A DNA stretch of 64,000 bases from Psilocybe cubensis. Its lineage: Eukaryota. How positions within the stretch are numbered: the stretch's first letter is position 1; every line of letters begins with the position of its first letter. Positions 1 through 64,000 of this stretch are shown here, one piece after another. The notes beneath the pieces were generated by a model that was not told where the DNA came from, searched no databases, and saw only the letters and a list, made by a program, of their open reading frames with translations. The translations under genes and the position numbers were made by a program. The DNA is taken from positions 496,001-560,000 of the forward strand of contig CM038998.1 of assembly GCA_017499595.2 (NCBI GenBank), written 5' to 3'.

Positions 1-2665
1 CAAAATGTCACCCTGGATATCCGCTGGACTGTACTTTGTGATCTCTTCTTGATCCTGATAGCCGACAGTGTATATGATGCACGCTCAAGGGTGCTTTTAG
101 AGCAGGTCGCGTATAAGCTGGGTCTGGGGTGGCTTGATGTTGTGAAGTTTGAAAGTCGGGTAACCCAGGCGCTCGAGATTCAGGAAGACGTGGAAACGTT
201 AGAGCAGCAAAGTTCAGTAGAGGGTGCTAGGAAGGCCGGGACAAAGCGACGTTACATGATGTTGGGATTGGCTACCATTGGTACTTACCCCTTAAAATGC
301 CTCTGATTCTGTCTGACATTTTTGTTTAGGTGGAGGACTCGTTATTGGACTTTCTGCTGGACTTCTGGCTCCTGTCATTGGTCTCGGTCTGGCCGGAGCT
401 CTCACCACCGTTGGCGTTACTGGGACTGGAGCTTTCCTGGGTGGTGCAGCAGGCGCCGCCGTTATCACAACAGGCGGCGTGCTGACTGGCTCAGGTATTG
501 CTGTGCGCGGTATGGTCAAACGAACTCAGCAAGTCCGAACATTTGACATTCTTCCACTTCACAACAACAAACGCGTAAATTGTATTCTCACAGTCCCTGG
601 GTGGGTTTGATTTGTCACAGATGCTGAAGTGAATGATTTAATTTGTTACAGCTTTATGAATGGAATGAACGATGATGTACGTTTACCGTTCAGCGTGCTT
701 GACCCCATCGTCGGTGACGTTTTTAGCGTACTTTGGGAACCGGAGATGATCAGGGAGACTGGTAGTGCGTTGAAGATCTTGACAGGAGAGGTGTTGTCGC
801 AGATTGGAATGACGGTATTGCAGGCTACAGTCATGACTGGGTTAATGTCTGCCTTACAGTGGCCAATTAGTGCGTGGTCTTGTTATTTTTCATCTATTCT
901 TTTGACGCTGACGGGCTTCTGCGATTCAGTTCTGACAAAACTCGGCTATCTCATTGATAATCCGTGGAGTAACGCCCTCGACAGAGCCAAATCGGCGGGT
1001 AAAGTTTTGGCGGATGTTCTTATCAACCGCCATCTCGGCGTCCGTCCCATCACGTTGATAGGCTTCTCTCTTGGTGCCCGAGTGATATTTTACGCCCTTC
1101 TAGAGCTCGCAAAGCAGAAGCAGTTTGGAATTGTCCAGGATGTGTTTTTGCTAGGAGCAACTCTCACTGTGTCGCAGAAGACGTGGTGCGAGACTCGTTC
1201 AGTGGTCTCGGGACGATATGTCAACGCGTTTGCCCGGAACGATTGGGTACTCAATTATCTTTTCAGAGCGTCGAGTGGTACAGTGGGTACAGTCGCTGGG
1301 CTGAGGCCTATTGAGGGTGTACCTGGGTTGGAGAACGTTGATGTGACAGACAAAATTGCGGGGCATATGAGCTATCGGACATTCATGCCTCTTATTCTAG
1401 ACCAGCTAGGGTTCCCTGTGTTTTCTGATTACTTTGACGAACCAGAGGTTAGTCTTAATTCATTCTTTTGTTTAGAACCTCTGTCATTGACTTCGTTCCA
1501 GGAACCCGATTTCGATGAAGATAGGATAGTAGTTAGGGAAGAGGATAATCAGAAGAAGTCTGGCTGGTTTTCGCGGAAGAGCACCAACACTACACCTCAG
1601 AAATACGTCCAGCGTCCACCATCCTCTTCTACATTCGGTAACCTGAAGCACCGCACTCAAACAAACGGGTCTGCTGGAAAGGATGCGTCTGCTGAAGACG
1701 ACGACCTCCCACCTCGGATGGACTCTTCTTCTCACATTTCAAGGAAATCTCATGATGATGATTCGACATTAGCGGGTTCTGGGAAGAATACACCGACTTC
1801 TTCACGGCCCACAACACCAACATCATCTCAAGGTCCCTCTGCATCTTCATCCCACTTACCCCTTCATGCCGGTTTCGACTTAAGCGCTATCAAGAGTGTG
1901 CTTAGTGAAGTCGAACAGGACCCTAGTAAAGGTGCTTTACCGCAAACTTCAAATGTGACATTGGCCAAAAATCATTTGACGAGACTTGATCCACCTCCTG
2001 TTGCACCGCCATCGACACGATCACAATCTACGCCGCCTCTCCAGATGCCCGAGACCATTCCTCACCCTCGGTCATCGTCACTTGATTATGAGCTTAGCAG
2101 CTCTCCAGCAGAGGAGCGGAATACTTTTGGCCGTCACGCGACCGAGGATCCGTCGTCGTATTCGAAATCGTATTCTTTATCAACTGCCCCAACTGCCTCC
2201 ACATCAAGACTGGATACGACAAGCACATTATCTTCTTCAACAATATCCTACGGCCCCTCGGTTATGTACAATTCCAAGACACCTACAGCGACATCGGCAC
2301 ATAGCAATCCCTTCAGTCTAAACGATGATGAAGATGGATCTCTGGCCACACCACGATACCCCCTTGCTTCTCTCCCAGACGACATCACACCATCTTGGGG
2401 TGCCCCCATATCGGCATCTCCATTCACCAACACTACCTCATTATCGTATTCCTCTGCTGCTAGCAATATCCCGTATAACCCCTTTTCCGCATCCGCTGTA
2501 GCGGGTATGAACATGCAAACAAGTACCCCAGCCTTCTCGTTTGGAGCATCGGACGGTTCGATTTCAGGCTCGTCAGCATCTCAGGACGATGCCTGGAGTA
2601 TACCACCATTGAGCACGAAGAAGAAGACAACACTGGATGGGTTGAATTCTAACCCGTGGTCATGA
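1..2665 (+). CDS. DUF726 / TMCO4 (yeast Mil1-like) alpha/beta-hydrolase-fold membrane protein, 5' end outside window, multi-exon
   Basis: Spliced exons give Gly-rich hydrophobic GLATIG-GGLVIGLSAGLLAP, LIDNPWSNALDRA, lipase-like RPITLIGFSLGARVIF and DWVLNYLFRA; long Ser/Pro-rich C-tail ending at TGA 2665. Confidence 0.85.
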
Positions 2666-3207
2666 TGCTTAGTATTGTGTTCCGTTCCACGTTATTATCT
2701 GTACATGGGCTTCGCATGCTCAAAGGTGCCTAACTATCCAGGAAGCACGTACATACGGGGAGGAGCAATTACTACTTTAACCGCTTTTCACTTCTCATTG
2801 CTATCTCTAGTTTTGGTTATTTTTCCCTACACACCTGTCTTTTACGTATCGCAATTTTCATTCATAGCTCATCAAGGATATAAAAATGCATTTTAAACTC
2901 GAATCGAGCATTAGAGAATAGAAATCTCTATTAATGATGGCTTAATAGTACAGATACAAAGGTTGGTAAGTGACGTCTACTGTATCCGATGGAACAGGAT
3001 GACATAGGGATAGATATGTAGAAAAGGCTATCCAATAATCATCCTTTTATACAAAATGTGGAGACTATCGACATGGCGAGTGTGGCGTAAAACTTGGTTG
3101 ACGAGAACCCAAAGGATGGATTCCATAAGATTCCAAATGTAAATTGTACAAGGAGAAATCAATAGAGAGTACGCTTCACAAAATGATACAAGGATTGTAG
3201 TTTAAGA

Positions 3208-6200
3208 TTACAGTGGTCGTTGCCTCTTGACTCTAACCCTGGAGTCACCGCCCCTCCCGTGTCCTTCATTATCATCGTCATCATCATCAACTTCGAGAGG
3301 ACGCTTACTTGTACTAGCTGAGAGTCCGTCCATGTGGTTCAGTCGAGAGCTGGTAGCAACCTTACTGAAGGCGTTTTCGTTAGATTTTTTGGAGTCGTTC
3401 TCATCTTTCCACCACGTCATTTCGAAATAGTCGGCCGGATAAAGACTAATCTTTGCACGTTTCGGTAAGGTTGGTGGGAGTGGGGGCTTGGAATCATTGG
3501 TCAGTGACTCTAATGCAGTAGGGGTTATGCCCAGTGGGGCCATTGATTCAGCTGTGCTTCGTAGAAAATTGGAAAACCACTTCTCATCCGGGCTATCCCA
3601 ATTAACAACGGGATCGGCAGGGGGAGTATGGTCATCTGAATCTAGGTCTCCATTCTGTTCTTTGGGGTAACGAGGCAAAAAATGGGTACCGAGAGTGCGA
3701 AAAATGCGGTTAAGAGCGGAGACCTTGAACTTGCCCATGGATTGGCTGACACGTCCAAGGGAGCAAAAAATAATAGCGGCCACCTTGCGGTCTCCCCCAA
3801 CAACCACGCCGCGATCTATAACCGAATCATTGAAGAGCTCATCCATCTTCTTGTACAGAGCATGTGGGCCATCTTCATGACGAGTGTACCGCAGTACTTG
3901 GTAGACAAGAACCCAAAAGATAGACTCCATATCATCTCCGAGGGAGTGCATAACAGGCTCAGATGGATGCGCCTGAAGAAGCCTTGCCGAAATAAATGCC
4001 CAGGTACCCTAGTGAATTAAAACATTAATGCTATAATTAAAACAATGAAACGAGGGTGAAAACTAACTGTTCGTCCAGTGCACATTTGTTTATGCTTGTG
4101 ACGCTCGTCAAGGAGCAAACACATATCCCAGTCAATCAGGATTCCTCTCCATTCTTTAGTGTTCGGATTTTGCACAATCATAATATTACCCGCGCTAAGG
4201 TCTCTGTGTAAAACCCCGGCCTTGAATGCTGCTTGAGCGGCTGGAGGATAACGGTAAGGACAAATTTACAAGGTCAACCGGAAATGAACATACCATCAAC
4301 AACATCCGCAAGACATGAAAGAAGAACTTTGCACCACGTGAACGTGGACAGATCTCGAGCAACGGTGTTGAGCACAAGGCGATGGCAGACCATAAGTCCA
4401 AAATGTTTGAATCTTCCGCTGTGGTTGAGACGGCCCCACCACTCCTGCGTCTCAGTCTTCAAATCATCAACGTCATCGCCAAGGCGCATGGACGCAATAT
4501 TCGGAACCCCATGCTCATAAAGTCTGCGATATATATCAGCTTCAGGCGCTGTGCGCGCTGAACCCTCTTGCCACGAATCCTTCATGAAGCACATCTTTCT
4601 CTCCGACGGCTTGGGATGATCTAAAAAGGCCAATGATCGCCTAGAGCCGCGCGTAAAAGGGTTGAGGATATTAGGCCTGTATGTAGGTGCTGGCACAAAA
4701 AATGCATCGGTTTGACGTATAGCGGAATCATGGAGAGTAACGCGATAGAAATTTGACTCTTTCGCGGGTCTCCGAGGCCTGCCATCAAAATTGTTCCTGT
4801 GATGACTGAATTTTGCTCCTTTATGCCAGGACTGTTCGTAATATTTATCAAAGGCACTCGCCACATCATCAGGAAGCGTTTTGTTAGGAACGCGAACAGC
4901 GTTGGTATCGAATCCTCTTTGGCGGAGTGACAATTGACCGAAGCGAAGATAAAACCCAAAGATCAAACTAGGTCGTTTGACATAGTTGAATCGGGTGCTA
5001 ACAACGGCGCCTCGACGGTCCCATCGTATGAACCGCGCGAATTCTCCCAGAATCAACAAGGAGAAGAAATGGGACCTGAATGCCATAGACATTGCTACAC
5101 CGGCGTAAGCAGCAATTTGACCACGTGTATGGATTGCACGCTGTGTGTCTTTCTCAACCTCAGAGACCAAAGCGCGAGAGCCCGCAGATTGTTTGGAAGC
5201 GTCGGCGGCTTTGACCACGGGAGGTTGCTTGACATTCTCTTTCAAGGCGTCCTGAGAATCATTTGACGGAGCGTATTCGGAACCCTCTTCAGAGCTTTTA
5301 GAATCGCTTTCAATTTCATTGACGACATCAAGAGAGCTAGCAGGCTTCTCTGCATCCTCGACTCCCTTTCCAGTGCTATCACGATCTTTGTCGAGGCCTT
5401 CAGCATCTCTTTCATTTTCATTGACAACATGGAGAGAACTAGCGGGCTCGTCTGCGTCCTCGGCCGCATTTTCGGTGCTATCAGCAACGTCAGCAGAGGC
5501 AGAGTTGGAAGGATCCGGTTCACTGGTAGCGTTCTCGATGGGGTCCTTGGTGTTCGGCTTTTCGTCGTTAACATGGGCAAATGGGTCGTACGAGTGATCA
5601 ACTTTGAATTCCTCGTGTGTTTGTTGACGAGAAAATGCGCATGAACCATCAGAAGGTATAGATGGAAAATCGGACTGCCAGTACGTAGACACGTCCACAT
5701 TCAATGACGCGCAATCGGCATCGGGATTTTTGAAGTGCGCAAATCGCAATTTCTGACTGTTGTCAATTCCAGTGACCCAGTCATCCAAAGCGTCGATCTT
5801 GCAACATAGTTTTAGCATAGCCTTTGGTGTCAAACAAGAATCTTACATAGTGCTTATACATAGAAAGTTCTGGCTGTCTTGCCCCCTTTATTGGCGGTAC
5901 AGATTTGAGTTTGCTTTCTCTAGTTTCGCTTATGGGTTTTTGTTGATAATGTGTTGGTGTGTTTGCGTTCCAGGGAAGAAAGTTGTCAAGGAATTCGAGT
6001 GGGTCCATCCCAACGAGATAGTGACCCCTGGTCTCATTTGAGATTTGAGCATATGCTTCGTTTGCCAGTGGCAGACTCATGGCGTGAATTTGAGTAGTAG
6101 GTTTAACAGCGACAGGTGTTTCTTGAACAGGAGGTGGGTTTTGGTTGACAGGGGTGACTGGAACTGTTGTATCAGGACGAGCAGGTAGGTCTACGACCTG

Positions 6201-6212
6201 AGAGTCTGCCAT
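3208..6212 (-). CDS. Fungal-specific protein kinase (FunK1 / Pkinase_fungal)
   Basis: RGQIAAYA...FARFIRWDRRGAVVS, FMKDSW, GVLHRDLSAGNIMI (~4180-4220), GILIDWD, GTWAFIS, HSLGDDMESIFWVLVY; ATG at 6212 (MADSQVV); short GT-AG introns. Confidence 0.9.
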
Positions 6213-7375
6213 GGGGGGCAAGTGGGATACATGGTGGCAGTCGAAAGAGTCTCTAATTATACTCCGGCCATTCTGAAAGTCAACATCGTTCGTAACCAAT
6301 TAAGAAATTCGCACGGTCACGGGACCATCATTGTCGCCCTCATTTGGACAAAAAACTTGGCACCCCTGCCCAAACTGGCTGATCATTGTCTTTTCGGCGA
6401 CCTATGCATTGTCTTCTCGGTAATTTGACTGTAGCGACACACATGGGACCAGTTATAGATTCACCATCTTTTACTGATGGGTTGAACTGATGGGCCAGCA
6501 TTGGCATCTTGGCCAGCTCAGTGCGTAAGTACATTGACCATTGTCTTCAAACCCCATGATGGTTGATCACCTTCTTGAATCACATGGAAATACTTCGATA
6601 AATATACACATCGAGTTCTGTTTTTTTAGTTCATTATTACTAAAGTACACGTTCAGTTCGCGTTCGGGACGCGTTCGATATTGTCTCCACGTGACCGCGA
6701 CCGTAAAGGCGCGGTTCCCCGAAATTGTAGTAGATAAGAGGTTTGGCATTCCGTGGTACGAGATGATAGGCAATAGGAGTGCTAAATTGTACAGATGCAT
6801 CTTGGTGAAAGGATATTTTTGAGGGCTGAACTTTTTCACTCGATCAGAAGGCCCACCACCGTACCCCAAAACTTGAGACAATTGCCGAAAAAAGTTTTTG
6901 ATTGAAGCAGCCTCTGGTTTTCCGAACTCGCAAAGCAGGTCACGTAGTACATGAAAGAGCGTTTACTGAAGCAAATTTGAGTACAGCATACAGGCGATAA
7001 ACGAGCATAAACGATGTTGTAACAAGGGTATGCCTCACTAATAGTTTAATATTATTTGATCGGGTTGAAAGGGAAGCACTACGCAGCACAGAGTATGCAA
7101 TGTTTATCGACAGTAAGGGAACATCGATTAAGAGTTAAACATTAATACCTTCAAGATTTAAATCAGAGATATTCCGAAGGGTTGAGAATTGGAACGTCCA
7201 GCCAACCTTCACATCGGCTTCGAATCTCTAGAACCACGTACTCATCATCCCGAAATGGCTATTTGAAGAAATCCCCAAAAATTGTCAACACATGCCCGCA
7301 TTGCCTTCGTAAAGCACCCTTAGATGTATGAGCGTCAAATGCCATAAATACCATGGTGCAAAACCTCTCCGTTGT

Positions 7376-9386
7376 TCATGGCTCTCCTTCCAGTATAACC
7401 TTTATCCACTCTCCCAAACTACGTCCGTTCCAAACATGTTTCACTCGTTTCTCTCCGCTGGTTGTCTCTGTTCTAGATGATTGTTCTTCAAGAAGTAAAT
7501 TCCATCCCAGCGAATATCCAGGTGGTAGCAAAAGAACCGCCCCTGGCGTAGTGAACCAAGGGTGACGCATGGCGTCTTCCGCCTGAATACGTGACGCTGA
7601 TGGATATACGAGGAAGCGAGAAATGAGATCTATAAGAGCAGGGACGGGTTCGGGCTGGTCTGAAATCGACTCTTTATTTTCTCGTGGTAAAGATGGGACA
7701 GAAACGGAAGGAGAAATGGGATCAAGTGGACTTGAAGATGCGGAGGTCGATGAAGGAGGGAGAGGCGAGGTCAAGAATTGCCTTGGAGAAAGTGGGTCGC
7801 GCACTGATGTTGGTGATAATCCAGAAGTGGCATTTTTCTCCAAGGAATTTGCTGGTATAGAAGCGGAGGTCGAGCGAGATGAAGAAGGACATGTGTTAAT
7901 ATTAGGATTCGGATTGGAACTGTCAACCATTGGAGTGTTGGAAGAAGATGGCAGGTTCGGTAAAAGGGGAATGAGTGGGACAGCTGGCACGACGTTGAAT
8001 ACGACAGACGTCGAGCCTGGAAGTTCCTCAAAGTCCTACAAGACCAAAATAACAGGCCAAAAGGGGAGGCAGTCAGCATTAACTCATTTCACATGATTTT
8101 AAGCGCCCATAGGAACTGAATTCCACTGAAACGAAGTATTTAATCGAGATAGAACAGGAAAACTCACAGGCCAGTTCTCCTTCGTCGGTGTCCCGAAAAT
8201 CTTGAAAATGCTCCAAGCCAGACCGATTTCTCCTCTTTCGCCATTGAAAAGCGTATCTCGTTTCCACTGTGCGCTAGGATACCCTATTCTTAAATATTTT
8301 GGAACGATGAAAGGCGCGAGGGGGTCTGAATCGGGTTCAGTGTCATCGTCGTCGTCTCCGTCATCTTCGTCATCGGAGACCAGGCGAAGAGGTGTGAAGA
8401 ACTCTGCAAATGTGGCACCAATTGACCAGAGGTCTATTGCGCAATGGTCATAGTTCCTCGAACCAAAGAGCAGTTCGGGCGCGCGATATGCTCTGAAGAG
8501 GTTACTTACTTATAAGTCTATCAATTTATGGAGTTAAACATACCTCGTTGACACTTCAAAGTACAACTTTCCCTTGTATTCCGGCCACAGATCGTGATTC
8601 TTCTCCAAATCCTGTTCTGCCTCGCACCAGGACACACCAAAGTCGATGAGCTTGACGCACCCGTCCGTGGTGAGCATGATATTTTCTGGCTTAATGTCGC
8701 GGTGCCCTATCCTCCGTTGTGCAGAGTGAAGAAACGCTAGCGCGGAAAGGGTCTGTATCATGATGCTTCGCGCAATGGTGCAGAACTGTTCATCGTGTAC
8801 GGCCGCGTCTTCGTCTGTATCAACATCCTGGGTCTGAGGCGGTGGAAATCGATGCGGTGAGAAGTAGGGGGAAGTAAGGATGGAGGATAAGGATATAGGG
8901 AAGTAGGGCATGTAAATGCTAAGCATGTTCTGTTCTTCGTCTCGAAAGCTCCCAAGGACGAGGGTGATCTAAGGTAGATTAAGCATAATGAAACGTCGAC
9001 GATGGCCCACGAACATTTGGATGTATGATGGATGAGAGCAACCGGAGTTCTTTGACAATGTCGTGCGGCTCCCTCGCGAACTTCCTCAACGTCGTCGCGG
9101 ACTTGACAACAATCCACTGGGGCACGCCGTCCGTGATTGTTGTCCATGTTTTTGAGACCGTTGCAAACGGGCCTTCCTGGATCATGTCAAAATGGGATCC
9201 TGGCTAGACGGTAAACCATGTTATCAGATACTATTAACCCAAAAAATGGGGAGCCAGGAATCATCATGATCCGGATTCCGCTGGACGTCGACCGTCGACG
9301 CGCAGTAATGTCTGAGAGATGCTCACCGTGCCCAGTATTCGGAGTACATCTACCTGTGCTTTTGGTCTCCCAAGTGGGGCGCTCAT
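7376..9386 (-). CDS. CAK1: CMGC-group kinase, probable monomeric CDK-activating kinase (Cak1/Csk1-like)
   Basis: Degenerate Gly loop (EGPFATV), [17 protein letters not shown] (Cak1/Csk1-type PH..E helix), [45 protein letters not shown]. Start at 9386 ([11 protein letters not shown]) is tentative. Confidence 0.7.
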
Positions 9387-9635
9387 GTTGGATAGAGTTT
9401 AACCTGCAGGCGGGTTTGCGGCGGTCGAATGCATTTGGGGCCTGAGTCTTAACCTGATCGAAGGCAAGTGATCATTTCGATGGCCCGATGTCCATGACTT
9501 ATTTATGAACTCCGGTCGTTTTATGTAAGGTCGTGATCTACAGCTCACGACGGACGACGACGACCAGTACTCTACCCTATCAAACCTATCTTGAATACCA
9601 ACATAGCTGGTATCGAAATACCCAACTAAACACGA

Positions 9636-10663
9636 ATGGCGGACGAGAATAAAGGAGCATCCAACAGTGAGTCTTTAGTATCTTTCTATCCAGGATCGTT
9701 TGCGCTGATTAGATCGTGTTGTTTGTGAACAACGCAGATGAGCGTCTCCTCGCTGCTGCGCGCGATGACAATGAGGATCTTTTGCTTGAGATCTTTGAGC
9801 AAGGGGATTTTGATATCAACTGCCAGGATGGGTGCGTACTTTAAAGTTTTAATGAAATCCAGCCTCTTCTTGAGTTTATACTTATACAACCCCGTCTACA
9901 GACTAGGAAACACTCGTGCGTTCTACAAGATCCACTGTGCGGTCTTCTGTCCTAACTAACAAAAGTCATGCTCCATATCCTCAGCACTACATAATGCGTG
10001 AGCCGCCCTTCATCCCCCTGTCGCATGTTGCATGTACTCATTAAACATGTTCCTGGCTTCCGCCCCTCTTTCCCGTTCATACAACCATCCATATCGCTCA
10101 ACGAGGACAGCGTGATGCACGGTTCTACCGATGTGCTGGAACACATCCTTTCACATGAAGACTGCGATGTCGATCCCATTAACCGCCTCGACAAAGCGAC
10201 ACCTCTCCATCTCGCAGTGCAAATCCAACACACCGACCTGCGCCTGCACATCTTCGACAGTCTTCTCGAGGCAGGGGCGGATACTTCGTGCGTTAATTCT
10301 ATCTAGATCTCGGAATACCCTTGATTTGATGCTTGTGGCTTGCAGAATAAAAGACAAGAACGGGGAGACCGTCATTGACCTTCTCCCAGCCGACGATACC
10401 AAGCTTCGTGCACTCATCCGCAAACACCAGGCGCAGGCCACGATCTCGCGAGACGACGTTGCTAGCGGTGAGTATCCAAGCGTTCATCCAAACTCCTACC
10501 ATACTCTTCTTACTTTCAATCTCGATATCATTCCCATGAACCCCTTTGCTTGATTAATTTTCATTGACTGATGATGAACTATCGATTCTGATCGTCATTT
10601 ATTTTATCTTCTACAGATGGCGAAGATGAAGGCGGGTCGGGATCGGGCTCTGATGAAGATTGA
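9636..10663 (+). CDS. Small ankyrin-repeat protein
   Basis: MADENKGASNNERLLAAARDDNEDLL, micro-exons giving GLGNTPLHNA, DVDPINRLDKATPLHLAV, LLEAGADT, KDKNGETVIDL; acidic tail to TGA 10663. Confidence 0.85.
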
Positions 10664-11675
10664 ATATTAGATTCTGGATAACTTCATTAATGAGTCGGGT
10701 CCGCTGGAAGCAGAGCAACGAGCGTCAGTTTAAACCACACATACATACTCGGTGGTTATCTAGATGGACATTTAATACAATACACACTCGGGTCTATCCT
10801 TCCATCCTAAATTAGCTTTCCATACATCGACAAATCGACTGATAGAGGCAAGTGAAGATTGGCACGGTCAGGATTCCCGAGGACAGGGTAAGAATAGATT
10901 CGATTCCGGGTACTGGATGTTAAAAAGGTTGTCGTAACGTATCATGATTGTTCATTAGAAAGGGCGAGTATGGTACAGATAAGAAATTGAAAAATGTTGA
11001 CAAACGAAAACAAGGTGGAAGGGAAGAAAACAAGTGAAATGTTCCAGAGGGTGAATAGCGATGTGCATGTGACGGAATGGATGGAGATGCGAATGCCGGA
11101 GCAAAACAGAAACAGAAACAGAAACATAATAAAAAGTTGAAAGATTTGAAAACAGACATACAAAAGCCAGCAGGGAAGGAAAGACGAGAAAATGATGAGA
11201 GGAGACGCAGGACGAAAAAAATAGGGGTAAAGAGTGATCCGAAAATTGCCAGAAATAATTACGGATAGATAACTTCGTTGTGCAGAGGAACCAAGATATC
11301 TAAATCGACGGTGTTGGTATTGGTGTCTCCGATGAGAAAACGGTGAAGACTAGCCAATCACACATTGATCACTAAAGATCAATGACGACAAGCCGCAGCG
11401 GGGAAAAGAAAGTGAATCATGGAGGATGGATAAAATGAGGGGAATCAGCACGTAGGTATACGTGGCAGAGTCGTTAATTTTTCCGATGCAGTTTATTCTG
11501 GAGGAAATTTGTTGTGCTGTGGTTGATCGTGGAATATGTCGGGATGATATGAGCTATTTTGAGTGTGAAAACAGGGGTCGGTCTGGAGAGGTGAAGCCTG
11601 AGGGTAGCAGAACGATGGCGATAGAATATGTTGCAATATCTGTGCAATAGATGCAGAGAGGGAGAATAGATAGCA

Positions 11676-12714
11676 TCAGGTTCGCCTTTTCTGTTGCTGC
11701 CCACGCTTGGCCTGTTGTTGTGGTAGCTGTTGTCTTTGCATCATCTTCATCCTCTCCATCTTTTGTTTCGATGGCGGTAGGCAGATGGAGGTACCCGGCA
11801 TTAGCGGATCGCACACAACCTTGGAGTTGACCTCCTTGAATTTTTCCAACGTCCACCCGCTCTCTTTTGCAAGCTCCCAACAGCTATCGCCCGGTTGCAC
11901 CCATCGGGACAACGTGCCCTCAGGGCATTTTTTCGAGGCTGGCGGTGGGGATGATAGGGAAGGCGATATGAGAAGTCGCCACATGAGTAGCAGAAGAACA
12001 GCGATGATGAGAAAGAAAGGAAAGAGTGTCCGGTATGCGCCCATTCGGGTGTTGGCACCTTTGCTACTTTGTGCGGTACGAGGTACGATAGTGCGGTTCT
12101 ATTAAGTCGCAACAGGCACGAGATATGAGGTATAAGATGGGATATAAAGCGATAATTAGTACTCCCATCCGTGTATAAAGAGGGATATAATTAGACAGTA
12201 AAGGAGAATATGGAATGCGTACGTGGTCATCGGACAGGAGCTGGTAGCCCCGGCTTCTCGTCCTGGGCGAAGCTTCCACATCATCTCCACGTCGGCCGCT
12301 GCTTTCATCTTCACCATCGTCTGTGTCAAAGATATCATCTATCCCTTCTAAGCTCGAAGAACCAGCTACTGTCACTGTTGATGGCACCGAATCAACTATA
12401 AAGACGCTAAATGAGTTCTCGAACTTGATTTAAACTGCAGAGTCCAATATCTCGCTGCATTGAGGAGGTAAGCTGCCACATACCTTTCGTCAACTCGCCA
12501 TACTCAGCGCCCACAGGTCCCTGCCATATGCTCCCTCCACTACGAAAGAGGTACCTTCCCGAATCAGCATCGTATCCAATACGCTTCACACCCTCCGGGA
12601 GCCTGTATTCATCCTATAGCATTAGATTCAATCAGGAAGGTAAGTTAGTTGACATTCATGGTCCACCAAGTATGGCACAGAACGCACCTCGTCATACTGT
12701 GTCCAACGTCCCAT
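11676..12714 (-). CDS. Membrane-anchored LysM (CBM50) protein
   Basis: MGRWTQYDE|DEYRLPEGVKRIGYDADSGRYLF N-terminus, one TM helix (LFPFFLIIAVLLLLMW), LysM VQPGDSCWELAK...FKEVN...CDPLMPGTSICLP. Confidence 0.85.
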
Positions 12715-14237
12715 CGTGGTGTCGCTGTTGTTGTCGTTATTGTTATCGTAAAGAGACTGGCACGATTCTTTCGCCCCGATATGATTCCTCCAGTCAGACC
12801 TTCAGATTTGTAGAAGTACACAATGTCAAGAAAAGAAGGAGCACAGTGGCACCTCCTGTCTGAGGTGGAGAGGAGGAAAACCAGGGAAAACTGCGGTGGG
12901 GCCGCTGGACTCCAGCTGGGCCGTGGCCGTGTTGTATAGATGAAATGGAATTTGATCGGGACTTGTCCTAAAAATGGTCTTGGACGTGATGCGGGCTTCG
13001 GCATTCCTTGTGCCTTGGGAATGTTGTTAACTGGTTTAGATCGCAGCCAAAACGAAAGTTTATTCTGGAATCCTTTTCTTGTAACCCTGTAAAACTGTTA
13101 AGCCAACAAAGTAAAGACGAATGACGCTCAGGTTCTGTTTCGACTTGAGCTATGTATGTATACTGACAATGCCAAGAGTTCGATGTGATAAATCATTGAG
13201 GTTAAAGACGTAATTCGTCGTTACTGAAACCAGGAATCAGAGTCGTATGTAAAGCAGCCACTCAGAATCTGGTAGGGTATATGATGGATATATTAAATTA
13301 TAAGGCACCATACAGTCATGAAAGAATAGCAATGGTAAATGAAGAATCCATCCAAGTCGTTTGGGAACCCCATTGGATGGGACTTGCCGAGAAATGTAGG
13401 TCACAAAAGAAACCCCGATTACAAATTAAATCGGAGCTTTAATAACTTGACAAAAAATACTTAAGACTCAAGAGTAAGTCATGCAATCGCGTGGTTTGCA
13501 CGCAGTGAACGTGAATTTGGTATACTTCAGACCAGTTTACACTACCCTTGAGCGAAATATTTTGATCTATTAATCTTCAGGATCCTCAATCACCGGAGTT
13601 CAATAACTGCCTATCTGTAACCTCGCCTCTCTCTGCTTAAAGCGTTGGGCTGGCGAGAAGTACAGTTACCAAGAACCTCCCAAAATCCACGCATCTAGAA
13701 TATGTATCCAATTTTTTCTGGAGGATTAAATTGTACTTAAAAGCATTATTTTTCCACAAATACATAGACCGGCGAGATTACTCATGACATCATGATCATG
13801 TTTCTGAATTAGATTTTGTAGATTTCACAATCGTTGCTTCACCAGCGTAAGTCTAACTTGGTGACTAATTTTGATTTAAATCTTCAAGGTACAAGATACC
13901 TCGAAAGTTATAGTAGAAACATCCAAGGTAAACGCCACACACCCTCCGCCTGCCGGATGAAGCAAGGTGAAAATCCACGTGTCTCTTCGATCCTCGTGTA
14001 GTGGTGGACTGACGATGACTGGTAGTACCTACAGTCCACTCCACAGCCGGAATCCAGAAATACCATCAGGTTCTCAGAAGGACGATAAGGTAGGACAACA
14101 CATGGGAAACGCTTCTTCATCATGGAATGGGCCACCTTGCGAGATGCGTGAAGAGCGCATTCCTATGCAGTAACCTGCCAGCAGCAATATAAGGGGCGGT
14201 TTTCCTGAAAGGTTGGTTCAGACTTTCGTTCTGCAGA

Positions 14238-15994
14238 ATGGTTCCCTCTAGCCTCTTGGCCACGCTTATTCTCGCAGCAATCGTCTCTGCAAACCCTATT
14301 TTGATAAACACGTCCCCTGTGACTCTGCCGCTGTCTCGTCGTACGAACTTTACGAGTGTGCATAACCTTCTCAAACGCGATCAAACAAGAGCGAAGTTCT
14401 TCAAGGCAAAAGGCATTGCAAAGGCTACCGGAAACAACTTTCATGAAGACTTCATCAACGAACCGATTACTAACCAGGCTGTAACTTACGTTGCAAATGT
14501 GGGGATCGGCAGCCCACCCACGACTTGTAGGATTTAATTTCTCGAAATAGACATTTGCTAACGTTTCGTCGCGATATGAATAGATTCTCTCTTGATAGAT
14601 ACCGGGAGGTAAGAGTTGCATTGTCTGTATATCTTTGTCTCCTGTTTGAAAGGCTTGTCATTATAGTTCAAACACATGGGTTGGAGCTAACAAGGCCTAC
14701 GTCAAGACCGGCACTAGCGTCAAGACTTCGAATACAGTGGTATGTTTTCCGGTTTCTTAGTCACACTAAGAGATGTCGACATACCAATTCCATAAAGTCT
14801 GTAAAATATGGCTCAGGGTCCTTCTCTGGGGTTGAATTCACTGACACGGTAACCCTGGCTTCTGGCCTCGTAATCAAGAAGCAATCTATTGGGGTTGCTT
14901 CAGAGGTGCCTATTTAGCTTATGAATTCTCTGAGGCACTCTTTATTAACTTCCTTTACAAGTTCGAAGGATTTGACGGAGTGGATGGTATACTGGGGTAT
15001 GTACAGGTATTGAATACCGTTTCTATTGCTCTTGTTGACAAGTGTTCGCGATAGTATTGGGCCCGTGGATCTCACAATAGGAACACTCTCCGAGGCGTTC
15101 GACACTGCAGTACCCACCGTCACTGATAACCTTTTTACCGAGGGGATAACTGCTTCAAATGAAATTGCAATTTCCTTTAAGCCTACCGTTGTGGAGGACG
15201 ACGTAAATGGCGAAATTACATGGGGTGCGTTGAAATAAACATATTTGAATCTCTGTAACCCTCACTGACCGAGTGTAAAATTAAAACATAGGAGGAATTG
15301 ATTCTTCCAAGTTTACAGGACCAATGACATATATGTAAGTGACCACTGAGTACATAACGAGGAATTTCAGCGGAGCTCATGATCAATTTACTCAGCCCCA
15401 TGACATCTACTTCACCTGCAGATCAATACTGGGGTATTGATCAATCTGTACGATATGGGTCGTCAAATACCATCCTGTCCACCACTGCTGGAATTGTCGA
15501 CACTGGTGCGTATCGATCTCTCAAGGGATCAATATTTAAAATATGACCCGACACTAGGAACAACTCTGATTCTCCTCGCCACTGATGCTTTCAAGAAATA
15601 TCAGACCGCAACTAAGGCCACTCTCGATAGCACCACTGGATTATTAAAGCTATCCTCTGCGAATTTCAACGCTCTGCAAAGTCTCTTCTTCATTGCTGGG
15701 GGAGTAAGTGCATACAAAATAGCTTAGCAAGTCTAAAGGCTAATGGTTAACTACCAGACCACTTTCGAGCTGACTGCAAATGCTCAAATCTGGCCTCGAG
15801 CACTCAACGCCGATATAGGAGGTGTCGCTGGAAATATATACGTCGTCGTTGCAGACATGGGAACGCCAAGCGGGCAGGGTCTTGATTTCATTAATGGGTT
15901 CACCTTCTTGGAGCGATTCTACTCCGTCTACGATACCGGGAGAGGGCGCGTCGGTCTGGCTGCAACCCCTTTTACAAAGTCCAACATCAATTAG
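14238..15994 (+). CDS. Secreted A1 aspartic protease (polyporopepsin-like), copy 1
   Basis: Signal peptide and propeptide, YVANVGIGSPPT, micro-exon LLIDTG(S), YGSGSFSG flap, GVDGILG, GIVDTGTT, INGFTFLERFYSVYD; TATA-like tataa near 14188. Confidence 0.93.
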
Positions 15995-16345
15995 GTCATA
16001 TCGGAGGCAATGCGATTGAGTCTATCTTAGTTTACTGGTTGATTGTCGTTAGTTGAATGAACTTTCCGTACGGACCCTTCAATGATACACCTTGTCCAAT
16101 AGTCGAAGGCCTTCTGAGATGATGAGGCTTTAGAGGCATCAGTTGAATTGGCTCACGAGTGACGAAGTTGAACCTTTATCGGATTTTGCCGCAGGTTGTT
16201 CGCGATCACTAAAACGACGCTGGCCGAGGCTGGGTTGACTGCCGCATTGTACAGAAACTGACCACGTTTTCGATGCTGAGGGTATGTAATGCAAATAAGT
16301 TATGCATTACTTGACGATAGTATGTACAGTATATCGTCTTAGAAA

Positions 16346-16785
16346 TTAAACATTCTTTTTTCTCATCAACTCTTCCTCCTCGCGCTGCAACTCCGCATCG
16401 ATCTTCGCTCCCCGGGACGGCTCATTGCCATGTGAGCGGGCGGGCGCAAGAGGGTCTGTCACAGTCTTATCATCTGCGTGCTTTTCTGCGTGTCTTTCGT
16501 TCTTCTCTGCTGCAGACAGTCTGTTGGCGATACTGCGTTCATCTCTGGGAATTTCGGATTAAACAATGTCGATGGACGACTTGAAGGCTCAAAGGAAAAT
16601 TACACACTTGGAATCTGTGTCGATGTGGGCATTATCGGGTGCCGCTTGGAATCTGCCCGAAGGTCTCTCAAACATCTTGTCACTGTAAAAGATTGGATAT
16701 GTGAGATCTAGACGGGTTCATTAATCAACTGGGATATAGCCGGTGCTAACCTGTCATCACTACTAGGTGCTTGGAATCGGGACAT
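16346..16785 (-). CDS. Small (~100 aa) hydrophilic conserved fungal protein, 3 exons
   Basis: Two GT-AG introns splice in frame to MSRFQAPSSDDSDKMFERPSGRFQAAPDNAHIDTDSKDERSIANRL...DPLAPARSHGNEPSRGAKIDAELQREEEELMRKKNV*; not in ORF track. Confidence 0.8.
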
Positions 16786-17196
16786 TGTGTCTAGAGTACA
16801 GATGCTAAATAGTTTGCTTATTGAGAAGGAGAAGGATTTGAGGTCGTCATTTTGAAAGCATTGATGGTTTTTATACGGTCATTTCAAGGTTCCACTACAT
16901 GACGTCAGTCTCTATGCACGTTATGCCTTCAAAGTTTCGGAGTATTGGGTAGGCTGGACTAAGAGCATAAGTTAAGCCAGACATTATCATGATCTCTAAA
17001 TAATGTAAGTCTCAGATATCATTCCAGACGGTTGTATAACATGGAATTTCGCGTAGTTTTACAGAAGATACATCAGTTCATCGATGCGGCTATGCAGATG
17101 TAATTCACTTTCTTTCTTTCTGTTCGTTGTTTCTTAGACAATGAGAAGCTGTATCAATATAATCATTATATGACAACTTACCTCTTTAGAAATTGT

Positions 17197-17629
17197 TCAA
17201 GAGGAGCATTTGAAAGACGACATCTCGTCGTTAAATCCGGAAAGGAAGGCCACATATGAGTTAACATCATAGGTTGGACCAGAGCAATCATAATCCCTGA
17301 GGCAAAACGTGAGCACTAATCGCTTTCGAAATCGTCTATGTCCTCACCTGAAGAGTGTGCAATGGTGACCGCTGCCACCAGGAGCAACGCTTGAGATTAC
17401 ATCATTCATACGTGCGGGTACGTTGTGGCATTTGTTGTTCTTGTATTGTATGAACACGCATGTACCCTCCAGGTTGGCATCTGAGCAGAGCATGACAGTG
17501 GAGTCGGCCTGTAGCAAAATCGGACCAGAACAATTAGATTGCAATTCGGTGGACATATACAAGAAATAAACGCACCACGACGGACAACACAAGAGCTGAC
17601 AAGAGGGTAATACCGGTGATTAACTTCAT
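17197..17629 (-). CDS. Small secreted Cys-rich beta/gamma-crystallin-like protein (104 aa, 3 exons)
   Basis: Signal MKLITGITLLSALVLSVVA; two Greek-key-like motifs LCSDANLEG...MNDVISS and LFRDYDCSG...FNDEMSSF; 6 Cys; two in-frame GT-AG introns. Confidence 0.8.
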
Positions 17630-19104
17630 GTTATGGATGTTAAGGTGAAGAACCAGACGCGCCGTACATGTCTCTTTTAAAGGTGACCTTCTCCGATGAA
17701 AGGGTTTACCAGAAGTCGTGCTTGCTTTGGTCTAAAATGCAAAGTGAGAGTAGTAGTCTTAGTACGATCCAGTCTAATGTGTCTTCAATTATTCAATACC
17801 TTCTGTCAATATCGCCGCACTTAAGCTAAACCGATGTAATCAATTTAGGTGGAAGACAAGACGGATTCAAGCCTGCTAGGATCGGTAAACTGAACGGATT
17901 TCAATGGATCCAATGTCGCTAGTAGGCCTCACTTGCGGACGCAGAGGTTACGTTATGAATCGCTAGTTGAACTGGGCTACTAGTGCAGGATCAACTTGTC
18001 ATTTCTGTGACACGTCATGTAGCTTCACAGTGATAGTGGGGGTACCACAAGTCTAGAAAACCATGAAATATGAGCTATAAGTGCCCAAGTTCACGGAATT
18101 ATACTCACTAGTTGAAATATTGGCCTGGTTAAACGCCGGTAGAAAGTTCGTGTGATGATGCCAAGTGATGAGCCCTACGGCGTGCTCGGTTGCTAATTTG
18201 CGGCATATTGCGGCGCGGAGGGCCGAATTTAGATCTCCGACGCAGACAGCGCATCAGCGCGCGCGCTGGTCGCGCGACATGCCACATGCACAATACTCGC
18301 AAGTCGATCTTGCAAAAAAAAAGTCCACGATTCAGAGTTACAAACTTATCATTAATTCAATCTGCACGAAAATTATATAGGTAACACTAGAAAACGGCAC
18401 ACTTTGCAGAAACCAATCGGGAAAATATACCTGTCATGTAATATACATAGTTACTATGAACCAGTTCTTCCCTGCCACTGCCACCACCCGCTACGGCGTA
18501 CGCAACTGATCTCGGAAATATTCAACCTCGAAGGACCAATTCATGCTTAGCATGCGCCGCCGTAAAGAACCAACATCATCATAGCGAGCGTACCTTCTGC
18601 ATCCGAGAATAGGTTGAACTCTTTGAAGGCGAAAATAGTATTCAAAAAGACTAAAATCGTTGGGGAAAAAGACGAATGTATCAAAGAGCAGCAGGTTGAG
18701 AGATTATAAAATAACTAATCTATATAATTCAACAAGGGAACCATATAGAGCTACAAATATTAGTCTAACCAGATGTGCTTCAAATGCTATACTTTTGTTC
18801 TTGATTAACCATGACTGTTTTTCAACTGTTTTTAAAACGGAAAAGATTTTCATGAATCGAGAGTGATGAAACTATGTGGCTGTGTGGACGCACTATTCCT
18901 GTCCTAGTTACCATCCTATTTTGACCGTTTACGCCTCAAGGCAACTCGCGACCGTGTTGTACCTGCATGTGGGAAAGGAACGCATCAAGAGGCTGCTAAT
19001 CGGCTGTTTCATGCCCATCTAGCCTCCTGAACTCCATCTTCGAGTCGCTTTTGTCATCCACTCGTCCCTCAGAGCAACTTCGGAGAGCTCAAAACGATAT
19101 CGAC

Positions 19105-21680
19105 ATGCCCCGAGAAAACAGTCTGAGCGACTCTGAGGGCAGGTCACTCACTTCTAACGAGTCAGAAGAGGATGCCTTCGCAATATCGCCAGCATCTGCG
19201 AATTACTCTCAACTGCCTGAGGTAGCCTCTCCCTATCGCGCTGACCTATCGCGAATCAAGACACAGTCCAGGAAATCAATACACTCCAAGGTTTCCAAGG
19301 CCGTTCCTTCGCCAGCTGTCCATCAAGCGGGCTTTGCGACGATGACACCAAAGGACAAATTCCGGGCAGCAGTGCGCAAGGTCATGGCCATGAGGCGTGG
19401 CACGACATTGTTAGGGAACGTCGGAGGCATTGGAGCAGAGCCGGGCATTGACCCTCGTCGTCCCGCTGTGGACGCTGCGTACAGTCATATCAAGGAGCAA
19501 TGCCAAATTGAGATTATGGACTACTCGGCCATCCGAAACACGACCCGACATATGGATAACGCGCAATTTATTGAGTTCATGGGAGACCTGGATTCGCCCG
19601 AGTTACCGCAGAGGGATCCGTGGGTTAAAGTGAGGTGGATTAATATTGGTGGTATTAGCTGGGATGTGATTCGGGCGCTGTCGATCAAGTATAGTGAGTG
19701 GCTCCATCAAAGAAAGGGTCCCGAATTTCAAATTTCTGTTTTTCAGATTTGCATCCGCTCGCTTTAGAAGATGTCTTCCACGGCCATTCTCGAAATCGTA
19801 GCAAGGCAGACTATTATTCCAAGCACCTCTTTCTTCGTATCCTTTGCCACGAACTTCTCGATGATGAAGAAAAAAGATCTAGGGCGGCATTTACACAATA
19901 CACCACTGGACCTCGATCGAATTCTCCAGAACCTCTGGAGAGCTATCCTGACGAAGAAGAGGAAAAAGTGAATATGGACGATTCTGAAGAGCTTAAAAAG
20001 CCAACAAGCTCTTTCCCTTCTCGCGCAGCCACGCTTGTTCAACGACGTGGGCAGCCGTCACTTTTGCCGACCAATCGGAACGACTTGAAGGGGGCATACA
20101 ACACCGGAAAGAGGTCCCCAACAGGAAGTAATCTTTCAACGCTGGTAGCCAGGGAAGGAGCGGTAAGTCCGACAAAACGGTTTTAATCCTACCTCATCTG
20201 ACCATGTAATAGCTCCAGCTATCTCGAGAAGAACAAAAACAGGATGAAGCAGCGATCGAAGCTCTGAAAAAGGTCCGTTAGTCGTTGTATCAAGGATATA
20301 AATCATGACATTAGTTATCGTTTAGGGATCTCGCATCAACGTGGATGTTACGCCTATGTTCTTCTTTTTATTCAGAGATGGTATGAGATAAAAAACTCCC
20401 TGAAGGTGCCATGAGTAGAACGGCATTAATTGCTGCTTATTTTCTTAGGCACTATTATCTCGATCCGACCCATCCCCAACCTTTCCCTAACGCAGCCTAT
20501 ATCATTTCGGCTGAAGAGTCGCGATACTGTACTGCGAAAATCGGCAGACCCATCTCTCTTGCTCCATGCTTTGCTTGACCTTAGTAAGTATTTTACCCGC
20601 CAGTCTTAGTATACCGACATGTTTACCCTTCTGTAGTCGTCGACAAAGCGGTTCAGGTCATCGAGGCGTATCACGCGAAAATTCACAAGTTCGAAAAGGA
20701 GATCCTTTTACGACCGCAAATGAACACTGTTAGAGACTGTATGTCGAGCTCTATTATTTCGTGTAAAACCTTCTCAAACCCGGTAGTGCATATCCTCTCC
20801 GGCGATCTCATCCTCCACAAACGCACGCTTGACCCCATCAAAACGCTTATCTACGGGCTGAGACGATACGACGTCGATCGGTGTGCGGCTCTCATCGATA
20901 GCTCAGATCCCGCAAACAAGGATGTGAGAGTAGTGGGGTTCATGAGCCATAAGGCTAAGATTTATCTTGTACGCGATAACCTCTCTCACAGTCTCTGTTA
21001 TGACTCACTATTTTACCTTTTTACTAAGGCTGATGTTTATGACCATATGGACTACATCTTAACTAGCCTGGATATGTTCGCCGGGATTGCCCAAAATTTG
21101 ATAGATTACACCTTCAACGTAAGTTCTTCATATCGTATGGGCTTTCGTTTGGCTTTTACTAACTGCATATTGTCTCTTCAGATGTCTTCGTATGAGATGA
21201 ACGAAGTAATGTGTGTCAATTATCCTACCTCTATATTTCAATCGCACTGATTAAAATACTCCTTAGGCGTCGTTTAACCATGGCAACAATCATATTTTTA
21301 CCTTTGACTGTCCTCACCGGCTACTTCGTATGTTCTTCTTCTTGACTACCTGTACAGCTTTGCAGACTTTTAATTGACTTGAATCGGGAACAGGGAATGA
21401 ACTTTTCAAGTATGTGGTCCGTTGACAAGCACACCGACCTTCTGTCAGTTCCTCTGCTACATGTCGACATGCGCGTAGTTTTGCTAATACATGCGCTAGG
21501 TTTTGGGAAATTGCCATACCCATCATGGTTGTTACGCTACCTCTGGCGCTATGGGGAGACCTCAAAAAGTTCTGGCATTATATCCACAAGAGGTCAGCAG
21601 CAACAAAAGCGATTAAGGTATGGATAACTATTTCTCCTTTTCGCCAGTTTCTCAAGCCTTCTGATCTGCAGACGATGTAA
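19105..21680 (+). CDS. CorA-family Mg2+ transporter (Alr1/Mnr2-like)
   Basis: [46 protein letters not shown] (CorA GMN motif split by an intron), second TM FWEIAIPIMVV. Confidence 0.9.
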
Positions 21681-23279
21681 ATCCGGGCGTTGTCGCCCTG
21701 CAAAGTCTATAAACCCCTGGTTTGGCTTTCAGTAATATAGGTAATTCACCAACTGGATCAGTTTAACCCACACACATCTCTCTCTTTCGTATCCAATGCC
21801 CAAGATTGGCGTTCATTCACGCCGGCACATACACTCCTTCCGCTTTTGTGATGTTTTTAGTATATTTAATGCCTTCATTGTTGCTAGCATCTTCGGGAAA
21901 GACGCCTGTGTTGTCACAATAGTCTCTAATACCCTCATCATACCAGTATGTTTCCTTTTATATATACCATGGCACATTCCTTTCATATTCCTTTACTATT
22001 TACGACTCCATATCTTTTTGTGTTCCTAGCATTATATGTCAAGGTTATTCGGTACTAGACGACTTCCGGTTTAGCATTTTCCAGTCGGATATTCGAACGT
22101 GAGTAATTGGTTTCTACTTCCAGCGCCAAACCCGTTTTACAACAAAATATTGGACATTGCTGGGTAGAGTGAAACTTTCATTATGCATCATGTTTACCCT
22201 GGCATATCAATGTCTTGATGATAATTGTGGAGCAAATACACGGGATACTTTTTAGTTGCATTCACTTCATTTATAAAGGTTTACTTCTGTATCGCTTCAG
22301 ACCTTGAAACCCAAGCGTAGTCCCAGATTTCACTATCAACATAGCCTTTTACTGTTGGAATTCCAGGTAGGACTCAAGAGGTACTCATGATCATGTATTG
22401 GTGTCGAGTTTTCACCTCTGACTCATCCGCCTATTTTTAATTCGTTACTGAAGCCCAAAAGTGCTATGGTATACTATTCACCGGGCTCATGAGTCCGCCT
22501 TGCGCTGATCTCAGACTGTTTTAACTCTGTACAGCGTAACTAAGGGCTATACAGGCTCACTGATCATCTCTAACAACGTCTTATATATGATTTTATTTTC
22601 GTTGTGATCATCGTCGTTTCCTCAACGCTCCGCTAATGACGGGAACAGGCATCACAGAACTAGACAAAGCTTAGAGGTCTAAGTACGTTACCAATCACCA
22701 ACCTATGGACTGTATGCTGAGTCGCTGATGCATATCAAGTTATGATTTATTCCAGTTTCGTAAGTTAGCACTCTAGCATTACTCGCAGTGCGCAACAGCG
22801 CGTTAATTTTCTAGAGGCTGTTCCTGAAGTCTCGCTAACCGACTAGGGTGAGAGAATTGCTGCAGGCGTCGCCAATGTTAACGCAGAAAACGTCTTGCTG
22901 TGCCCGCACGACTGCGCTGTAGCGACCTGTAATCTCGGCAATCAAGCCGAAGCTTATGTACATATCTGCTTTAATGGGAATTAATTTCCAAACTTGGACT
23001 GCGGATGATGTCGGAGGGAGCAAAAAGGACTCAGAAAGTGCCAGATTGATTGCTTTCAGGGTTGCTACAGCGTACGATGTTGCTGATCCTGTCAATGTTG
23101 CGTATCCGACGACCCCATGAAACGCCACCCATCTTTGAGCGCCCCCAGATGGGCGCTTTAATGCAACCCGATGAACAATATTTGTACATACGATACCCAC
23201 TACTGCGGTGACCGTGATTTCACCACCGAGCGTAGCTGCAGGTCTGCTGGCTCAACAGCACGAGACTCGATAGCCAACG

Positions 23280-26200
23280 ATGATTAGCTTGTTCTTTCTT
23301 CAATTTCGAGCGTTGGTTTGGAAGAATTGGATCGTGTTATCAAAACACCCTTTCGTACGTCGCCTATTTTGATATTTTGACGCTTTGAGACTGACCGAAG
23401 CATAGTCCACTCTTCTAAGATGTCTCATTCTGCCTGTCTGCTATGGATTATTCCTATCATTCGCTCAATTCTTTCTTCATAGATTAAACAACGTGCGCCA
23501 CTTTTTCTCATCCCTCCTAATACTCCACTCATAACGAATAGTATGGACTGGGAACTAGCATATCTATTCCCTCATTTGATACCCATTTCGACGGGACAAT
23601 GCCTTTGTACTGGGTAGACAACACAAGTGCTTTCACGAACCCTTCACCGAAAAGCATCATGGCCAGACTGACGTCCAACTTTACACCTTCTCAACTGAGC
23701 GCTGTGCACAAAGTCGATACCATGGCGGATATTGTGGCTAGTTGCCGCCAAAATTTCAATGGACTTTCAGCATGCTACGCCGGAGTCAGCTTTAACGATG
23801 TCTCGATATCTCACTTTCAATCCAATCCTCTCAATTATACAATTGTGGCTGATGCAGGATTGATCCACATCGATGTTGAACATCACACCGGAGACATTGA
23901 GAACCGTATTCTACCTCTTCAGTGGGCAATTGACAAGGCAAGTATTTGCATCTTATGTTACCTGAAATCACTAGACATGGAAGCTAGGCAATCATCGAGC
24001 TCAGGACCGATCAAACACAACAGACGCCTCTTCAATGGCCGTACACCATGCAATCTAATAAGGACCAAACAAGGCTTATTCGGCTTAGTTATACTAGAGG
24101 GATCCGGGAAATAATTGTGCTAGCTTTGTCAGTATATGCCATACTGGTTCGCTCAATCTGGCTCACTTTGTTTCCTAGCTTTCTTGCGTTCTCTGCCATC
24201 TCGTACCAAATTCCGGGTTCTGTAGCAAATGAACGTGCCTTACTTATTACCGGGCACATGAAGGCAATGGGACTCTATGACTCCGCACGAATACTGTGGG
24301 TTATTTAGCCTTCCTCCTATGCTCTTATCCTTACATTCTAGGTAAAAAGTTCATGGCACGTCGGTATCTCGATCACCTACCTTCCTGGCTGGATTATCGT
24401 CGGATTATTGTGGAAGTTCCGGATCTTCGTCGAAACAAGCGCCTTTTTAATCGTGTTTGTACACGTCCTTCTTGGGCTAGTTTTAGCAAGCTGGTCGCTC
24501 TTCGTAGCAGCGCCGTTTGGGACAAGTCCGCAGCTCGCCGCTGTTGTGACCACCTTCTTGAGCGTTGCCGTCGCGGTGATTGGCCAAACGCTCAACACCG
24601 CTCGACCATTGGTTACTATACTATACTCCGCTTTGTTCCCTCCTTCCTTCTACATTTTTGCTATGAAAGCCATTTGTGGGTACGAAAATAACCAGCTCGC
24701 AACCAATCCATTTAAGGGCGATCCGGACAGGAATATCACTCTTTTCCCATTCATTTTTGTCGCGATTGTAAGTCGAGATATTCTTTGCTTGCTTTTCAAC
24801 ACCTAAACACAACCACAGCTCAATATATTCGTTTGGCCGTGCCTCGCCGTCCGCCTTGAAAGGAAGCTGTACGAGACAATATCCCCTAAAACAACTGCAA
24901 AAAAGCAAGAGGATGGATTGGATTATATACCTCCCAACGTCGCTATATCCATTCGCAATTTGACCAAGGTTTACTCCTCGTCTGTTTTTGCGTCCACGGG
25001 GGATGTCACTGCAGTTTCAAACCTCAGTCTGGACATTCCCAAGACCGGAATATTTGTACTGCTAGGGTCAAATGGGTAGGTTTAGTCACCAGTTTGATTC
25101 ATGGTACTTCACTCAACTATATTTTAGCGCTGGCAAGTCGACGACGTTATCCATCCTGGCCGGACTCTCCAGCATCACAGAAGGAACGGTGACCTTTGAA
25201 GGCGGGTTCAAACGGCCTCCTCGCGGTACCATGGGAATTGTTCCTCAGAAAAACGTGCTCTTCGATGAGTTGACGTGTTTGCAGACACTAGAGGTGTGGA
25301 GAGCAGTCAAGTGGTCTCACAACACGGACGAACACGAAGACCTGGAACAACTGTTGATCGACTGCGATTTGGAGAAGAAAATCCATGCCAATGCGGCGAC
25401 CCTGTCTGGCGGTCAGAAACGCAAGCTTCAGCTTGCTATTGGGCTTCTTGGTGGATCTAAAGGTATGTTGCGGTAAACCCGGCGCATAATTTGGCACAAC
25501 TCTGATGTCATGTTGTAATAGTGGTCCTTGTGGACGAATGCACGTCTGGAGTTGACCCCCTGAGCCGTCGAGCTCTGTGGAAAATCCTCACGGCATTCCA
25601 CGAAGATCGGAGTATCGTGTTTACAACCCATGTGCGTATTTATTGTAAGGAGTAGGAGTTGTTGTTTGACGACAGGTTTTACAGTTTCTTGATGAAGCCG
25701 ACTTACTGGCGGATCAAATTGCCATACTTGCAGCTCCAGGAAAGGTCGTTGCATCGGGGACGCCAGTTTCATTAAAACGCGATTTTGGCGATGGATACTC
25801 GGTGCAGGTCTCATTCAAATCGCAGATGAGTCCTTTGGTTTCGGAATTTGAATTACTGGAGGGCATCAAACAAATCTGTCCTCAAACTTACATCACATCG
25901 CCATCTTCCTCGCAAAAATGTTACCACCTCAGAACGAGAGATAATACATTGATAGGTCAAGTGCTCGAATTCCTGGATACCCATGTGAACAACAGACAGA
26001 TAGAATCATACGATCTTCTGGGAACCACGATTGAAGACGTTTTCTTGGATGTCATGAGCGAAAACGATGCAAACAAGAAAGGTTCATTCGACGGAACTAC
26101 ATCATCGATATATGCCCCAGAAGATCTCTCACCCGACACTCCTCTTCTCGAAAAACTTCCAGGCGGTATCGGTTTAACGAATGGAAGGTCGGTTTCACCA

Positions 26201-28936
26201 TTCCGACAGGCATTCACAGTTTTTCATAAACGCGCATTAATCGCGAAGCGGGCTTGGATGACACCTTTCCTAGCCATCTTTATCACAGTCATAGGCGCAT
26301 GTGTCCCGCTCACATTCATCAAAGGGAAAGACCAATCGTGTACCGTACCATCAAAGGATGTCACATCGATCCCTCTCTACTTGCCAAAATCGACTCCGCT
26401 TCTTAGTGCTACACTTCCCACACCCGCCCGTGTTGTTTCGTCGCCGCCTAACATCATCGAATCTCTGGGGCAAATGCCCCTCTTCATGTTGGATATCATT
26501 AATGTCCCGGACAACGCGTCTTTTGTTGGGATGATCACCAGCAATCATACAAATATCACATCGGGTGGTGTTTCCGTAGACCAGGCAACCGGGGCATCGT
26601 TGGTAGCTTGGGAAGCCACTTCGCCTGGCATTCGAGGGCCATCCATGTTGAATCTAGCAACAAATGTTTTGTTCAACCGTGCCCGAAAGTTGACGGGCAG
26701 TGCGAATGCGGTTCCAAATAATATCTATGCCAACTATGCGACTTTCCCGAAGGTTGCTGCTGCCACTCTGGTTTACTTGAAATGGATATTCTTCTTTGGT
26801 GCTGTCATGGTATGTTGTACATCGGCCGATCTTAAATCATTGTGGGCCTTATGAACCATCGTATTTCTTACAGGCCGTATATCCTGCATTTTTTGCACTC
26901 TATGTATCGAAAGAACGCCGCTCGTCTGTACAAGCGATGCAACTTTCAAATGGTCTTACGAATCCCGTTGGGATGTGGTTAGGACATCTCATGTTCGATC
27001 TCATTGCAGCTGTGCTCCTTTCCACTATAATTATCATAGTTTTTGCGTCTTTTTCTGAGCAATTTCATGGTCTTGGACTATTGGTATGTTATCTCCCCTA
27101 TTCTATCAGGTGTACTCATCTTAGCACAATAATAGTGGGTCGTTTTCCTGCTGTACGGGATCAGTGGCACCCTGTTCGCATATGCACTGTCCTTGATGGT
27201 TGATTCGGCCCTTGCAGCATTTGCTATTGTAGCATGTTATCAGTTTATCACTTTTGTGGTAGGTACCCAAACTACCTATGTTGAAGCCCAATTTTAAACG
27301 AGCACCCTAAAGCTTTATTTGTCCTCATACCTCGCCGTGTTTACCTTTGGAAAAATCACAGAGTCAACCCGTCTGATCACCATCATCCACTTTACTATAT
27401 CAATTGTGTCTCCAGTCACAAGTGTAGTATGTTCTACTTCCCTCTATCTGTCGCATCATTCACTGACATTCTCGTTTGCGTAGATTCGTGCAACTTTAGT
27501 CTCTACAAATTTATTCTCCCTTCTATGTGATTCCGGAACGCAGAATGTTACTACAGCTTCATTGTTTTCTATCACACGATTTGGCGGGCCGATTCTCTAT
27601 CTAATAATATACGCCTTTGTTTCGCTCGGCGTTCTGATATATGTCGATTCAGGCTCAAAGGTCCGCCACTCAAGACATAGGAAGAAGTACCTTTTAGGTA
27701 CTGGTTCCGACACGCTCCCTGGCGCAGACGTTGTTGCGGCTGCAGAAGCGGTTGCAACGTCTGACGACCTCCTCCGTGTCATCAACCTGTCCAAATCGTA
27801 CCATGGCAAACGAGTGACGGACGATGTCAGCTTGGGTGTCCCAAGAGACTCTATCTTTGCACTTTTGGGTCCTAATGGAGCTGGAAAGACGACCACATTC
27901 AACATAATCCGTGAGTGAATGTGGCACTTTGACTCCCACCTTCGTTCTTATCATTTATGTTCTGGCCAGGCGGCGATGTCTACCCAGATTGCGGGGATGT
28001 TATTATTAACGGAGCCTCAATTGTCAGCGATCCACGTGGTGCTCGGGCTTCATTGGGTGTCTGCCCACAGTTTACCGCCATCGACTCTCAGCTTACTGTA
28101 CGGGAGCATCTTATGATATATGGGCGCTTCAAGGGCCTAAAGAGGGGAGCGGAGCTCAATCATAATATCAACATGATTCTGAAATCCACTTCCCTGACCA
28201 TCTACTCTGATAGGCTCGCAAGCAATCTGTCAGGAGGAAATCAGAGAAAATTGGCGCTCGCCATTGCGCTAATGGGAAACCCCTCTGTCATTCTCATCGA
28301 TGAATTTTCAACAGGAGTGGATCCAAAAATGAAACGTGATATGTGGAATACGTTGCGAAGGGTGTCAATAGGCAAAGCCATTATCATCACAACTCGTACG
28401 TCCTACAATTTGATCCTTTTTCCGGAGTGATATTTATCATTTGTCTTAAAAGACTCCATGGAGGAAGCATCTGCGCTGGCCAATACCGTTGGGATATTGG
28501 CTAAGCGAATGCTGGGTTAGTCTCTAGACCTTACCCTTTGCTATTGGGTGGTACTCACAAAGTATAAACAGCTATCGGTACAATTGAAGACTTAGCCAGT
28601 CGTTATGGAGCTTACGAAGTCCACTTCTCGTGCCGATCACGACAGGACGTTATTAGAGCTCGTCAGATGATGTCGCGCATTCCTGGATCCAAAAAGTCCA
28701 ACGACGTTGCTACTCGATTCGAAGTTCCCGTCAATGGGGAATTCTCACTGGCACAACTATTCACCATTCTGGCTAGCGAGGGAGATTTCATGGAATACAC
28801 TGTGGAACGAGCGTCATTGGAAAGCATCTTTTTGAAAGTTGTTCGAGGCGCTGAACAGAAAGAAAGCCTGTTTCAGTTCAACATTCCAAGTAACGCCCGT
28901 GCTTTTACTCCTCTCAGACGGACAGCATCCCAATAA
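23280..28936 (+). CDS. Full-size ABCA-family ABC transporter
   Basis: [17 protein letters not shown] start; NBD1 GSNGAGKS / LSGGQKRKL / [15 protein letters not shown]2 GPNGAGKT / LSGGNQRKL / [13 protein letters not shown]-terminal SLESIFL. Confidence 0.93.
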
Positions 28937-29605
28937 TTCTTATAATTATACCATCAATCTAATCTATGTAATGATCTTCACGTCAGGTCTAATCACATTG
29001 TAACGACCAATTTACTTGTCTTATTTATAGTATTGTGTCCATATAGAAGCCAGGCACCTCGCCGTCAGTTCTCCGAATCTTTTCTCTTGTGGACAACTCC
29101 CTTCAACTCTCTGCGCTGGATAAAAGGTTAGATGAAAGGTTCAGCAGCGGAAGAAGAAGATAAATTCAATTATAAGAGTTGCCGCCTTCTGAAACCTCCA
29201 TACCGTTGCTGTGCCGTCGGTTTCACCCCTAAGTGTATGTCAGTATCCTCATCTAAAAATGCGACAAAAAATTTCCCAGCGACTTCCGTACCCATCATGA
29301 CTTTTACTGGCACTCTTCAGGACAGATGGGGCATGTCAGATTTTACAAGCTGTTGTAGCTATTTTGTATAAGATATCAGTCAAAAGTCCTCTCCATCAGC
29401 AGATCATACCACAGATGTCGCAGGTGACACGGCCCAGAGTGTTCTAATGCTGTGGCCTGACCTCAAACGGAAGAGTGTACATGCTGTCCGTTGTAATTTC
29501 AGCCACTCTTCAACGGCATATATACATGGTTTCAAATTCAGTGACAACTTTAGGAGGGTGCTACTGGTTATACAATAGCTTTCCTTCATCCCGTCGCTAC
29601 TAGAA

Positions 29606-31234
29606 ATGGCACCATTAGGAGAAGGACCCAGCTCAGCACTTGATAGCACATTTGGTGCTATGTTGATCGGAGGTGAGCTCAATAGACGTGTTATTTCCTC
29701 ATAATTCGGAAACCACCTTTACACAAACCACTATACTAGTTTTCTTTGCCATCTTTTTCCAAGGGGTTTTATCATTCCAGGCTTGGAACTACTATGAAAA
29801 TTTTCCAAATGATCCACTGAAATTTAAACTTCTGGTGGGTGTATGATCCAAGGCCCAACTCAGGCCATCCATAATTCCTGTTTCCTGACACGAAAATTAT
29901 ATTCAGGTGTCGGTAGCATGGTATTCCAAATTGAATAATTCCCATGTGTCAAACCAACTAATAAATATTCAGGGGGCTAGATACGATACATACCGTTATA
30001 ATTTGCCAGTTTATGTATCATTATTTGGTCACAAACTGGGGCTTCCAGGCTGCACTTGTCGATGCCACTACGGAACTAATCATTCACATTCTTTTGGTTG
30101 GGATGTCGTGCTTCGTGTGCCAAGTCTATTTTATGCATAGGTGAGTTTGATGCTTATTTTACAATTATATTTCTTATTAGAATACACCAGAATTTGGATC
30201 CTGAGCGAGAAAAAAATACTGGTTCTTTGCATCGCCCTCGCCCCCAGCTTGACCGCCCTCATTCTCAATATTCACCTGCCTTTGAAAATGATATTTGCTC
30301 ATTTTTCTATTCCCGAGTTGGTCCTGACAGAGAAGGAATCTGCAGCTTTGTATTTTATCAGCGCGCTATGTAAGCACCGTGTTATGTTCCATGATATCCG
30401 ACTAACGCACCGCAGCGGATGTTGTGATAGCCGGATTCTTGTGTTACTTCCTAAGGTTATCCAATCGTCGAACACAATTTCAAGCGTATGTAATAGGTGC
30501 CACTTCTTGTTGAAATGTTTACCTAAACTACTACAGAACTCGTTTGGTTCTGAAGGACATTCTACATTACGTAGTTGCAACGGGAATTTTGACCAGTGCT
30601 TGTGAAATTGGAGCTGTTATTGCGGTGAGCTTGACTTATTTCACAATCAGCTGATACTAATTCCAGATCTAGTATTTTCTTCGTCCAAACGGTCTATACT
30701 TTGCTGTTCGTAGAACTTACTCAAATCACACTATACAAAGTGACATTTTCTTTAGGCCATACATTTTTCGTTGGGGAGATTGTATACCAATTCACTCCTT
30801 GCAGCGTGCGTAGACAAAATCTCTCCCAATACATTTCGTGCTGATTAATTGTCCATTTCAATCAGGTTAAATTCACGCAAAAAGATCAGAGACAGACTTC
30901 AGGGAAATGCTTCGGGCATCGGACAAAGCATTCATAGTCACGGGGCTGGCAAACAGAAAGATATACATATGGTATCTATCAAGGCAGCTTCAGATGAAGT
31001 ACCTGAATCCAAAAGAGTACCTCAGGTACGTATTATAGTATACTTACTTAATGAATGGTTTAGGCATACTTATATCTTTCTATCAAACAGGCGAGCATGG
31101 TGAGGCCGTCCGAAATAACGTTTACTGTAGAACGGGTCATTCAGGATGATAACGGAGACACTTCAAAACGTAACTCAGACCAGAGAGCACATGCTATTTG
31201 GCAAACATCTACTGACTATGAGCGCCGAACTTGA
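29606..31234 (+). CDS. DUF6534-type multi-pass membrane protein, copy A
   Basis: MAPLGEGPSSALDSTFGAMLIG, QAWNYYENFPND, MYHYLVTNWG, DVVIAGFLCYFL, HFSLGRLYTNSLLAALNSRKKIR; many short exons. Confidence 0.8.
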
Positions 31235-32009
31235 CACGTAATGGACCAGAGCGCAGAACCTTTGCTTTATTACTTTGTACAAATCGCGCAGGCGCTTGTC
31301 GAGTGACATTTTTAAGTACATTTACCTCAGGTTGAATTTAATATGCAAAAAATGACTGTATAATTGCTTGTTATCACCAATTTCGGTCACAAGTTTTCAC
31401 AATACACCAATACTTTACTTAGGAGTATACGCGAGTATACGCTGGCGACGCGTCGCGTTATGTCCAACGTCACGTGGATTATGCATCAAAATTCTACGCG
31501 TGTGTCACCAGCCGAGGAGAATGTTGGGTCAGCTTTCTATATCATTGTTACCACAATTCCCATTCAATACCGGTGCTTCGATAGTTTCTTACTTTTCATC
31601 ATGCCAATATATCAAATTACAGGTCTGCTATATCTCCTATAGTACTTCCCCGGCGTTGACCCAGCAATATACCCTAATATACCCACAGTTTATCATCAAC
31701 AGAGATCTGGTCGATGCTTAATGCTGGCTAACAAGATGCTTCTTAAATCTTGGGGATGGATACAAGAGACATTAAATGCCTTTTGTCCTTGAAACTCGTA
31801 TTGGGGGGTGGTCTAGGCTTCGCGTCAGTGCCGGCAACTTGATATACTTCTATAACAACACTGACCCATTCGACAATCCGTTTGGACGTCCAACTTCTCC
31901 GGGATATCCGCAAAGGTAAGCATCTTGTTCATTTTTATACGATACTGGTGGCGTTGGTGCGGTCATCTTGAAGTCTCCTGATACTTCCTGATACTTATCT
32001 TCTGGTGAA

Positions 32010-32051
32010 ATTTAAGCAGGTACAAAATGTTAGATTTTTACCTGCTTAAAT
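32010..32051. repeat. Perfect 13-bp inverted repeat (hairpin)
   Basis: atttaagcaggta (32010-32022) / tacctgcttaaat (32039-32051), with additional aaaat/atttt pairing in the 16-nt spacer. Confidence 0.8.
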
Positions 32052-32423
32052 CGCACAAGTTGGGCTTTGCAAAGAATGCTTACCATACATCCTGTAGAAC
32101 GTCGGAGGTGTCACCATTAAATGGGACCCCTACGGTGTGTTGTGATCCATTGTATTGATGGCCACATCACCGCTGTATACGTATTTTCCAGGATTTCTCC
32201 CCCACACCCATCGTCAACTCGCAACTTGCCAACAAATCGCAGAATGCCGATGCCGGAAGGGTTTAACCGGATACTTATGTCGTCAGGGGTATAAACCTTG
32301 GGTCGGTGGGAGGTTGCGGGCCAAATGGTCTATATAAACGGACATGTGCATGATTGTCACTCCTTTGCCCATGTCAATGCCCACATCATAGACGGTCAGC
32401 ACCGATTTCTACGTAGCACCGTC

Positions 32424-34385
32424 ATGAAGGTCGATCCGGGCACATACGGTGCGATTTTACTTGGCGCACTGACGGCGTCTAGGTCAGTCTCAACAGTCCC
32501 GCGCAAGGCTCGATAATGTAAAATCTAAATATATTTTGTAGCCTTTCTGGAGTTTTTGCTGTGCAATGCGTTGTATATTTCAAATGCTTTCCGCTAGATA
32601 GGAAAGCACTGAAAGGATTTGTGAGTTCATGCCCTCCATCAATCCATAAGAGGATGGCCCTAAGTTAAACCTATTCAGGTGTTTTTCATATGGTTGGGAT
32701 ATTTTCCTCAAAACAATCCGATAAATTTCTCAAACCGCGCCTGCGTCTAGGGCTCTCGAGATTTTTCACACAGGACTTGTGTGGACTGCTATGTGGGAAT
32801 CATTTATTGATAACTTTGGAAAAGTAACATATGCTGATGTGATTCCTTGGTACGTGCCCTTCGCCCTGAGATTTTCAGACGTACGCGCGACGCTCATGTC
32901 TAGATTTGTTAAGGAGTGTCGCAGTAAGTTTCAGCACTATTTTTTTACAATAATGCCGAGCTCACTTAATTTCATACAATTCCAGTTCAGCGTAATCCTC
33001 ACCGTGAGTTTCACGTCGTAATTTAATGCCCATTACCGTGAACAAAGTTGTCCAATCAGGCATCCCTTACTTTTCTAACACATTGGTACGAGCTCAAGCA
33101 TTATTACCTTTCTTAATGACAGTCTCATAGTATTTTCTACCCTCAGCTTCTTTGCATATCGACTATACCACTGTTAGAAAATACGTCCTAATAGCCTGTT
33201 GTCAGCTAACTGACTCCTCTAATTTGCTATAGTAAGCGAGCGAAACCGATACCTGACTATCCTTGTTGTGAGATCAACTTGCTGTGTTATAACCATCCTC
33301 TATCTCATTGAATCGAAGGTTATCCTCGCGTTTTCTCGTCTAGGTGCGGTACACCCATGTCAAAGCTTATGGTATTATATCCTGATTCGAATGTATCTTA
33401 ACAGCTGCAGCAACCGGTAAATCTATTAAAAACTAATATTATAAGCCCTTTCTGATTTGTGCTCTCGGATGTTTCAAGTTACAGGCGGACAGATGTATGT
33501 CATTCACAATTTCAAGTTGAAATCTTAGCTCAAAGAAATTCAGGATACGTCTCCGTAGCTATGGTCACTTCAGGGCACAGTTTCGGGTATGGAGACTCAA
33601 GAGCCTTTTCCTCACAGATTGCCTGACACAACTGACTACGTTTAGTGGTTGTTTTCCCTTGGACTATCGCTGTCCTGTGCCGTGGATATCCTGATAGCTG
33701 TTTCTTTAATTTTTCTCCTCCAAAGGAGTAGAAAGGAAATTATAACGTGAGTACAGCCATAATTGTGAAGTTACATCAATTGTCAGAATTAATCATGCTT
33801 CTAGGATGCATTCCATGATTGACACCCTCGTACTCTACACCTTAGAGATCGGTTCGCTGACCAGGTTCGTCTTGAATGGAAATATCATTGATGCCCGTCT
33901 TATTCAATAATCCTCTTAGTGCTGCAACGGTTGCTTCTTTGTTATGCGTATGTTTTCTTTGTCCGAACCAACGCAAACTGCTGATGAGCTATGGGCAAAG
34001 TGGATCATTCTAGACAACAGTCTGGTTTTCCTTGGCTTACATTTTGTTGTTGGGAAGCGTAAGTACACCGTGCTAATCTCCTCGGTTGAGGTGTTTCTCA
34101 TTTGTCAATAGTGTACGCCAATTCATTACTAGCAACGTAAGTGCTAGATACATTCTCTTAATTGACATCACTAGAATACTGGTAACCGTGACCCCCACGC
34201 GTTTAGGCTTAACTCTCGCTATGATCTTCGTCGGGCACACTCATCAGCACTAGATTTGATACATAATAACCTTCCCCACATCACAGTGACTGATCCATTT
34301 CCTGGTTATGTGAGTTCTGATATCTCACTGGCGACTCGAAGTTAACTTCGTCGTGTTCGAAGAGTCTGAAAAGTCAACCGCTTAA
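32424..34385 (+). CDS. DUF6534-type multi-pass membrane protein, divergent copy with many micro-exons
   Basis: MKVDPGTYGAILLGALTAS, QCVVYFKCFPLD, DILIAVSLIFLLQRSRK, IDTLVLYTLEIGSLT, LGLHFVVGK-YANSLLAT-LNSRYDLR; 3' end approximate. Confidence 0.75.
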
Positions 34386-34848
34386 AAGTAACATGTAATA
34401 ATAATTGTACATTACTATAATACATTCCAGTAGTAGCTGGAGATCATGTTCATCGCTCTTTGAACTCGTATACATGATTGAATCGATTGACTCCATTGTT
34501 GATGTTTTCGAAATTCATCACCTCTGGTTCACTCGGGAGCGGAGTTACAATGCTGTTGATCCGGAAGCTACAAGAACATATCTTGGTATTGTCAATTGAT
34601 TGCATACATTCTGTGATACTTCTGGTACTAAAGAAAAATACTATGTATTAAATAGTTCTGATGTACTACTCAAAGTTTTAAGGAGAATTCAGTCTTTAGA
34701 GAAACCTTTGCAAAGCTCGGATGCAGTTGCTCAGTGACGGTGCCGACCGTCGGCAATCAAATGACAAGCAGACGCGTACCGCAGAATTTGCTTTTTGCCA
34801 TAGGCTACCCCGAGAACAGCCAGCCGACCTTTTCCGTTTCAAACGAAG

Positions 34849-36558
34849 ATGACCATGGAAGCTACTGAAAATAATGAAGACTCACGTAGGCCAGATCCCA
34901 ATTCGAACGGATTGAGACTCTTCAAGGCACCGACATTCAACATAGAGCAACTGCCCTTCGAAATCCTCGCGCATATATTCCAGTTATACGTGATTGAAGA
35001 TAAGCAGGAACGAACAGCCTCCAGCGTCCGTCCTAATGGCGCCTTTCCTCTAGGATCAGTATGCCGCACCTGGCGTCGTGTTGCATGGACGAGTCAGCAT
35101 TTGTGGTCGTCGTTGTCCTTCTGGATGAGGAAGGAGACAACGGAGAACCAGATTCAACTTGCCATCGAGTGGCTTGGACGTGCATGTCAGCATCCACTAG
35201 AGATCTCTCTTCAAGGATACATCGAAGAAGACTTAAGTTTGGATTCTCGTTCTCAGCAAAACTTCGTGGCAATCCTTTCCCCTCTGATTGACGCTATCGG
35301 CCGCTCCCTGGACCGGTGTAATCGTCTCGAGCTCCTCAATCTTCCTTCGTCAACATATGCACGACTAACGCTTTCGGGAAAGCCACCTGTTGCGCTGCAG
35401 TATCTGACGCTTAGATGTGCCGACCCCATTGCTCGGTTGGATCTTGCCCTGGCCGCGCCCGTCTTCCTACAGCTGGAAGGTATCCCTATGGACTGCCTCA
35501 GCATAGACTATGCCAACCTTACGGAGTTCTCGGTATCTGAGATACCCATCAATCAAGTTCAACAAGTACTCGCAGGTGCACCTCGATTAGTGAAATGCTA
35601 CCTAATGGACATCGACGACACTGATGATGAAGAATGGGAACGCAAGTCCGTCGTATGTCGTGAGATGACAGAACTACGTGCTTGCCCGATGTACTATCAC
35701 AACGACGTTGTTGCAGACCTTCTACGGTCAATTACCTGTCCCAGTCTGAGGGTGTTCAGTGTTGTGGACCATGTCAGCCTCAACCTCCACACATTGATAG
35801 GCTTCCTGCTCCGGTCTAGTTGCCCCTTGACCCATCTTACCATAGGAGAAGAAAACACTACATGCGAGGATCTCGTCCGAATTGCAACTGCACTCCCGTC
35901 ACTTACGTTCCTGTCGCTTACAAAATATGAAGAGGCTGCTGTGGCTCTGAGATCGTCATCATCGGTGAATTCATTCTGTCATACGCTCTGCTTGGACGAG
36001 CGATACCATACCGTCTCCGATGTCGATTCTGTCAATCAGAAAAACTCAATGCCTGTGATGCTCCCGGGTTTGAGACATCTTCTGATCGAGACGCGCAGTC
36101 TATTTTCGTGGGAGTATCTCCCCGGTCTTCGATCTAGATATTGTTACGAGGCAAATGGCACACGCTTGAGGGAGGAGATGGGTCGGTCCGCCCTGGAGTC
36201 AATCTCAATAATTTATGAGCACCCGGATCGAGGGTACGATGGCAGGGACTCAGACATACACCACAAAATTCACGTTGACGAGAGCGACAGCGAGAGTGAG
36301 TTGACCGAAACTCGCAATATCTCTTCTTTCAACTCCAACTATATCCCAGAATATCTGATTCAAAACTGGGATACATTCTCTCAACTTGTGAAACTTAGCG
36401 GTGAAATTCGTCTGGATCTCCAGGTAGAGCGGGGTTTCTGGAGGGAACATTTATTTGCCCTGTCGTATACAGCGCTTAAACGTACTAGTGGCAGACCTCC
36501 AGAGGATGTAAAGCAGTTCATGTGTAGCAGGACTTGGGCTCCGCAGAGACTCACTTGA
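34849..36558 (+). CDS. Intronless Agaricomycete F-box/LRR-like protein, copy 1
   Basis: 569-aa ORF; QLPFEILAHIF...FPLGSVCRTWRRVAW...LWS F-box; WLGRA...PL; ITCPSLR...FLLRSSCPLTHL LRR-like repeats. Confidence 0.85.
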   Translation: MTMEATENNEDSRRPDPNSNGLRLFKAPTFNIEQLPFEILAHIFQLYVIEDKQERTASSVRPNGAFPLGSVCRTWRRVAWTSQHLWSSLSFWMRKETTENQIQLAIEWLGRACQHPLEISLQGYIEEDLSLDSRSQQNFVAILSPLIDAIGRSLDRCNRLELLNLPSSTYARLTLSGKPPVALQYLTLRCADPIARLDLALAAPVFLQLEGIPMDCLSIDYANLTEFSVSEIPINQVQQVLAGAPRLVKCYLMDIDDTDDEEWERKSVVCREMTELRACPMYYHNDVVADLLRSITCPSLRVFSVVDHVSLNLHTLIGFLLRSSCPLTHLTIGEENTTCEDLVRIATALPSLTFLSLTKYEEAAVALRSSSSVNSFCHTLCLDERYHTVSDVDSVNQKNSMPVMLPGLRHLLIETRSLFSWEYLPGLRSRYCYEANGTRLREEMGRSALESISIIYEHPDRGYDGRDSDIHHKIHVDESDSESELTETRNISSFNSNYIPEYLIQNWDTFSQLVKLSGEIRLDLQVERGFWREHLFALSYTALKRTSGRPPEDVKQFMCSRTWAPQRLT

Positions 36559-37294
36559 TGGATTTACTCATGATTGGATGTATTCGTAATGTCGCAATCG
36601 ACGATATCTTGATGCCGAACTCACGAAACATTCAAATCCATCCTAAAGATCAGCTTAAGTTGAACCACTGTTGTATCGACAGAGATGCTCAGTTGAGCCT
36701 AAATGTCTGTTTAAGATCATGATCATGTCTACTGCTAATGATGATTCCCAGTAATTCCCGCAAGAGCATGAACTCCGCAGCAAGGTGTATCCTCAGTCGG
36801 GTTGGAAGTTGACCATCAGAAACAACTTGGTGGGGATTGACGGGCAGCGGCAGCGGTTATCCGGTTCAGCGGTGATGTGTCCCTGTTTTCTCTACACGTG
36901 CGAACTAATAAGGCAGTGCGTTCACTTAATATAGGTTGAATATCCCAGAGATTCATGGAAATTCCTGCTCATGAGTTATGTTGCTGATACTCGACGATTG
37001 AGCATGTCATGTTACTTACACGCCGTTGTTATCGTTCCTTACTACTATCAGTCCGGTGTTCTGCCTTCATCTGGAAAATAATTCCACAGATGTCCAAAAT
37101 GGCACAGTCCAGGGTGAAGAACGTCGTTTGAGTGGGAAATTAAGGCTGACCCACGTTGTCGCACCTCGGTATTGGCTCAGCATCTGTGTCAGAATAATGT
37201 GATATATACCCACATTTTCTGACGTTTACAGGAAGTGTACTGTGGTATCGTCGCCAACATCTCTCTTTCACTCCCACTTTTACGCTCCTTAGTC

Positions 37295-38955
37295 ATGGCT
37301 CCCTTAGGAGAAGGACCCAGCTCAGCACTGGATAGTACATTTGGTGCCATGTTGATTGGAGGTGAACGCGGTGGACTCGATCTATATCTTAACATTAAAA
37401 CAATGAATGTCATCCAGTATTCTTTGCCATCTTTTTCCAAGGAATTTTGTCTTTTCAAACATGGAATTACTTCGACAATTTTCCAAATGACCCACTGAAG
37501 TTCAAACTACTGGTAGGTGTTACTAGTCAAAGGCAAATGCGCCACATGGGTTACGGTATCTCACAAGTCCTGTTTCAGGTTTCGGTAGCATGGTAATTTT
37601 TTCGACTGGGATTGCTCACTCTTCAGATGAACCAAGTTCTAACTTGCCAATCTGATTTATAGGAGTTTGGATACCATACACACGGTGATAATTTGCCAGT
37701 TCATGTATCATTATCTGGTCACAAATTGGGGATTTCAACCGGCACTGGTCAATGCCACTCATGAGTTAATCATACACATCTTATTGGTCGGGATGTCGTG
37801 TTTTGTGTGCCAATTGTATTTCATGCATCGGTGAGTGACATGCTAGTAGCTATAGCTATCGTGGAGCTTGGACTCAATTTTATAACAGAATTTGGGTTCT
37901 GAGCAATAAAAAGATATTAGTTCTTTGCATTGCCCTTGCGCCCAGCTTGACGGCCTTGGTACTCAACATACACCTGCCGTTGAAGATGATCATCGCGCAT
38001 TTCACTATTCCGGAGCTGGTTTTAACTGAGAAAGAGTCGGCGGCTCTTTATTTCATCAGTGCTCTTTGTAAGTCATGATTGTATATCTTTCGAACGAAGC
38101 CTTACTCTAAACGCTTAAATTCATCCAGCCGACGTCGTGATTGCTGGGTTGCTGTGTTATTTTTTGAAAGTTTCGAATAGTCGTACAAAAATTCCAGCGT
38201 GAGCGATAATTAATGTATCTGGACGATAGAAGACTGATTGTATTTCCTCAGAACACGTCTAGTACTGAAAGACGTCTTTCATTACGTGATCGCAACGGGT
38301 ATTCTTACAAGTGCATGTGAGATCGGAGCTGTAATTGCAGTAAGAATTCTTCGTCAATTACCTAGTTTAATTCGCTAATCCAGAAATGAAGTATTTCATA
38401 CGACCAAATGGCCTTTACTTTGCTGTATGTATAGTATATACGTCATCTTGCAGATTGACTAATTTTCCTAGGCAATACACTTTTCATTAGGGAGATTGTA
38501 CACCAACTCGCTACTTGCAGCGTAAGTTCTATTTTCCATCACCGAATTATTTACGACGATCACTAACATAGCTCGATAAAAGATTAAATGCTCGTAAGAA
38601 AATGAAGGACAGGCTCCAACCAAGAGGTCCCAATATTGTTCGAGGTGTCAATAGTCACGGGTCGACCATCACGCAGCCAAATATGCATACAGTATCCATA
38701 AAGGCGGCTGAAGGTGATGATTTTGATGGCAAACCTCCACAGGTATGAGAAATTGGTTGCATAGCTGGGATATAATCTGAACAATTTTTCTCGAATAAGC
38801 GAACAAAGGCACGTCAATCTGAAATAAGATTCACGATTGAACGAGTTATACGTGATGATGATGGGGGAGTTGAGCAGCGCAGTGTAGATCGCCATGGAGA
38901 GAGGTCGTATGGAATTTGGCAGACATCAGCTGACCATGAACGAATCAGAAAGTGA
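37295..38955 (+). CDS. DUF6534-type membrane protein, copy B (close paralog of 29606-31234)
   Basis: Identical N-terminus MAPLGEGPSSALDSTFGAMLIG, matching exon structure, GRLYTNSLLAA-LNARKK, C-terminal IWQTSADHERIRK*. Confidence 0.82.
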
Positions 38956-39311
38956 AATCTGGGTGTATATTTGCACCGCTTGATTTTAGGATATCGCCCT
39001 TCTTTCAATGTTGTATGAGTATAAAGTCTCAAAATCTCAATTTACAATCATGTATAGCATTTGAAGTCTCAAATGGCTTTCTATACAGCCACTTTGCTGC
39101 GACTTTGCGTTACTTTGCTCGATAACGCCCCTGAATAGGGATCGCGCCTCGCGTTTTTCGACTGGAGACACGATCCCGTGACTGTGACTCATTACATAAT
39201 CATTATCCATCTCTCCATCTAATGCCATGAGGAAACGGAGATTCAATTTGACTCTTGCAGGTCATTGTATTGCCAAGTATCTCTCCTTTATTTCCAACAT
39301 ATCATTGCTGA

Positions 39312-41006
39312 ATGGACTTTTCCCAGTACGCCCTACCAGGAGATTGCGATAAATCCGGTGAAACTGTCTTATTGAAGGTGCCAACCACTAACCTCATCGA
39401 AAAATCCGAACATCGAGAAGTCGGAGTCCAGGATACCAGCACATCACCGAATATCATGATCAAAGGCAATCAACTGCCTTTCGAGATTCTTGCTCACATA
39501 TTTCAGCTATACGTCGATGAAGACAATAAGGCATCTTATGACATTCGTCCAATGGGTGCTTTTCCTCTCGGCGCTGTCTGTCGAATGTGGCGTCATGTTG
39601 CTTGGGCGTGTCCTAAACTTTGGGCTTCACTTCAAACCTTCCACGTACGACAAGCGACAACGCATGGACAAATTCAACTAGCAGTTGAGTGGCTTAGCCG
39701 TTCGGGCCAATATCCCCTGACTATCTTTCTTCGTGGATATATTCTCTCTGATTCAAGTGACAATATGCGTGCTCAAATGAAGGTTGGAGCACTTCTTATC
39801 CCTTTAATGGATGCCATCAGCCATTCCCTGAATCGGCTACATACTCTCGGATTAATTGGGCTTCCGGGATCGACAGTTTCCCGACTCAGCTGGGCATCTG
39901 TTCCAGCAACAGCGCTAAAGCGTCTGTATCTGGACACCCCTCAAAGCACATGCCTTCTCGATCTTTCATCCTCTGCGCCATCCTTCCTTAATATGCAAAC
40001 TATGTCGCTGGACGCACTCACCATCAACTGGAACAACCTTACTGAATACGGGGCGGCCGAAATGGTCCTAGACGATGTGCTTCAAGTGCTTGCACTTGCT
40101 CCTCGAATAGCAGTATGTCACATAGTCGATCTTGAAAAAAGTGACGACTTCCCATTGCAAAGCACTGGCCGTCCCGTCGTATGCCATGAACTGACAAATC
40201 TTTACGTCAATCCAATGTACCACACCGAAGATGTGGTCTCTGAGCTCCTCCAAAAGATTACATGCCCTAAGCTCGATGGTTGCACTATCGACGACGATGC
40301 AACACTGCAACCTTCTACGGTGCTAGATTTTCTGCATAGGTCATGTTGCCCCATCACCGGCCTCGTGCTCGGCGAAGAAATCTGCTCGGGAGAGGACCTC
40401 TACCGTATCGCAACCGCCTTCCCATCACTCACAACTATCTGGATGCGCAAGTTGGACGATTGGATGGGTGTGGAGTCGTCTCTATCTCTCTTGCCGTTTT
40501 TCAACGCTCTTTGCGTGGAATTTCGATACGACTCACAAACACATCCCGTGCTACTTCCGCAACTGAAAATTTTCACAGTTGATACCCGTAATCCAATTCC
40601 ATGGGGAAAGCTTCCTGGCTTCCGTCATAAGCGTTTGTTTACGAGTGATGGCGAGTGTAACGGGTACGAGGTTGTCAGGCCAGGCTTGGAAAAAATTACC
40701 ATGTACACAGAGTACGGCTACTTCCAGCCACAAATGGACTCTGAGCGTCGTACTGGCGAGGGAGAGGCCGAAAATTCCAAGCAACCCCCCCTTGGTTTGA
40801 TTCGAGATTGGCAGTCCTTTTCGGAGCTTGTCAAGCTCGCTGCTGAAGTTCGCCTGGATTTGCAAGTGAAGGGGCGCGATTTATTCTACCTGTCGTATGT
40901 TGCGCTCAAAAGCGTTGTTGGGGAGGCCCCAGATGATGTGAAGCAGTTTATGGAGGGAAGGCCGGTCCCAATGGATATAAATGATTCTGGGGCGGTGGGT
41001 TTATAG
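39312..41006 (+). CDS. Intronless F-box/LRR-like protein, copy 2
   Basis: 564-aa ORF; QLPFEILAHIFQLYV...FPLGAVCRMWRHVAW; collinear with copy 1 through RLDLQV...LSY.ALK...P.DVKQFM. Confidence 0.85.
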   Translation: MDFSQYALPGDCDKSGETVLLKVPTTNLIEKSEHREVGVQDTSTSPNIMIKGNQLPFEILAHIFQLYVDEDNKASYDIRPMGAFPLGAVCRMWRHVAWACPKLWASLQTFHVRQATTHGQIQLAVEWLSRSGQYPLTIFLRGYILSDSSDNMRAQMKVGALLIPLMDAISHSLNRLHTLGLIGLPGSTVSRLSWASVPATALKRLYLDTPQSTCLLDLSSSAPSFLNMQTMSLDALTINWNNLTEYGAAEMVLDDVLQVLALAPRIAVCHIVDLEKSDDFPLQSTGRPVVCHELTNLYVNPMYHTEDVVSELLQKITCPKLDGCTIDDDATLQPSTVLDFLHRSCCPITGLVLGEEICSGEDLYRIATAFPSLTTIWMRKLDDWMGVESSLSLLPFFNALCVEFRYDSQTHPVLLPQLKIFTVDTRNPIPWGKLPGFRHKRLFTSDGECNGYEVVRPGLEKITMYTEYGYFQPQMDSERRTGEGEAENSKQPPLGLIRDWQSFSELVKLAAEVRLDLQVKGRDLFYLSYVALKSVVGEAPDDVKQFMEGRPVPMDINDSGAVGL

Positions 41007-41460
41007 GTGGAAAGGAATGGACATGGGGATGATGGGCCCCGTGTATACTATGTGATTCTGTCCACTTTCATGGCGGCGTTGCTTTTCAGCCTTGTATATG
41101 ACCATACTATAGGATAATATTTTTCAATAGTCGAAAGAAATATTGTCAGAAGGGCAAAAAACAGGATAAGAAAGGAATGTGAGTAGGTAATCAGGCTATG
41201 CCTATTCCGAAGGGTATTTTGAACCGGAAGAAAGCTTTCTCACGAGATGACACGAGTTTTAATCTAGGACCGTCGCATGTCTCTGAACTTCTTCCATGTT
41301 CAAACTGTTCATGGTATAGACCCGCCGTTATCTCTGATTCTAGCTGCAATTCTGCCAAGTTCCATCTTGAGACGACTTCTTTATACGTGAGGTATTAGCT
41401 GTCACCATCCATTTTAGCTGTAGCTTTTTTTTCCATTGCTTGGTTTTACACTCGGCACAT

Positions 41461-41504
41461 AGATACCAAGGGATGGAAGGCAAGATACCAAGGGATGGAA
41501 GGCA
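41461..41504. repeat. 22-bp direct tandem duplication upstream of protease copy 2
   Basis: agataccaagggatggaaggca x2; only one related copy upstream of protease copy 3 (~57500). Confidence 0.85.
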
Positions 41505-41630
41505 ATAAGACGAAGCATGTGTGAATGCCGCTGATAGCAGTATTCTTTTCTTGCTATTCTCTAATTGCTTTAAAGAACAAAGTCCAGCCCGTTTACCTTC
41601 AAAGGCGTACTTCGACTCCATTGGCCTATC

Positions 41631-43389
41631 ATGCTGAAAACAATTTTCTTTATCGCACTCCTGGTAGTCGAGTTGGCAGGGAACCCAATACTCGTTGAAA
41701 GGTCCCCTATTAACCTACCCATATCTCGTCGGGCAAACATCACGGGTGGTCTTGACCTCTTGAAGCGTGACCGTGCCCGGGTCGGATACATTAAAACACA
41801 GGCCGTCTCGAGAGGACCTGCAGATTTGCGGTCTGTTCGCGATTTTTTCGATTTCATTGACTACGACGGGGTTGGCTACGTTGCCAAGGTCGGCGTTGGT
41901 TACCCAACTACATATTGTAAGTTTTTATTAAACTTCAGTACGATGGTAGCCTGATTCCCCTTATTGATTCCCTTATTGTCGATACTGGAAGGTATACTGC
42001 CGTTCTCTTTTTTGCAATGACAACTTACATCAGTCAAAAGTTCAAACACATGGATTGGAGCCGGCCGACCATACGAGAAAACCTTTACCAGTCACAAGAC
42101 TACGTACCGGGTGGTAGGTACCTCATTTATAGGCTTTGCTCAAAGAAAAATACTGGCAAAAACAATGTCATTAACCCTTATCCTCAGGAACTCAATTATG
42201 GATCGGGATCCATCTTTGGAGACGAATATATTGACAACTTATTCCTGACTCCGAGCCACGTAGTCGCACGGCAATCTATAGGAGTTGTTAACAAGGCATT
42301 TCACTTCTGGTATGTTAAAGTTTAAACTTGCTGATTATTCATCCCAGGCGAAAGGATTTGAGGGTGTGGATGGTATACTAGGGTACGGATACATCTGCTT
42401 AATTAGCTCGGTTTCACATCATTATATTTGACGCTTTCTGATGAGTTAGAATCGGTCCTGTTAATCTTACTTTGGGAACCTTGTCTGACAATAGCATTCG
42501 AGTCCCAACTGTGACGGACAACCTTTTCTCACAAGGGACAATTTCTTCCAATGAAATCGGAATAACCTTCCAGCCAACCACTGCAACTGATGAACATGGT
42601 GCTAAAGGAGTAATAACCTGGGGTACGCTCATTAATAAAGTACCCAGGCCGGCCTCATTCCTCATAGATTGACGTAATAGGCAGACCCGACTCGCACTGG
42701 TTCACAGGCAATATTTCCTACATGTAAGTAATCGCATCGCTGGGGGAAACTATGCATCGAAACCATAATTTGTTTCCCCCAGATCGTTGACGAACAAATT
42801 TCCTTCCTCTGAATTCTGGGGGTTCGACCATTCTATCCGATATGGCTCATCGACCACAATTCTGTCCTCTGGAACTGGAGTCGTCGATACAGGTTCGTCA
42901 ATGCTTGTGTACAAAATGGGCCATAATTTGATATGAAAGCGATTAGGTGCCACCTTTATTCTGCTCGCCCGAGATGCATTTAACAGATACCAGGCTGCTA
43001 CAAACAGTCAGCCCGATAGCAATACTGGCTTATTAAAGCTACCGGCTTCCAGTTACAACAGTCTAGAAAGCTTATTTTTCTCTGCAGGAGAAGTGAGTAA
43101 CATGTAGAGTTGATTCCAGCAAGTACCATTTCTCATTACCGTGACCTTTCTCTAGCATACTTTTGAATTTACTTCCAATGCGCAAATATGGCCTCGATCG
43201 CTAAACGCTGACATAGGCGGAGTCGCTGGAAGCATTTATCTCATTGTTGCGGATGCGGGAACTCCGTACCCCTATGGAGACGTTGCTTACGGCTATGTTT
43301 TTCTTCAACGATTTTATTGTGTATACGATACCGCAAACAGGCGCCTGGGTCTTGCAGAGACAGAGTTTACAAGAGATACATCCAATTAG
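41631..43389 (+). CDS. A1 aspartic protease, copy 2 (possibly a pseudogene: defective splice sites)
   Basis: Signal peptide, YVAKVGVGYPTT, LIVDTG, GVVDTGAT, FLQRFYCVYD. The acceptor before the DTG micro-exon reads ttattg instead of ...ag (~41966), and one donor is gcattt (~42296). Confidence 0.8.
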
Positions 43390-44005
43390 TTTAGCTACCT
43401 TGACGCGTCGTCCCTCAAGCTGGGATCAAATAGTGATCCATCCGATGTACAATTACTAGTATAGAAACTTTTCATGCCACTTGCAGAGGATCCGCGTGTA
43501 CTTTGAGAACTCGTAATATGGTGTAGCCAATGTTTCATAATACGTCAAATTGGCAAGACAAGAGGCCAAATTCTTAATAAACTAAGATGACAGTTTATGT
43601 GGATGGAAGTAAACTGATATCCTCAGTTTGTGCATCTCAATGTGTAAATCATCCTTGGAGAGCCGGCATAATTTTGCGTAGTCTGGCGGCTGACGTATAG
43701 TATAGCAATCAGTGTATACTTGGACCCTTCCTTCAGTCCAAGTCGGTAAGAGTGCAGACAATGCCGTGGTGCCGCGATTTCGGCATTAACCGAATACGGC
43801 AATTATTGTCGTCATGAACCGGCAGGATATGTCATTCCGTAGGTTTCCGCCCCTGACTACAATATGCTTAGAGGGAAATCGGTGTGCATATGTAGATCAT
43901 CAGGCCTTTGCTTCACCTATAAAACGTGAGATTTGTGCCCAATGAAGCATCAATCTCTTCGAAACCATTTTATAACACTCACACTTCAACAACCTCGTCC
44001 AACCA

Positions 44006-44861
44006 ATGTCTAAAATCATCCTCGTAACTGGTACGTCAACACTCCAACTACACGACTTGAAAATCTGAGATAGTTCTTGTATAGGCGGAAATGCTGGCAT
44101 AGGTCTTGCCCTTGTCCGGCTTCTGGCAGAGAAGGGCCACATCGTCTATATCGGTTCTAGAAATGAAGAGGCCGGTAAAAAAATCAAGTAAGAGCGAGTT
44201 TCTGCATTGTCTTGTCAACATTACTCCCTGACACATGTTGCTTTTCCAATCAATTAGAGATGAGCTTATCAGTGAAGGATTGACAACCGTCAAGGACGTT
44301 CAACTTGACGTTACTCAAGTCGCAAGCATCCAAGCTGCTAAGGACAAGATCGAGCAAGCTGAGGGAAGGCTCGACGTGCTCGTCAACAATGCAGGCATCA
44401 GCAGAATGGATGCTCAGCAAATCGCTACATCAGTCGAAGTTTCCGTGATGAGAGATACGATGGAAACCAACTTCTTCGGACTCGTACAGACGACCACCAC
44501 ACTTCTTCCCCTCCTCCGCAAATCCCCTCAGGCCGTTATTTTGAATGTCAGCATGGAAATGGGATCCAACACACTCATGTCACGCCCTGAATACCAATTC
44601 CTCCACAAATTCGTCGCTTACAACACAAGCAAGGCTGCGATGAATTCATATACGGTAGCTTTGGCCTACGAGTTGAAGGACGCAGGTATCAAAGTGAATG
44701 CGGTATGCCCCGGATTTTGCTCTACCAAGCTCAATTTCTTTGCGGAGGGCGGAAAGACCGCAAAGGAAGGAGCAGAGCTTCTGCTGCCTTATGCCTTGCT
44801 GGACAAAGACGGAATCACTGGCAAATTTGTTGACTCGAGGGGCGATGACTCCATATGGTAG
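44006..44861 (+). CDS. Short-chain dehydrogenase/reductase (carbonyl-reductase-like)
   Basis: MSKIILVTG|GNAGIG, LDVLVNNAG, TNFFG, catalytic YNTSK, KVNAVCPG. Confidence 0.92.
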
Positions 44862-44977
44862 ATATATTATTGTGTTGCCCACAAAGAAATCAATGATCGT
44901 AGTTCTTCCATTTACCTTCAATTCGTTGGACGGAATGATTTCAATGACCATAGGAAGACTCTATTGGAAGACTGTGA

Positions 44978-45803
44978 TTATTTTGAAGATCGTTTAGGTC
45001 GACGGGCCACCCGTCTCCATAATAGTATCCAAAGGGCTCTAAGCAAGCCTATCGGCGGTACCAACCAGCTCAATCGCCATGACCAACCTGATTGCTTCTC
45101 CAGTTTCTGTAGCAGGCCATCAATGTGTCGTTCGAGGTCTTGTTTAGAACCAGAATTGTCGATGACAATATCAGCGTAGGCAACTTTCTCCGTGATTGGA
45201 AGTTGGGATTTGAGACGGGATGTCGCATCTTCGCGTGACGATCCGTCCCTGAGCATGAGCCGCTGCAACTGCAGTTCCTCGGAGCTTAAAAAAGTCGTGT
45301 CTTAGTCGATACCGTTCTAGCAGCAAGACATTGTAGAACAAATACGCACCAGTACACCACAACGACCTGAGCAACCAACTGCCATAGCCCGCCTTCAATC
45401 AGCAGAGGAACGTCCATTACGCAATACTTGTGCCCTCTTATCCAGAACGCAAGTACTTGCCAGAGCATTGCCTTTCTCACAGCAGGATGAACTATCGCAT
45501 TCAACTGCTTCCGCTTGCCCTCGTCGTTGAAAATGATGCTCCCAAGTTTCTTCCTGTCAAGCGCGCCGTCAGGAAGAAGTACGTCATCCCCAAACGCCTT
45601 CTTAATCTTCTCCAGCGCAGGCATCCCAGGTTCGACTACTTCGCGCGCAATCACATCGGCGTCGACGATGGGGACGTTGGACGCTTTGAGCATCGACGAC
45701 ACTGTTGACTTTCCGGTGGCAATACCTCCTGTTAGGCCTATCACTGCGCCTACGTTATTGCCCACGAGCTAGAAGAGACGTGAGGAGAAGGAGTACCAAG
45801 CAT
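44978..45803 (-). CDS. CAB5: Dephospho-CoA kinase (CoaE family)
   Basis: ML|VIGLTGGIATGKST P-loop, DADVIAREVVEPG, LDRKKLGSIIF, LNAIVHPAV, DVPLLIE, QLQRLMLRD, ADIVIDNSGS. Confidence 0.92.
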
Positions 45804-46003
45804 TGTTGTAGTTCTGTGGCGCTGGGACGTGGGGTATGGTAAGTAGTCAAAGTAAGAACGTGCACTCGGTAATTTGGAACACCGGGAGACCCTGCGAGAG
45901 CATTCTCAAACTCCGAGTCTAGCCGGTCTCGGCAAGCTTAACAACAACACCATAGATTTAAACACGAAAGTAGCATACCTAATTTATAGCTGCTTTCATA
46001 TCA

Positions 46004-46680
46004 TTACTTGGATTCCACGGCTCTGTGTTGCGACTTGTTTGACGAATAACTGTAATCACAATCGATATATGAGCAGCATGCAACAAGTTCCGTAAGATTG
46101 CTCCAGTCTACGTCAAGGCTGTCTAGCTTGACGTATGGGACGTTCAGAATGAGTGATTCTGCCTTAAAATTCAAGTCAGGCAATGAATTGGAGCAAGAAT
46201 GTATTTTCAACGTCTTCAAGACACATGGTGAACCAAAGAAATGTCCTATGGAGATACGAGTAAGTATAGAGTAGCTCACGCGTAGGCTGAGATAGTGACA
46301 ACGACGAAGAGTTTCGACGACGACGTCTGCTAGAGGGATGAAAAATTGGAACATTTCTGTCCGATATGTTCCATATTCTTCCACGAGAAAAATTGAAAGA
46401 AAAAGTTTTCTGAAACGGCCAAGCCACTCAATCGCAAGGCCCACAGGCGAGGAGAGTCCCAAGCAATATTGCGCCATCGTTGACATACGGCACCTAGAGG
46501 AAGGAAGCCCTTGGGCTGGATACAAGGGTCGAATCTTGTGGCACTGCCTGGTTCGATGTAGAGCTGGAATATGTATGCAAGCACTTCAGCCGGCATCCGA
46601 TCAGTTACATTCCTGGAGCTTTGCTGGTGAAGCTGAGGTAAGGATATTTCCTCGGAAAGTAAAGCTTGTGGAGTCGACAT
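46004..46680 (-). pseudogene. F-box gene relic, 5' half, frameshifted and deleted
   Basis: RMPAEVLAYIFQLYI...LPLGAVCQRWRNIAW...LW in one frame, then LAIEWLGR...LDVDWSNLTEL in another; homologous to 34849 and 39312 but truncated. Confidence 0.8.
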
Positions 46681-46984
46681 GTGCAGAGACCAATTCTTTG
46701 AAGTTGCAAGTTGGAAGGTGAGCGTGGACGTAGGTGTGAACTTGTTGATTTGATTGTTCTACAGACTATATAGTCTATTTTCAAGTCAAGGTTAACCCGC
46801 CTCCTATCTAATTATAGCGGCTATCGGTCAGCTTCAACCTCCGCCCGAACTCCGCACGGGTCTTTTACCAGTGACGAATCAGGGCGACTCGTACCATTCA
46901 TTTTCGAATCAAAACATACAACCTCACACAGAAGTTTTGACTAGGCTTTAAGTCAATTTCATGAAAAGTATCGATCCTGATCAT

Positions 46985-47200
46985 TGCACAAGTTGGAATA
47001 CCAGGTGGGTTCAGGTGTGTCGTCTCTATCTCTCTGGCCGTTTTCAACGCTCCCCTTGTGTGGATATGCTACCGAGTGAAACTGATATAAAGAACTTCGG
47101 GGTGATGAAAGAAGGTTTGAAGGTGGCTGGAGATGGGAATAGGAATGGGAATGGATGGCGATCTTGGGTATCATGAAGTCTCATGAAAGCGTTGCTTTGC
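46985..47200 (+). pseudogene. F-box gene relic, 3' part and downstream flank (paralogous to 40445-41085)
   Basis: gtcgtctctatctctctggccgttttcaacgctc (47019-47052) nearly matches 40475-40509; gatataaa...ggttt..aggtgg matches the copy-2 stop region; tcatgaaagcgttgcttt resembles 41068-41085. Confidence 0.7.
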
Positions 47201-47265
47201 TCTGCTAAAGGGTGACACCAGCCCCTGCCAACGGACACTTCAAACCGTAGAGAAAAATGCATAAA

Positions 47266-47307
47266 CACAGCTTTCGGTTTTTCCAACATCAGAGATTTAG
47301 GGAAAAT
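47266..47307 (+). repeat. Left imperfect terminal inverted repeat
   Basis: cacagc-N15-catcagagatttagggaaaat. Confidence 0.65.
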
Positions 47308-47700
47308 CTTATCGTACAATATGATGTGATATAATTTGTATAATATGCTATCGTTGCGGCTGGAAGTGGTGTAAGTATTATACCACGGATGATAGTATAC
47401 CATGAGGGTTGTAATGTGATGATATAGCCAATGTCATGTAGAGCCGGTCTGCCAAGACTTTATCGCCTCGGGTCGGTATTACAACAAAACGATCATCTGT
47501 TGTAATCTATATGCACAATTCCATTGGATTACACCTACATTATGGACTCGTTGTCATAATGATATCTGGTACATCTACTTGCTACATTTCTGATTTGCTG
47601 TGATCGTTATACCACATTCTTACACGCGTTCTTAAGGGTAATTGAATAATTCACGTGCAAACAATTTATATTTCTGTAATCCAAAAACAATCTACATAGC

Positions 47701-49464
47701 TTACGCACTCCCTTCCCCCGCATGCACCGCACGCGACTCACGAAGCATGGAAAAGGGAGAATCTTCATCATCTGAATCTTCTCCAACTTCAGTTGTGACC
47801 GGTCCATTAGGGAATACCATACTGCATATAACAGATCAACAAAATTCTCAGAATTAAAGATATTAAACTCACTCGTTCCACCATTTCAAGAGTTCTGTGA
47901 TGTGCTTTTTGTGCTCCTCTGAATGCTGGCGTGTATCTTCAAAATAATCCACAACAAAGTTGTAGAGACGACTAAAGTTGATGTAATAATATTCATCTTG
48001 CCATTGAGTTGCGTCGGTAAGATTAAATATCAACTAGAATAATAATTGAGTAATTATAAACAATAAAGAAGTGATAAAAACTCACAATGACCGCAGCATA
48101 TGCAATTGTGCGAGGGGTTACACGTCCATCCAACCCGATAATAGCCGCAACAGACCTTTTTGTTGCCTTCCGAGACCGACGAAAATTGGCCAGACGCATG
48201 GCACCAACACCCACTGTATCATCGGGATGAAAGGCTTCCGCTGATGCCGGGCCAGTGAATAGGGCACAGTAAGTCTTTGAACGATACATTAAATTCTGTT
48301 ATATTAAGGATGGTATGCAACGTACCTTGACTAAGAGTGTACTTCTCAAAAACAGATAGTCGAGGGAATGGCCATCTAAACAATGATTTCGAGGATACAA
48401 TGCACCCAAGAAACATGTTTTTCGGAGACGCGGTTTCAAGTCTACATCACCAGCACACACCTTGGCCCTAACACTAAAAAATGAATAGAGATTAGAAGGG
48501 TGATACTTTGATAAATTACAACATACATTTCGTTTGACCAGTCATGCATAATAGGACAAAGCAACCGGCCAGTGATTGTGTTTTGAAGGCCTCGCTGATC
48601 CCTGCTCTTTGTGAAAAAATGCTGGCTTGGGTTGTACATTTGGTTCAGAAATGTAGCGACTTCTTCCTTCATACGGCGTACATCGTCGGATCGTGCAGCA
48701 TTTCCCTTTTTTTCAACATTACGAAGAAAGGCTAAATTGTCAGACTTGACTCGCCAGTCAAACGTAGGGCTGAGAATTGGGCGCAGAGTTGGAACGTAAC
48801 TGAGCAGTAGTTTGAAGCTTTGAAAGTTACGAATGTGGCTAAAAACAAAGTCAATGTAGCGGCTGTAAAGCAAAAAAGAAGAGCACGTACTTGGTAATCT
48901 GGCTAGCAGTCATGCTGAGTGTCTCCGGGTCCAAATGATGCACATCCTGGGCAAGATGAAGAGTTTCAATACTATCAAACAATGAAACAGCCTTTCGAAG
49001 GCAACGTCCTTCCGCATGGCCATCCGAATCATCCCTAAACATTAGCAGGAGTTTTAAAATATACAATGACAATACTTACTGCAACGCAGCCCATGGACGA
49101 TGCCTTTTTGCTCCAAGCTTGGCCGTCAGATCCTCATTTAATCTTTTAAGACTAGACACTTCAGCCCTCAGTTGCAAGCGAGTGGGTGATTCCTGTGACT
49201 GTTGACTAGATGATGAGCCAGATGATGGTGGCTGGCCTGAATACGATGTCGGAAAGCTTGGTGGTAGTGGAGAGTGGCTATAAGGGTCATGATGTTCTCG
49301 AGACCCATGCGGCCCACGGATTGGCGTTGATCCTGGTGCTCCACCTGTCAAGTAACACAAAAACATTAAAGAGAGAATAGATAAGAACACAGTGCAAGCC
49401 ATTGCATACCGTAATCATCAAGTGGGTCTCTTCCTCGATGTCCTCCCCCATATCGACGGTCCAT
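47701..49464 (-). CDS. DUF6698-type protein inside the transposon (intact, multi-exon)
   Basis: MDRRYGGG start; ARSDDVRRMK, RGLQNTITGRLLCPIMHDW, FLRSTLLVK|TYCALFTGPASA, GRVTPRTIAYAAV, LYNFVVDYFE, LLKWWN-MVFP; exons splice in frame. Confidence 0.8.
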
Positions 49465-49922
49465 GCTATACAGGATAGGATGATGAAAGATAAAATTTTG
49501 TATTGGTTTTAAACCGATAGAAACAGGAGTAGCCATAGGCTTGGCCTTGGGTGCGGAAGGCGGGAAATGATTAACATTCTATGGAAATTTTCTACGCCAC
49601 TTACTGCAGTGTGTTTCTGGGCTCAAAAACCTCTGTGCCAACGTGGATAAAGCCATAGAAAGAGACATAAAGGAGGAGAATAAAGAAATAGATGAGGTGG
49701 CAAGGTGGTAGTAATGAATCAACAATCTGTAGTGTGACAATCGTCTGAGATCCACACTGTGGGAACAAAATTGATGGCTGAAAATTACACCATTTGAAGA
49801 CGTAGCCAAGCTTGGATAAATTTCTCCTTTAAATCTACATTCTAGCATCGTAATTCCATTCTAACATCGCAATTGCACGAATATCTACTACACAAAACCA
49901 CACATAACCCACAGAGGCAGGC

Positions 49923-50792
49923 ATGCCCCGGGGAATCTCCACCAATGTCTATCCAGTCATTCTTTCTTCTCGAACTCGAACAATACGTGACGAGGTTATT
50001 GAAAGCTCCCAAGTTGAAGAATGCGAGGTAAGCATTTTAAAATTTGTGTAAAAAGGAAAAACTTTACTTACTTTAATGAGTGTATACAGTTGCACATACC
50101 ACCTGCTTCTGTAGGAGATGACTTTGACATTCACAGCGAGATGGGGCCAGCTGTAGTTGCTGATTGCTCAATAACTAGCAATACTTTGGATAGTGATGAC
50201 GGAATTGTTATCTTTGAAGACCATTCAAACGGAGCTGTTGAGAGAGCCGTTGAGGAGGAAGATGAGATCAACAGATCTATTGAGAGAGTTGTCGAGGAGG
50301 AAAGTCAGCTAACTGTCGATTGGTCGGAAGAGTCAATGGAACGTCACATGGCCAATCTGTTTGGCCTCGATACTCAAGAACACATGGCACAGTTATCTCA
50401 GGAAATTCGCGAAGCTGTGGAGCAAGAGATGGCTGCAAATTGTATCAATACTGGCAAGTTATAGATTTGTTTCGTTACATACCGATTCATTGATCACTGA
50501 TATGTGTCAACTTCTAGCTTCTGCATGCTCCATGGACCCAGCACAAGCTAGCGAAACTGAAAACAAGTCAGATCACAATAATCAGAGACCAAAAATCATA
50601 CCGATTTATCATTTCACACCCGTCGACTTCCCTGAACCACCCGCGCCATTACGCCTTGGGACTCCACGATGCAATGCGGGCAAAGCGGCGCGTAAAGCTC
50701 GAAAAATAGCGGCTGAGATTGCTACATTGGAAGGTGTCTTGAATGACTTGCGCAAGCGCCATAGACGCTACTTGAGGGAATCATACCTGTAG
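49923..50792 (+). CDS. Hypothetical acidic/coiled-coil protein inside the transposon (3 exons)
   Basis: MPRGISTNVYPVILSSRTRTIRDEVIESSQVEECE|LHIPPAS...MAANCINT|(GC donor gcaagt)ASACSMDP...IAAEIATLEGVLNDLRKRHRRYLRESYL*; divergent from the DUF6698 gene. Confidence 0.6.
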
Positions 50793-50850
50793 ATAAAATG
50801 GGCTGGTCAGTACATACTGTAGCAAACAAAAAGCTTGTACAAACCAAAGC

Positions 50851-51260
50851 GTGTTATTTCTCCTTCCTACTAAGTCGGTTGAGCCTGAGCCGAAGCAGCA
50901 GCAGAAATGTTGTATCTGCCTTGACGGCCTGTCTGCATCGATAAGGCGTTATGGTTGTCAATACTTGTCGACTCCGAAACTATGTCGTAATTGCAGCTCC
51001 CACATCCGCACACACGCCAGCACCCGAGTCAACCCTTTTTCCGCAAAACACAATGGGAATGCTCTTGCAGACGCGCTCAAGATTGCGATGCCAGTGAGGG
51101 ACGTTTTTGTAGGTGAGTGAGTATGAATGGAGGTGGCACGGGGGTTGATGACGAACTGAGTGGGTTTGGCGGTGCAATGGGTGGTGTGCATGGCGAGCCG
51201 ATACAAACTATCCGAAGACCCCAACCAAAAGGTCATCCTAGACGGCAAACGCGAGCGACG
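50851..51260 (+). pseudogene. Cys-rich coding relic truncated at the PDA1 junction
   Basis: CCICLDG...CRNCSSH followed by broken frames ending DPNQKVILDGKRERR exactly where the PDA1-derived sequence begins. Confidence 0.35.
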
Positions 51261-51320
51261 GTTCAGGGCTGGTCGTTCGCAACACCCCCCTCTTCAATGT
51301 AAGACGGCAAACGTGAGCAA

Positions 51321-52215
51321 TGGTTCAGGGCTGGCCTTGGCCTCCTCGACGGTGGCGTCGACCTCAGCCTTGGCCTTCCTGTCAAGCTGCTTAAGCTCCT
51401 GCTCGTTCGCAACACCCCACTCTTCGATGTATTTCTGGAGACTACAGATGGGGTCCTGGGTAGAACGCATACGCTGGACTTCCTCACGGGTACGGTAGGT
51501 GGTTCCTGGGTCGAACATGCTGTGGAGTTGGGTCAGAAAGCAGTTTACACGAGGTAATTTGGTAAACGCACGAGTGTCCTCCATAGCGGTATGTCACGAA
51601 TTCAAGGAGAAGAGGACCATTCTGGTTGTCGACAGTCCACTTCCTGGCATACTCAACAGCATGCTTGGTGGCGAGAATATCCATTCTGTTAACCTATTAC
51701 AACAGATGAACAAATGAGCATCAGTGCAATGAACACATACGGGAGAAGCAAGAACCACGGAACGGTAAACCTACCTGGAGACCAGGGATTTTGTCACCGC
51801 GCTTAAAGTACTCGGTGTTGGAGGACGAGCGGGCGGCAGAGGTACCCATACCCGTACTTGTTGTTTTCACATACAAAGACAGTGGGCAAGTTCCACAATT
51901 TGGCCTATAGAGATGCAATGTATTAAGGAAACAGGAATATATGCGCAATTAATGAACGCACCATGTTGTAGGCTTCAAACACCTGTCCCCGGTTGCTGGC
52001 CCCATCATCATACAGAGCGAAAGTGCAGGTCTTCTCGCCCATGTACTTCTGGGCGAAGCTGACACCAGCACCATTGGGTACTTGAGCACCGACAATAGAA
52101 GGGATAAAGATGTGCATCAAACCACCCTTTCCAAGCGACATGCTGGCCTAGGGTGGCAGCGGTAGGTGGTGATGACACAGTCATCTTTGGTGATTCCGTG
52201 TTCAAGGCCAATTGC
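51321..52215 (-). pseudogene. PDA1: Captured, degenerate fragment of pyruvate dehydrogenase E1 alpha subunit gene
   Basis: [110 protein letters not shown]; ends EAKASPEP. Internal deletions, a frameshift and three retained introns. Confidence 0.93.
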
Positions 52216-52440
52216 TGAACGGGATGCCACACAAGATGTGCACGCAAGAGATGAGTAGATGCGGGTGAAATCCTGGAACAGAGAATGACGATGAGAGACG
52301 TGTCACGATGGGTGTATTGGACTGATACTCACTACCACAACGGCTGCTGCTAAACTAAAGCACAGTGTAATGTCTGACTCGGAGGTGTCGTTCTAGGGTG
52401 ATGAGAAGGGTGTGATGGAGCAGAATCCATGGCAGCAGAA

Positions 52441-52524
52441 CCCTTGTTGTCCCCTCAGTCTCCCTGAAATCCCCAGCCCAGGGATGATCCATGGTTTTTC
52501 AGGGAAGCTGAGGGGTAAGAAGGG
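52441..52524. repeat. Imperfect ~28-bp inverted repeat upstream of the transposase
   Basis: cccttgttgtcccctcagtctccctgaaa (52441-52469) vs rc of 52497-52524 cccttcttacccctcagcttccctgaaa; outer catggc/gccatg extends it to 52428-52537. Confidence 0.7.
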
Positions 52525-52708
52525 CACGGTGGCCATGTAGATCTGTGCAGTATGAAGAGAACAAACATGGAACTGGCGCAAGTTGCGCAAGTGACATGTC
52601 ACATGACTTGAATGTGCGCGCGCGTCGAGTCGTTTACGCCTAATTTTCCTGCCTTGCTGCTTTATTGCTACTTATTCTACTCTTGCTGCACAGTAAAGCC
52701 TTGATCTT

Positions 52709-55700
52709 ATGGCCCAGTTCATATGTCCAGCCCCTGGTTGCCGTAAATCGTTGTCACGCCAAGTTGGCCTTACAATGCACATGAAATCGTGTCCGCATCT
52801 TCGCACCACACGCACACGCGCCCATTGCCACTCCGAATCGTATCAAACAAACGAGGATGAAGCACCATTTTCTGGATATGGAGATGAATCATTAGATCTG
52901 GGTCTTGAGTCCCCCAATCCACAACAAAGAAGGTCTCGGCGACTTGCTAATAGGAAACCTATGCAAAATATGGAGCCCATACCAATTGCACCACCACCTG
53001 CTGCCCCACACAATCCTCAGCCAGTACCTCGATGTGTGATACTTCATGTTCTGGACCGTTATGACACTCCTATGGACACTTTTAGAGTGTGGAGACACTA
53101 TCCTCGACGTCCTACCCGTGATCCTGATTTCTGTATTCGACCATCCGATCTCGCCAAACAGCCACCAATTATGCCCCTGCTACAGACCGTTCAGGACACA
53201 TTTCACTCATATATGGAAGGTCTAGCACCTACAGTCCGTCGGTTAATGACCTGGGCAAATAACGGTCAAACAACCAAGTCTCATGAGCAAATAAATGAAC
53301 TGGTTCATGATGTCTTGCTGGCAGACGATTTTAATCCAAAAGACCTCATTGACTTTGAGGCCCGAAACCAGAATGCAAAGTTGGACCAGGCCATAGCAGG
53401 TTCCGCCTTGCGAAGTCAATTTACAGAAAGCTCTGTCGACATTTTGGTTCCATCGGGCACAGTTAGCAGGCCGCCGGTGTCATACACAATTCCTGGTCTA
53501 CTTCATCGGTCTATCACATTTATTATTTCGGAATTCTTTACTGGCCCCCTTGGACATCTTGTCCACTACTCTCCTTTTGTTTTAAAGCAGCAGTCCGCCT
53601 CGAATCGTGAAGAACGGTTGTTTTCAGAGGTTTATAACTCTGATGCATTTCTTGAGGTACATGACTATATTCAGAAACATGGGCTCCTGCCACCGGGTCA
53701 GGAAGACTGCCAACTGGAGAGGGTTGTTGCCGCTGTTATGCCGCTATCAGATGCAACACATTTTACAAATTTTGGAAACGCAAAAGCATGGCCTATCTAC
53801 CTGATGCTCGGAAACATTAGCAAATATGTTCGGGCCGTTCCTGGGTCAGGAGCATTGCAGCACCTTGCATATATCCCTTCAGTACGTGTTTGCATTCTGA
53901 TATCTCTTTGACTATTTGCTCATATATTAGGCAATTAGCTTCCAGATTCATTCAAGGACTTTGCCGCTGAGCATAACACCAAATGGAAAACCCAAAAAAG
54001 CCAAATTCTCACTCACAGTCGCCGTGAGCTTATGCATAGTATCTGGTGTCACCTCCTCGATGACGAATTTGTTTATGCATATAAATATGGCATGGTTATC
54101 CGCTGCATTGATGGCATCATGCGACGCATATATCCACGCATTTTTACATATTCAGCAGACTATCCTGAAAAGTATGTGCAGTTAACTTGATAATACTCTA
54201 AAGTGCACTGAACAGGGCCAATTTCTAGAGTGCTTTTAGCAACTATTAGAGACAAAGGAATGTTTCCTTGTCCTCGTTGCATGGTACACCGGTCAAAACT
54301 TGATTTAATGGGTCTCTATCGAGATCTTCAAACTCGAGTCAAGCAGCTGCGAACATTTATGGTAGAAAAGGTCAAAGCTGCTCGTGATCTTATATATCGA
54401 CAGGGATACGGAATAAAGAGTCAGCAGGTTGAAGATCGGCTTCAGGAATTTTCGGGTGTACCAACCCAGGTATACAACCGTCTTTCTGTGCACAATCATA
54501 TTTTAACATCAGAAACCTACAGAATGCATTTGTTGAGAGGCTCAATCTAGATCCGTCACCAATGCTAGCACCTGACATTCTTCACGAATTTGAACTCGGA
54601 GTCTGGAAGTCATTGTTTACGCACCTTATACGTATTTTGTATGCTGCCTCAAAGGGGTCCGATGATCTAGTCAGTGAGCTGGACAAAAGGTATCTGCTAC
54701 AGAATGGGCATTTTCAATGTAAACTGACGGGTATGTTCTCCTTTTATAGATATCGTCTGCTCTCAACATTTGGTCAAGGTACCATACGAAACTTTTCAAA
54801 CAATTCGTCAGAAATGAAGAAACTTGCCGGGCGTGATTTTGAGGATCTTCTCCAGGTAATATCATTCATTTTATATATAAATTGAGGTAGAACTGACAAA
54901 AGTGCAGTGCGCTGTTCCAGTCTTTGAAGGGCTACTTCCAGAAGCAGATGACTATCGCCTCAGAAAACTTCTCTATCGAACAGCTGAGTGGCATGGCTTG
55001 GCAAAGATGCGCATTCATACAGAAGGCACTTTAACAGAATTGGAAAAAGTTACCACAGAGTTGGGAAAACTGATGCGAGGCTTTCGTGACCTTACCTGCA
55101 GCCATTATGACACTCATGAACTGCCGCGAGAGATTGAAGCACGTACTAGGCGTGAAGGAAGAAAATCAGCCCATGCTTCTACCGCAGCAGTACTACCAAG
55201 CTCATCTGAGGTATCAATACCTACCATAGTGCCCAAGCCAACTCGTAAACCCATCAAATTGAACCTTTTTACTATCAAGTGGCACTTCTTAGGCGATTAC
55301 GTGGAATATATTCGTCGCTTTGGTACAACTGACTCATATTCAACACAATTAGTATGCTTCAATTTCAGACATCTATAATCATTACTGACTAGAAAATTAT
55401 GGCAGGGAGAACTGGCTCATCGTCTCATCAAGTCTTTCTACCGCCTGACCAACAAAAAGGATGCAAACAAGCAAATTTCAAAGAAGTATAACCGTATGAA
55501 TGCTTTACAATTGGTTGATGCTAGTCAGATCAAATCTGAGAAGAATGAAGCTGACGCAGCTGCTCAAGACAACAAAACTCACTACATCTCTAAATCCCAG
55601 AATCAACGTGTCCCAATTTTTTCATTTATTGCGGACAAAGATCCTGCTAAAGTGGTACGATAATTGGGTTTTTAATACCACTAGCTGTTTGACAATCATA

Positions 55701-56620
55701 TTTGTTCTTAGAACTTCCTACCAAAACTGCAAAATCATTTGCTAGCCCGCCTGTTAGGACAGAAATTCGATGGCGACACTGATGAAATGTTTACAAATGA
55801 AGATCGGTATACAGTGCGTATCGTCAACAATACTATGTATCGTGTCAACACACTGCGCGTCAACTTTACTACATACGACATGCAACGCTCATACGACACA
55901 GTCTCACGGAACCAACCATTTATAATGCTTCACTCACCCGAGACGGAGCCTGGTACTCATCCATTCTGGTATGCCTCAGTAATGGGAGTGTTTCACGCCC
56001 AGGTCCAGCATATTGGCCCATTATCAACTGATCTTGCCCCCCAACGGATGGAGTTTTTGTGGGTTCGCTGGCTGGGCATAGAGCCAGGTTACAAGTTTGG
56101 CCGCAAACAGGCCAAATTGCCCAAAGTTGGATTTGTGCCAGATTGTGACGAAATGGCGTATGGATTTTTGGACCCGTCTCTTGTTATTCGGGGCTGTCAC
56201 CTTTTGCCATCCTTTGTTGATGGTCGAACAAACAATTTGCTTACCATCACCACTCCAACAGAAGCACGATGCATTGGCGAAACTGATGATTGGTGCAACT
56301 ACTATATCGGAATGTAAGTAAAGGTTTCTGATTTCCATGCATTATATTGAAGATATGATTGCAGTTTTGTTGACCGTGACATGCTTTCTCGTCATTTCGG
56401 GACTGGAGTTGGACACACAAACCGCACCGGTGCTGCTGATATTGACGACCATGACAATGATGACGATGATGAGACAATGGAAGATTGCTCTGGGATGGGA
56501 GAATTTGATAGCATGGTTGAAGTGGACACCAATTCAAGTGACGAGTCGGAGAGTGGGGGTGAAAATTCGGAATCAGATACTGATCTGAGTGAAGGAGATA
56601 ACGGATACGATGACCTGTAG
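52709..56620 (+). CDS. Plavaka transposase (PF18759-type), apparently intact
   Basis: N-terminal CPAPGC...HMKSC Zn finger; EVYNSDAF; SDATHFTNFGNAKAWPIYLMLGNISKY; YSADYPEK; CPRC; DILHEFELGVWK; KLAGRDFEDLLQ; KWHFLGDY...FGTTDSYSTQL|GELAHR; HPFWYASVMGVFH; FVDRDM...GVGH; introns splice in frame. Confidence 0.9.
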
Positions 56621-57094
56621 CCTGGGATAATTTCATGCGTGTATTTTGCACAATCGTTACATCTCAAATGAGTAGTACGTTGAGTTCAGAGTTGACCGAG
56701 CTTCTATGACGCAATCCTTCGACTCGCCTTTGAACATGGCTCCGGTATGACATCATAAAAGCTCAGGTGTCGATGCTTATAATTTGTTACCATTATTACC
56801 TCTAAGCGGCCGTTTAAACATAATAATGATTCCTACTTTACAGTTATGCAGTATAGATGACAAGACATGACCAGATTGTTATAATTCTGGCAGCTGAATG
56901 ATGTGGTGGATATAATGACAATATCATCATGATATTCCAATGATAATGTGGCGGTCAGCATTTCATCACATTATAACACACTGTCTGTATGATCATCACT
57001 GATAATTTGAAATCAGTGAGATTTTCACCAGATATGGCATCATAACGCCCAAATAATTATGGCAATACGCTACAGGTAATGTATTTGCTGTCGT

Positions 57095-57141
57095 ATTTTC
57101 CCAGAATCCCTGATGAACTTGCCTACCTTGATGATGCTGTG
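57095..57141 (-). repeat. Right imperfect terminal inverted repeat
   Basis: attttcccagaatccctgatg-N20-gctgtg; reverse complement mirrors 47266-47307. Confidence 0.65.
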
Positions 57142-57629
57142 TAACTAATTTTGCTTTCTTGTGTTGTAGAAAAATAGTCAGAGGGTAGGGTTGGACCATG
57201 CGAACCTTGCTTCGGGACTAGAAGCTGAACAACATTCGGGGTATCTTCTTGAACAATAACAATACTCTCCCACAGAATGACACAGATTTTAATTTCAGGC
57301 TATGCCATGTCTCTGAACTTCTTTTGTCTACAGACTGTTCATGGTATAGACCCGCCTCTAGCTCTAGCTCTAGCTCCAAACTGCTCCAATTCTGTTTGAT
57401 ATAACTTTTATCAACGTGATATCAGCTGTCGCCATCCATTTCACCTGTATCTCGACCCATTCACTGCCCGTTCTCATATTTGGATCATTGAGATTATGAG
57501 CCAGAAGGGATGGAGAGTCCGACGAAACATGTGTGACTGCCGCGGACCAGTATTTTTCCTGCTGGCATTCTCCAATCCTTTAAATACCCAACAATTTATC
57601 TCAAGCACATTGGCTTGCTAGCCGCCATC

Positions 57630-59378
57630 ATGCTGCACACGATTTTCCTCATCACAATCCTTGTAGCCGAGTTGGTAACAGGGAATCCAATACTCATCAA
57701 TAGGTCTCTTATTAACCTACCCATATCTCGTCGGGCAAACATCACGGGCGGCCTTGACCTCCTGAAGCATGACCGTGCCCGGGCAAGGTACATGAAAGCA
57801 AAGACCATTGCTAGAGTATATGGAAATTCATTTCATACCCTCGACGTTATCGGCGAGCCAGTTGAGAACGATGAAGTGGAGTATATTGCCACCGTTGGCG
57901 TTGGTAGCCCACCTACATATTGTGAGTGTTTCTTTAATGATAGTAGGATTGTGGCCTGACTCTGCTTATTAGACTCGCTTGCTGTTGACACTGGAAGGTA
58001 CACTCATACTGTCGTTATTTTGTCCTCTTTCCAATGACATCTTACTACTTCTACAAAAGTTCAAACACATGGATTGGAGCCGGTAAAGCTTACAAGAAAA
58101 CTGGCACTAGTACCCAGACTTCAAATCAGGTGGTAGGTAAAACACACTTACGCGCGTCGCTCAAAGAGACCTAGTATTTGGTGACCAATCATGCTCAGGA
58201 TGTAGGATATGGATTGGGATCCTTCTCGGGAACCGAATATCTTGACATGGTCACCCTGGCTCCTGGCCTGGTAATCAAAAACCAATCTATTGGAGTCGCT
58301 TCAACGGTATATGCTTCCCACCTTAATGCTGATATCTCTAATTTCAAAACAGTCGAAAGGATTTGAAGGGATAGATGGAATTCTAGGGTATGTGACGTAC
58401 ATATACTCAGATTTTTACAGAAAACGTCTGAAAATTTCTAGAATCGGTCCAGTTGATCTCACAGTGGGAACTTTGTCCGACAAAAGCGTTCGAGTGCCTA
58501 CTGTGACCGATAACCTTTTCTCACAGGGGGTTATTTCCTCCAACGAGATCGGCATCTCCTTTGAGCCTACAACTGGCCAAAATAAACATGACGGAGTGAT
58601 AACCTGGGGTGCGTTGGTTAAAGTACTCAGGTCACCGTCATTCCTCCTTCTCATAGATTTCACATTACAGGCGGGACCGACTCGACCAGATTTACGGGTA
58701 CTATTTCCTACATGTAAGTAATCCTCTCACTGAAGAAGCTACTCATAGAAGGCATAAAAAATTAAAATATGATACGTAGACCTTTGACAAAGACATTTCC
58801 TGCCTCCGAGTTCTGGGGTATTGACCAATCTATCCGATATGGCGCGTCAACTACAATTTTATCCTCTGGAGCTGGAATCGTAGATACCGGTGCGTTATTA
58901 TTTGCCGATGCAACACGAGTCGATATCTTACCTGAACGGAATAGGGACCACGCTCATCCTTCTCGCCACCGATGCATTTAACAAATACCAGGCTGCGACT
59001 AAAAGTCAGCCCGATAGCAATACCGGCTTCTTAACGCTGCCGGCCTCCAGCTACAGCAATTTAGAGAGCTTATTTTTCTCTGCAGGGGGAGTGAGTAATT
59101 CAATATCCACAACCGATACCCATGTCTCATCGTGACCAAATGTCCAGCATACTTTCGAATTTACGTCCAACGCCCAGATATGGCCTCGCTCCCTGAACAC
59201 CAACATTGGTGGAGTCGCTGCAAACATATATCTCATCATCGCGGATGCGGGTACAGACGCCCCTGGCGACTTCGTTAACGGTTTTACTTTCCTCCAACGA
59301 TTTTATTCTGTATACGATACTGCAAATGGGCGTGTGGGTCTAGCGCAGACCCCCTTCACCAAATCAACATCCAATTAA
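57630..59378 (+). CDS. Secreted A1 aspartic protease, copy 3 (close paralog of copy 2, canonical splice sites)
   Basis: MLHTIFLITILVAELVTGNP, YIATVGVGSPPT, LAVDTG, GIVDTGTT, VNGFTFLQRFYSVYD; promoter homologous to 41240-41630. Confidence 0.92.
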
Positions 59379-59695
59379 TTGAAACAGAGATACTGTATCA
59401 AATTGATTGAAAAATACCAACATTAACAACTTCATTCTTTTCCAAACCGCCAATGGATACCAACACTTTCAGTTCGTTTCAAGTCAACTTCGATCACAAC
59501 GGAAAATTTTTGAAAATGGGTATAATCAATGTATTGTACAATAGAGCAATAGTGCGTCAATAATCAAGCTTGAATGATACAAGACTATATGTGCTATTAG
59601 AATGGAGCGAAACACGGTTAACGAAATAGAACAACATGGATGGCAAAAAGAGCAGCAGCTGGATCAAGAACAACAATAACGCAAAAAGCTCAGGG

Positions 59696-62610
59696 TTACT
59701 CATCGAAGTCATAATCCATGTCAGAATTTTCCGACGCGGATGACCAGTTATCAGGGGACACAACTCTCGTCGACCGTGGACGATTCGACCTTCTCAACCC
59801 CGCATCCGGATCCAATTCCAGATCCAGATCACGATCGGCCGATAGAGTTTCGGAATGCGTCGTTGGTATAGGTGCAGTTGCCCTGGAGTACTCCCTGGCT
59901 TTACCAGTCCCACCTGGATTTGATTTTACCGAGGGCGGGCGCGGCACGGGCACAGTGGCAGATCTTGATTTCTTCTTGACAACTGAGAGGCTACTGGACG
60001 AATTTTTTCCAGGTGATACGTGATAGGACGCGTACTGAACCTTCATATCATCCGCGAAGATATGGTCGTACTTGACGCAGTTCATGCGAATGATATCAAT
60101 GGCCTATAATATACAATTCAAAAACACAGACATACAACGTGAGCTGCGTTGAGGCTTGAACCACAGTACCGTACAAAACGCAAGGCTCACCTCCTCGCCT
60201 TTATGAAATGCAGACAAAATCTCTCCCAACGTTACAACCCGTCCTTTGCCGCGCTTGATATTCTGCATTTCTTCCTCAATAAGTGAGGTTTCCTCCACTT
60301 TATCTTTGAGAGGAATAAGGCCCGCTTTGCGTAGAGCGACGCGTGCGCGCATGATCACATAGACATCATACGTCTTGGCATCATGCACCTCCTGCGCCCA
60401 CCTATCTTGCACCTTCAAAAAAAAAATTGCAGCATCAGAAAAAATGACCACGCCCGAAAAATATACACAAAATTCCACAAACCTTCTGGGTCTGCGACAC
60501 AAACTCTTCCACCGTCATCGTCCCACAGAGCGTACACTCATATTCACCCTGATACATCCACACAGCTGGCGCCGCATTTGTTCTCTTCACAAAAACCGTC
60601 CAGGGCGGGTCCGACAGGATTTCATGCCTCGACGCGAAAATCAGGCCCGGCTCGCCCGGGTTCCTAGGGACGAAGGGGTTGCAGTCCAGCATGGGGAACA
60701 CAATCCGCCTCGTTCCTGGACCAGTTGGGTTTTTCTTGAGCACGTTGATAAAGCTTTGCGGGTTGCCGCCGTATGTGGCTGTGAGGAATCTGCGGGATAC
60801 TTCGGGTGCAGTGGGTGCTGGGGAAATGGGGAGTGGTTGGCAGGGTGAGAGGTGTTTGAGGACGGTGGAAGATGAAGATGCGAGTTTGAGATCGGTGGAT
60901 TTGGATTCTTTTTTAGTCTGTTTATATGGCCATATGTCAATATGTGTGTATGCATGTGTGTACCGTGTACTTCGTGAGGATGTACGCACGGGAGAGGCGC
61001 GAGGCGGGATTATGATTTTAGGTTTAGGGCTCGGAGAGCTGTGTACATCTGGAGCAACCTTTGACTGGGAGGATAGCATTCTTGTGGAGATCTGGCGGTT
61101 ACATAGTCAGTACAATCAATTCGCCACCAATGGTGGAATGCATACCACGGATTGAGTGGCAGGAGTTTGGCTCGTTGAGTTTGAAGCCACTGGCTGTGTC
61201 GTCAAAGTAGACGGCGTATTTATATGTGGATTCGACGCGTTTATACCGGGAGAAGTTGAAGTCTAAGTTTATTTCATTAGACTTCGTCCTGATCCGCTTT
61301 GACTTGGCATAGGACATCCTACCTTTGAAGCTGACGATTGGATGACAGGCGCTGTAGGCGCCACATGGTTTTGGAGAGTTGGATTTGGTTGGGCCATCGT
61401 TTGGTGTGTTGCATTAGATGTCGCAGAAGGCGTCTTTGGTGATGGTGTAGATTTGTCGGTTTCTTTCTAATGAACACGTTTGGATGTTAGAGATTTAACC
61501 AGAAGAAAAGGAATACATACCTGAGGCTGATGTGGTGTCTGAACGGTAGATGCTGTCGCTATTTGTGGTTGCTGGGCTGGAATGATAGTTGGAAGTGAAG
61601 GTTGACTGTGTTGTGCCAATGTACGTCTTGTGGTTTGCACCACTTGTGAAGAGGTAGACGAAGCTAGAGGGGTTGTTTCAAGTAGTTCGGTTTTTTCTTG
61701 AAAAGGCTATTGGTTTCTATAAATTTTTATATCCTTGGAGTAAAATATGTGCACTTACTTTGTCCACCTCGGATTCAGACTCCTTTTTTATCATCACCTC
61801 TACCCTTCTACGCTTGACCTCGAGAGGTGACGGCTCTTTCGTGCTTTGCGTCCTTTTCAGAGAGGTGGTAGGTGTGTCAGTGCTCTATACAAACTCGGTC
61901 ATCGAATGTATCCGTTTCAGTCGCACATACAGGCTCACCGAAGAATTGTTTGTATCCTTACTGCTGATCGTCCGGACAGCAACAATTTCAACGGAAGGAG
62001 ACCGAGCCTTGGTGTAGTATACGCATGAGTATGTGGCGTCAGCCGGACCTGGAGGCGCGCTGATGACCTCACCCTTTTTACAGACACTTTCGCCGATACA
62101 GCTGGTTGTGGAGTATTCATGAGCATAGCCTGGATATTGGCCTGTGTCTAATGATCCTAGGTGAGCAGAAAACTAAAGGAAAATAATCACGAAGCTCACC
62201 CGCCGCAGCTGCTCGTTCTCTGCAGCCATTTGCTCAACAAGCCCCCGCATATCCTCCAACTCTGCCTCCTTCTGCTCCAGCGCCACACGCGCATGCGTCA
62301 ATCCTGCATTGCTTTCGCGTAAACTTTCACGCGTTTCCTGAAGCGCCGTATCATTCTGCTTCAGTGGTACAAGCTCTGCGCGCGTTTTCTCGAGCTCGGC
62401 TGTGGTTTTCTGCCAGCCCTCTTGGGTATCCTTCAGTTCTGACGTACATGCTTCAAGCTGAGACCGCAGTGCTTCAATCTGATTAAGAAGGTCTTGTTCA
62501 GTTTTCTGAAATCGACGCTGCGAGTCCTGGCTTTGAGATTTGGTCGTTTGTAGGTCCTTGACGAGACTTTCAGCAAGCTCCATAAATTCCGTAACCTTTT
62601 TGTCATCCAT
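59696..62610 (-). CDS. Coiled-coil + DUF6697-type domain protein
   Basis: N-terminal heptad coiled coil (MDDKKVTEF...LEQKEAELEDMR), low-complexity middle, RRFLTATYGG...NPFVPRNPGEPGLIFASR...WMYQGEYEC, IRMNCVKYD; multi-exon. Confidence 0.65.
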
Positions 62611-63008
62611 ATTGTTATCCCGTGAACTGCTTGAACATTGGACGATGGTGTCCCTGTTCATATAGAATCCGTCCTATCAATGAGTTCAAACAGAGTGACA
62701 GTTATGGCTGGCAGAGACACTTGGTATAGAAAGTTTGAGGCAAAACAAGCTTCGAAGAGCATAGACAGGAGTTTGGGCATCGGTTATGTAACCAGGGGTG
62801 CCACTTACGACGGACACGAGGCTTGGCTCTGCAATTTTACACCGAGTTCAAACAGTTCTTAACAGGTCAACAAAACCTCAGGCCTCAGGCCTCAATACTA
62901 ACATCGCAATACTAATTTGGGGAGCATTAAATTTTAGGTTTGAGAATTCACAGCAAAACGAGGCGGATGATTAAGCAATAAAAATAAAAGAAAAGCCTGA
63001 CGCGTTGA

Positions 63009-64000
63009 TCAAGAACGGCAAAGCAACCTGGGTCCTGACAGAAGCCAAACACATCGACAATCAGGTATCCGAAGACGAATACATCGCTCGAGTACGCCTC
63101 TCAACATCCGCACTGCACTTCGCCTAAGGGACAGTCCGTCAGCACAATTACCCATTAAAATGCAGCATATCTGACGCACTAGAATCTCTTCATGAAGCAA
63201 TCCAGCGCAGACCTGCATTCGTTCTTCGTGTTCGAGTTGTAAAAACTCTTCAAGTGTAATCTGACTGAGAATCATAGAAGCAGAGAAATGGTTCATTCCA
63301 TCTAGCCCGGCCAGCGCCTGTTCCTCGCTCTACGCAGATTAACGACAAATTAGATGGGCTACGAAATATGTGCACAGCAGACAACAAACTTACTTCAATG
63401 AAATCAGCAGATAACCAAGGCCTGGTAGCCCAAATGACACCAAACGTCTCATCCCTCTCCTCCGCTTGAGACCCAAAAATGCGCGCTGCAACAGCCGCAT
63501 CCCTGACACTGTCCGCGAAACTGTACTGCACCACCGTCACACCCCGTTTCGTCCCACAAGCATCCGCGATATTGATATCCCTTCTGAACTTTTTGATTGC
63601 CTTTAGTATAGGCGGAGTATACGCATACAGCTCCGATGCCTCTCCCCCTCCGTTTTTATCTTTATCTACCACAAACCGCTTCGCGCAATTTTCCGGGTAC
63701 GCCTCGAACACCACGAGCAAATATGAGAACCTCCATGACAGCTGCGCGACCTTCTCCACCTCCGCCGCACACATCGAAGGAAGGGTGAACAGCGAGACGA
63801 AGAGCACAGCACAATATGGATCGACGATCAAGTCGACCCCGCCGAGTGTCTCCCGTTCAATGAGCTCAATCGCACATTCTGCAGAGCGCAGTGCGCGGAC
63901 GAGGCCGTGTTTCTGGATGAGCGCGAGAGACGCCATGTAGCGATGGACTGGGAGCTCTACTACACCAGTGGAACCGGAAACAATGATGGTGTCTGCATCG
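63009..64000 (-). CDS. C-terminal part of an XPF/ERCC4-like + HhH protein, candidate meiotic Zip2/SHOC1 homolog (5' outside window, 3' end approximate)
   Basis: IELIERETLGGVDLIVDP...LSWRFSYLLVVFE (inactive ERCC4-like fold), then EQALAGLDGMNHFSASMIL (HhH-like). Confidence 0.5.

Follow-up and report, generated by a model that had tools for sequence, protein, structure and literature searches.

A PlavakaB-type transposon carrying a divergent DUF6698 gene and a pyruvate dehydrogenase fragment in Psilocybe cubensis

Known relatives and the place of the element among them

Plavaka transposons, which were reportedly named in a 2014 paper, belong with EnSpm, Mirage, Chapaev and Transib to the CMCT clade, defined by a DDE triad, by C(2)C and H(3–4)H motifs located after the second D and before the E, and by 5′-CA..TG-3′ termini. 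The En/Spm (CACTA) elements of plants are large transposons with a short terminal inverted repeat (TIR), subterminal repeats, a transposase and an accessory gene; they form deletion derivatives and capture host fragments, and Pack-MULE and CACTA elements of plants transduplicate fragments of host genes. Within Plavaka, the PlavakaB DNA transposons of Agaricomycotina are described, in the sections drawn on here, as ending in 5′-CATCA..TGATG-3′ and making target-site duplications (TSDs) 2 or 3 bp long, and all TET+ Plavaka families are assigned to PlavakaB (PMC12730594; Kojima 2025). Plavaka TIR motifs have also been characterised in Marasmius oreades (PMC8290104), where the pfam18759-defined MarorPlavaka is abundant in the genome of this agaric (PMC8290104, PMC9674265; sections drawn on here).

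The window analysed here, a stretch of 64,000 nucleotides, contains an element (positions 47287–57115; Table 1) that is with high confidence of the PlavakaB type, a kind already known, assigned by its termini, TSD and PF18759 match. It shares with PlavakaB, as characterised in the consulted sections of PMC12730594, PF18759, the CATCA..TGATG termini, a 2-bp TSD and a CxxC after the second catalytic D, and it differs from the TET+ families, which carry a TET/JBP gene; no Pfam match to a TET/JBP dioxygenase was found in any element ORF scanned. The likeness to MarorPlavaka, an element of another species, is at the level of the family. The CA..TG termini are those of the CMCT clade as a whole. Subterminal short repeats, a two-gene logic, deletion derivatives and a captured fragment are shared with En/Spm, whereas En/Spm has CACTA (CAC..GTG) termini and a 3-bp TSD, and its second gene product arises by alternative splicing, in contrast to the DUF6698 gene of the window, which lies on the opposite strand; the element proteins gave no match to EnSpm Pfam families at E ≤ 0.01. 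As in Pack-MULE and CACTA elements, a piece of a cellular gene, introns included, lies between the TIRs with the intact gene elsewhere, although here the carrier is an autonomous-looking Plavaka element, and in a fungus. In its predicted fold, the core of the transposase matches RAG1 and ProtoRAG (BbRAGL), but the 5-bp TSD and RSS-like ends of Transib and RAG elements were not seen.

Table 1 Features of the element, in window positions
Feature	Position	Strand	Description	Basis
Left TSD copy, AA	47285–47286		2 bp	Skipped 9831 = 9829 + 2; sequence
Whole PlavakaB-type transposon	47287–57115	+	9829 bp	Empty-allele joint and loose read ends
Left TIR	47287–47307	+	Begins CATCAG; imperfect	18/21 to reverse-complemented right end, from first base
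Left subterminal region	47308–47786		Short repeated AT-rich motifs; includes 11-mer 47412–47422	
DUF6698 gene	47701–49464	−	8 exons, 464 aa, intact	P0090 model
Orphan ORF3	49923–50792	+	3 exons, 243 aa; acidic, then basic coiled region	P0085, 0 mismatches
Spacer	50793–51321		Varies structurally between copies	Joints and loose ends 51177–51361 in X13, X14, X8
Captured pyruvate dehydrogenase E1-alpha fragment	51322–52302	−	About 1 kb, intron-bearing, without either gene end	
Short hairpin-like sequence	52463–52512		Highly repeated in genome	Inverted repeat; loose ends on both sides
Plavaka transposase gene	52709–56620	+	10 coding pieces; annotated start 52775	P0086, 0 mismatches
Right subterminal region	56616–57094		Same motifs as left; 11-mer 56963–56973, − strand	
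Right TIR	57095–57115	−	Ends CTGATG; 21 bp	
Right TSD copy, AA	57116–57117		2 bp	As left copy

Ends, empty allele and mobility

The ends were tested by mapping public sequencing runs, as reads (X13, X14) or contigs (X9, X8). In all four runs mapped to the region, position 47284 is joined to 57116, with 9831 bases skipped (32 reads in X13, 19 in X14 and one contig each in X9 and X8), so that ...TTTTTCCAA runs straight into CTTGCCTACC..., a joint different from the ...gcataaa + taactaa... predicted earlier. Reads of other copies lose their homology to the window at 47287 (61 loose ends in X13) and at 57115 (43 loose ends in X14), beyond which the flanks are mixed (agreement 0.64–0.65). Because the empty allele and the loss of homology in other copies coincide at both points, 47287–57115 is taken as the element. 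It starts with CATCAG, finishes with CTGATG and has AA at both sides, with a single AA in the empty allele. Comparison of in-window paralogues (40444–40519 and 41219–43391 with 46985–47064 and 57249–59380; 69–77% identity) places the insertion between 47064 and 57249, the divergence being too great to fix the ends.

The earlier note had drawn the element wider, from 47266 to 57141, with CACTA-like CACAGC/GCTGTG termini. These hexamers do exist in inverted orientation (47266–47271 and 57136–57141), but, by an estimate of roughly 25 × 25/4096 (about 0.15), chance alone would fairly often place such a 6-bp match in the 25 bp or so next to each true end, and in 4/4 runs the empty allele retains 47266–47284 and 57116–57141 as contiguous host DNA. 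The homology of other copies likewise stops inside these limits, at 47287 and 57115. The wider boundaries, which miss the left end by 21 bp and the right end by 26 bp, can thus be set aside almost entirely, and the AA pair outside ACACAGC/GCTGTGT is a coincidence, distinct from the true duplication that abuts the element. The inverted matches noted earlier are real, although the one described as subterminal (47287–47307 with 57095–57115) is the TIR itself.

At the joint, three letters (AAC) can be placed on either side, and a 3-bp AAC duplication with an element of 47288–57115 beginning ATCAG is arithmetically equal; TSDs of either 2 or 3 bp are given for PlavakaB in the consulted part of PMC12730594. 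The AAC reading, however, breaks the symmetry of the TIRs, the reverse complement of the right end being CATCAG. In other copies the loose ends start before 47287, which means that copies with other flanks share C47287, and related metagenomic elements start with CATCAG, three of them with matching 2-bp flanks. A 3-bp duplication is on these grounds very unlikely, and the 2-bp AA duplication is retained.

Inside the TIRs, the second inverted match (47408–47425 with 56960–56977) contains an 11-mer core; in the 64-kb window, exact copies of this 11-mer are confined to 47412 (+) and 56963 (−). Over the terminal 500 bp of both ends together, 20 canonical 7-mers are seen at least three times, compared with 4.6 ± 2.8 in 500 control pairs of stretches from the window, 2 of which reach 20.

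Two contigs (3.05 and 4.68 Mb) carry annotated proteins of the element under consecutive locus tags and in identical order, the two copies differing by three amino acids in the transposase and one in DUF6698. In X13, read depth over the element is about 1.7 times that of the flanks, though the site itself is empty in that run. Internal-deletion derivatives are present as well: an X9 contig joins 48517 to 54766, and a joint in X13 and X14 connects 56160 to 56867. The near-identical annotated copies, the deletion derivatives and the empty allele of other strains together point to recent mobility, transposition itself being inferred from these traces. The empty allele could in principle have arisen by precise loss of the element, but cut-and-paste excision normally leaves a footprint. 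As presence and absence alone were observed, the 9.8-kb difference might also be read as a non-transposon indel, produced by segmental duplication or recombination; TIRs exactly at the break, the 2-bp duplication, a transposase inside and copies with other flanks make this wholly improbable. The earlier suggestion of a complete Plavaka element with several genes and apparent mobility is borne out, whereas its suggestion that the locus defines Plavaka end structure is superseded by the published PlavakaB ends (PMC12730594) and Plavaka TIR motifs (PMC8290104), as given in the consulted parts of both papers.

The transposase

The annotated 1128-residue protein P0086 maps to 52775–56617 in ten collinear pieces with no mismatches; the gene is thus intact as read from the annotated protein models, which also give the splice pattern of its ten exons. 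An in-frame ATG at 52709, upstream of the annotated start, adds a Cys/His finger, and CxxC...HxxxC is present in the consensus N-terminus of transposase homologues. Window ORFs 52697–53911 (exon 1) and 53939–54190 match PF18759 directly, and P0001, which is 98% identical to the window transposase, matches it with E = 2.6e-33 (116.1 bits, cut-off 26.3). The SDAT, SADYPE, GELAHR and DxxH (DILH) motifs, noted earlier in the spliced transposase, were confirmed in the translation and fall at conserved alignment columns.

In a 39-sequence alignment, D320 (38/39), D437 (36/39), H542 (36/39), E762 (35/39) and H765 (36/39) are conserved, and D320, D437 and C455-x2-C458 are retained in 36–38 of the 39 sequences. 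The place expected for H(3–4)H is occupied by H-x3-D (H738, D742). Candidates for the third catalytic residue are E543, E545, E683, E687 and E762, all conserved. The spacing of the two D residues and CxxC resembles that of RAG1.

The AlphaFold model of the transposase (pLDDT 75.5, pTM 0.79) matched 41 PDB chains at E ≤ 1e-3 in Foldseek, all of those among the matches listed being RAG1 (TM to target 0.38–0.54), followed by BbRAGL (E = 9e-3) and HzTransib (E = 0.28); a transposase profile searched against PDB sequences gave no meaningful match. The core is therefore predicted to adopt a RAG1-like, RNase-H-like fold.

Taken as a whole, 47287–57115 is very probably one autonomous-looking cut-and-paste transposon of the PlavakaB lineage in the CMCT clade. 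Its transposase, of 1128 residues or slightly more, would belong to the DDE enzymes of RNase-H type, have a RAG1-like fold, bind the TIRs and short subterminal repeats, excise the element and insert it where the target is broken with a 2-bp stagger. The target would have been a spacer of about 0.7 kb flanked by an F-box-like gene (−) and by a member (+) of a local family of paralogous genes.

DUF6698 and the other contents of the element

The DUF6698 gene is oriented divergently to the transposase gene, and P0090 maps to it (49464 to 47704) in eight collinear pieces with no mismatches; the near-identical P0054 matches PF20414 with E = 2e-43. Its predicted model is all-helical, with no PDB match at E ≤ 1e-3 in Foldseek, which rules out a PE-type TET/JBP-like protein, and a profile search of PDB sequences returned coiled-coil noise only. 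No mention of DUF6698 was found in the literature searched, and the main text of PMC12730594, in the sections consulted, has no DUF6698 second gene, captured host fragments or accessory-protein wording.

Among 80 metagenomic loci with DUF6698, 19 also have Plavaka matches, and in 15 of these 19 the two genes stand head-to-head as in the window (P ~1e-6 against random placement; 4e-5 with the 12 non-redundant groups formed at 90% identity), separated by 286–1349 bp in 11 of the 15. CATCAG TIR pairs enclose both genes in L067 (22/24), L041 (21/24), L066 (20/24) and L027 (17/24); the 2-bp flanks agree in three of these loci and differ in L066. Shuffled loci gave no CATCAG TIR pair at 18/24 or better, against four observed. 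L044 has a doubtful pair, and in L070 none was found. Since 15 of the 80 loci show this divergent pair again, some of them inside CATCAG TIRs with 2-bp duplications, DUF6698 looks like a regular second gene of the Plavaka lineage and not cargo.

That the gene is instead captured or adjacent cargo, comparable to the pyruvate dehydrogenase fragment and without a function in Plavaka, would agree with several observations. Among the 31 metagenomic DUF6698 loci having at least 3 kb upstream, 12 have a Plavaka match and 19 do not; the top DUF6698 and Plavaka homologues lie on contigs of unequal length in Panaeolus papilionaceus and Pholiota conissans; and the X9 deletion derivative is without most of the DUF6698 gene. 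The 19 loci, together with L066, L044 and L070, indicate that DUF6698 is not always within a recognisable Plavaka element. The head-to-head bias, the short gaps and the four TIR-enclosed pairs nevertheless speak against cargo, as does the multi-copy nature of the family within genomes, and we consider cargo unlikely. As the regular second gene, DUF6698 may encode an accessory DNA-binding or regulatory factor, by analogy with TnpA of En/Spm.

The roughly 3.2 kb between the two genes would be lineage-specific baggage, comprising an orphan ORF and the dehydrogenase fragment. For ORF3, phmmer run against 1.84 billion representatives returned P0085 as the sole match, and no Pfam family was found at E ≤ 0.01. 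When ORFs of 49400–52750 were compared with the 80 metagenomic loci and with the remainder of the window, they yielded a single dehydrogenase-like piece; ORF3 is therefore no conserved gene of Plavaka elements. The adjoining spacer matched no family, and an atlas search with ORF 50797–51120 gave only RING-like leads (best score 0.84), below a meaningful level.

Five collinear ORF pieces match PF00676 (E1_dh) at positions 27–58, 101–149, 162–192, 192–231 and 225–297 of 300, three of them above the Pfam cut-off. Part of the fragment (51322–52149) also occurs on separate long contigs (30,616 bp in X9 and 10,268 bp in X8), which differ from the window by 33–35 letters and 19 gaps (about 4%) and are unlike it beyond this stretch. 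Judged by sequence, the fragment is a captured piece of a host gene whose parent lies elsewhere; it would have been taken up at the DNA level and may now be decaying mainly through CpG-to-TpG changes. Between it and the transposase gene, the hairpin-like sequence shows loose ends on both sides in 55–106 reads per run; no tRNA genes were found in 46000–58500.

More tentatively, and with less than even confidence, DUF6698 might be an obligatory second gene of PlavakaB that partners the RAG1-like transposase, for example by TnpA-like binding to subterminal TAATGTGATGA-type repeats, with Plavaka transduplicating host genes in mushrooms and the captured copies being eroded at methylated CpGs.

The element represents no new kind, its end structure having been published in 2025 (PMC12730594, sections consulted). 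It provides a base-exact, experimentally tractable and apparently recently moved Plavaka with intact genes, ends, TSD, empty allele and deletion derivatives, material with which excision or transposition by a RAG1-like fungal transposase could be assayed. The element further documents the capture of a host gene fragment in a PlavakaB-type lineage and gives the uncharacterised Pfam family DUF6698 a likely biological context.

Boundaries of the element and its unoccupied allele

The window, which is intron-bearing fungal DNA, carries a complete, recently mobile PlavakaB-type transposon of 9829 bp with ends at 47287 and 57115. A search of public sequencing runs listed 14, of which 8 contained at least half of the sampled words, and four runs were aligned to window positions 45800–58600 at 90% likeness: two raw-read sets under the same species label (X13 and X14) and two contig sets (X9 and X8, with partial shares of 0.20 and 0.58). 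In all four, 47284 is joined directly to 57116, with 9831 bases skipped; this joint is found in 32 reads of X13, 19 reads of X14, one contig of X9 (record 7, 3087 bp, spanning 45800–47284 and 57116–57739) and one contig of X8 (record 2), and the unoccupied allele reads ...TTTTTCCAA-CTTGCCTACC.... Loose ends stand before 47287 in 61 reads of X13 and behind 57115 in 43 reads of X14, and their consensus agreement of just 0.64–0.65 points to several different flanks. Loose ends and joint together establish that other copies match the window exactly over 47287–57115 and that an unoccupied allele exists.

The observed empty allele is not the one predicted in the earlier note, as it does not join at the ends proposed there, 47266 and 57141. 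The hexamers taken for termini, CACAGC (47266–47271) and GCTGTG (57136–57141), are present but are retained in the empty allele, so that 47266–47284 and 57116–57141 are host DNA. The inverted matches reported in the same note, 47287–47307 with 57095–57115 (18/21) and 47408–47425 with 56960–56977, lie exactly where it placed them, the former comprising the first 21 bases of both ends, paired at zero offset; the element starts with CATCAG and finishes with CTGATG. The joint is ambiguous by three letters, AAC, assignable to either side. The 9831 skipped bases equal the element plus a 2-bp target-site duplication (TSD), AA (47285–47286 and 57116–57117); a 3-bp TSD, AAC, satisfies the arithmetic of the joint equally, but it breaks the symmetry of the terminal inverted repeat (TIR), disagrees with the position of the loose ends and is very improbable. 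The empty allele has a single AA and no footprint, and is therefore most simply the ancestral state, the window insertion being young.

According to Kojima 2025 (PMC12730594), families of PlavakaA end in 5'-TGT..ACA-3' and make TSDs of 2 bp, while those of PlavakaB end in 5'-CATCA..TGATG-3' and make TSDs of 2 or 3 bp; the element agrees with that description of PlavakaB in both termini and TSD. A characterisation of Plavaka TIR motifs, in a supplementary figure, is also reported by Hiltunen et al. 2021 (PMC8290104). The copy is thus a new, very clean instance of an end structure already in print, and not, as the earlier note suggested, one that defines that structure. In its two terminal 500-bp stretches, 20 canonical 7-mers reach at least three occurrences, compared with 4.6 ± 2.8 in 500 equally spaced stretch pairs from the window, two of which reached 20; 500 shuffles never exceeded 15. 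The 11-mer TAATGTGATGA has perfect copies only at 47412 (+) and 56963 (−) in the 64 kb searched. A short TIR with subterminal repeats is an En/Spm-like layout.

The element was inserted upstream both of an F-box-like gene and of a + strand gene from a family with three copies in the window, the transposon standing directly upstream of the third; two ORFs of this family were tested and matched no Pfam family. Another diverged direct duplication is present in the window, and the left flank is polymorphic among strains: 47 letters are added at 46438, and TA is inserted behind 46775, in most reads and contigs.

Features of the transposon and its surroundings (window positions)
Feature	Position	Strand	Details
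DUF6698 gene	49464..47704	−	P0090, 464 aa, eight pieces, 0 mismatches
ORF3	49923–50792	+	P0085, 243 aa, three pieces, 0 mismatches
Transposase gene	52775–56617	+	P0086, 1128 aa, ten collinear pieces, 0 mismatches
F-box-like gene	46330–46758	−	PF12937, E 2.2e-6
Gene-family copies	14665–15993, 41219–43391, 57249–59380		65–78% identity
Other direct duplication	29606–30807, 37295–38523		69% identity over ~1.2 kb

Transposase gene

The Plavaka transposase gene recognised in the earlier note is borne out by a chain of open frames at 52.7–56.6 kb (+ strand), the first two of which match Pfam PF18759. A search with the exon-1 ORF returned 53 longer relatives, all 53 with PF18759, the best being a 98% identical hypothetical protein of Psilocybe cubensis. 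The gene is intact, as the annotated protein P0086 maps to it exactly. An in-frame ATG at 52709, upstream of the annotated start, would add a Cys/His finger matching the family's consensus N-terminus, CxxC...HxxxC.

In an alignment of 39 transposases, the proposed catalytic residues D320 (SDAT), D437 (SADYPE) and E762 (GELAHR) are conserved in 38, 36 and 35 sequences, respectively, as are C455 and C458 (36 each), H738 (37), D742 (36) and H765 (36). E543, E545, E683 and E687 are as conserved as E762 and are likewise candidates for the third catalytic residue; E762 is the preferred candidate by its spacing after H738-x3-D742, which resembles that of RAG1. The AlphaFold model (pLDDT 75.5, pTM 0.79) matched 41 PDB chains at E ≤ 1e-3 in Foldseek, all RAG1 among the matches listed, followed by an amphioxus RAG1-like transposase (E 9e-3); by sequence, no PDB chain was matched. 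The model includes a C-terminal β-rich domain (residues ~867–1031, window ~55.8–56.3 kb), whose Foldseek matches to chromatin readers, the BAH domains of ORC1 (E 0.06) and BAHCC1 (E 0.27), are too weak to support a claim. Just 5' of the gene, a hairpin-like sequence of ~50 bp (52463–52512) is highly repeated genome-wide, with loose ends on either side in 55–106 reads per run, and is possibly a miniature repeat or a piece of another element.

A DUF6698 gene accompanying Plavaka

P0054, a protein near-identical to P0090, matches PF20414 with a score of 2e-43. The DUF6698 model (pLDDT 76.9, pTM 0.71) has a disordered N-terminus and is otherwise all-helical, with no PDB match at E ≤ 1e-3, which rules out a TET/JBP dioxygenase.

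A scan with the DUF6698 alignment provided 80 loci from metagenome contigs, 19 of which have Plavaka matches (tblastn, 53 Plavaka proteins as queries). The window's layout, with the transposase encoded upstream and on the other strand, recurs in 15 of these 19 (P ~1e-6 against random placement); clustered at 90% identity, the 15 make up 12 groups (P 4e-5). Sequence reaches 3 kb or further upstream of the DUF6698 match in 31 loci, 12 of which have this arrangement; the other 19 have no Plavaka match. The gap between the two genes is 286–1349 bp in 11 loci and 5.9–8.7 kb in 4, compared with 3.2 kb in the window.

The six loci that have flanking sequence on either side were searched, without constraint, for 24-mer inverted pairs outside both genes, and a pair starting with CATCAG was best or equal-best in three: L067 (22/24, 8253 bp, outer two bases matching, GC), L041 (21/24, 6800 bp, matching, GA) and L066 (20/24, 6656 bp, outer two bases differing). 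A search anchored on CATCA gave a 17/24 pair in L027 (7396 bp, outer two bases matching, AG); L044 yielded only a doubtful pair, and L070 no pair. Pairs of CATCA..TGATG of at least 18/24 number 4 over all 80 loci and 0 in shuffled loci. DUF6698 is probably the second gene that this Plavaka lineage usually carries, and not cargo. Locus L054 has an 18/24 CATCA..TGATG pair with matching GC flanks (832–9816) enclosing a DUF6698 gene with no detectable Plavaka transposase alongside; it is possibly a non-autonomous relative, or chance. The literature searched does not mention 'DUF6698', and the main text of PMC12730594 names no accessory protein of Plavaka; the supplements of that paper and Repbase entries may show the partnership.

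ORF3 is an orphan: when 1.84 billion representatives were searched in full with phmmer, P0085 was the sole match.

Host-gene capture, derivatives and mobility

A − strand fragment of pyruvate dehydrogenase E1-α (PDH) consists of five collinear ORF pieces, three above the Pfam cut-off, matching PF00676 positions 27–58, 101–149, 162–192, 192–231 and 225–297 of 300; it lacks the start, the transit peptide region and the extreme C-terminus, and positions 59–100 were not found. The stretch 51322–52149 also sits on separate long contigs of X9 (30,616 bp) and X8 (10,268 bp), with 33–35 other letters and 19 gaps, which continue as window-unlike sequence at 51322 and at 52149–52245. As 48789–50923 has no other cover in X9, its separate contig is the host gene and not a second element copy: the PDH piece was captured from a host gene. 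X13 depth in three bins over the fragment is 80–89 against a mean of ~64 for the rest of the element, an excess, by arithmetic on read depths, of between about half and one times the depth of the flanks. The listing's 21 best-supported differences at 51353–51889 include 17 that are A/T in the window and G/C in the other sequence, 11 of these at CpG in the latter, two CpG-to-TpA doubles among them. On these listed differences, the captured copy has decayed mainly by CpG-to-TpG/CpA change, a deamination-type signature. Across X13 and X14, C>T and G>A differences number 143–148 each, about twice T>C and A>G (56–69).

Between ORF3 and the PDH fragment, at 51177–51361, X13, X14 and X8 have several joints (for example, 51343 back to 51177, and 51269 to 51321) as well as loose ends, which indicates that element copies differ structurally.

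The reading of the element as complete and possibly mobile holds, with its ends, an empty allele and further copies now found. In the P. cubensis annotation the same gene order (DUF6698, ORF3, one skipped tag number, transposase) occurs twice with consecutive locus tags, once on a contig of 3.05 Mb and once on one of 4.68 Mb; the two sets differ at 3 transposase residues and 1 DUF6698 residue, and the second is protein-identical to the window copy. In X13, where the flank depth is ~37, the joint count of 32 is close to that expected if every allele of the site were empty; the element is nonetheless covered at ~1.7 times the depth of the flanks, so its copies there are located elsewhere. An X9 derivative joins 48517 to 54766 on a 71,934-bp contig, with loss of 6248 bases at a 3-letter microhomology and both element ends retained, and a variant lacking 56161–56866 is present in 9 reads of X13 and 16 of X14. 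Modestly new here are the DUF6698 partnership, the capture of a host gene followed by CpG decay, and the deletion derivatives and empty allele, which occur naturally and make the element testable.

Follow-up and report, generated by a model that had tools for sequence, protein, structure and literature searches.

The window analysed here, a 64,000-nucleotide stretch of Psilocybe cubensis contig CM038998.1, contains a 9,829-bp DNA transposon of Plavaka type at 47287-57115. The element carries its own transposase gene, further open frames and, between the two, a patchwork of host-gene pieces, the largest of which derives from PDA1, the gene for pyruvate dehydrogenase (PDH) E1-alpha. The element and its genes are laid out as follows.

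47285-47286, no strand: left copy of the 2-bp target-site duplication (TSD), AA, read directly; the empty-site joint 47284>57116 retains one AA
47287-57115, plus strand: whole Plavaka transposon, apparently of PlavakaB type, delimited by inverted ends, TSD and empty sites
47287-47310, plus strand: left terminal inverted repeat (TIR), starting CATCAG; 18 of 24 bases equal the reverse complement of 57092-57115
48442-48909, minus strand: accessory gene exon in the left arm, family DUF6698 (Pfam PF20414, E 3.7e-11, profile 3-62 of 206)
50018-50792, plus strand: two overlapping open frames, the "cargo gene" of a prior sequence-only reading, from the list of open reading frames
52775-56617, plus strand: intron-containing Plavaka transposase gene (1128 aa in public model P0242), from tblastn and Pfam PF18759
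57092-57115, minus strand: right TIR, closing CTGATG, from the end-pair scan
57116-57117, no strand: right copy of the TSD, AA, from direct reading and the empty-site joint

P0242 aligns to the window by tblastn in three collinear matches with 0, 1 and 2 mismatches, and it matches Pfam PF18759 with an E value of 2.7e-33 and 116 bits (cut-off 26.3) over profile positions 65-318 of 325; the first exon by itself reaches 4.7e-11. Two introns of the gene, at 55352-55405 and 55654-55710, are confirmed by the spliced mRNA of a sibling transposase in RNA run X11, and alignment of P0242 with 13 homologues leaves C455 and C458 (a C-x-x-C pair), D320, D539, H542 and E543 invariant. According to the available text of Kojima 2025 (PMC12730594), Plavaka elements are related to EnSpm/CACTA, and PlavakaB has the termini 5'-CATCA..TGATG-3' and a TSD of 2 or 3 bp; the termini and the 2-bp TSD found here are those reported for PlavakaB. 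Judged by termini, TSD and transposase profile, the element looks like an autonomous member of the PlavakaB type. The frames at 50018-50792 match no Pfam family; they are missing from X9 and X11 and present in X8, where 1103 bases align with a single difference. No Pfam family was matched by the other small frames within 50797-51302 and 52008-52671 either, and an Rfam search of 47000-57400 gave no match at E<=0.1.

The ends of the element were located by a scan anchored on the published Plavaka termini, in which the pair 47287/57115 ranked first among 35 CATCA-anchored pairs (corrected chance 0.003-0.02); a generic repeat finder reported no long inverted repeat at these positions. Independent support comes from strains in which the site is empty. 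In all three DNA runs compared, 47284 is joined directly to 57116, skipping 9831 bases (the 9829 of the element plus 2) and leaving a single AA: in the X13 reads (32 reads with 25 start places, at a flank depth of 34-38), in one 1474-bp contig of X8 (1 other letter) and in one 3087-bp contig of X9. The element is thus present or absent as a unit among strains, with a clean 2-bp footprint. X9 also contains a sibling at another locus that starts at 47286, ends at 57115 and has no 48518-54765; it is a deletion derivative. A 3-bp TSD (AAC) is arithmetically possible for the window element (the count of bases shared by both sides is 3), but the ends would then move off CATCA.

Well inside these ends, and antisense to the transposase, lies the PDA1 fragment.

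51322-52215, minus strand: PDH E1-alpha (PDA1) pseudogene fragment, native residues 112-370, from tblastn and native contig alignment
51520-51571, minus strand: retained intron, 52 nt, skipped by the spliced native mRNA contig
51692-51772, minus strand: retained intron, 81 nt, skipped by the same contig
51851, minus strand: 1-base insertion causing a frameshift; the base is missing from native reads, contigs and mRNA
51904-51960, minus strand: retained intron, 57 nt, skipped by the same contig

The native P. cubensis PDH E1-alpha (P0004, 401 aa) gave collinear minus-strand tblastn matches over 52215-51315 with a summed E of 3e-107, and exon-by-exon comparison found 209 of 227 aligned residues identical (92%) across native 112-370. 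The open reading frame at 51294-51593 matches Pfam E1_dh at 1.2e-18, and a public 205-aa model of the fragment does so at 3.2e-58. The sequence-only reading, which had placed about 0.9 kb of this gene at 51321-52215 within the element, was right as to coordinates, orientation and enclosure; the fragment and the transposase gene stand head-to-head, with about 560 bp separating the fragment from the transposase start codon. The defects named in that reading are all present. Native residues 134-155, the stretch after YRCHP, are gone; FFGGNG is deleted, leaving a 6-residue gap where native reads and contigs restore 18 bases at 52097; and the fragment reads DDG where the native protein has GDG, the thiamine-diphosphate/Mg cofactor motif. 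To these can be added the frameshift at 51851, where 48 of 98 X13 reads lack the extra base, as do the native contigs from X8, X9 and X11. Because only residues 112-370 remain, with 1-111 and 371-401 absent, and because of DDG, the two deletions and the frameshift, the fragment is not a functional PDH E1-alpha and, with its partial domain, cannot encode the enzyme.

The native gene is intact and elsewhere. Full-length P0004 is encoded on a 4,186,456-bp contig and the window transposase P0242 on one of 4,675,579 bp, so that the fragment is neither the sole nor the syntenic PDA1 locus, which would have undone the sequence-only interpretation. The native PDA1 mRNA contig from X11 skips precisely the three fragment introns, each reading CT..AC on the plus strand, equivalent to GT..AG on the minus. 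A 10,268-bp native genomic contig from X8 aligns unbroken over 51323-52149, introns included, differing at 33 of 827 letters (96.0% identity), with 19 gap letters besides, and extends 61 letters beyond 52151; native contigs and spliced mRNA in X8, X9 and X11 agree at about 96% identity to the fragment, the high identity, introns included, that had been anticipated. Because the introns are retained and the genomic contig runs unbroken across them, the fragment was copied from DNA and not from mRNA, as first proposed from the introns. Divergence is level along the fragment, with 18 of 449 letters differing in the three 3' exons (against the X11 native mRNA contig) and 15 in the other 378, which comprise the three introns and one exon.

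PDA1 is not the only host gene represented. The fragment belongs to a mosaic of about 1.2 kb, 51028-52215, in which it is joined by a Ran piece and two or more further short pieces of host genes, the orientations being mixed.

51028-51116, minus strand: 89-bp exon piece of the host Ran GTPase gene, from RNA and DNA contigs and phmmer
51117-51197, no strand: 81-bp piece of another expressed single-copy host locus; separate contigs match from 51117
51215-51259, plus strand: 45-bp piece of another expressed host gene, from an X11 RNA contig that departs from the window on both sides
51240-51301, minus strand: 62-base mini-duplicate, with an internal deletion, of the junction where the 45-bp, p24-like piece meets the 3' end of PDA1, from direct repeats D1 and D2

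The Ran piece is matched, with 4 listed differences, by an RNA contig of very high abundance (depth 735) and by DNA contigs present in single copy; on both sides of it these contigs diverge from the window. A word-based protein search with the 75-aa frame containing this piece found no match, but an exhaustive phmmer search succeeded, with 550 hits at E<=0.001; the 150 listed all fall within query residues 7-73, and the eight hits sampled all carry Pfam Ras (8/8). Direct comparison of the piece with Pfam Ras gave an E of 0.0042, short of the cut-off. Contigs for the 81-bp piece have depths of 18.8 (X11), 23.4 (X9) and 38.2 (X8), with differences at 51149 and 51155; its end near 51197 is set by one X8 loose end, and it matches no Pfam family. 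The 45-bp piece we take to be p24/emp24-like, from a by-eye translation of the contig's loose ends. D1 and D2 are direct repeats, each 91% identical to 51302-51334 and 51399-51431. A variant arrangement of this region, with a joint 51361>51289, occurs in 27 X13 reads and one X8 contig (depth 20.5).

These findings lead us to interpret the PDA1 piece, with a probability of roughly 0.85, as a transduplicated pseudogene: a PlavakaB-type element that looks autonomous took up a copy of some 0.9 kb of genomic DNA, as one patch of a mosaic. The anatomy of the region suggests that the patches may have been inserted when a break in the element was repaired from ectopic templates, by template switching or filler-DNA synthesis. 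Filler-DNA repair yields short patches with micro-duplications. A different route has been proposed for Arabidopsis Pack-CACTA in the available text of Catoni 2019 (PMC6379663), in which a gene lies between two neighbouring elements, one of these loses its inner end, and the DNA so enclosed becomes mobile. The kinship of Plavaka with EnSpm/CACTA (PMC12730594, as far as its available text goes) would suit this route, as would the origin of the PDA1 piece, about 0.9 kb, from one continuous genomic stretch. We nevertheless consider it unlikely, since the region is pieced together from at least four segments (89 bp, 81 bp, 45 bp and roughly 0.9 kb) that match different contigs and lie in both orientations, one junction is duplicated and partly deleted, and the 10.3-kb native PDA1 contig matches the window over the PDA1 part only.

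Transduplication further implies that the fragment has travelled with the element. In one annotated genome an identical 205-aa fragment model occurs twice, on two contigs (KAH9476131.1 and KAH9486085.1), and the next accession after each is a transposase (KAH9476132.1 on a 3,050,190-bp contig and KAH9486086.1 on the 4,675,579-bp contig). The two transposases differ at 4 residues and by an 11-column gap out of 1117, and two versions separated by these 4 differences are found in a second assembly too. At the window site X13 shows essentially nothing but the empty state, yet 50 of 98 reads at 51851 have the fragment's extra base. Two carrier loci are thus known, and because both combine an identical fragment model with a near-identical transposase, they indicate, with adjacency taken from consecutive accessions and contig counts, that copying of the element took the fragment along to a second chromosomal site, around JR316_0011703. 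This is also the outcome of a comparison with sibling elements suggested by the sequence-only reading: the near-identical second copy, on another contig, has the same fragment model. A same-family sibling with intact arms that lacks the fragment or mosaic was not found, the sole fragment-free relative being the X9 deletion derivative. X8 was considered as such a sibling, having native letters only over 51363-52264, and was set aside, as its assembly may collapse a 4%-diverged paralogue. The contig with the variant junction 51361>51289 is present in X8 beside those native-only letters.

That the second locus is known from accession order and contig counts leaves some room for the alternative that fragment and transposase were doubled together by segmental or assembly duplication, the fragment never having moved as cargo. 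This appears improbable. The element is mobile as a unit, with a clean empty site and 2-bp footprint in three runs; the deletion derivative elsewhere has the same termini; X13, without the window insertion, holds fragment-specific reads at about single-copy depth; and both transposase versions recur in the second assembly with the same 4 differences.

The differences between the fragment and the native gene are consistent with decay. In 51353-51698, among the 14 best-supported of the native-versus-fragment differences (the table holds 887 more across the compared stretch, and the 14 may be unrepresentative), 12 have A/T in the window and G/C in the native gene, and 8 of these 12 G:C>A:T differences sit at native CpG sites. 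The observed/expected ratio of CpG is 0.67 in the fragment, 0.77 in the element and 0.91-0.92 in the flanks. We infer that the fragment probably decayed neutrally after capture, mainly by C-to-T change, as in methylated transposon DNA. Most likely it is functionless, an inert passenger. In RNA run X11 the element is covered only at 47304-48656 and 54520-56774, at low depth, the same pattern as the X9 deletion derivative; depth over the PDA1 exons is fully explained by the native mRNA contig, and the X11 strain seems to be fragment-free. None of the listed runs containing the stretch is an RNA run.

An RNA effect of the fragment on PDA1 is possible, in geometry only. The fuller version of this idea, that the fragment has been exapted and that an antisense or small RNA or a truncated protein from it modulates the essential PDA1 gene, we regard as very improbable. 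In its favour, the plus-strand frames at 50018-50792 lie upstream, so that read-through from them would, by position alone, run antisense to the fragment; identity between fragment and native gene is still 96%, with long perfect-match runs; annotators called an open 205-aa model from it; and the family is transcribed, as the spliced sibling transposase mRNA in X11 attests. Exons and introns are, however, equally diverged (about 4%), and the frameshift and two deletions, together with the 6 of 66 residues changed against 10 base differences in the last exon, fit neutral decay, and the second copy is recent enough to account for the two fragment models being identical. It is similarly far-fetched that the element, recently mobile, samples highly expressed host genes (PDA1, Ran and others), either as RNA-silencing templates or as host-like sequence that shields it from silencing. 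If it served silencing, carrier strains would down-tune essential host genes in trans, and under either version the insertion polymorphism among P. cubensis strains would translate into metabolic phenotype. That the fragment is an assembly artefact, or that the native locus was mis-assembled beside a transposon, can be dismissed: we found no point in its support, independent raw reads (X13) show fragment-private letters beside native ones, as at 51851, eight runs from three studies contain at least half of the sampled words of 50000-57500 (some of them 0.83-0.96), and the fragment is called in two public annotations with the native gene on another contig.

Transduplication, in the available text of Manning 2013 (PMC3538342), involves a gene fragment between TIRs, a parental gene elsewhere and replication of the fragment with the element; all three are found here, the last indirectly. 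The closest fungal parallels are histone H3-like sequences in ascomycete hAT elements, from Pyrenophora tritici-repentis (PMC3538342) and from Pseudocercospora and relatives (Dhillon 2019, PMC6710886). To the extent of the text available from these two sources, there too a housekeeping-gene sequence lies between the ends of a transposase-encoding transposon, the cargo multiplies along with the element, and its copies decay through mutations of C-to-T type. The same portions describe hAT elements (and one Tc1/Mariner) with a whole coding sequence in tens or hundreds of copies, whereas the P. cubensis case concerns a Plavaka element in a basidiomycete, an intron-bearing partial gene with tiny scraps of others, and two known carrier loci. 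Among the published fungal cases that we found, and within their available text, capture is documented only for these few ascomycete hAT and Tc1/Mariner elements (PMC3538342, PMC6710886).

Plant elements offer a second comparison, and the CACTA/EnSpm-related transposase lineage is the nearest plant counterpart of Plavaka. In Pack-MULEs and Arabidopsis Pack-CACTA, as described in the available text of Catoni 2019 (PMC6379663), unrelated host-gene fragments with introns are likewise merged between the ends of an element and relocated. The same text makes Pack-TYPE elements non-autonomous by definition, whereas the P. cubensis element has accessory genes and a full-length 1128-aa transposase inside its ends. 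The sequence-only label of a Pack-type capture therefore holds for the merging of chromosomal gene fragments and fails on autonomy: the element behaves as Pack elements do but falls outside their strict definition. Pack-CACTA elements also have a 3-bp TSD and CACTA ends, in contrast to the 2-bp TSD and CATCA ends found here.

Extra genes beside the transposase are themselves known in the Plavaka lineage. Elements with a TET/JBP dioxygenase in Agaricus and Gymnopus, which share the lineage and termini (Kojima 2025, PMC12730594), and those with the PAG1-3 cassette in red algae, which share the lineage (bioRxiv 10.1101/2025.02.11.637652), are examples; in the available text of both sources, the passengers are complete genes, probably of service to the element. 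The P. cubensis passengers, by comparison, are broken pieces of core host genes (PDH E1-alpha, Ran) that could not plausibly serve it. Host-fragment transduplication is a known phenomenon that apparently has not been described before for Plavaka.

In plants, cut-and-paste transposons that capture and shuffle host fragments are well studied as a source of new gene structures and regulatory RNAs. The present case extends fragment capture to the Plavaka lineage and to a mushroom-forming basidiomycete, and it is unusually clean, with exact ends, an empty site in other strains, a donor gene whose introns are proved by mRNA, and a second carrier locus. The presence of several donors in one mosaic bears on the mechanism of capture. 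Autonomous in appearance and polymorphic among strains, the element could provide a tractable fungal system in which to study fragment capture and its consequences. A practical point concerns public annotations, which mislabel the fragments as "pyruvate dehydrogenase E1 alpha" genes.

In this analysis, we determined the origin of a pyruvate dehydrogenase E1-alpha (PDA1) sequence carried by a Plavaka transposon. The middle and C-terminal portion of the gene is copied at 52215..51322 on the minus strand, confirming a piece that the sequence-only reading had placed at 51321-52215: the native 401-residue protein (P0004) matches the window collinearly in tblastn (summed E 3e-107), and an exon-wise comparison over native residues 112-370 finds identity at 209 of 227 aligned residues. 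All three defects recognized from the sequence alone were found: the segment following YRCHP and the FFGGNG motif are missing, and GDG has become DDG. A 1-base insertion at 51851 additionally breaks the frame. The fragment is therefore incapable of making the enzyme, even though public annotations name it 'pyruvate dehydrogenase E1 alpha', as a 205-aa (P0002) or 194-aa (P0003) model.

To identify the donor, four public sequencing runs (X8 and X9, DNA contigs; X11, RNA contigs; X13, raw DNA reads) were aligned to 45500-59000 of the window at 80% likeness. One genomic contig of 10,268 bp (X8 record 7) aligns continuously to 51323-52149, including all three introns, at 96.0% identity, 33 of 827 letters differing. 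Its 19 gap letters comprise the 18 bases that encode FFGGNG, at 52097, and one base at 51851; past the deletion at 52150 the alignment extends a further 61 letters. The native PDA1 mRNA (X11 record 1, 1,352 nt, depth 193) skips exactly three stretches, each bounded by CT..AC on the plus strand and thus GT..AG on the gene's strand:

51520-51571, minus strand, fragment intron
51692-51772, minus strand, fragment intron
51904-51960, minus strand, fragment intron

Native introns are therefore kept at native positions, bearing out the earlier argument from introns for capture at the DNA level. Differences from the native gene number 18 in 449 letters of the three 3' exons and 15 in 378 of the rest (three introns and one exon), an equality that neutral decay predicts. 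The idea that this is the sole or syntenic PDA1 locus fails, since annotation places the full-length native gene on a 4,186,456-bp contig, and the window's locus lies on another, of 4,675,579 bp. The fragment is a DNA-level copy of a gene located elsewhere.

PlavakaB families have termini 5'-CATCA..TGATG-3' and duplications of 2-3 bp, according to Kojima 2025 (PMC12730594). When the surroundings of the transposase gene were scanned for termini of this kind, 47287/57115 stood out as the best of 35 candidate pairs (18 of 24 bases matching; corrected chance 0.003-0.02), with AA on both sides. Independent confirmation comes from an empty-site joint, 47284 to 57116, which skips 9831 bases (9829 + 2) and is present in 32 raw X13 reads (25 start places), one X8 contig (1,474 bp, 1 other letter) and one X9 contig (3,087 bp). 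Set against a flank depth of 34-38, the X13 reads indicate that nearly all chromosomes in that sample are empty there. The fragment falls within these confirmed ends and not outside the true element boundaries. A sibling ~97% identical to the element occurs at another locus, within a 71.9-kb X9 contig (records 12 and 13). Its match runs over 47286-48517 and resumes over 54766-57115, marking it as a non-autonomous derivative that retains the element's termini but has lost internal sequence. The RNA run covers just the derivative's parts, including spliced transposase 3' exons (X11 record 2), which means that the derivative itself, or else a close sibling, is transcribed.

In transposase profile, termini and target duplication the element agrees with Plavaka, and it contains the following genes:

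48442-48909, probably over 47600-49414, minus strand, left-arm gene of the DUF6698 family (Pfam E 3.7e-11)
50018-50792, plus strand, two open frames from ORF calls, to which Pfam gave no family
52775-56617, plus strand, Plavaka transposase gene, to which its public model P0242 (1128 aa) maps in three blocks with 0, 1 and 2 mismatches

P0242 matches the Pfam Plavaka profile (E 2.7e-33) and, in an alignment with 13 homologues, keeps the residues that do not vary among them, a C-x-x-C pair included. DUF6698 is an uncharacterised family of Agaricomycetes and could represent an accessory gene of Plavaka. The transposase gene and the PDA1 fragment stand head-to-head, with ~560 bp from fragment to start codon.

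The PDA1 fragment is one part of a mosaic of host scraps, newly recognised here, whose other pieces are:

51028-51116, minus strand, Ran GTPase piece, matched with 4 listed differences by single-copy DNA contigs and by an RNA contig of very high abundance (depth 735)
51117-51197, no strand assigned, host piece matched by contigs different from those of the Ran piece (RNA depth 18.8)
51215-51259, plus strand, p24/emp24-type-like piece, matched by another RNA contig

Records matching the first piece continue unlike the window on either side, and its frame reads as the Ran segment around ...TYKNVP.WHR.... A word-based protein search with this frame gave no hit and its direct Pfam hit was sub-threshold (E 0.0042); exhaustive phmmer returned 550 hits at E<=0.001, the best 150 of which all match within query residues 7-73, and Pfam Ras is present in all 8 of the hits sampled, whose sequences are Ran-like. 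By-eye translation of loose ends gives the third piece its candidate label, its source looking like a p24/emp24-type protein. Its last 20 bases are joined to the PDA1 3' end at 51321/51322, and this fused junction is duplicated at 51240-51301 with an internal deletion.

Short patches of different genes, in both orientations and with a duplicated and deleted junction, fit template switching in repair, in which ectopic filler synthesis would have patched a break inside the element. Trapping of a gene between two neighbouring elements, the route proposed for Arabidopsis Pack-CACTA in PMC6379663, is an alternative that fits less well, since here there are several such patches and a rearranged junction.

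Between the fragment and the transposase start, a motif at 52464-52512 (within 52440-52540) is common to several other loci: each listed boundary draws 62-106 loose-ended X13 reads, and X8 and X9 show it in 2-3 contigs. It belongs to a stretch that forms a hairpin (DNA fold -23 kcal/mol, z -3.65) and had no match in Rfam. X9, which lacks the full-length element, has ~190-260 bases of matching sequence in 52265-52715, including a 39-base motif (52464-52502) common to many reads from elsewhere.

In one annotated genome, two GenBank accessions on two contigs, KAH9476131.1 and KAH9486085.1, correspond to exactly the 205-aa fragment protein. The next accession numbers are Plavaka transposases, KAH9476132.1 (3,050,190-bp contig) and KAH9486086.1 (the window's 4,675,579-bp contig), which differ by 4 residues and an 11-column gap out of 1117; the same two versions occur in a second assembly. 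On the sibling check that the sequence-only reading had proposed, a second near-identical transposase adjoins, by accession number, an identical fragment model. Independently of this, in X13, which lacks the window's insertion, the fragment's private extra base at 51851 is in 50 of 98 reads and a variant of its 3' junction (joint 51361>51289) in 27. Indirectly, consecutive accessions and protein models point to movement of the fragment with the element to a second locus. That the fragment diverges ~4% from its donor, versus ~0.4% protein divergence between copies, places capture before the latest transposition. One X8 contig (depth 26.9) has 38 extra letters at 52243-52245, suggestive of a 38-base indel between the window and the other carrier copy, immediately upstream of the fragment.

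We consider the fragment an inert passenger, with a probability of roughly 85%, and one that has decayed since it was captured. Among 14 listed differences in 51353-51698, a selected subset, 12 are A/T in the window versus G/C in the native gene, and 8 of those 12 fall at native CpG sites. CpG observed/expected is 0.67 in the fragment, 0.77 in the element and 0.91-0.92 in the flanks, a pattern that fits a silenced transposon whose methylated cytosines were deaminated. X11 covers the element only at 47304-48656 and 54520-56774, mirroring the deletion derivative. Its depth over the PDA1 exons is accounted for entirely by the native mRNA contig. An RNA-level effect on PDA1, possible by geometry, is very improbable.

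Transduplication is a classic phenomenon of plants. Among fungi, the first report concerned hAT and Tc1/Mariner elements of Pyrenophora (PMC3538342), and a further case is a hAT carrying histone H3 in Pseudocercospora and relatives (PMC6710886). Plavaka elements are known to carry whole accessory genes, TET/JBP (PMC12730594) or, in red algae, PAG1-3 (bioRxiv 10.1101/2025.02.11.637652). The element fits the definition of transduplication. It acts like a Pack element, but the earlier label of Pack-type capture does not hold in the strict sense, since Pack-TYPE elements are non-autonomous whereas this one has a transposase gene. In agreement with the earlier impression of novelty, the literature on Plavaka, fungal transduplication and Pack-type elements, covered in part and at the level of main texts, did not describe Plavaka elements as capturing fragments of host genes. 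The case is unusually well documented: the ends are known to the base, an empty site and the donor gene are identified, and there is a second carrier locus as well as a mosaic drawn from several donors.

Other features of the window were observed. Two paralogous gene copies ~16 kb apart (41219-43100 and 57249-59098; six blocks at 73-83% identity) would, by the look of their ORFs, encode a secreted aspartic-protease-like protein; the element sits immediately upstream of the one on the right, and a weaker third copy lies near 14661-15711. Direct repeats at 29601-30154 and 37290-37844, ~7.7 kb apart and 80-85% identical, are probably paralogous genes. Upstream of an F-box-like gene, loose-ended X13 reads number 174-251 over the ~50 bases at 46763-46813 and greatly exceed the depth nearby, nearly all with the same flanking sequence on both sides, one of which has a GCGGCCGC site and then a T run; TA is inserted behind 46775 in 271 of 296 X13 reads. 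It looks as if a high-copy or construct-like sequence has this stretch in common with the window.
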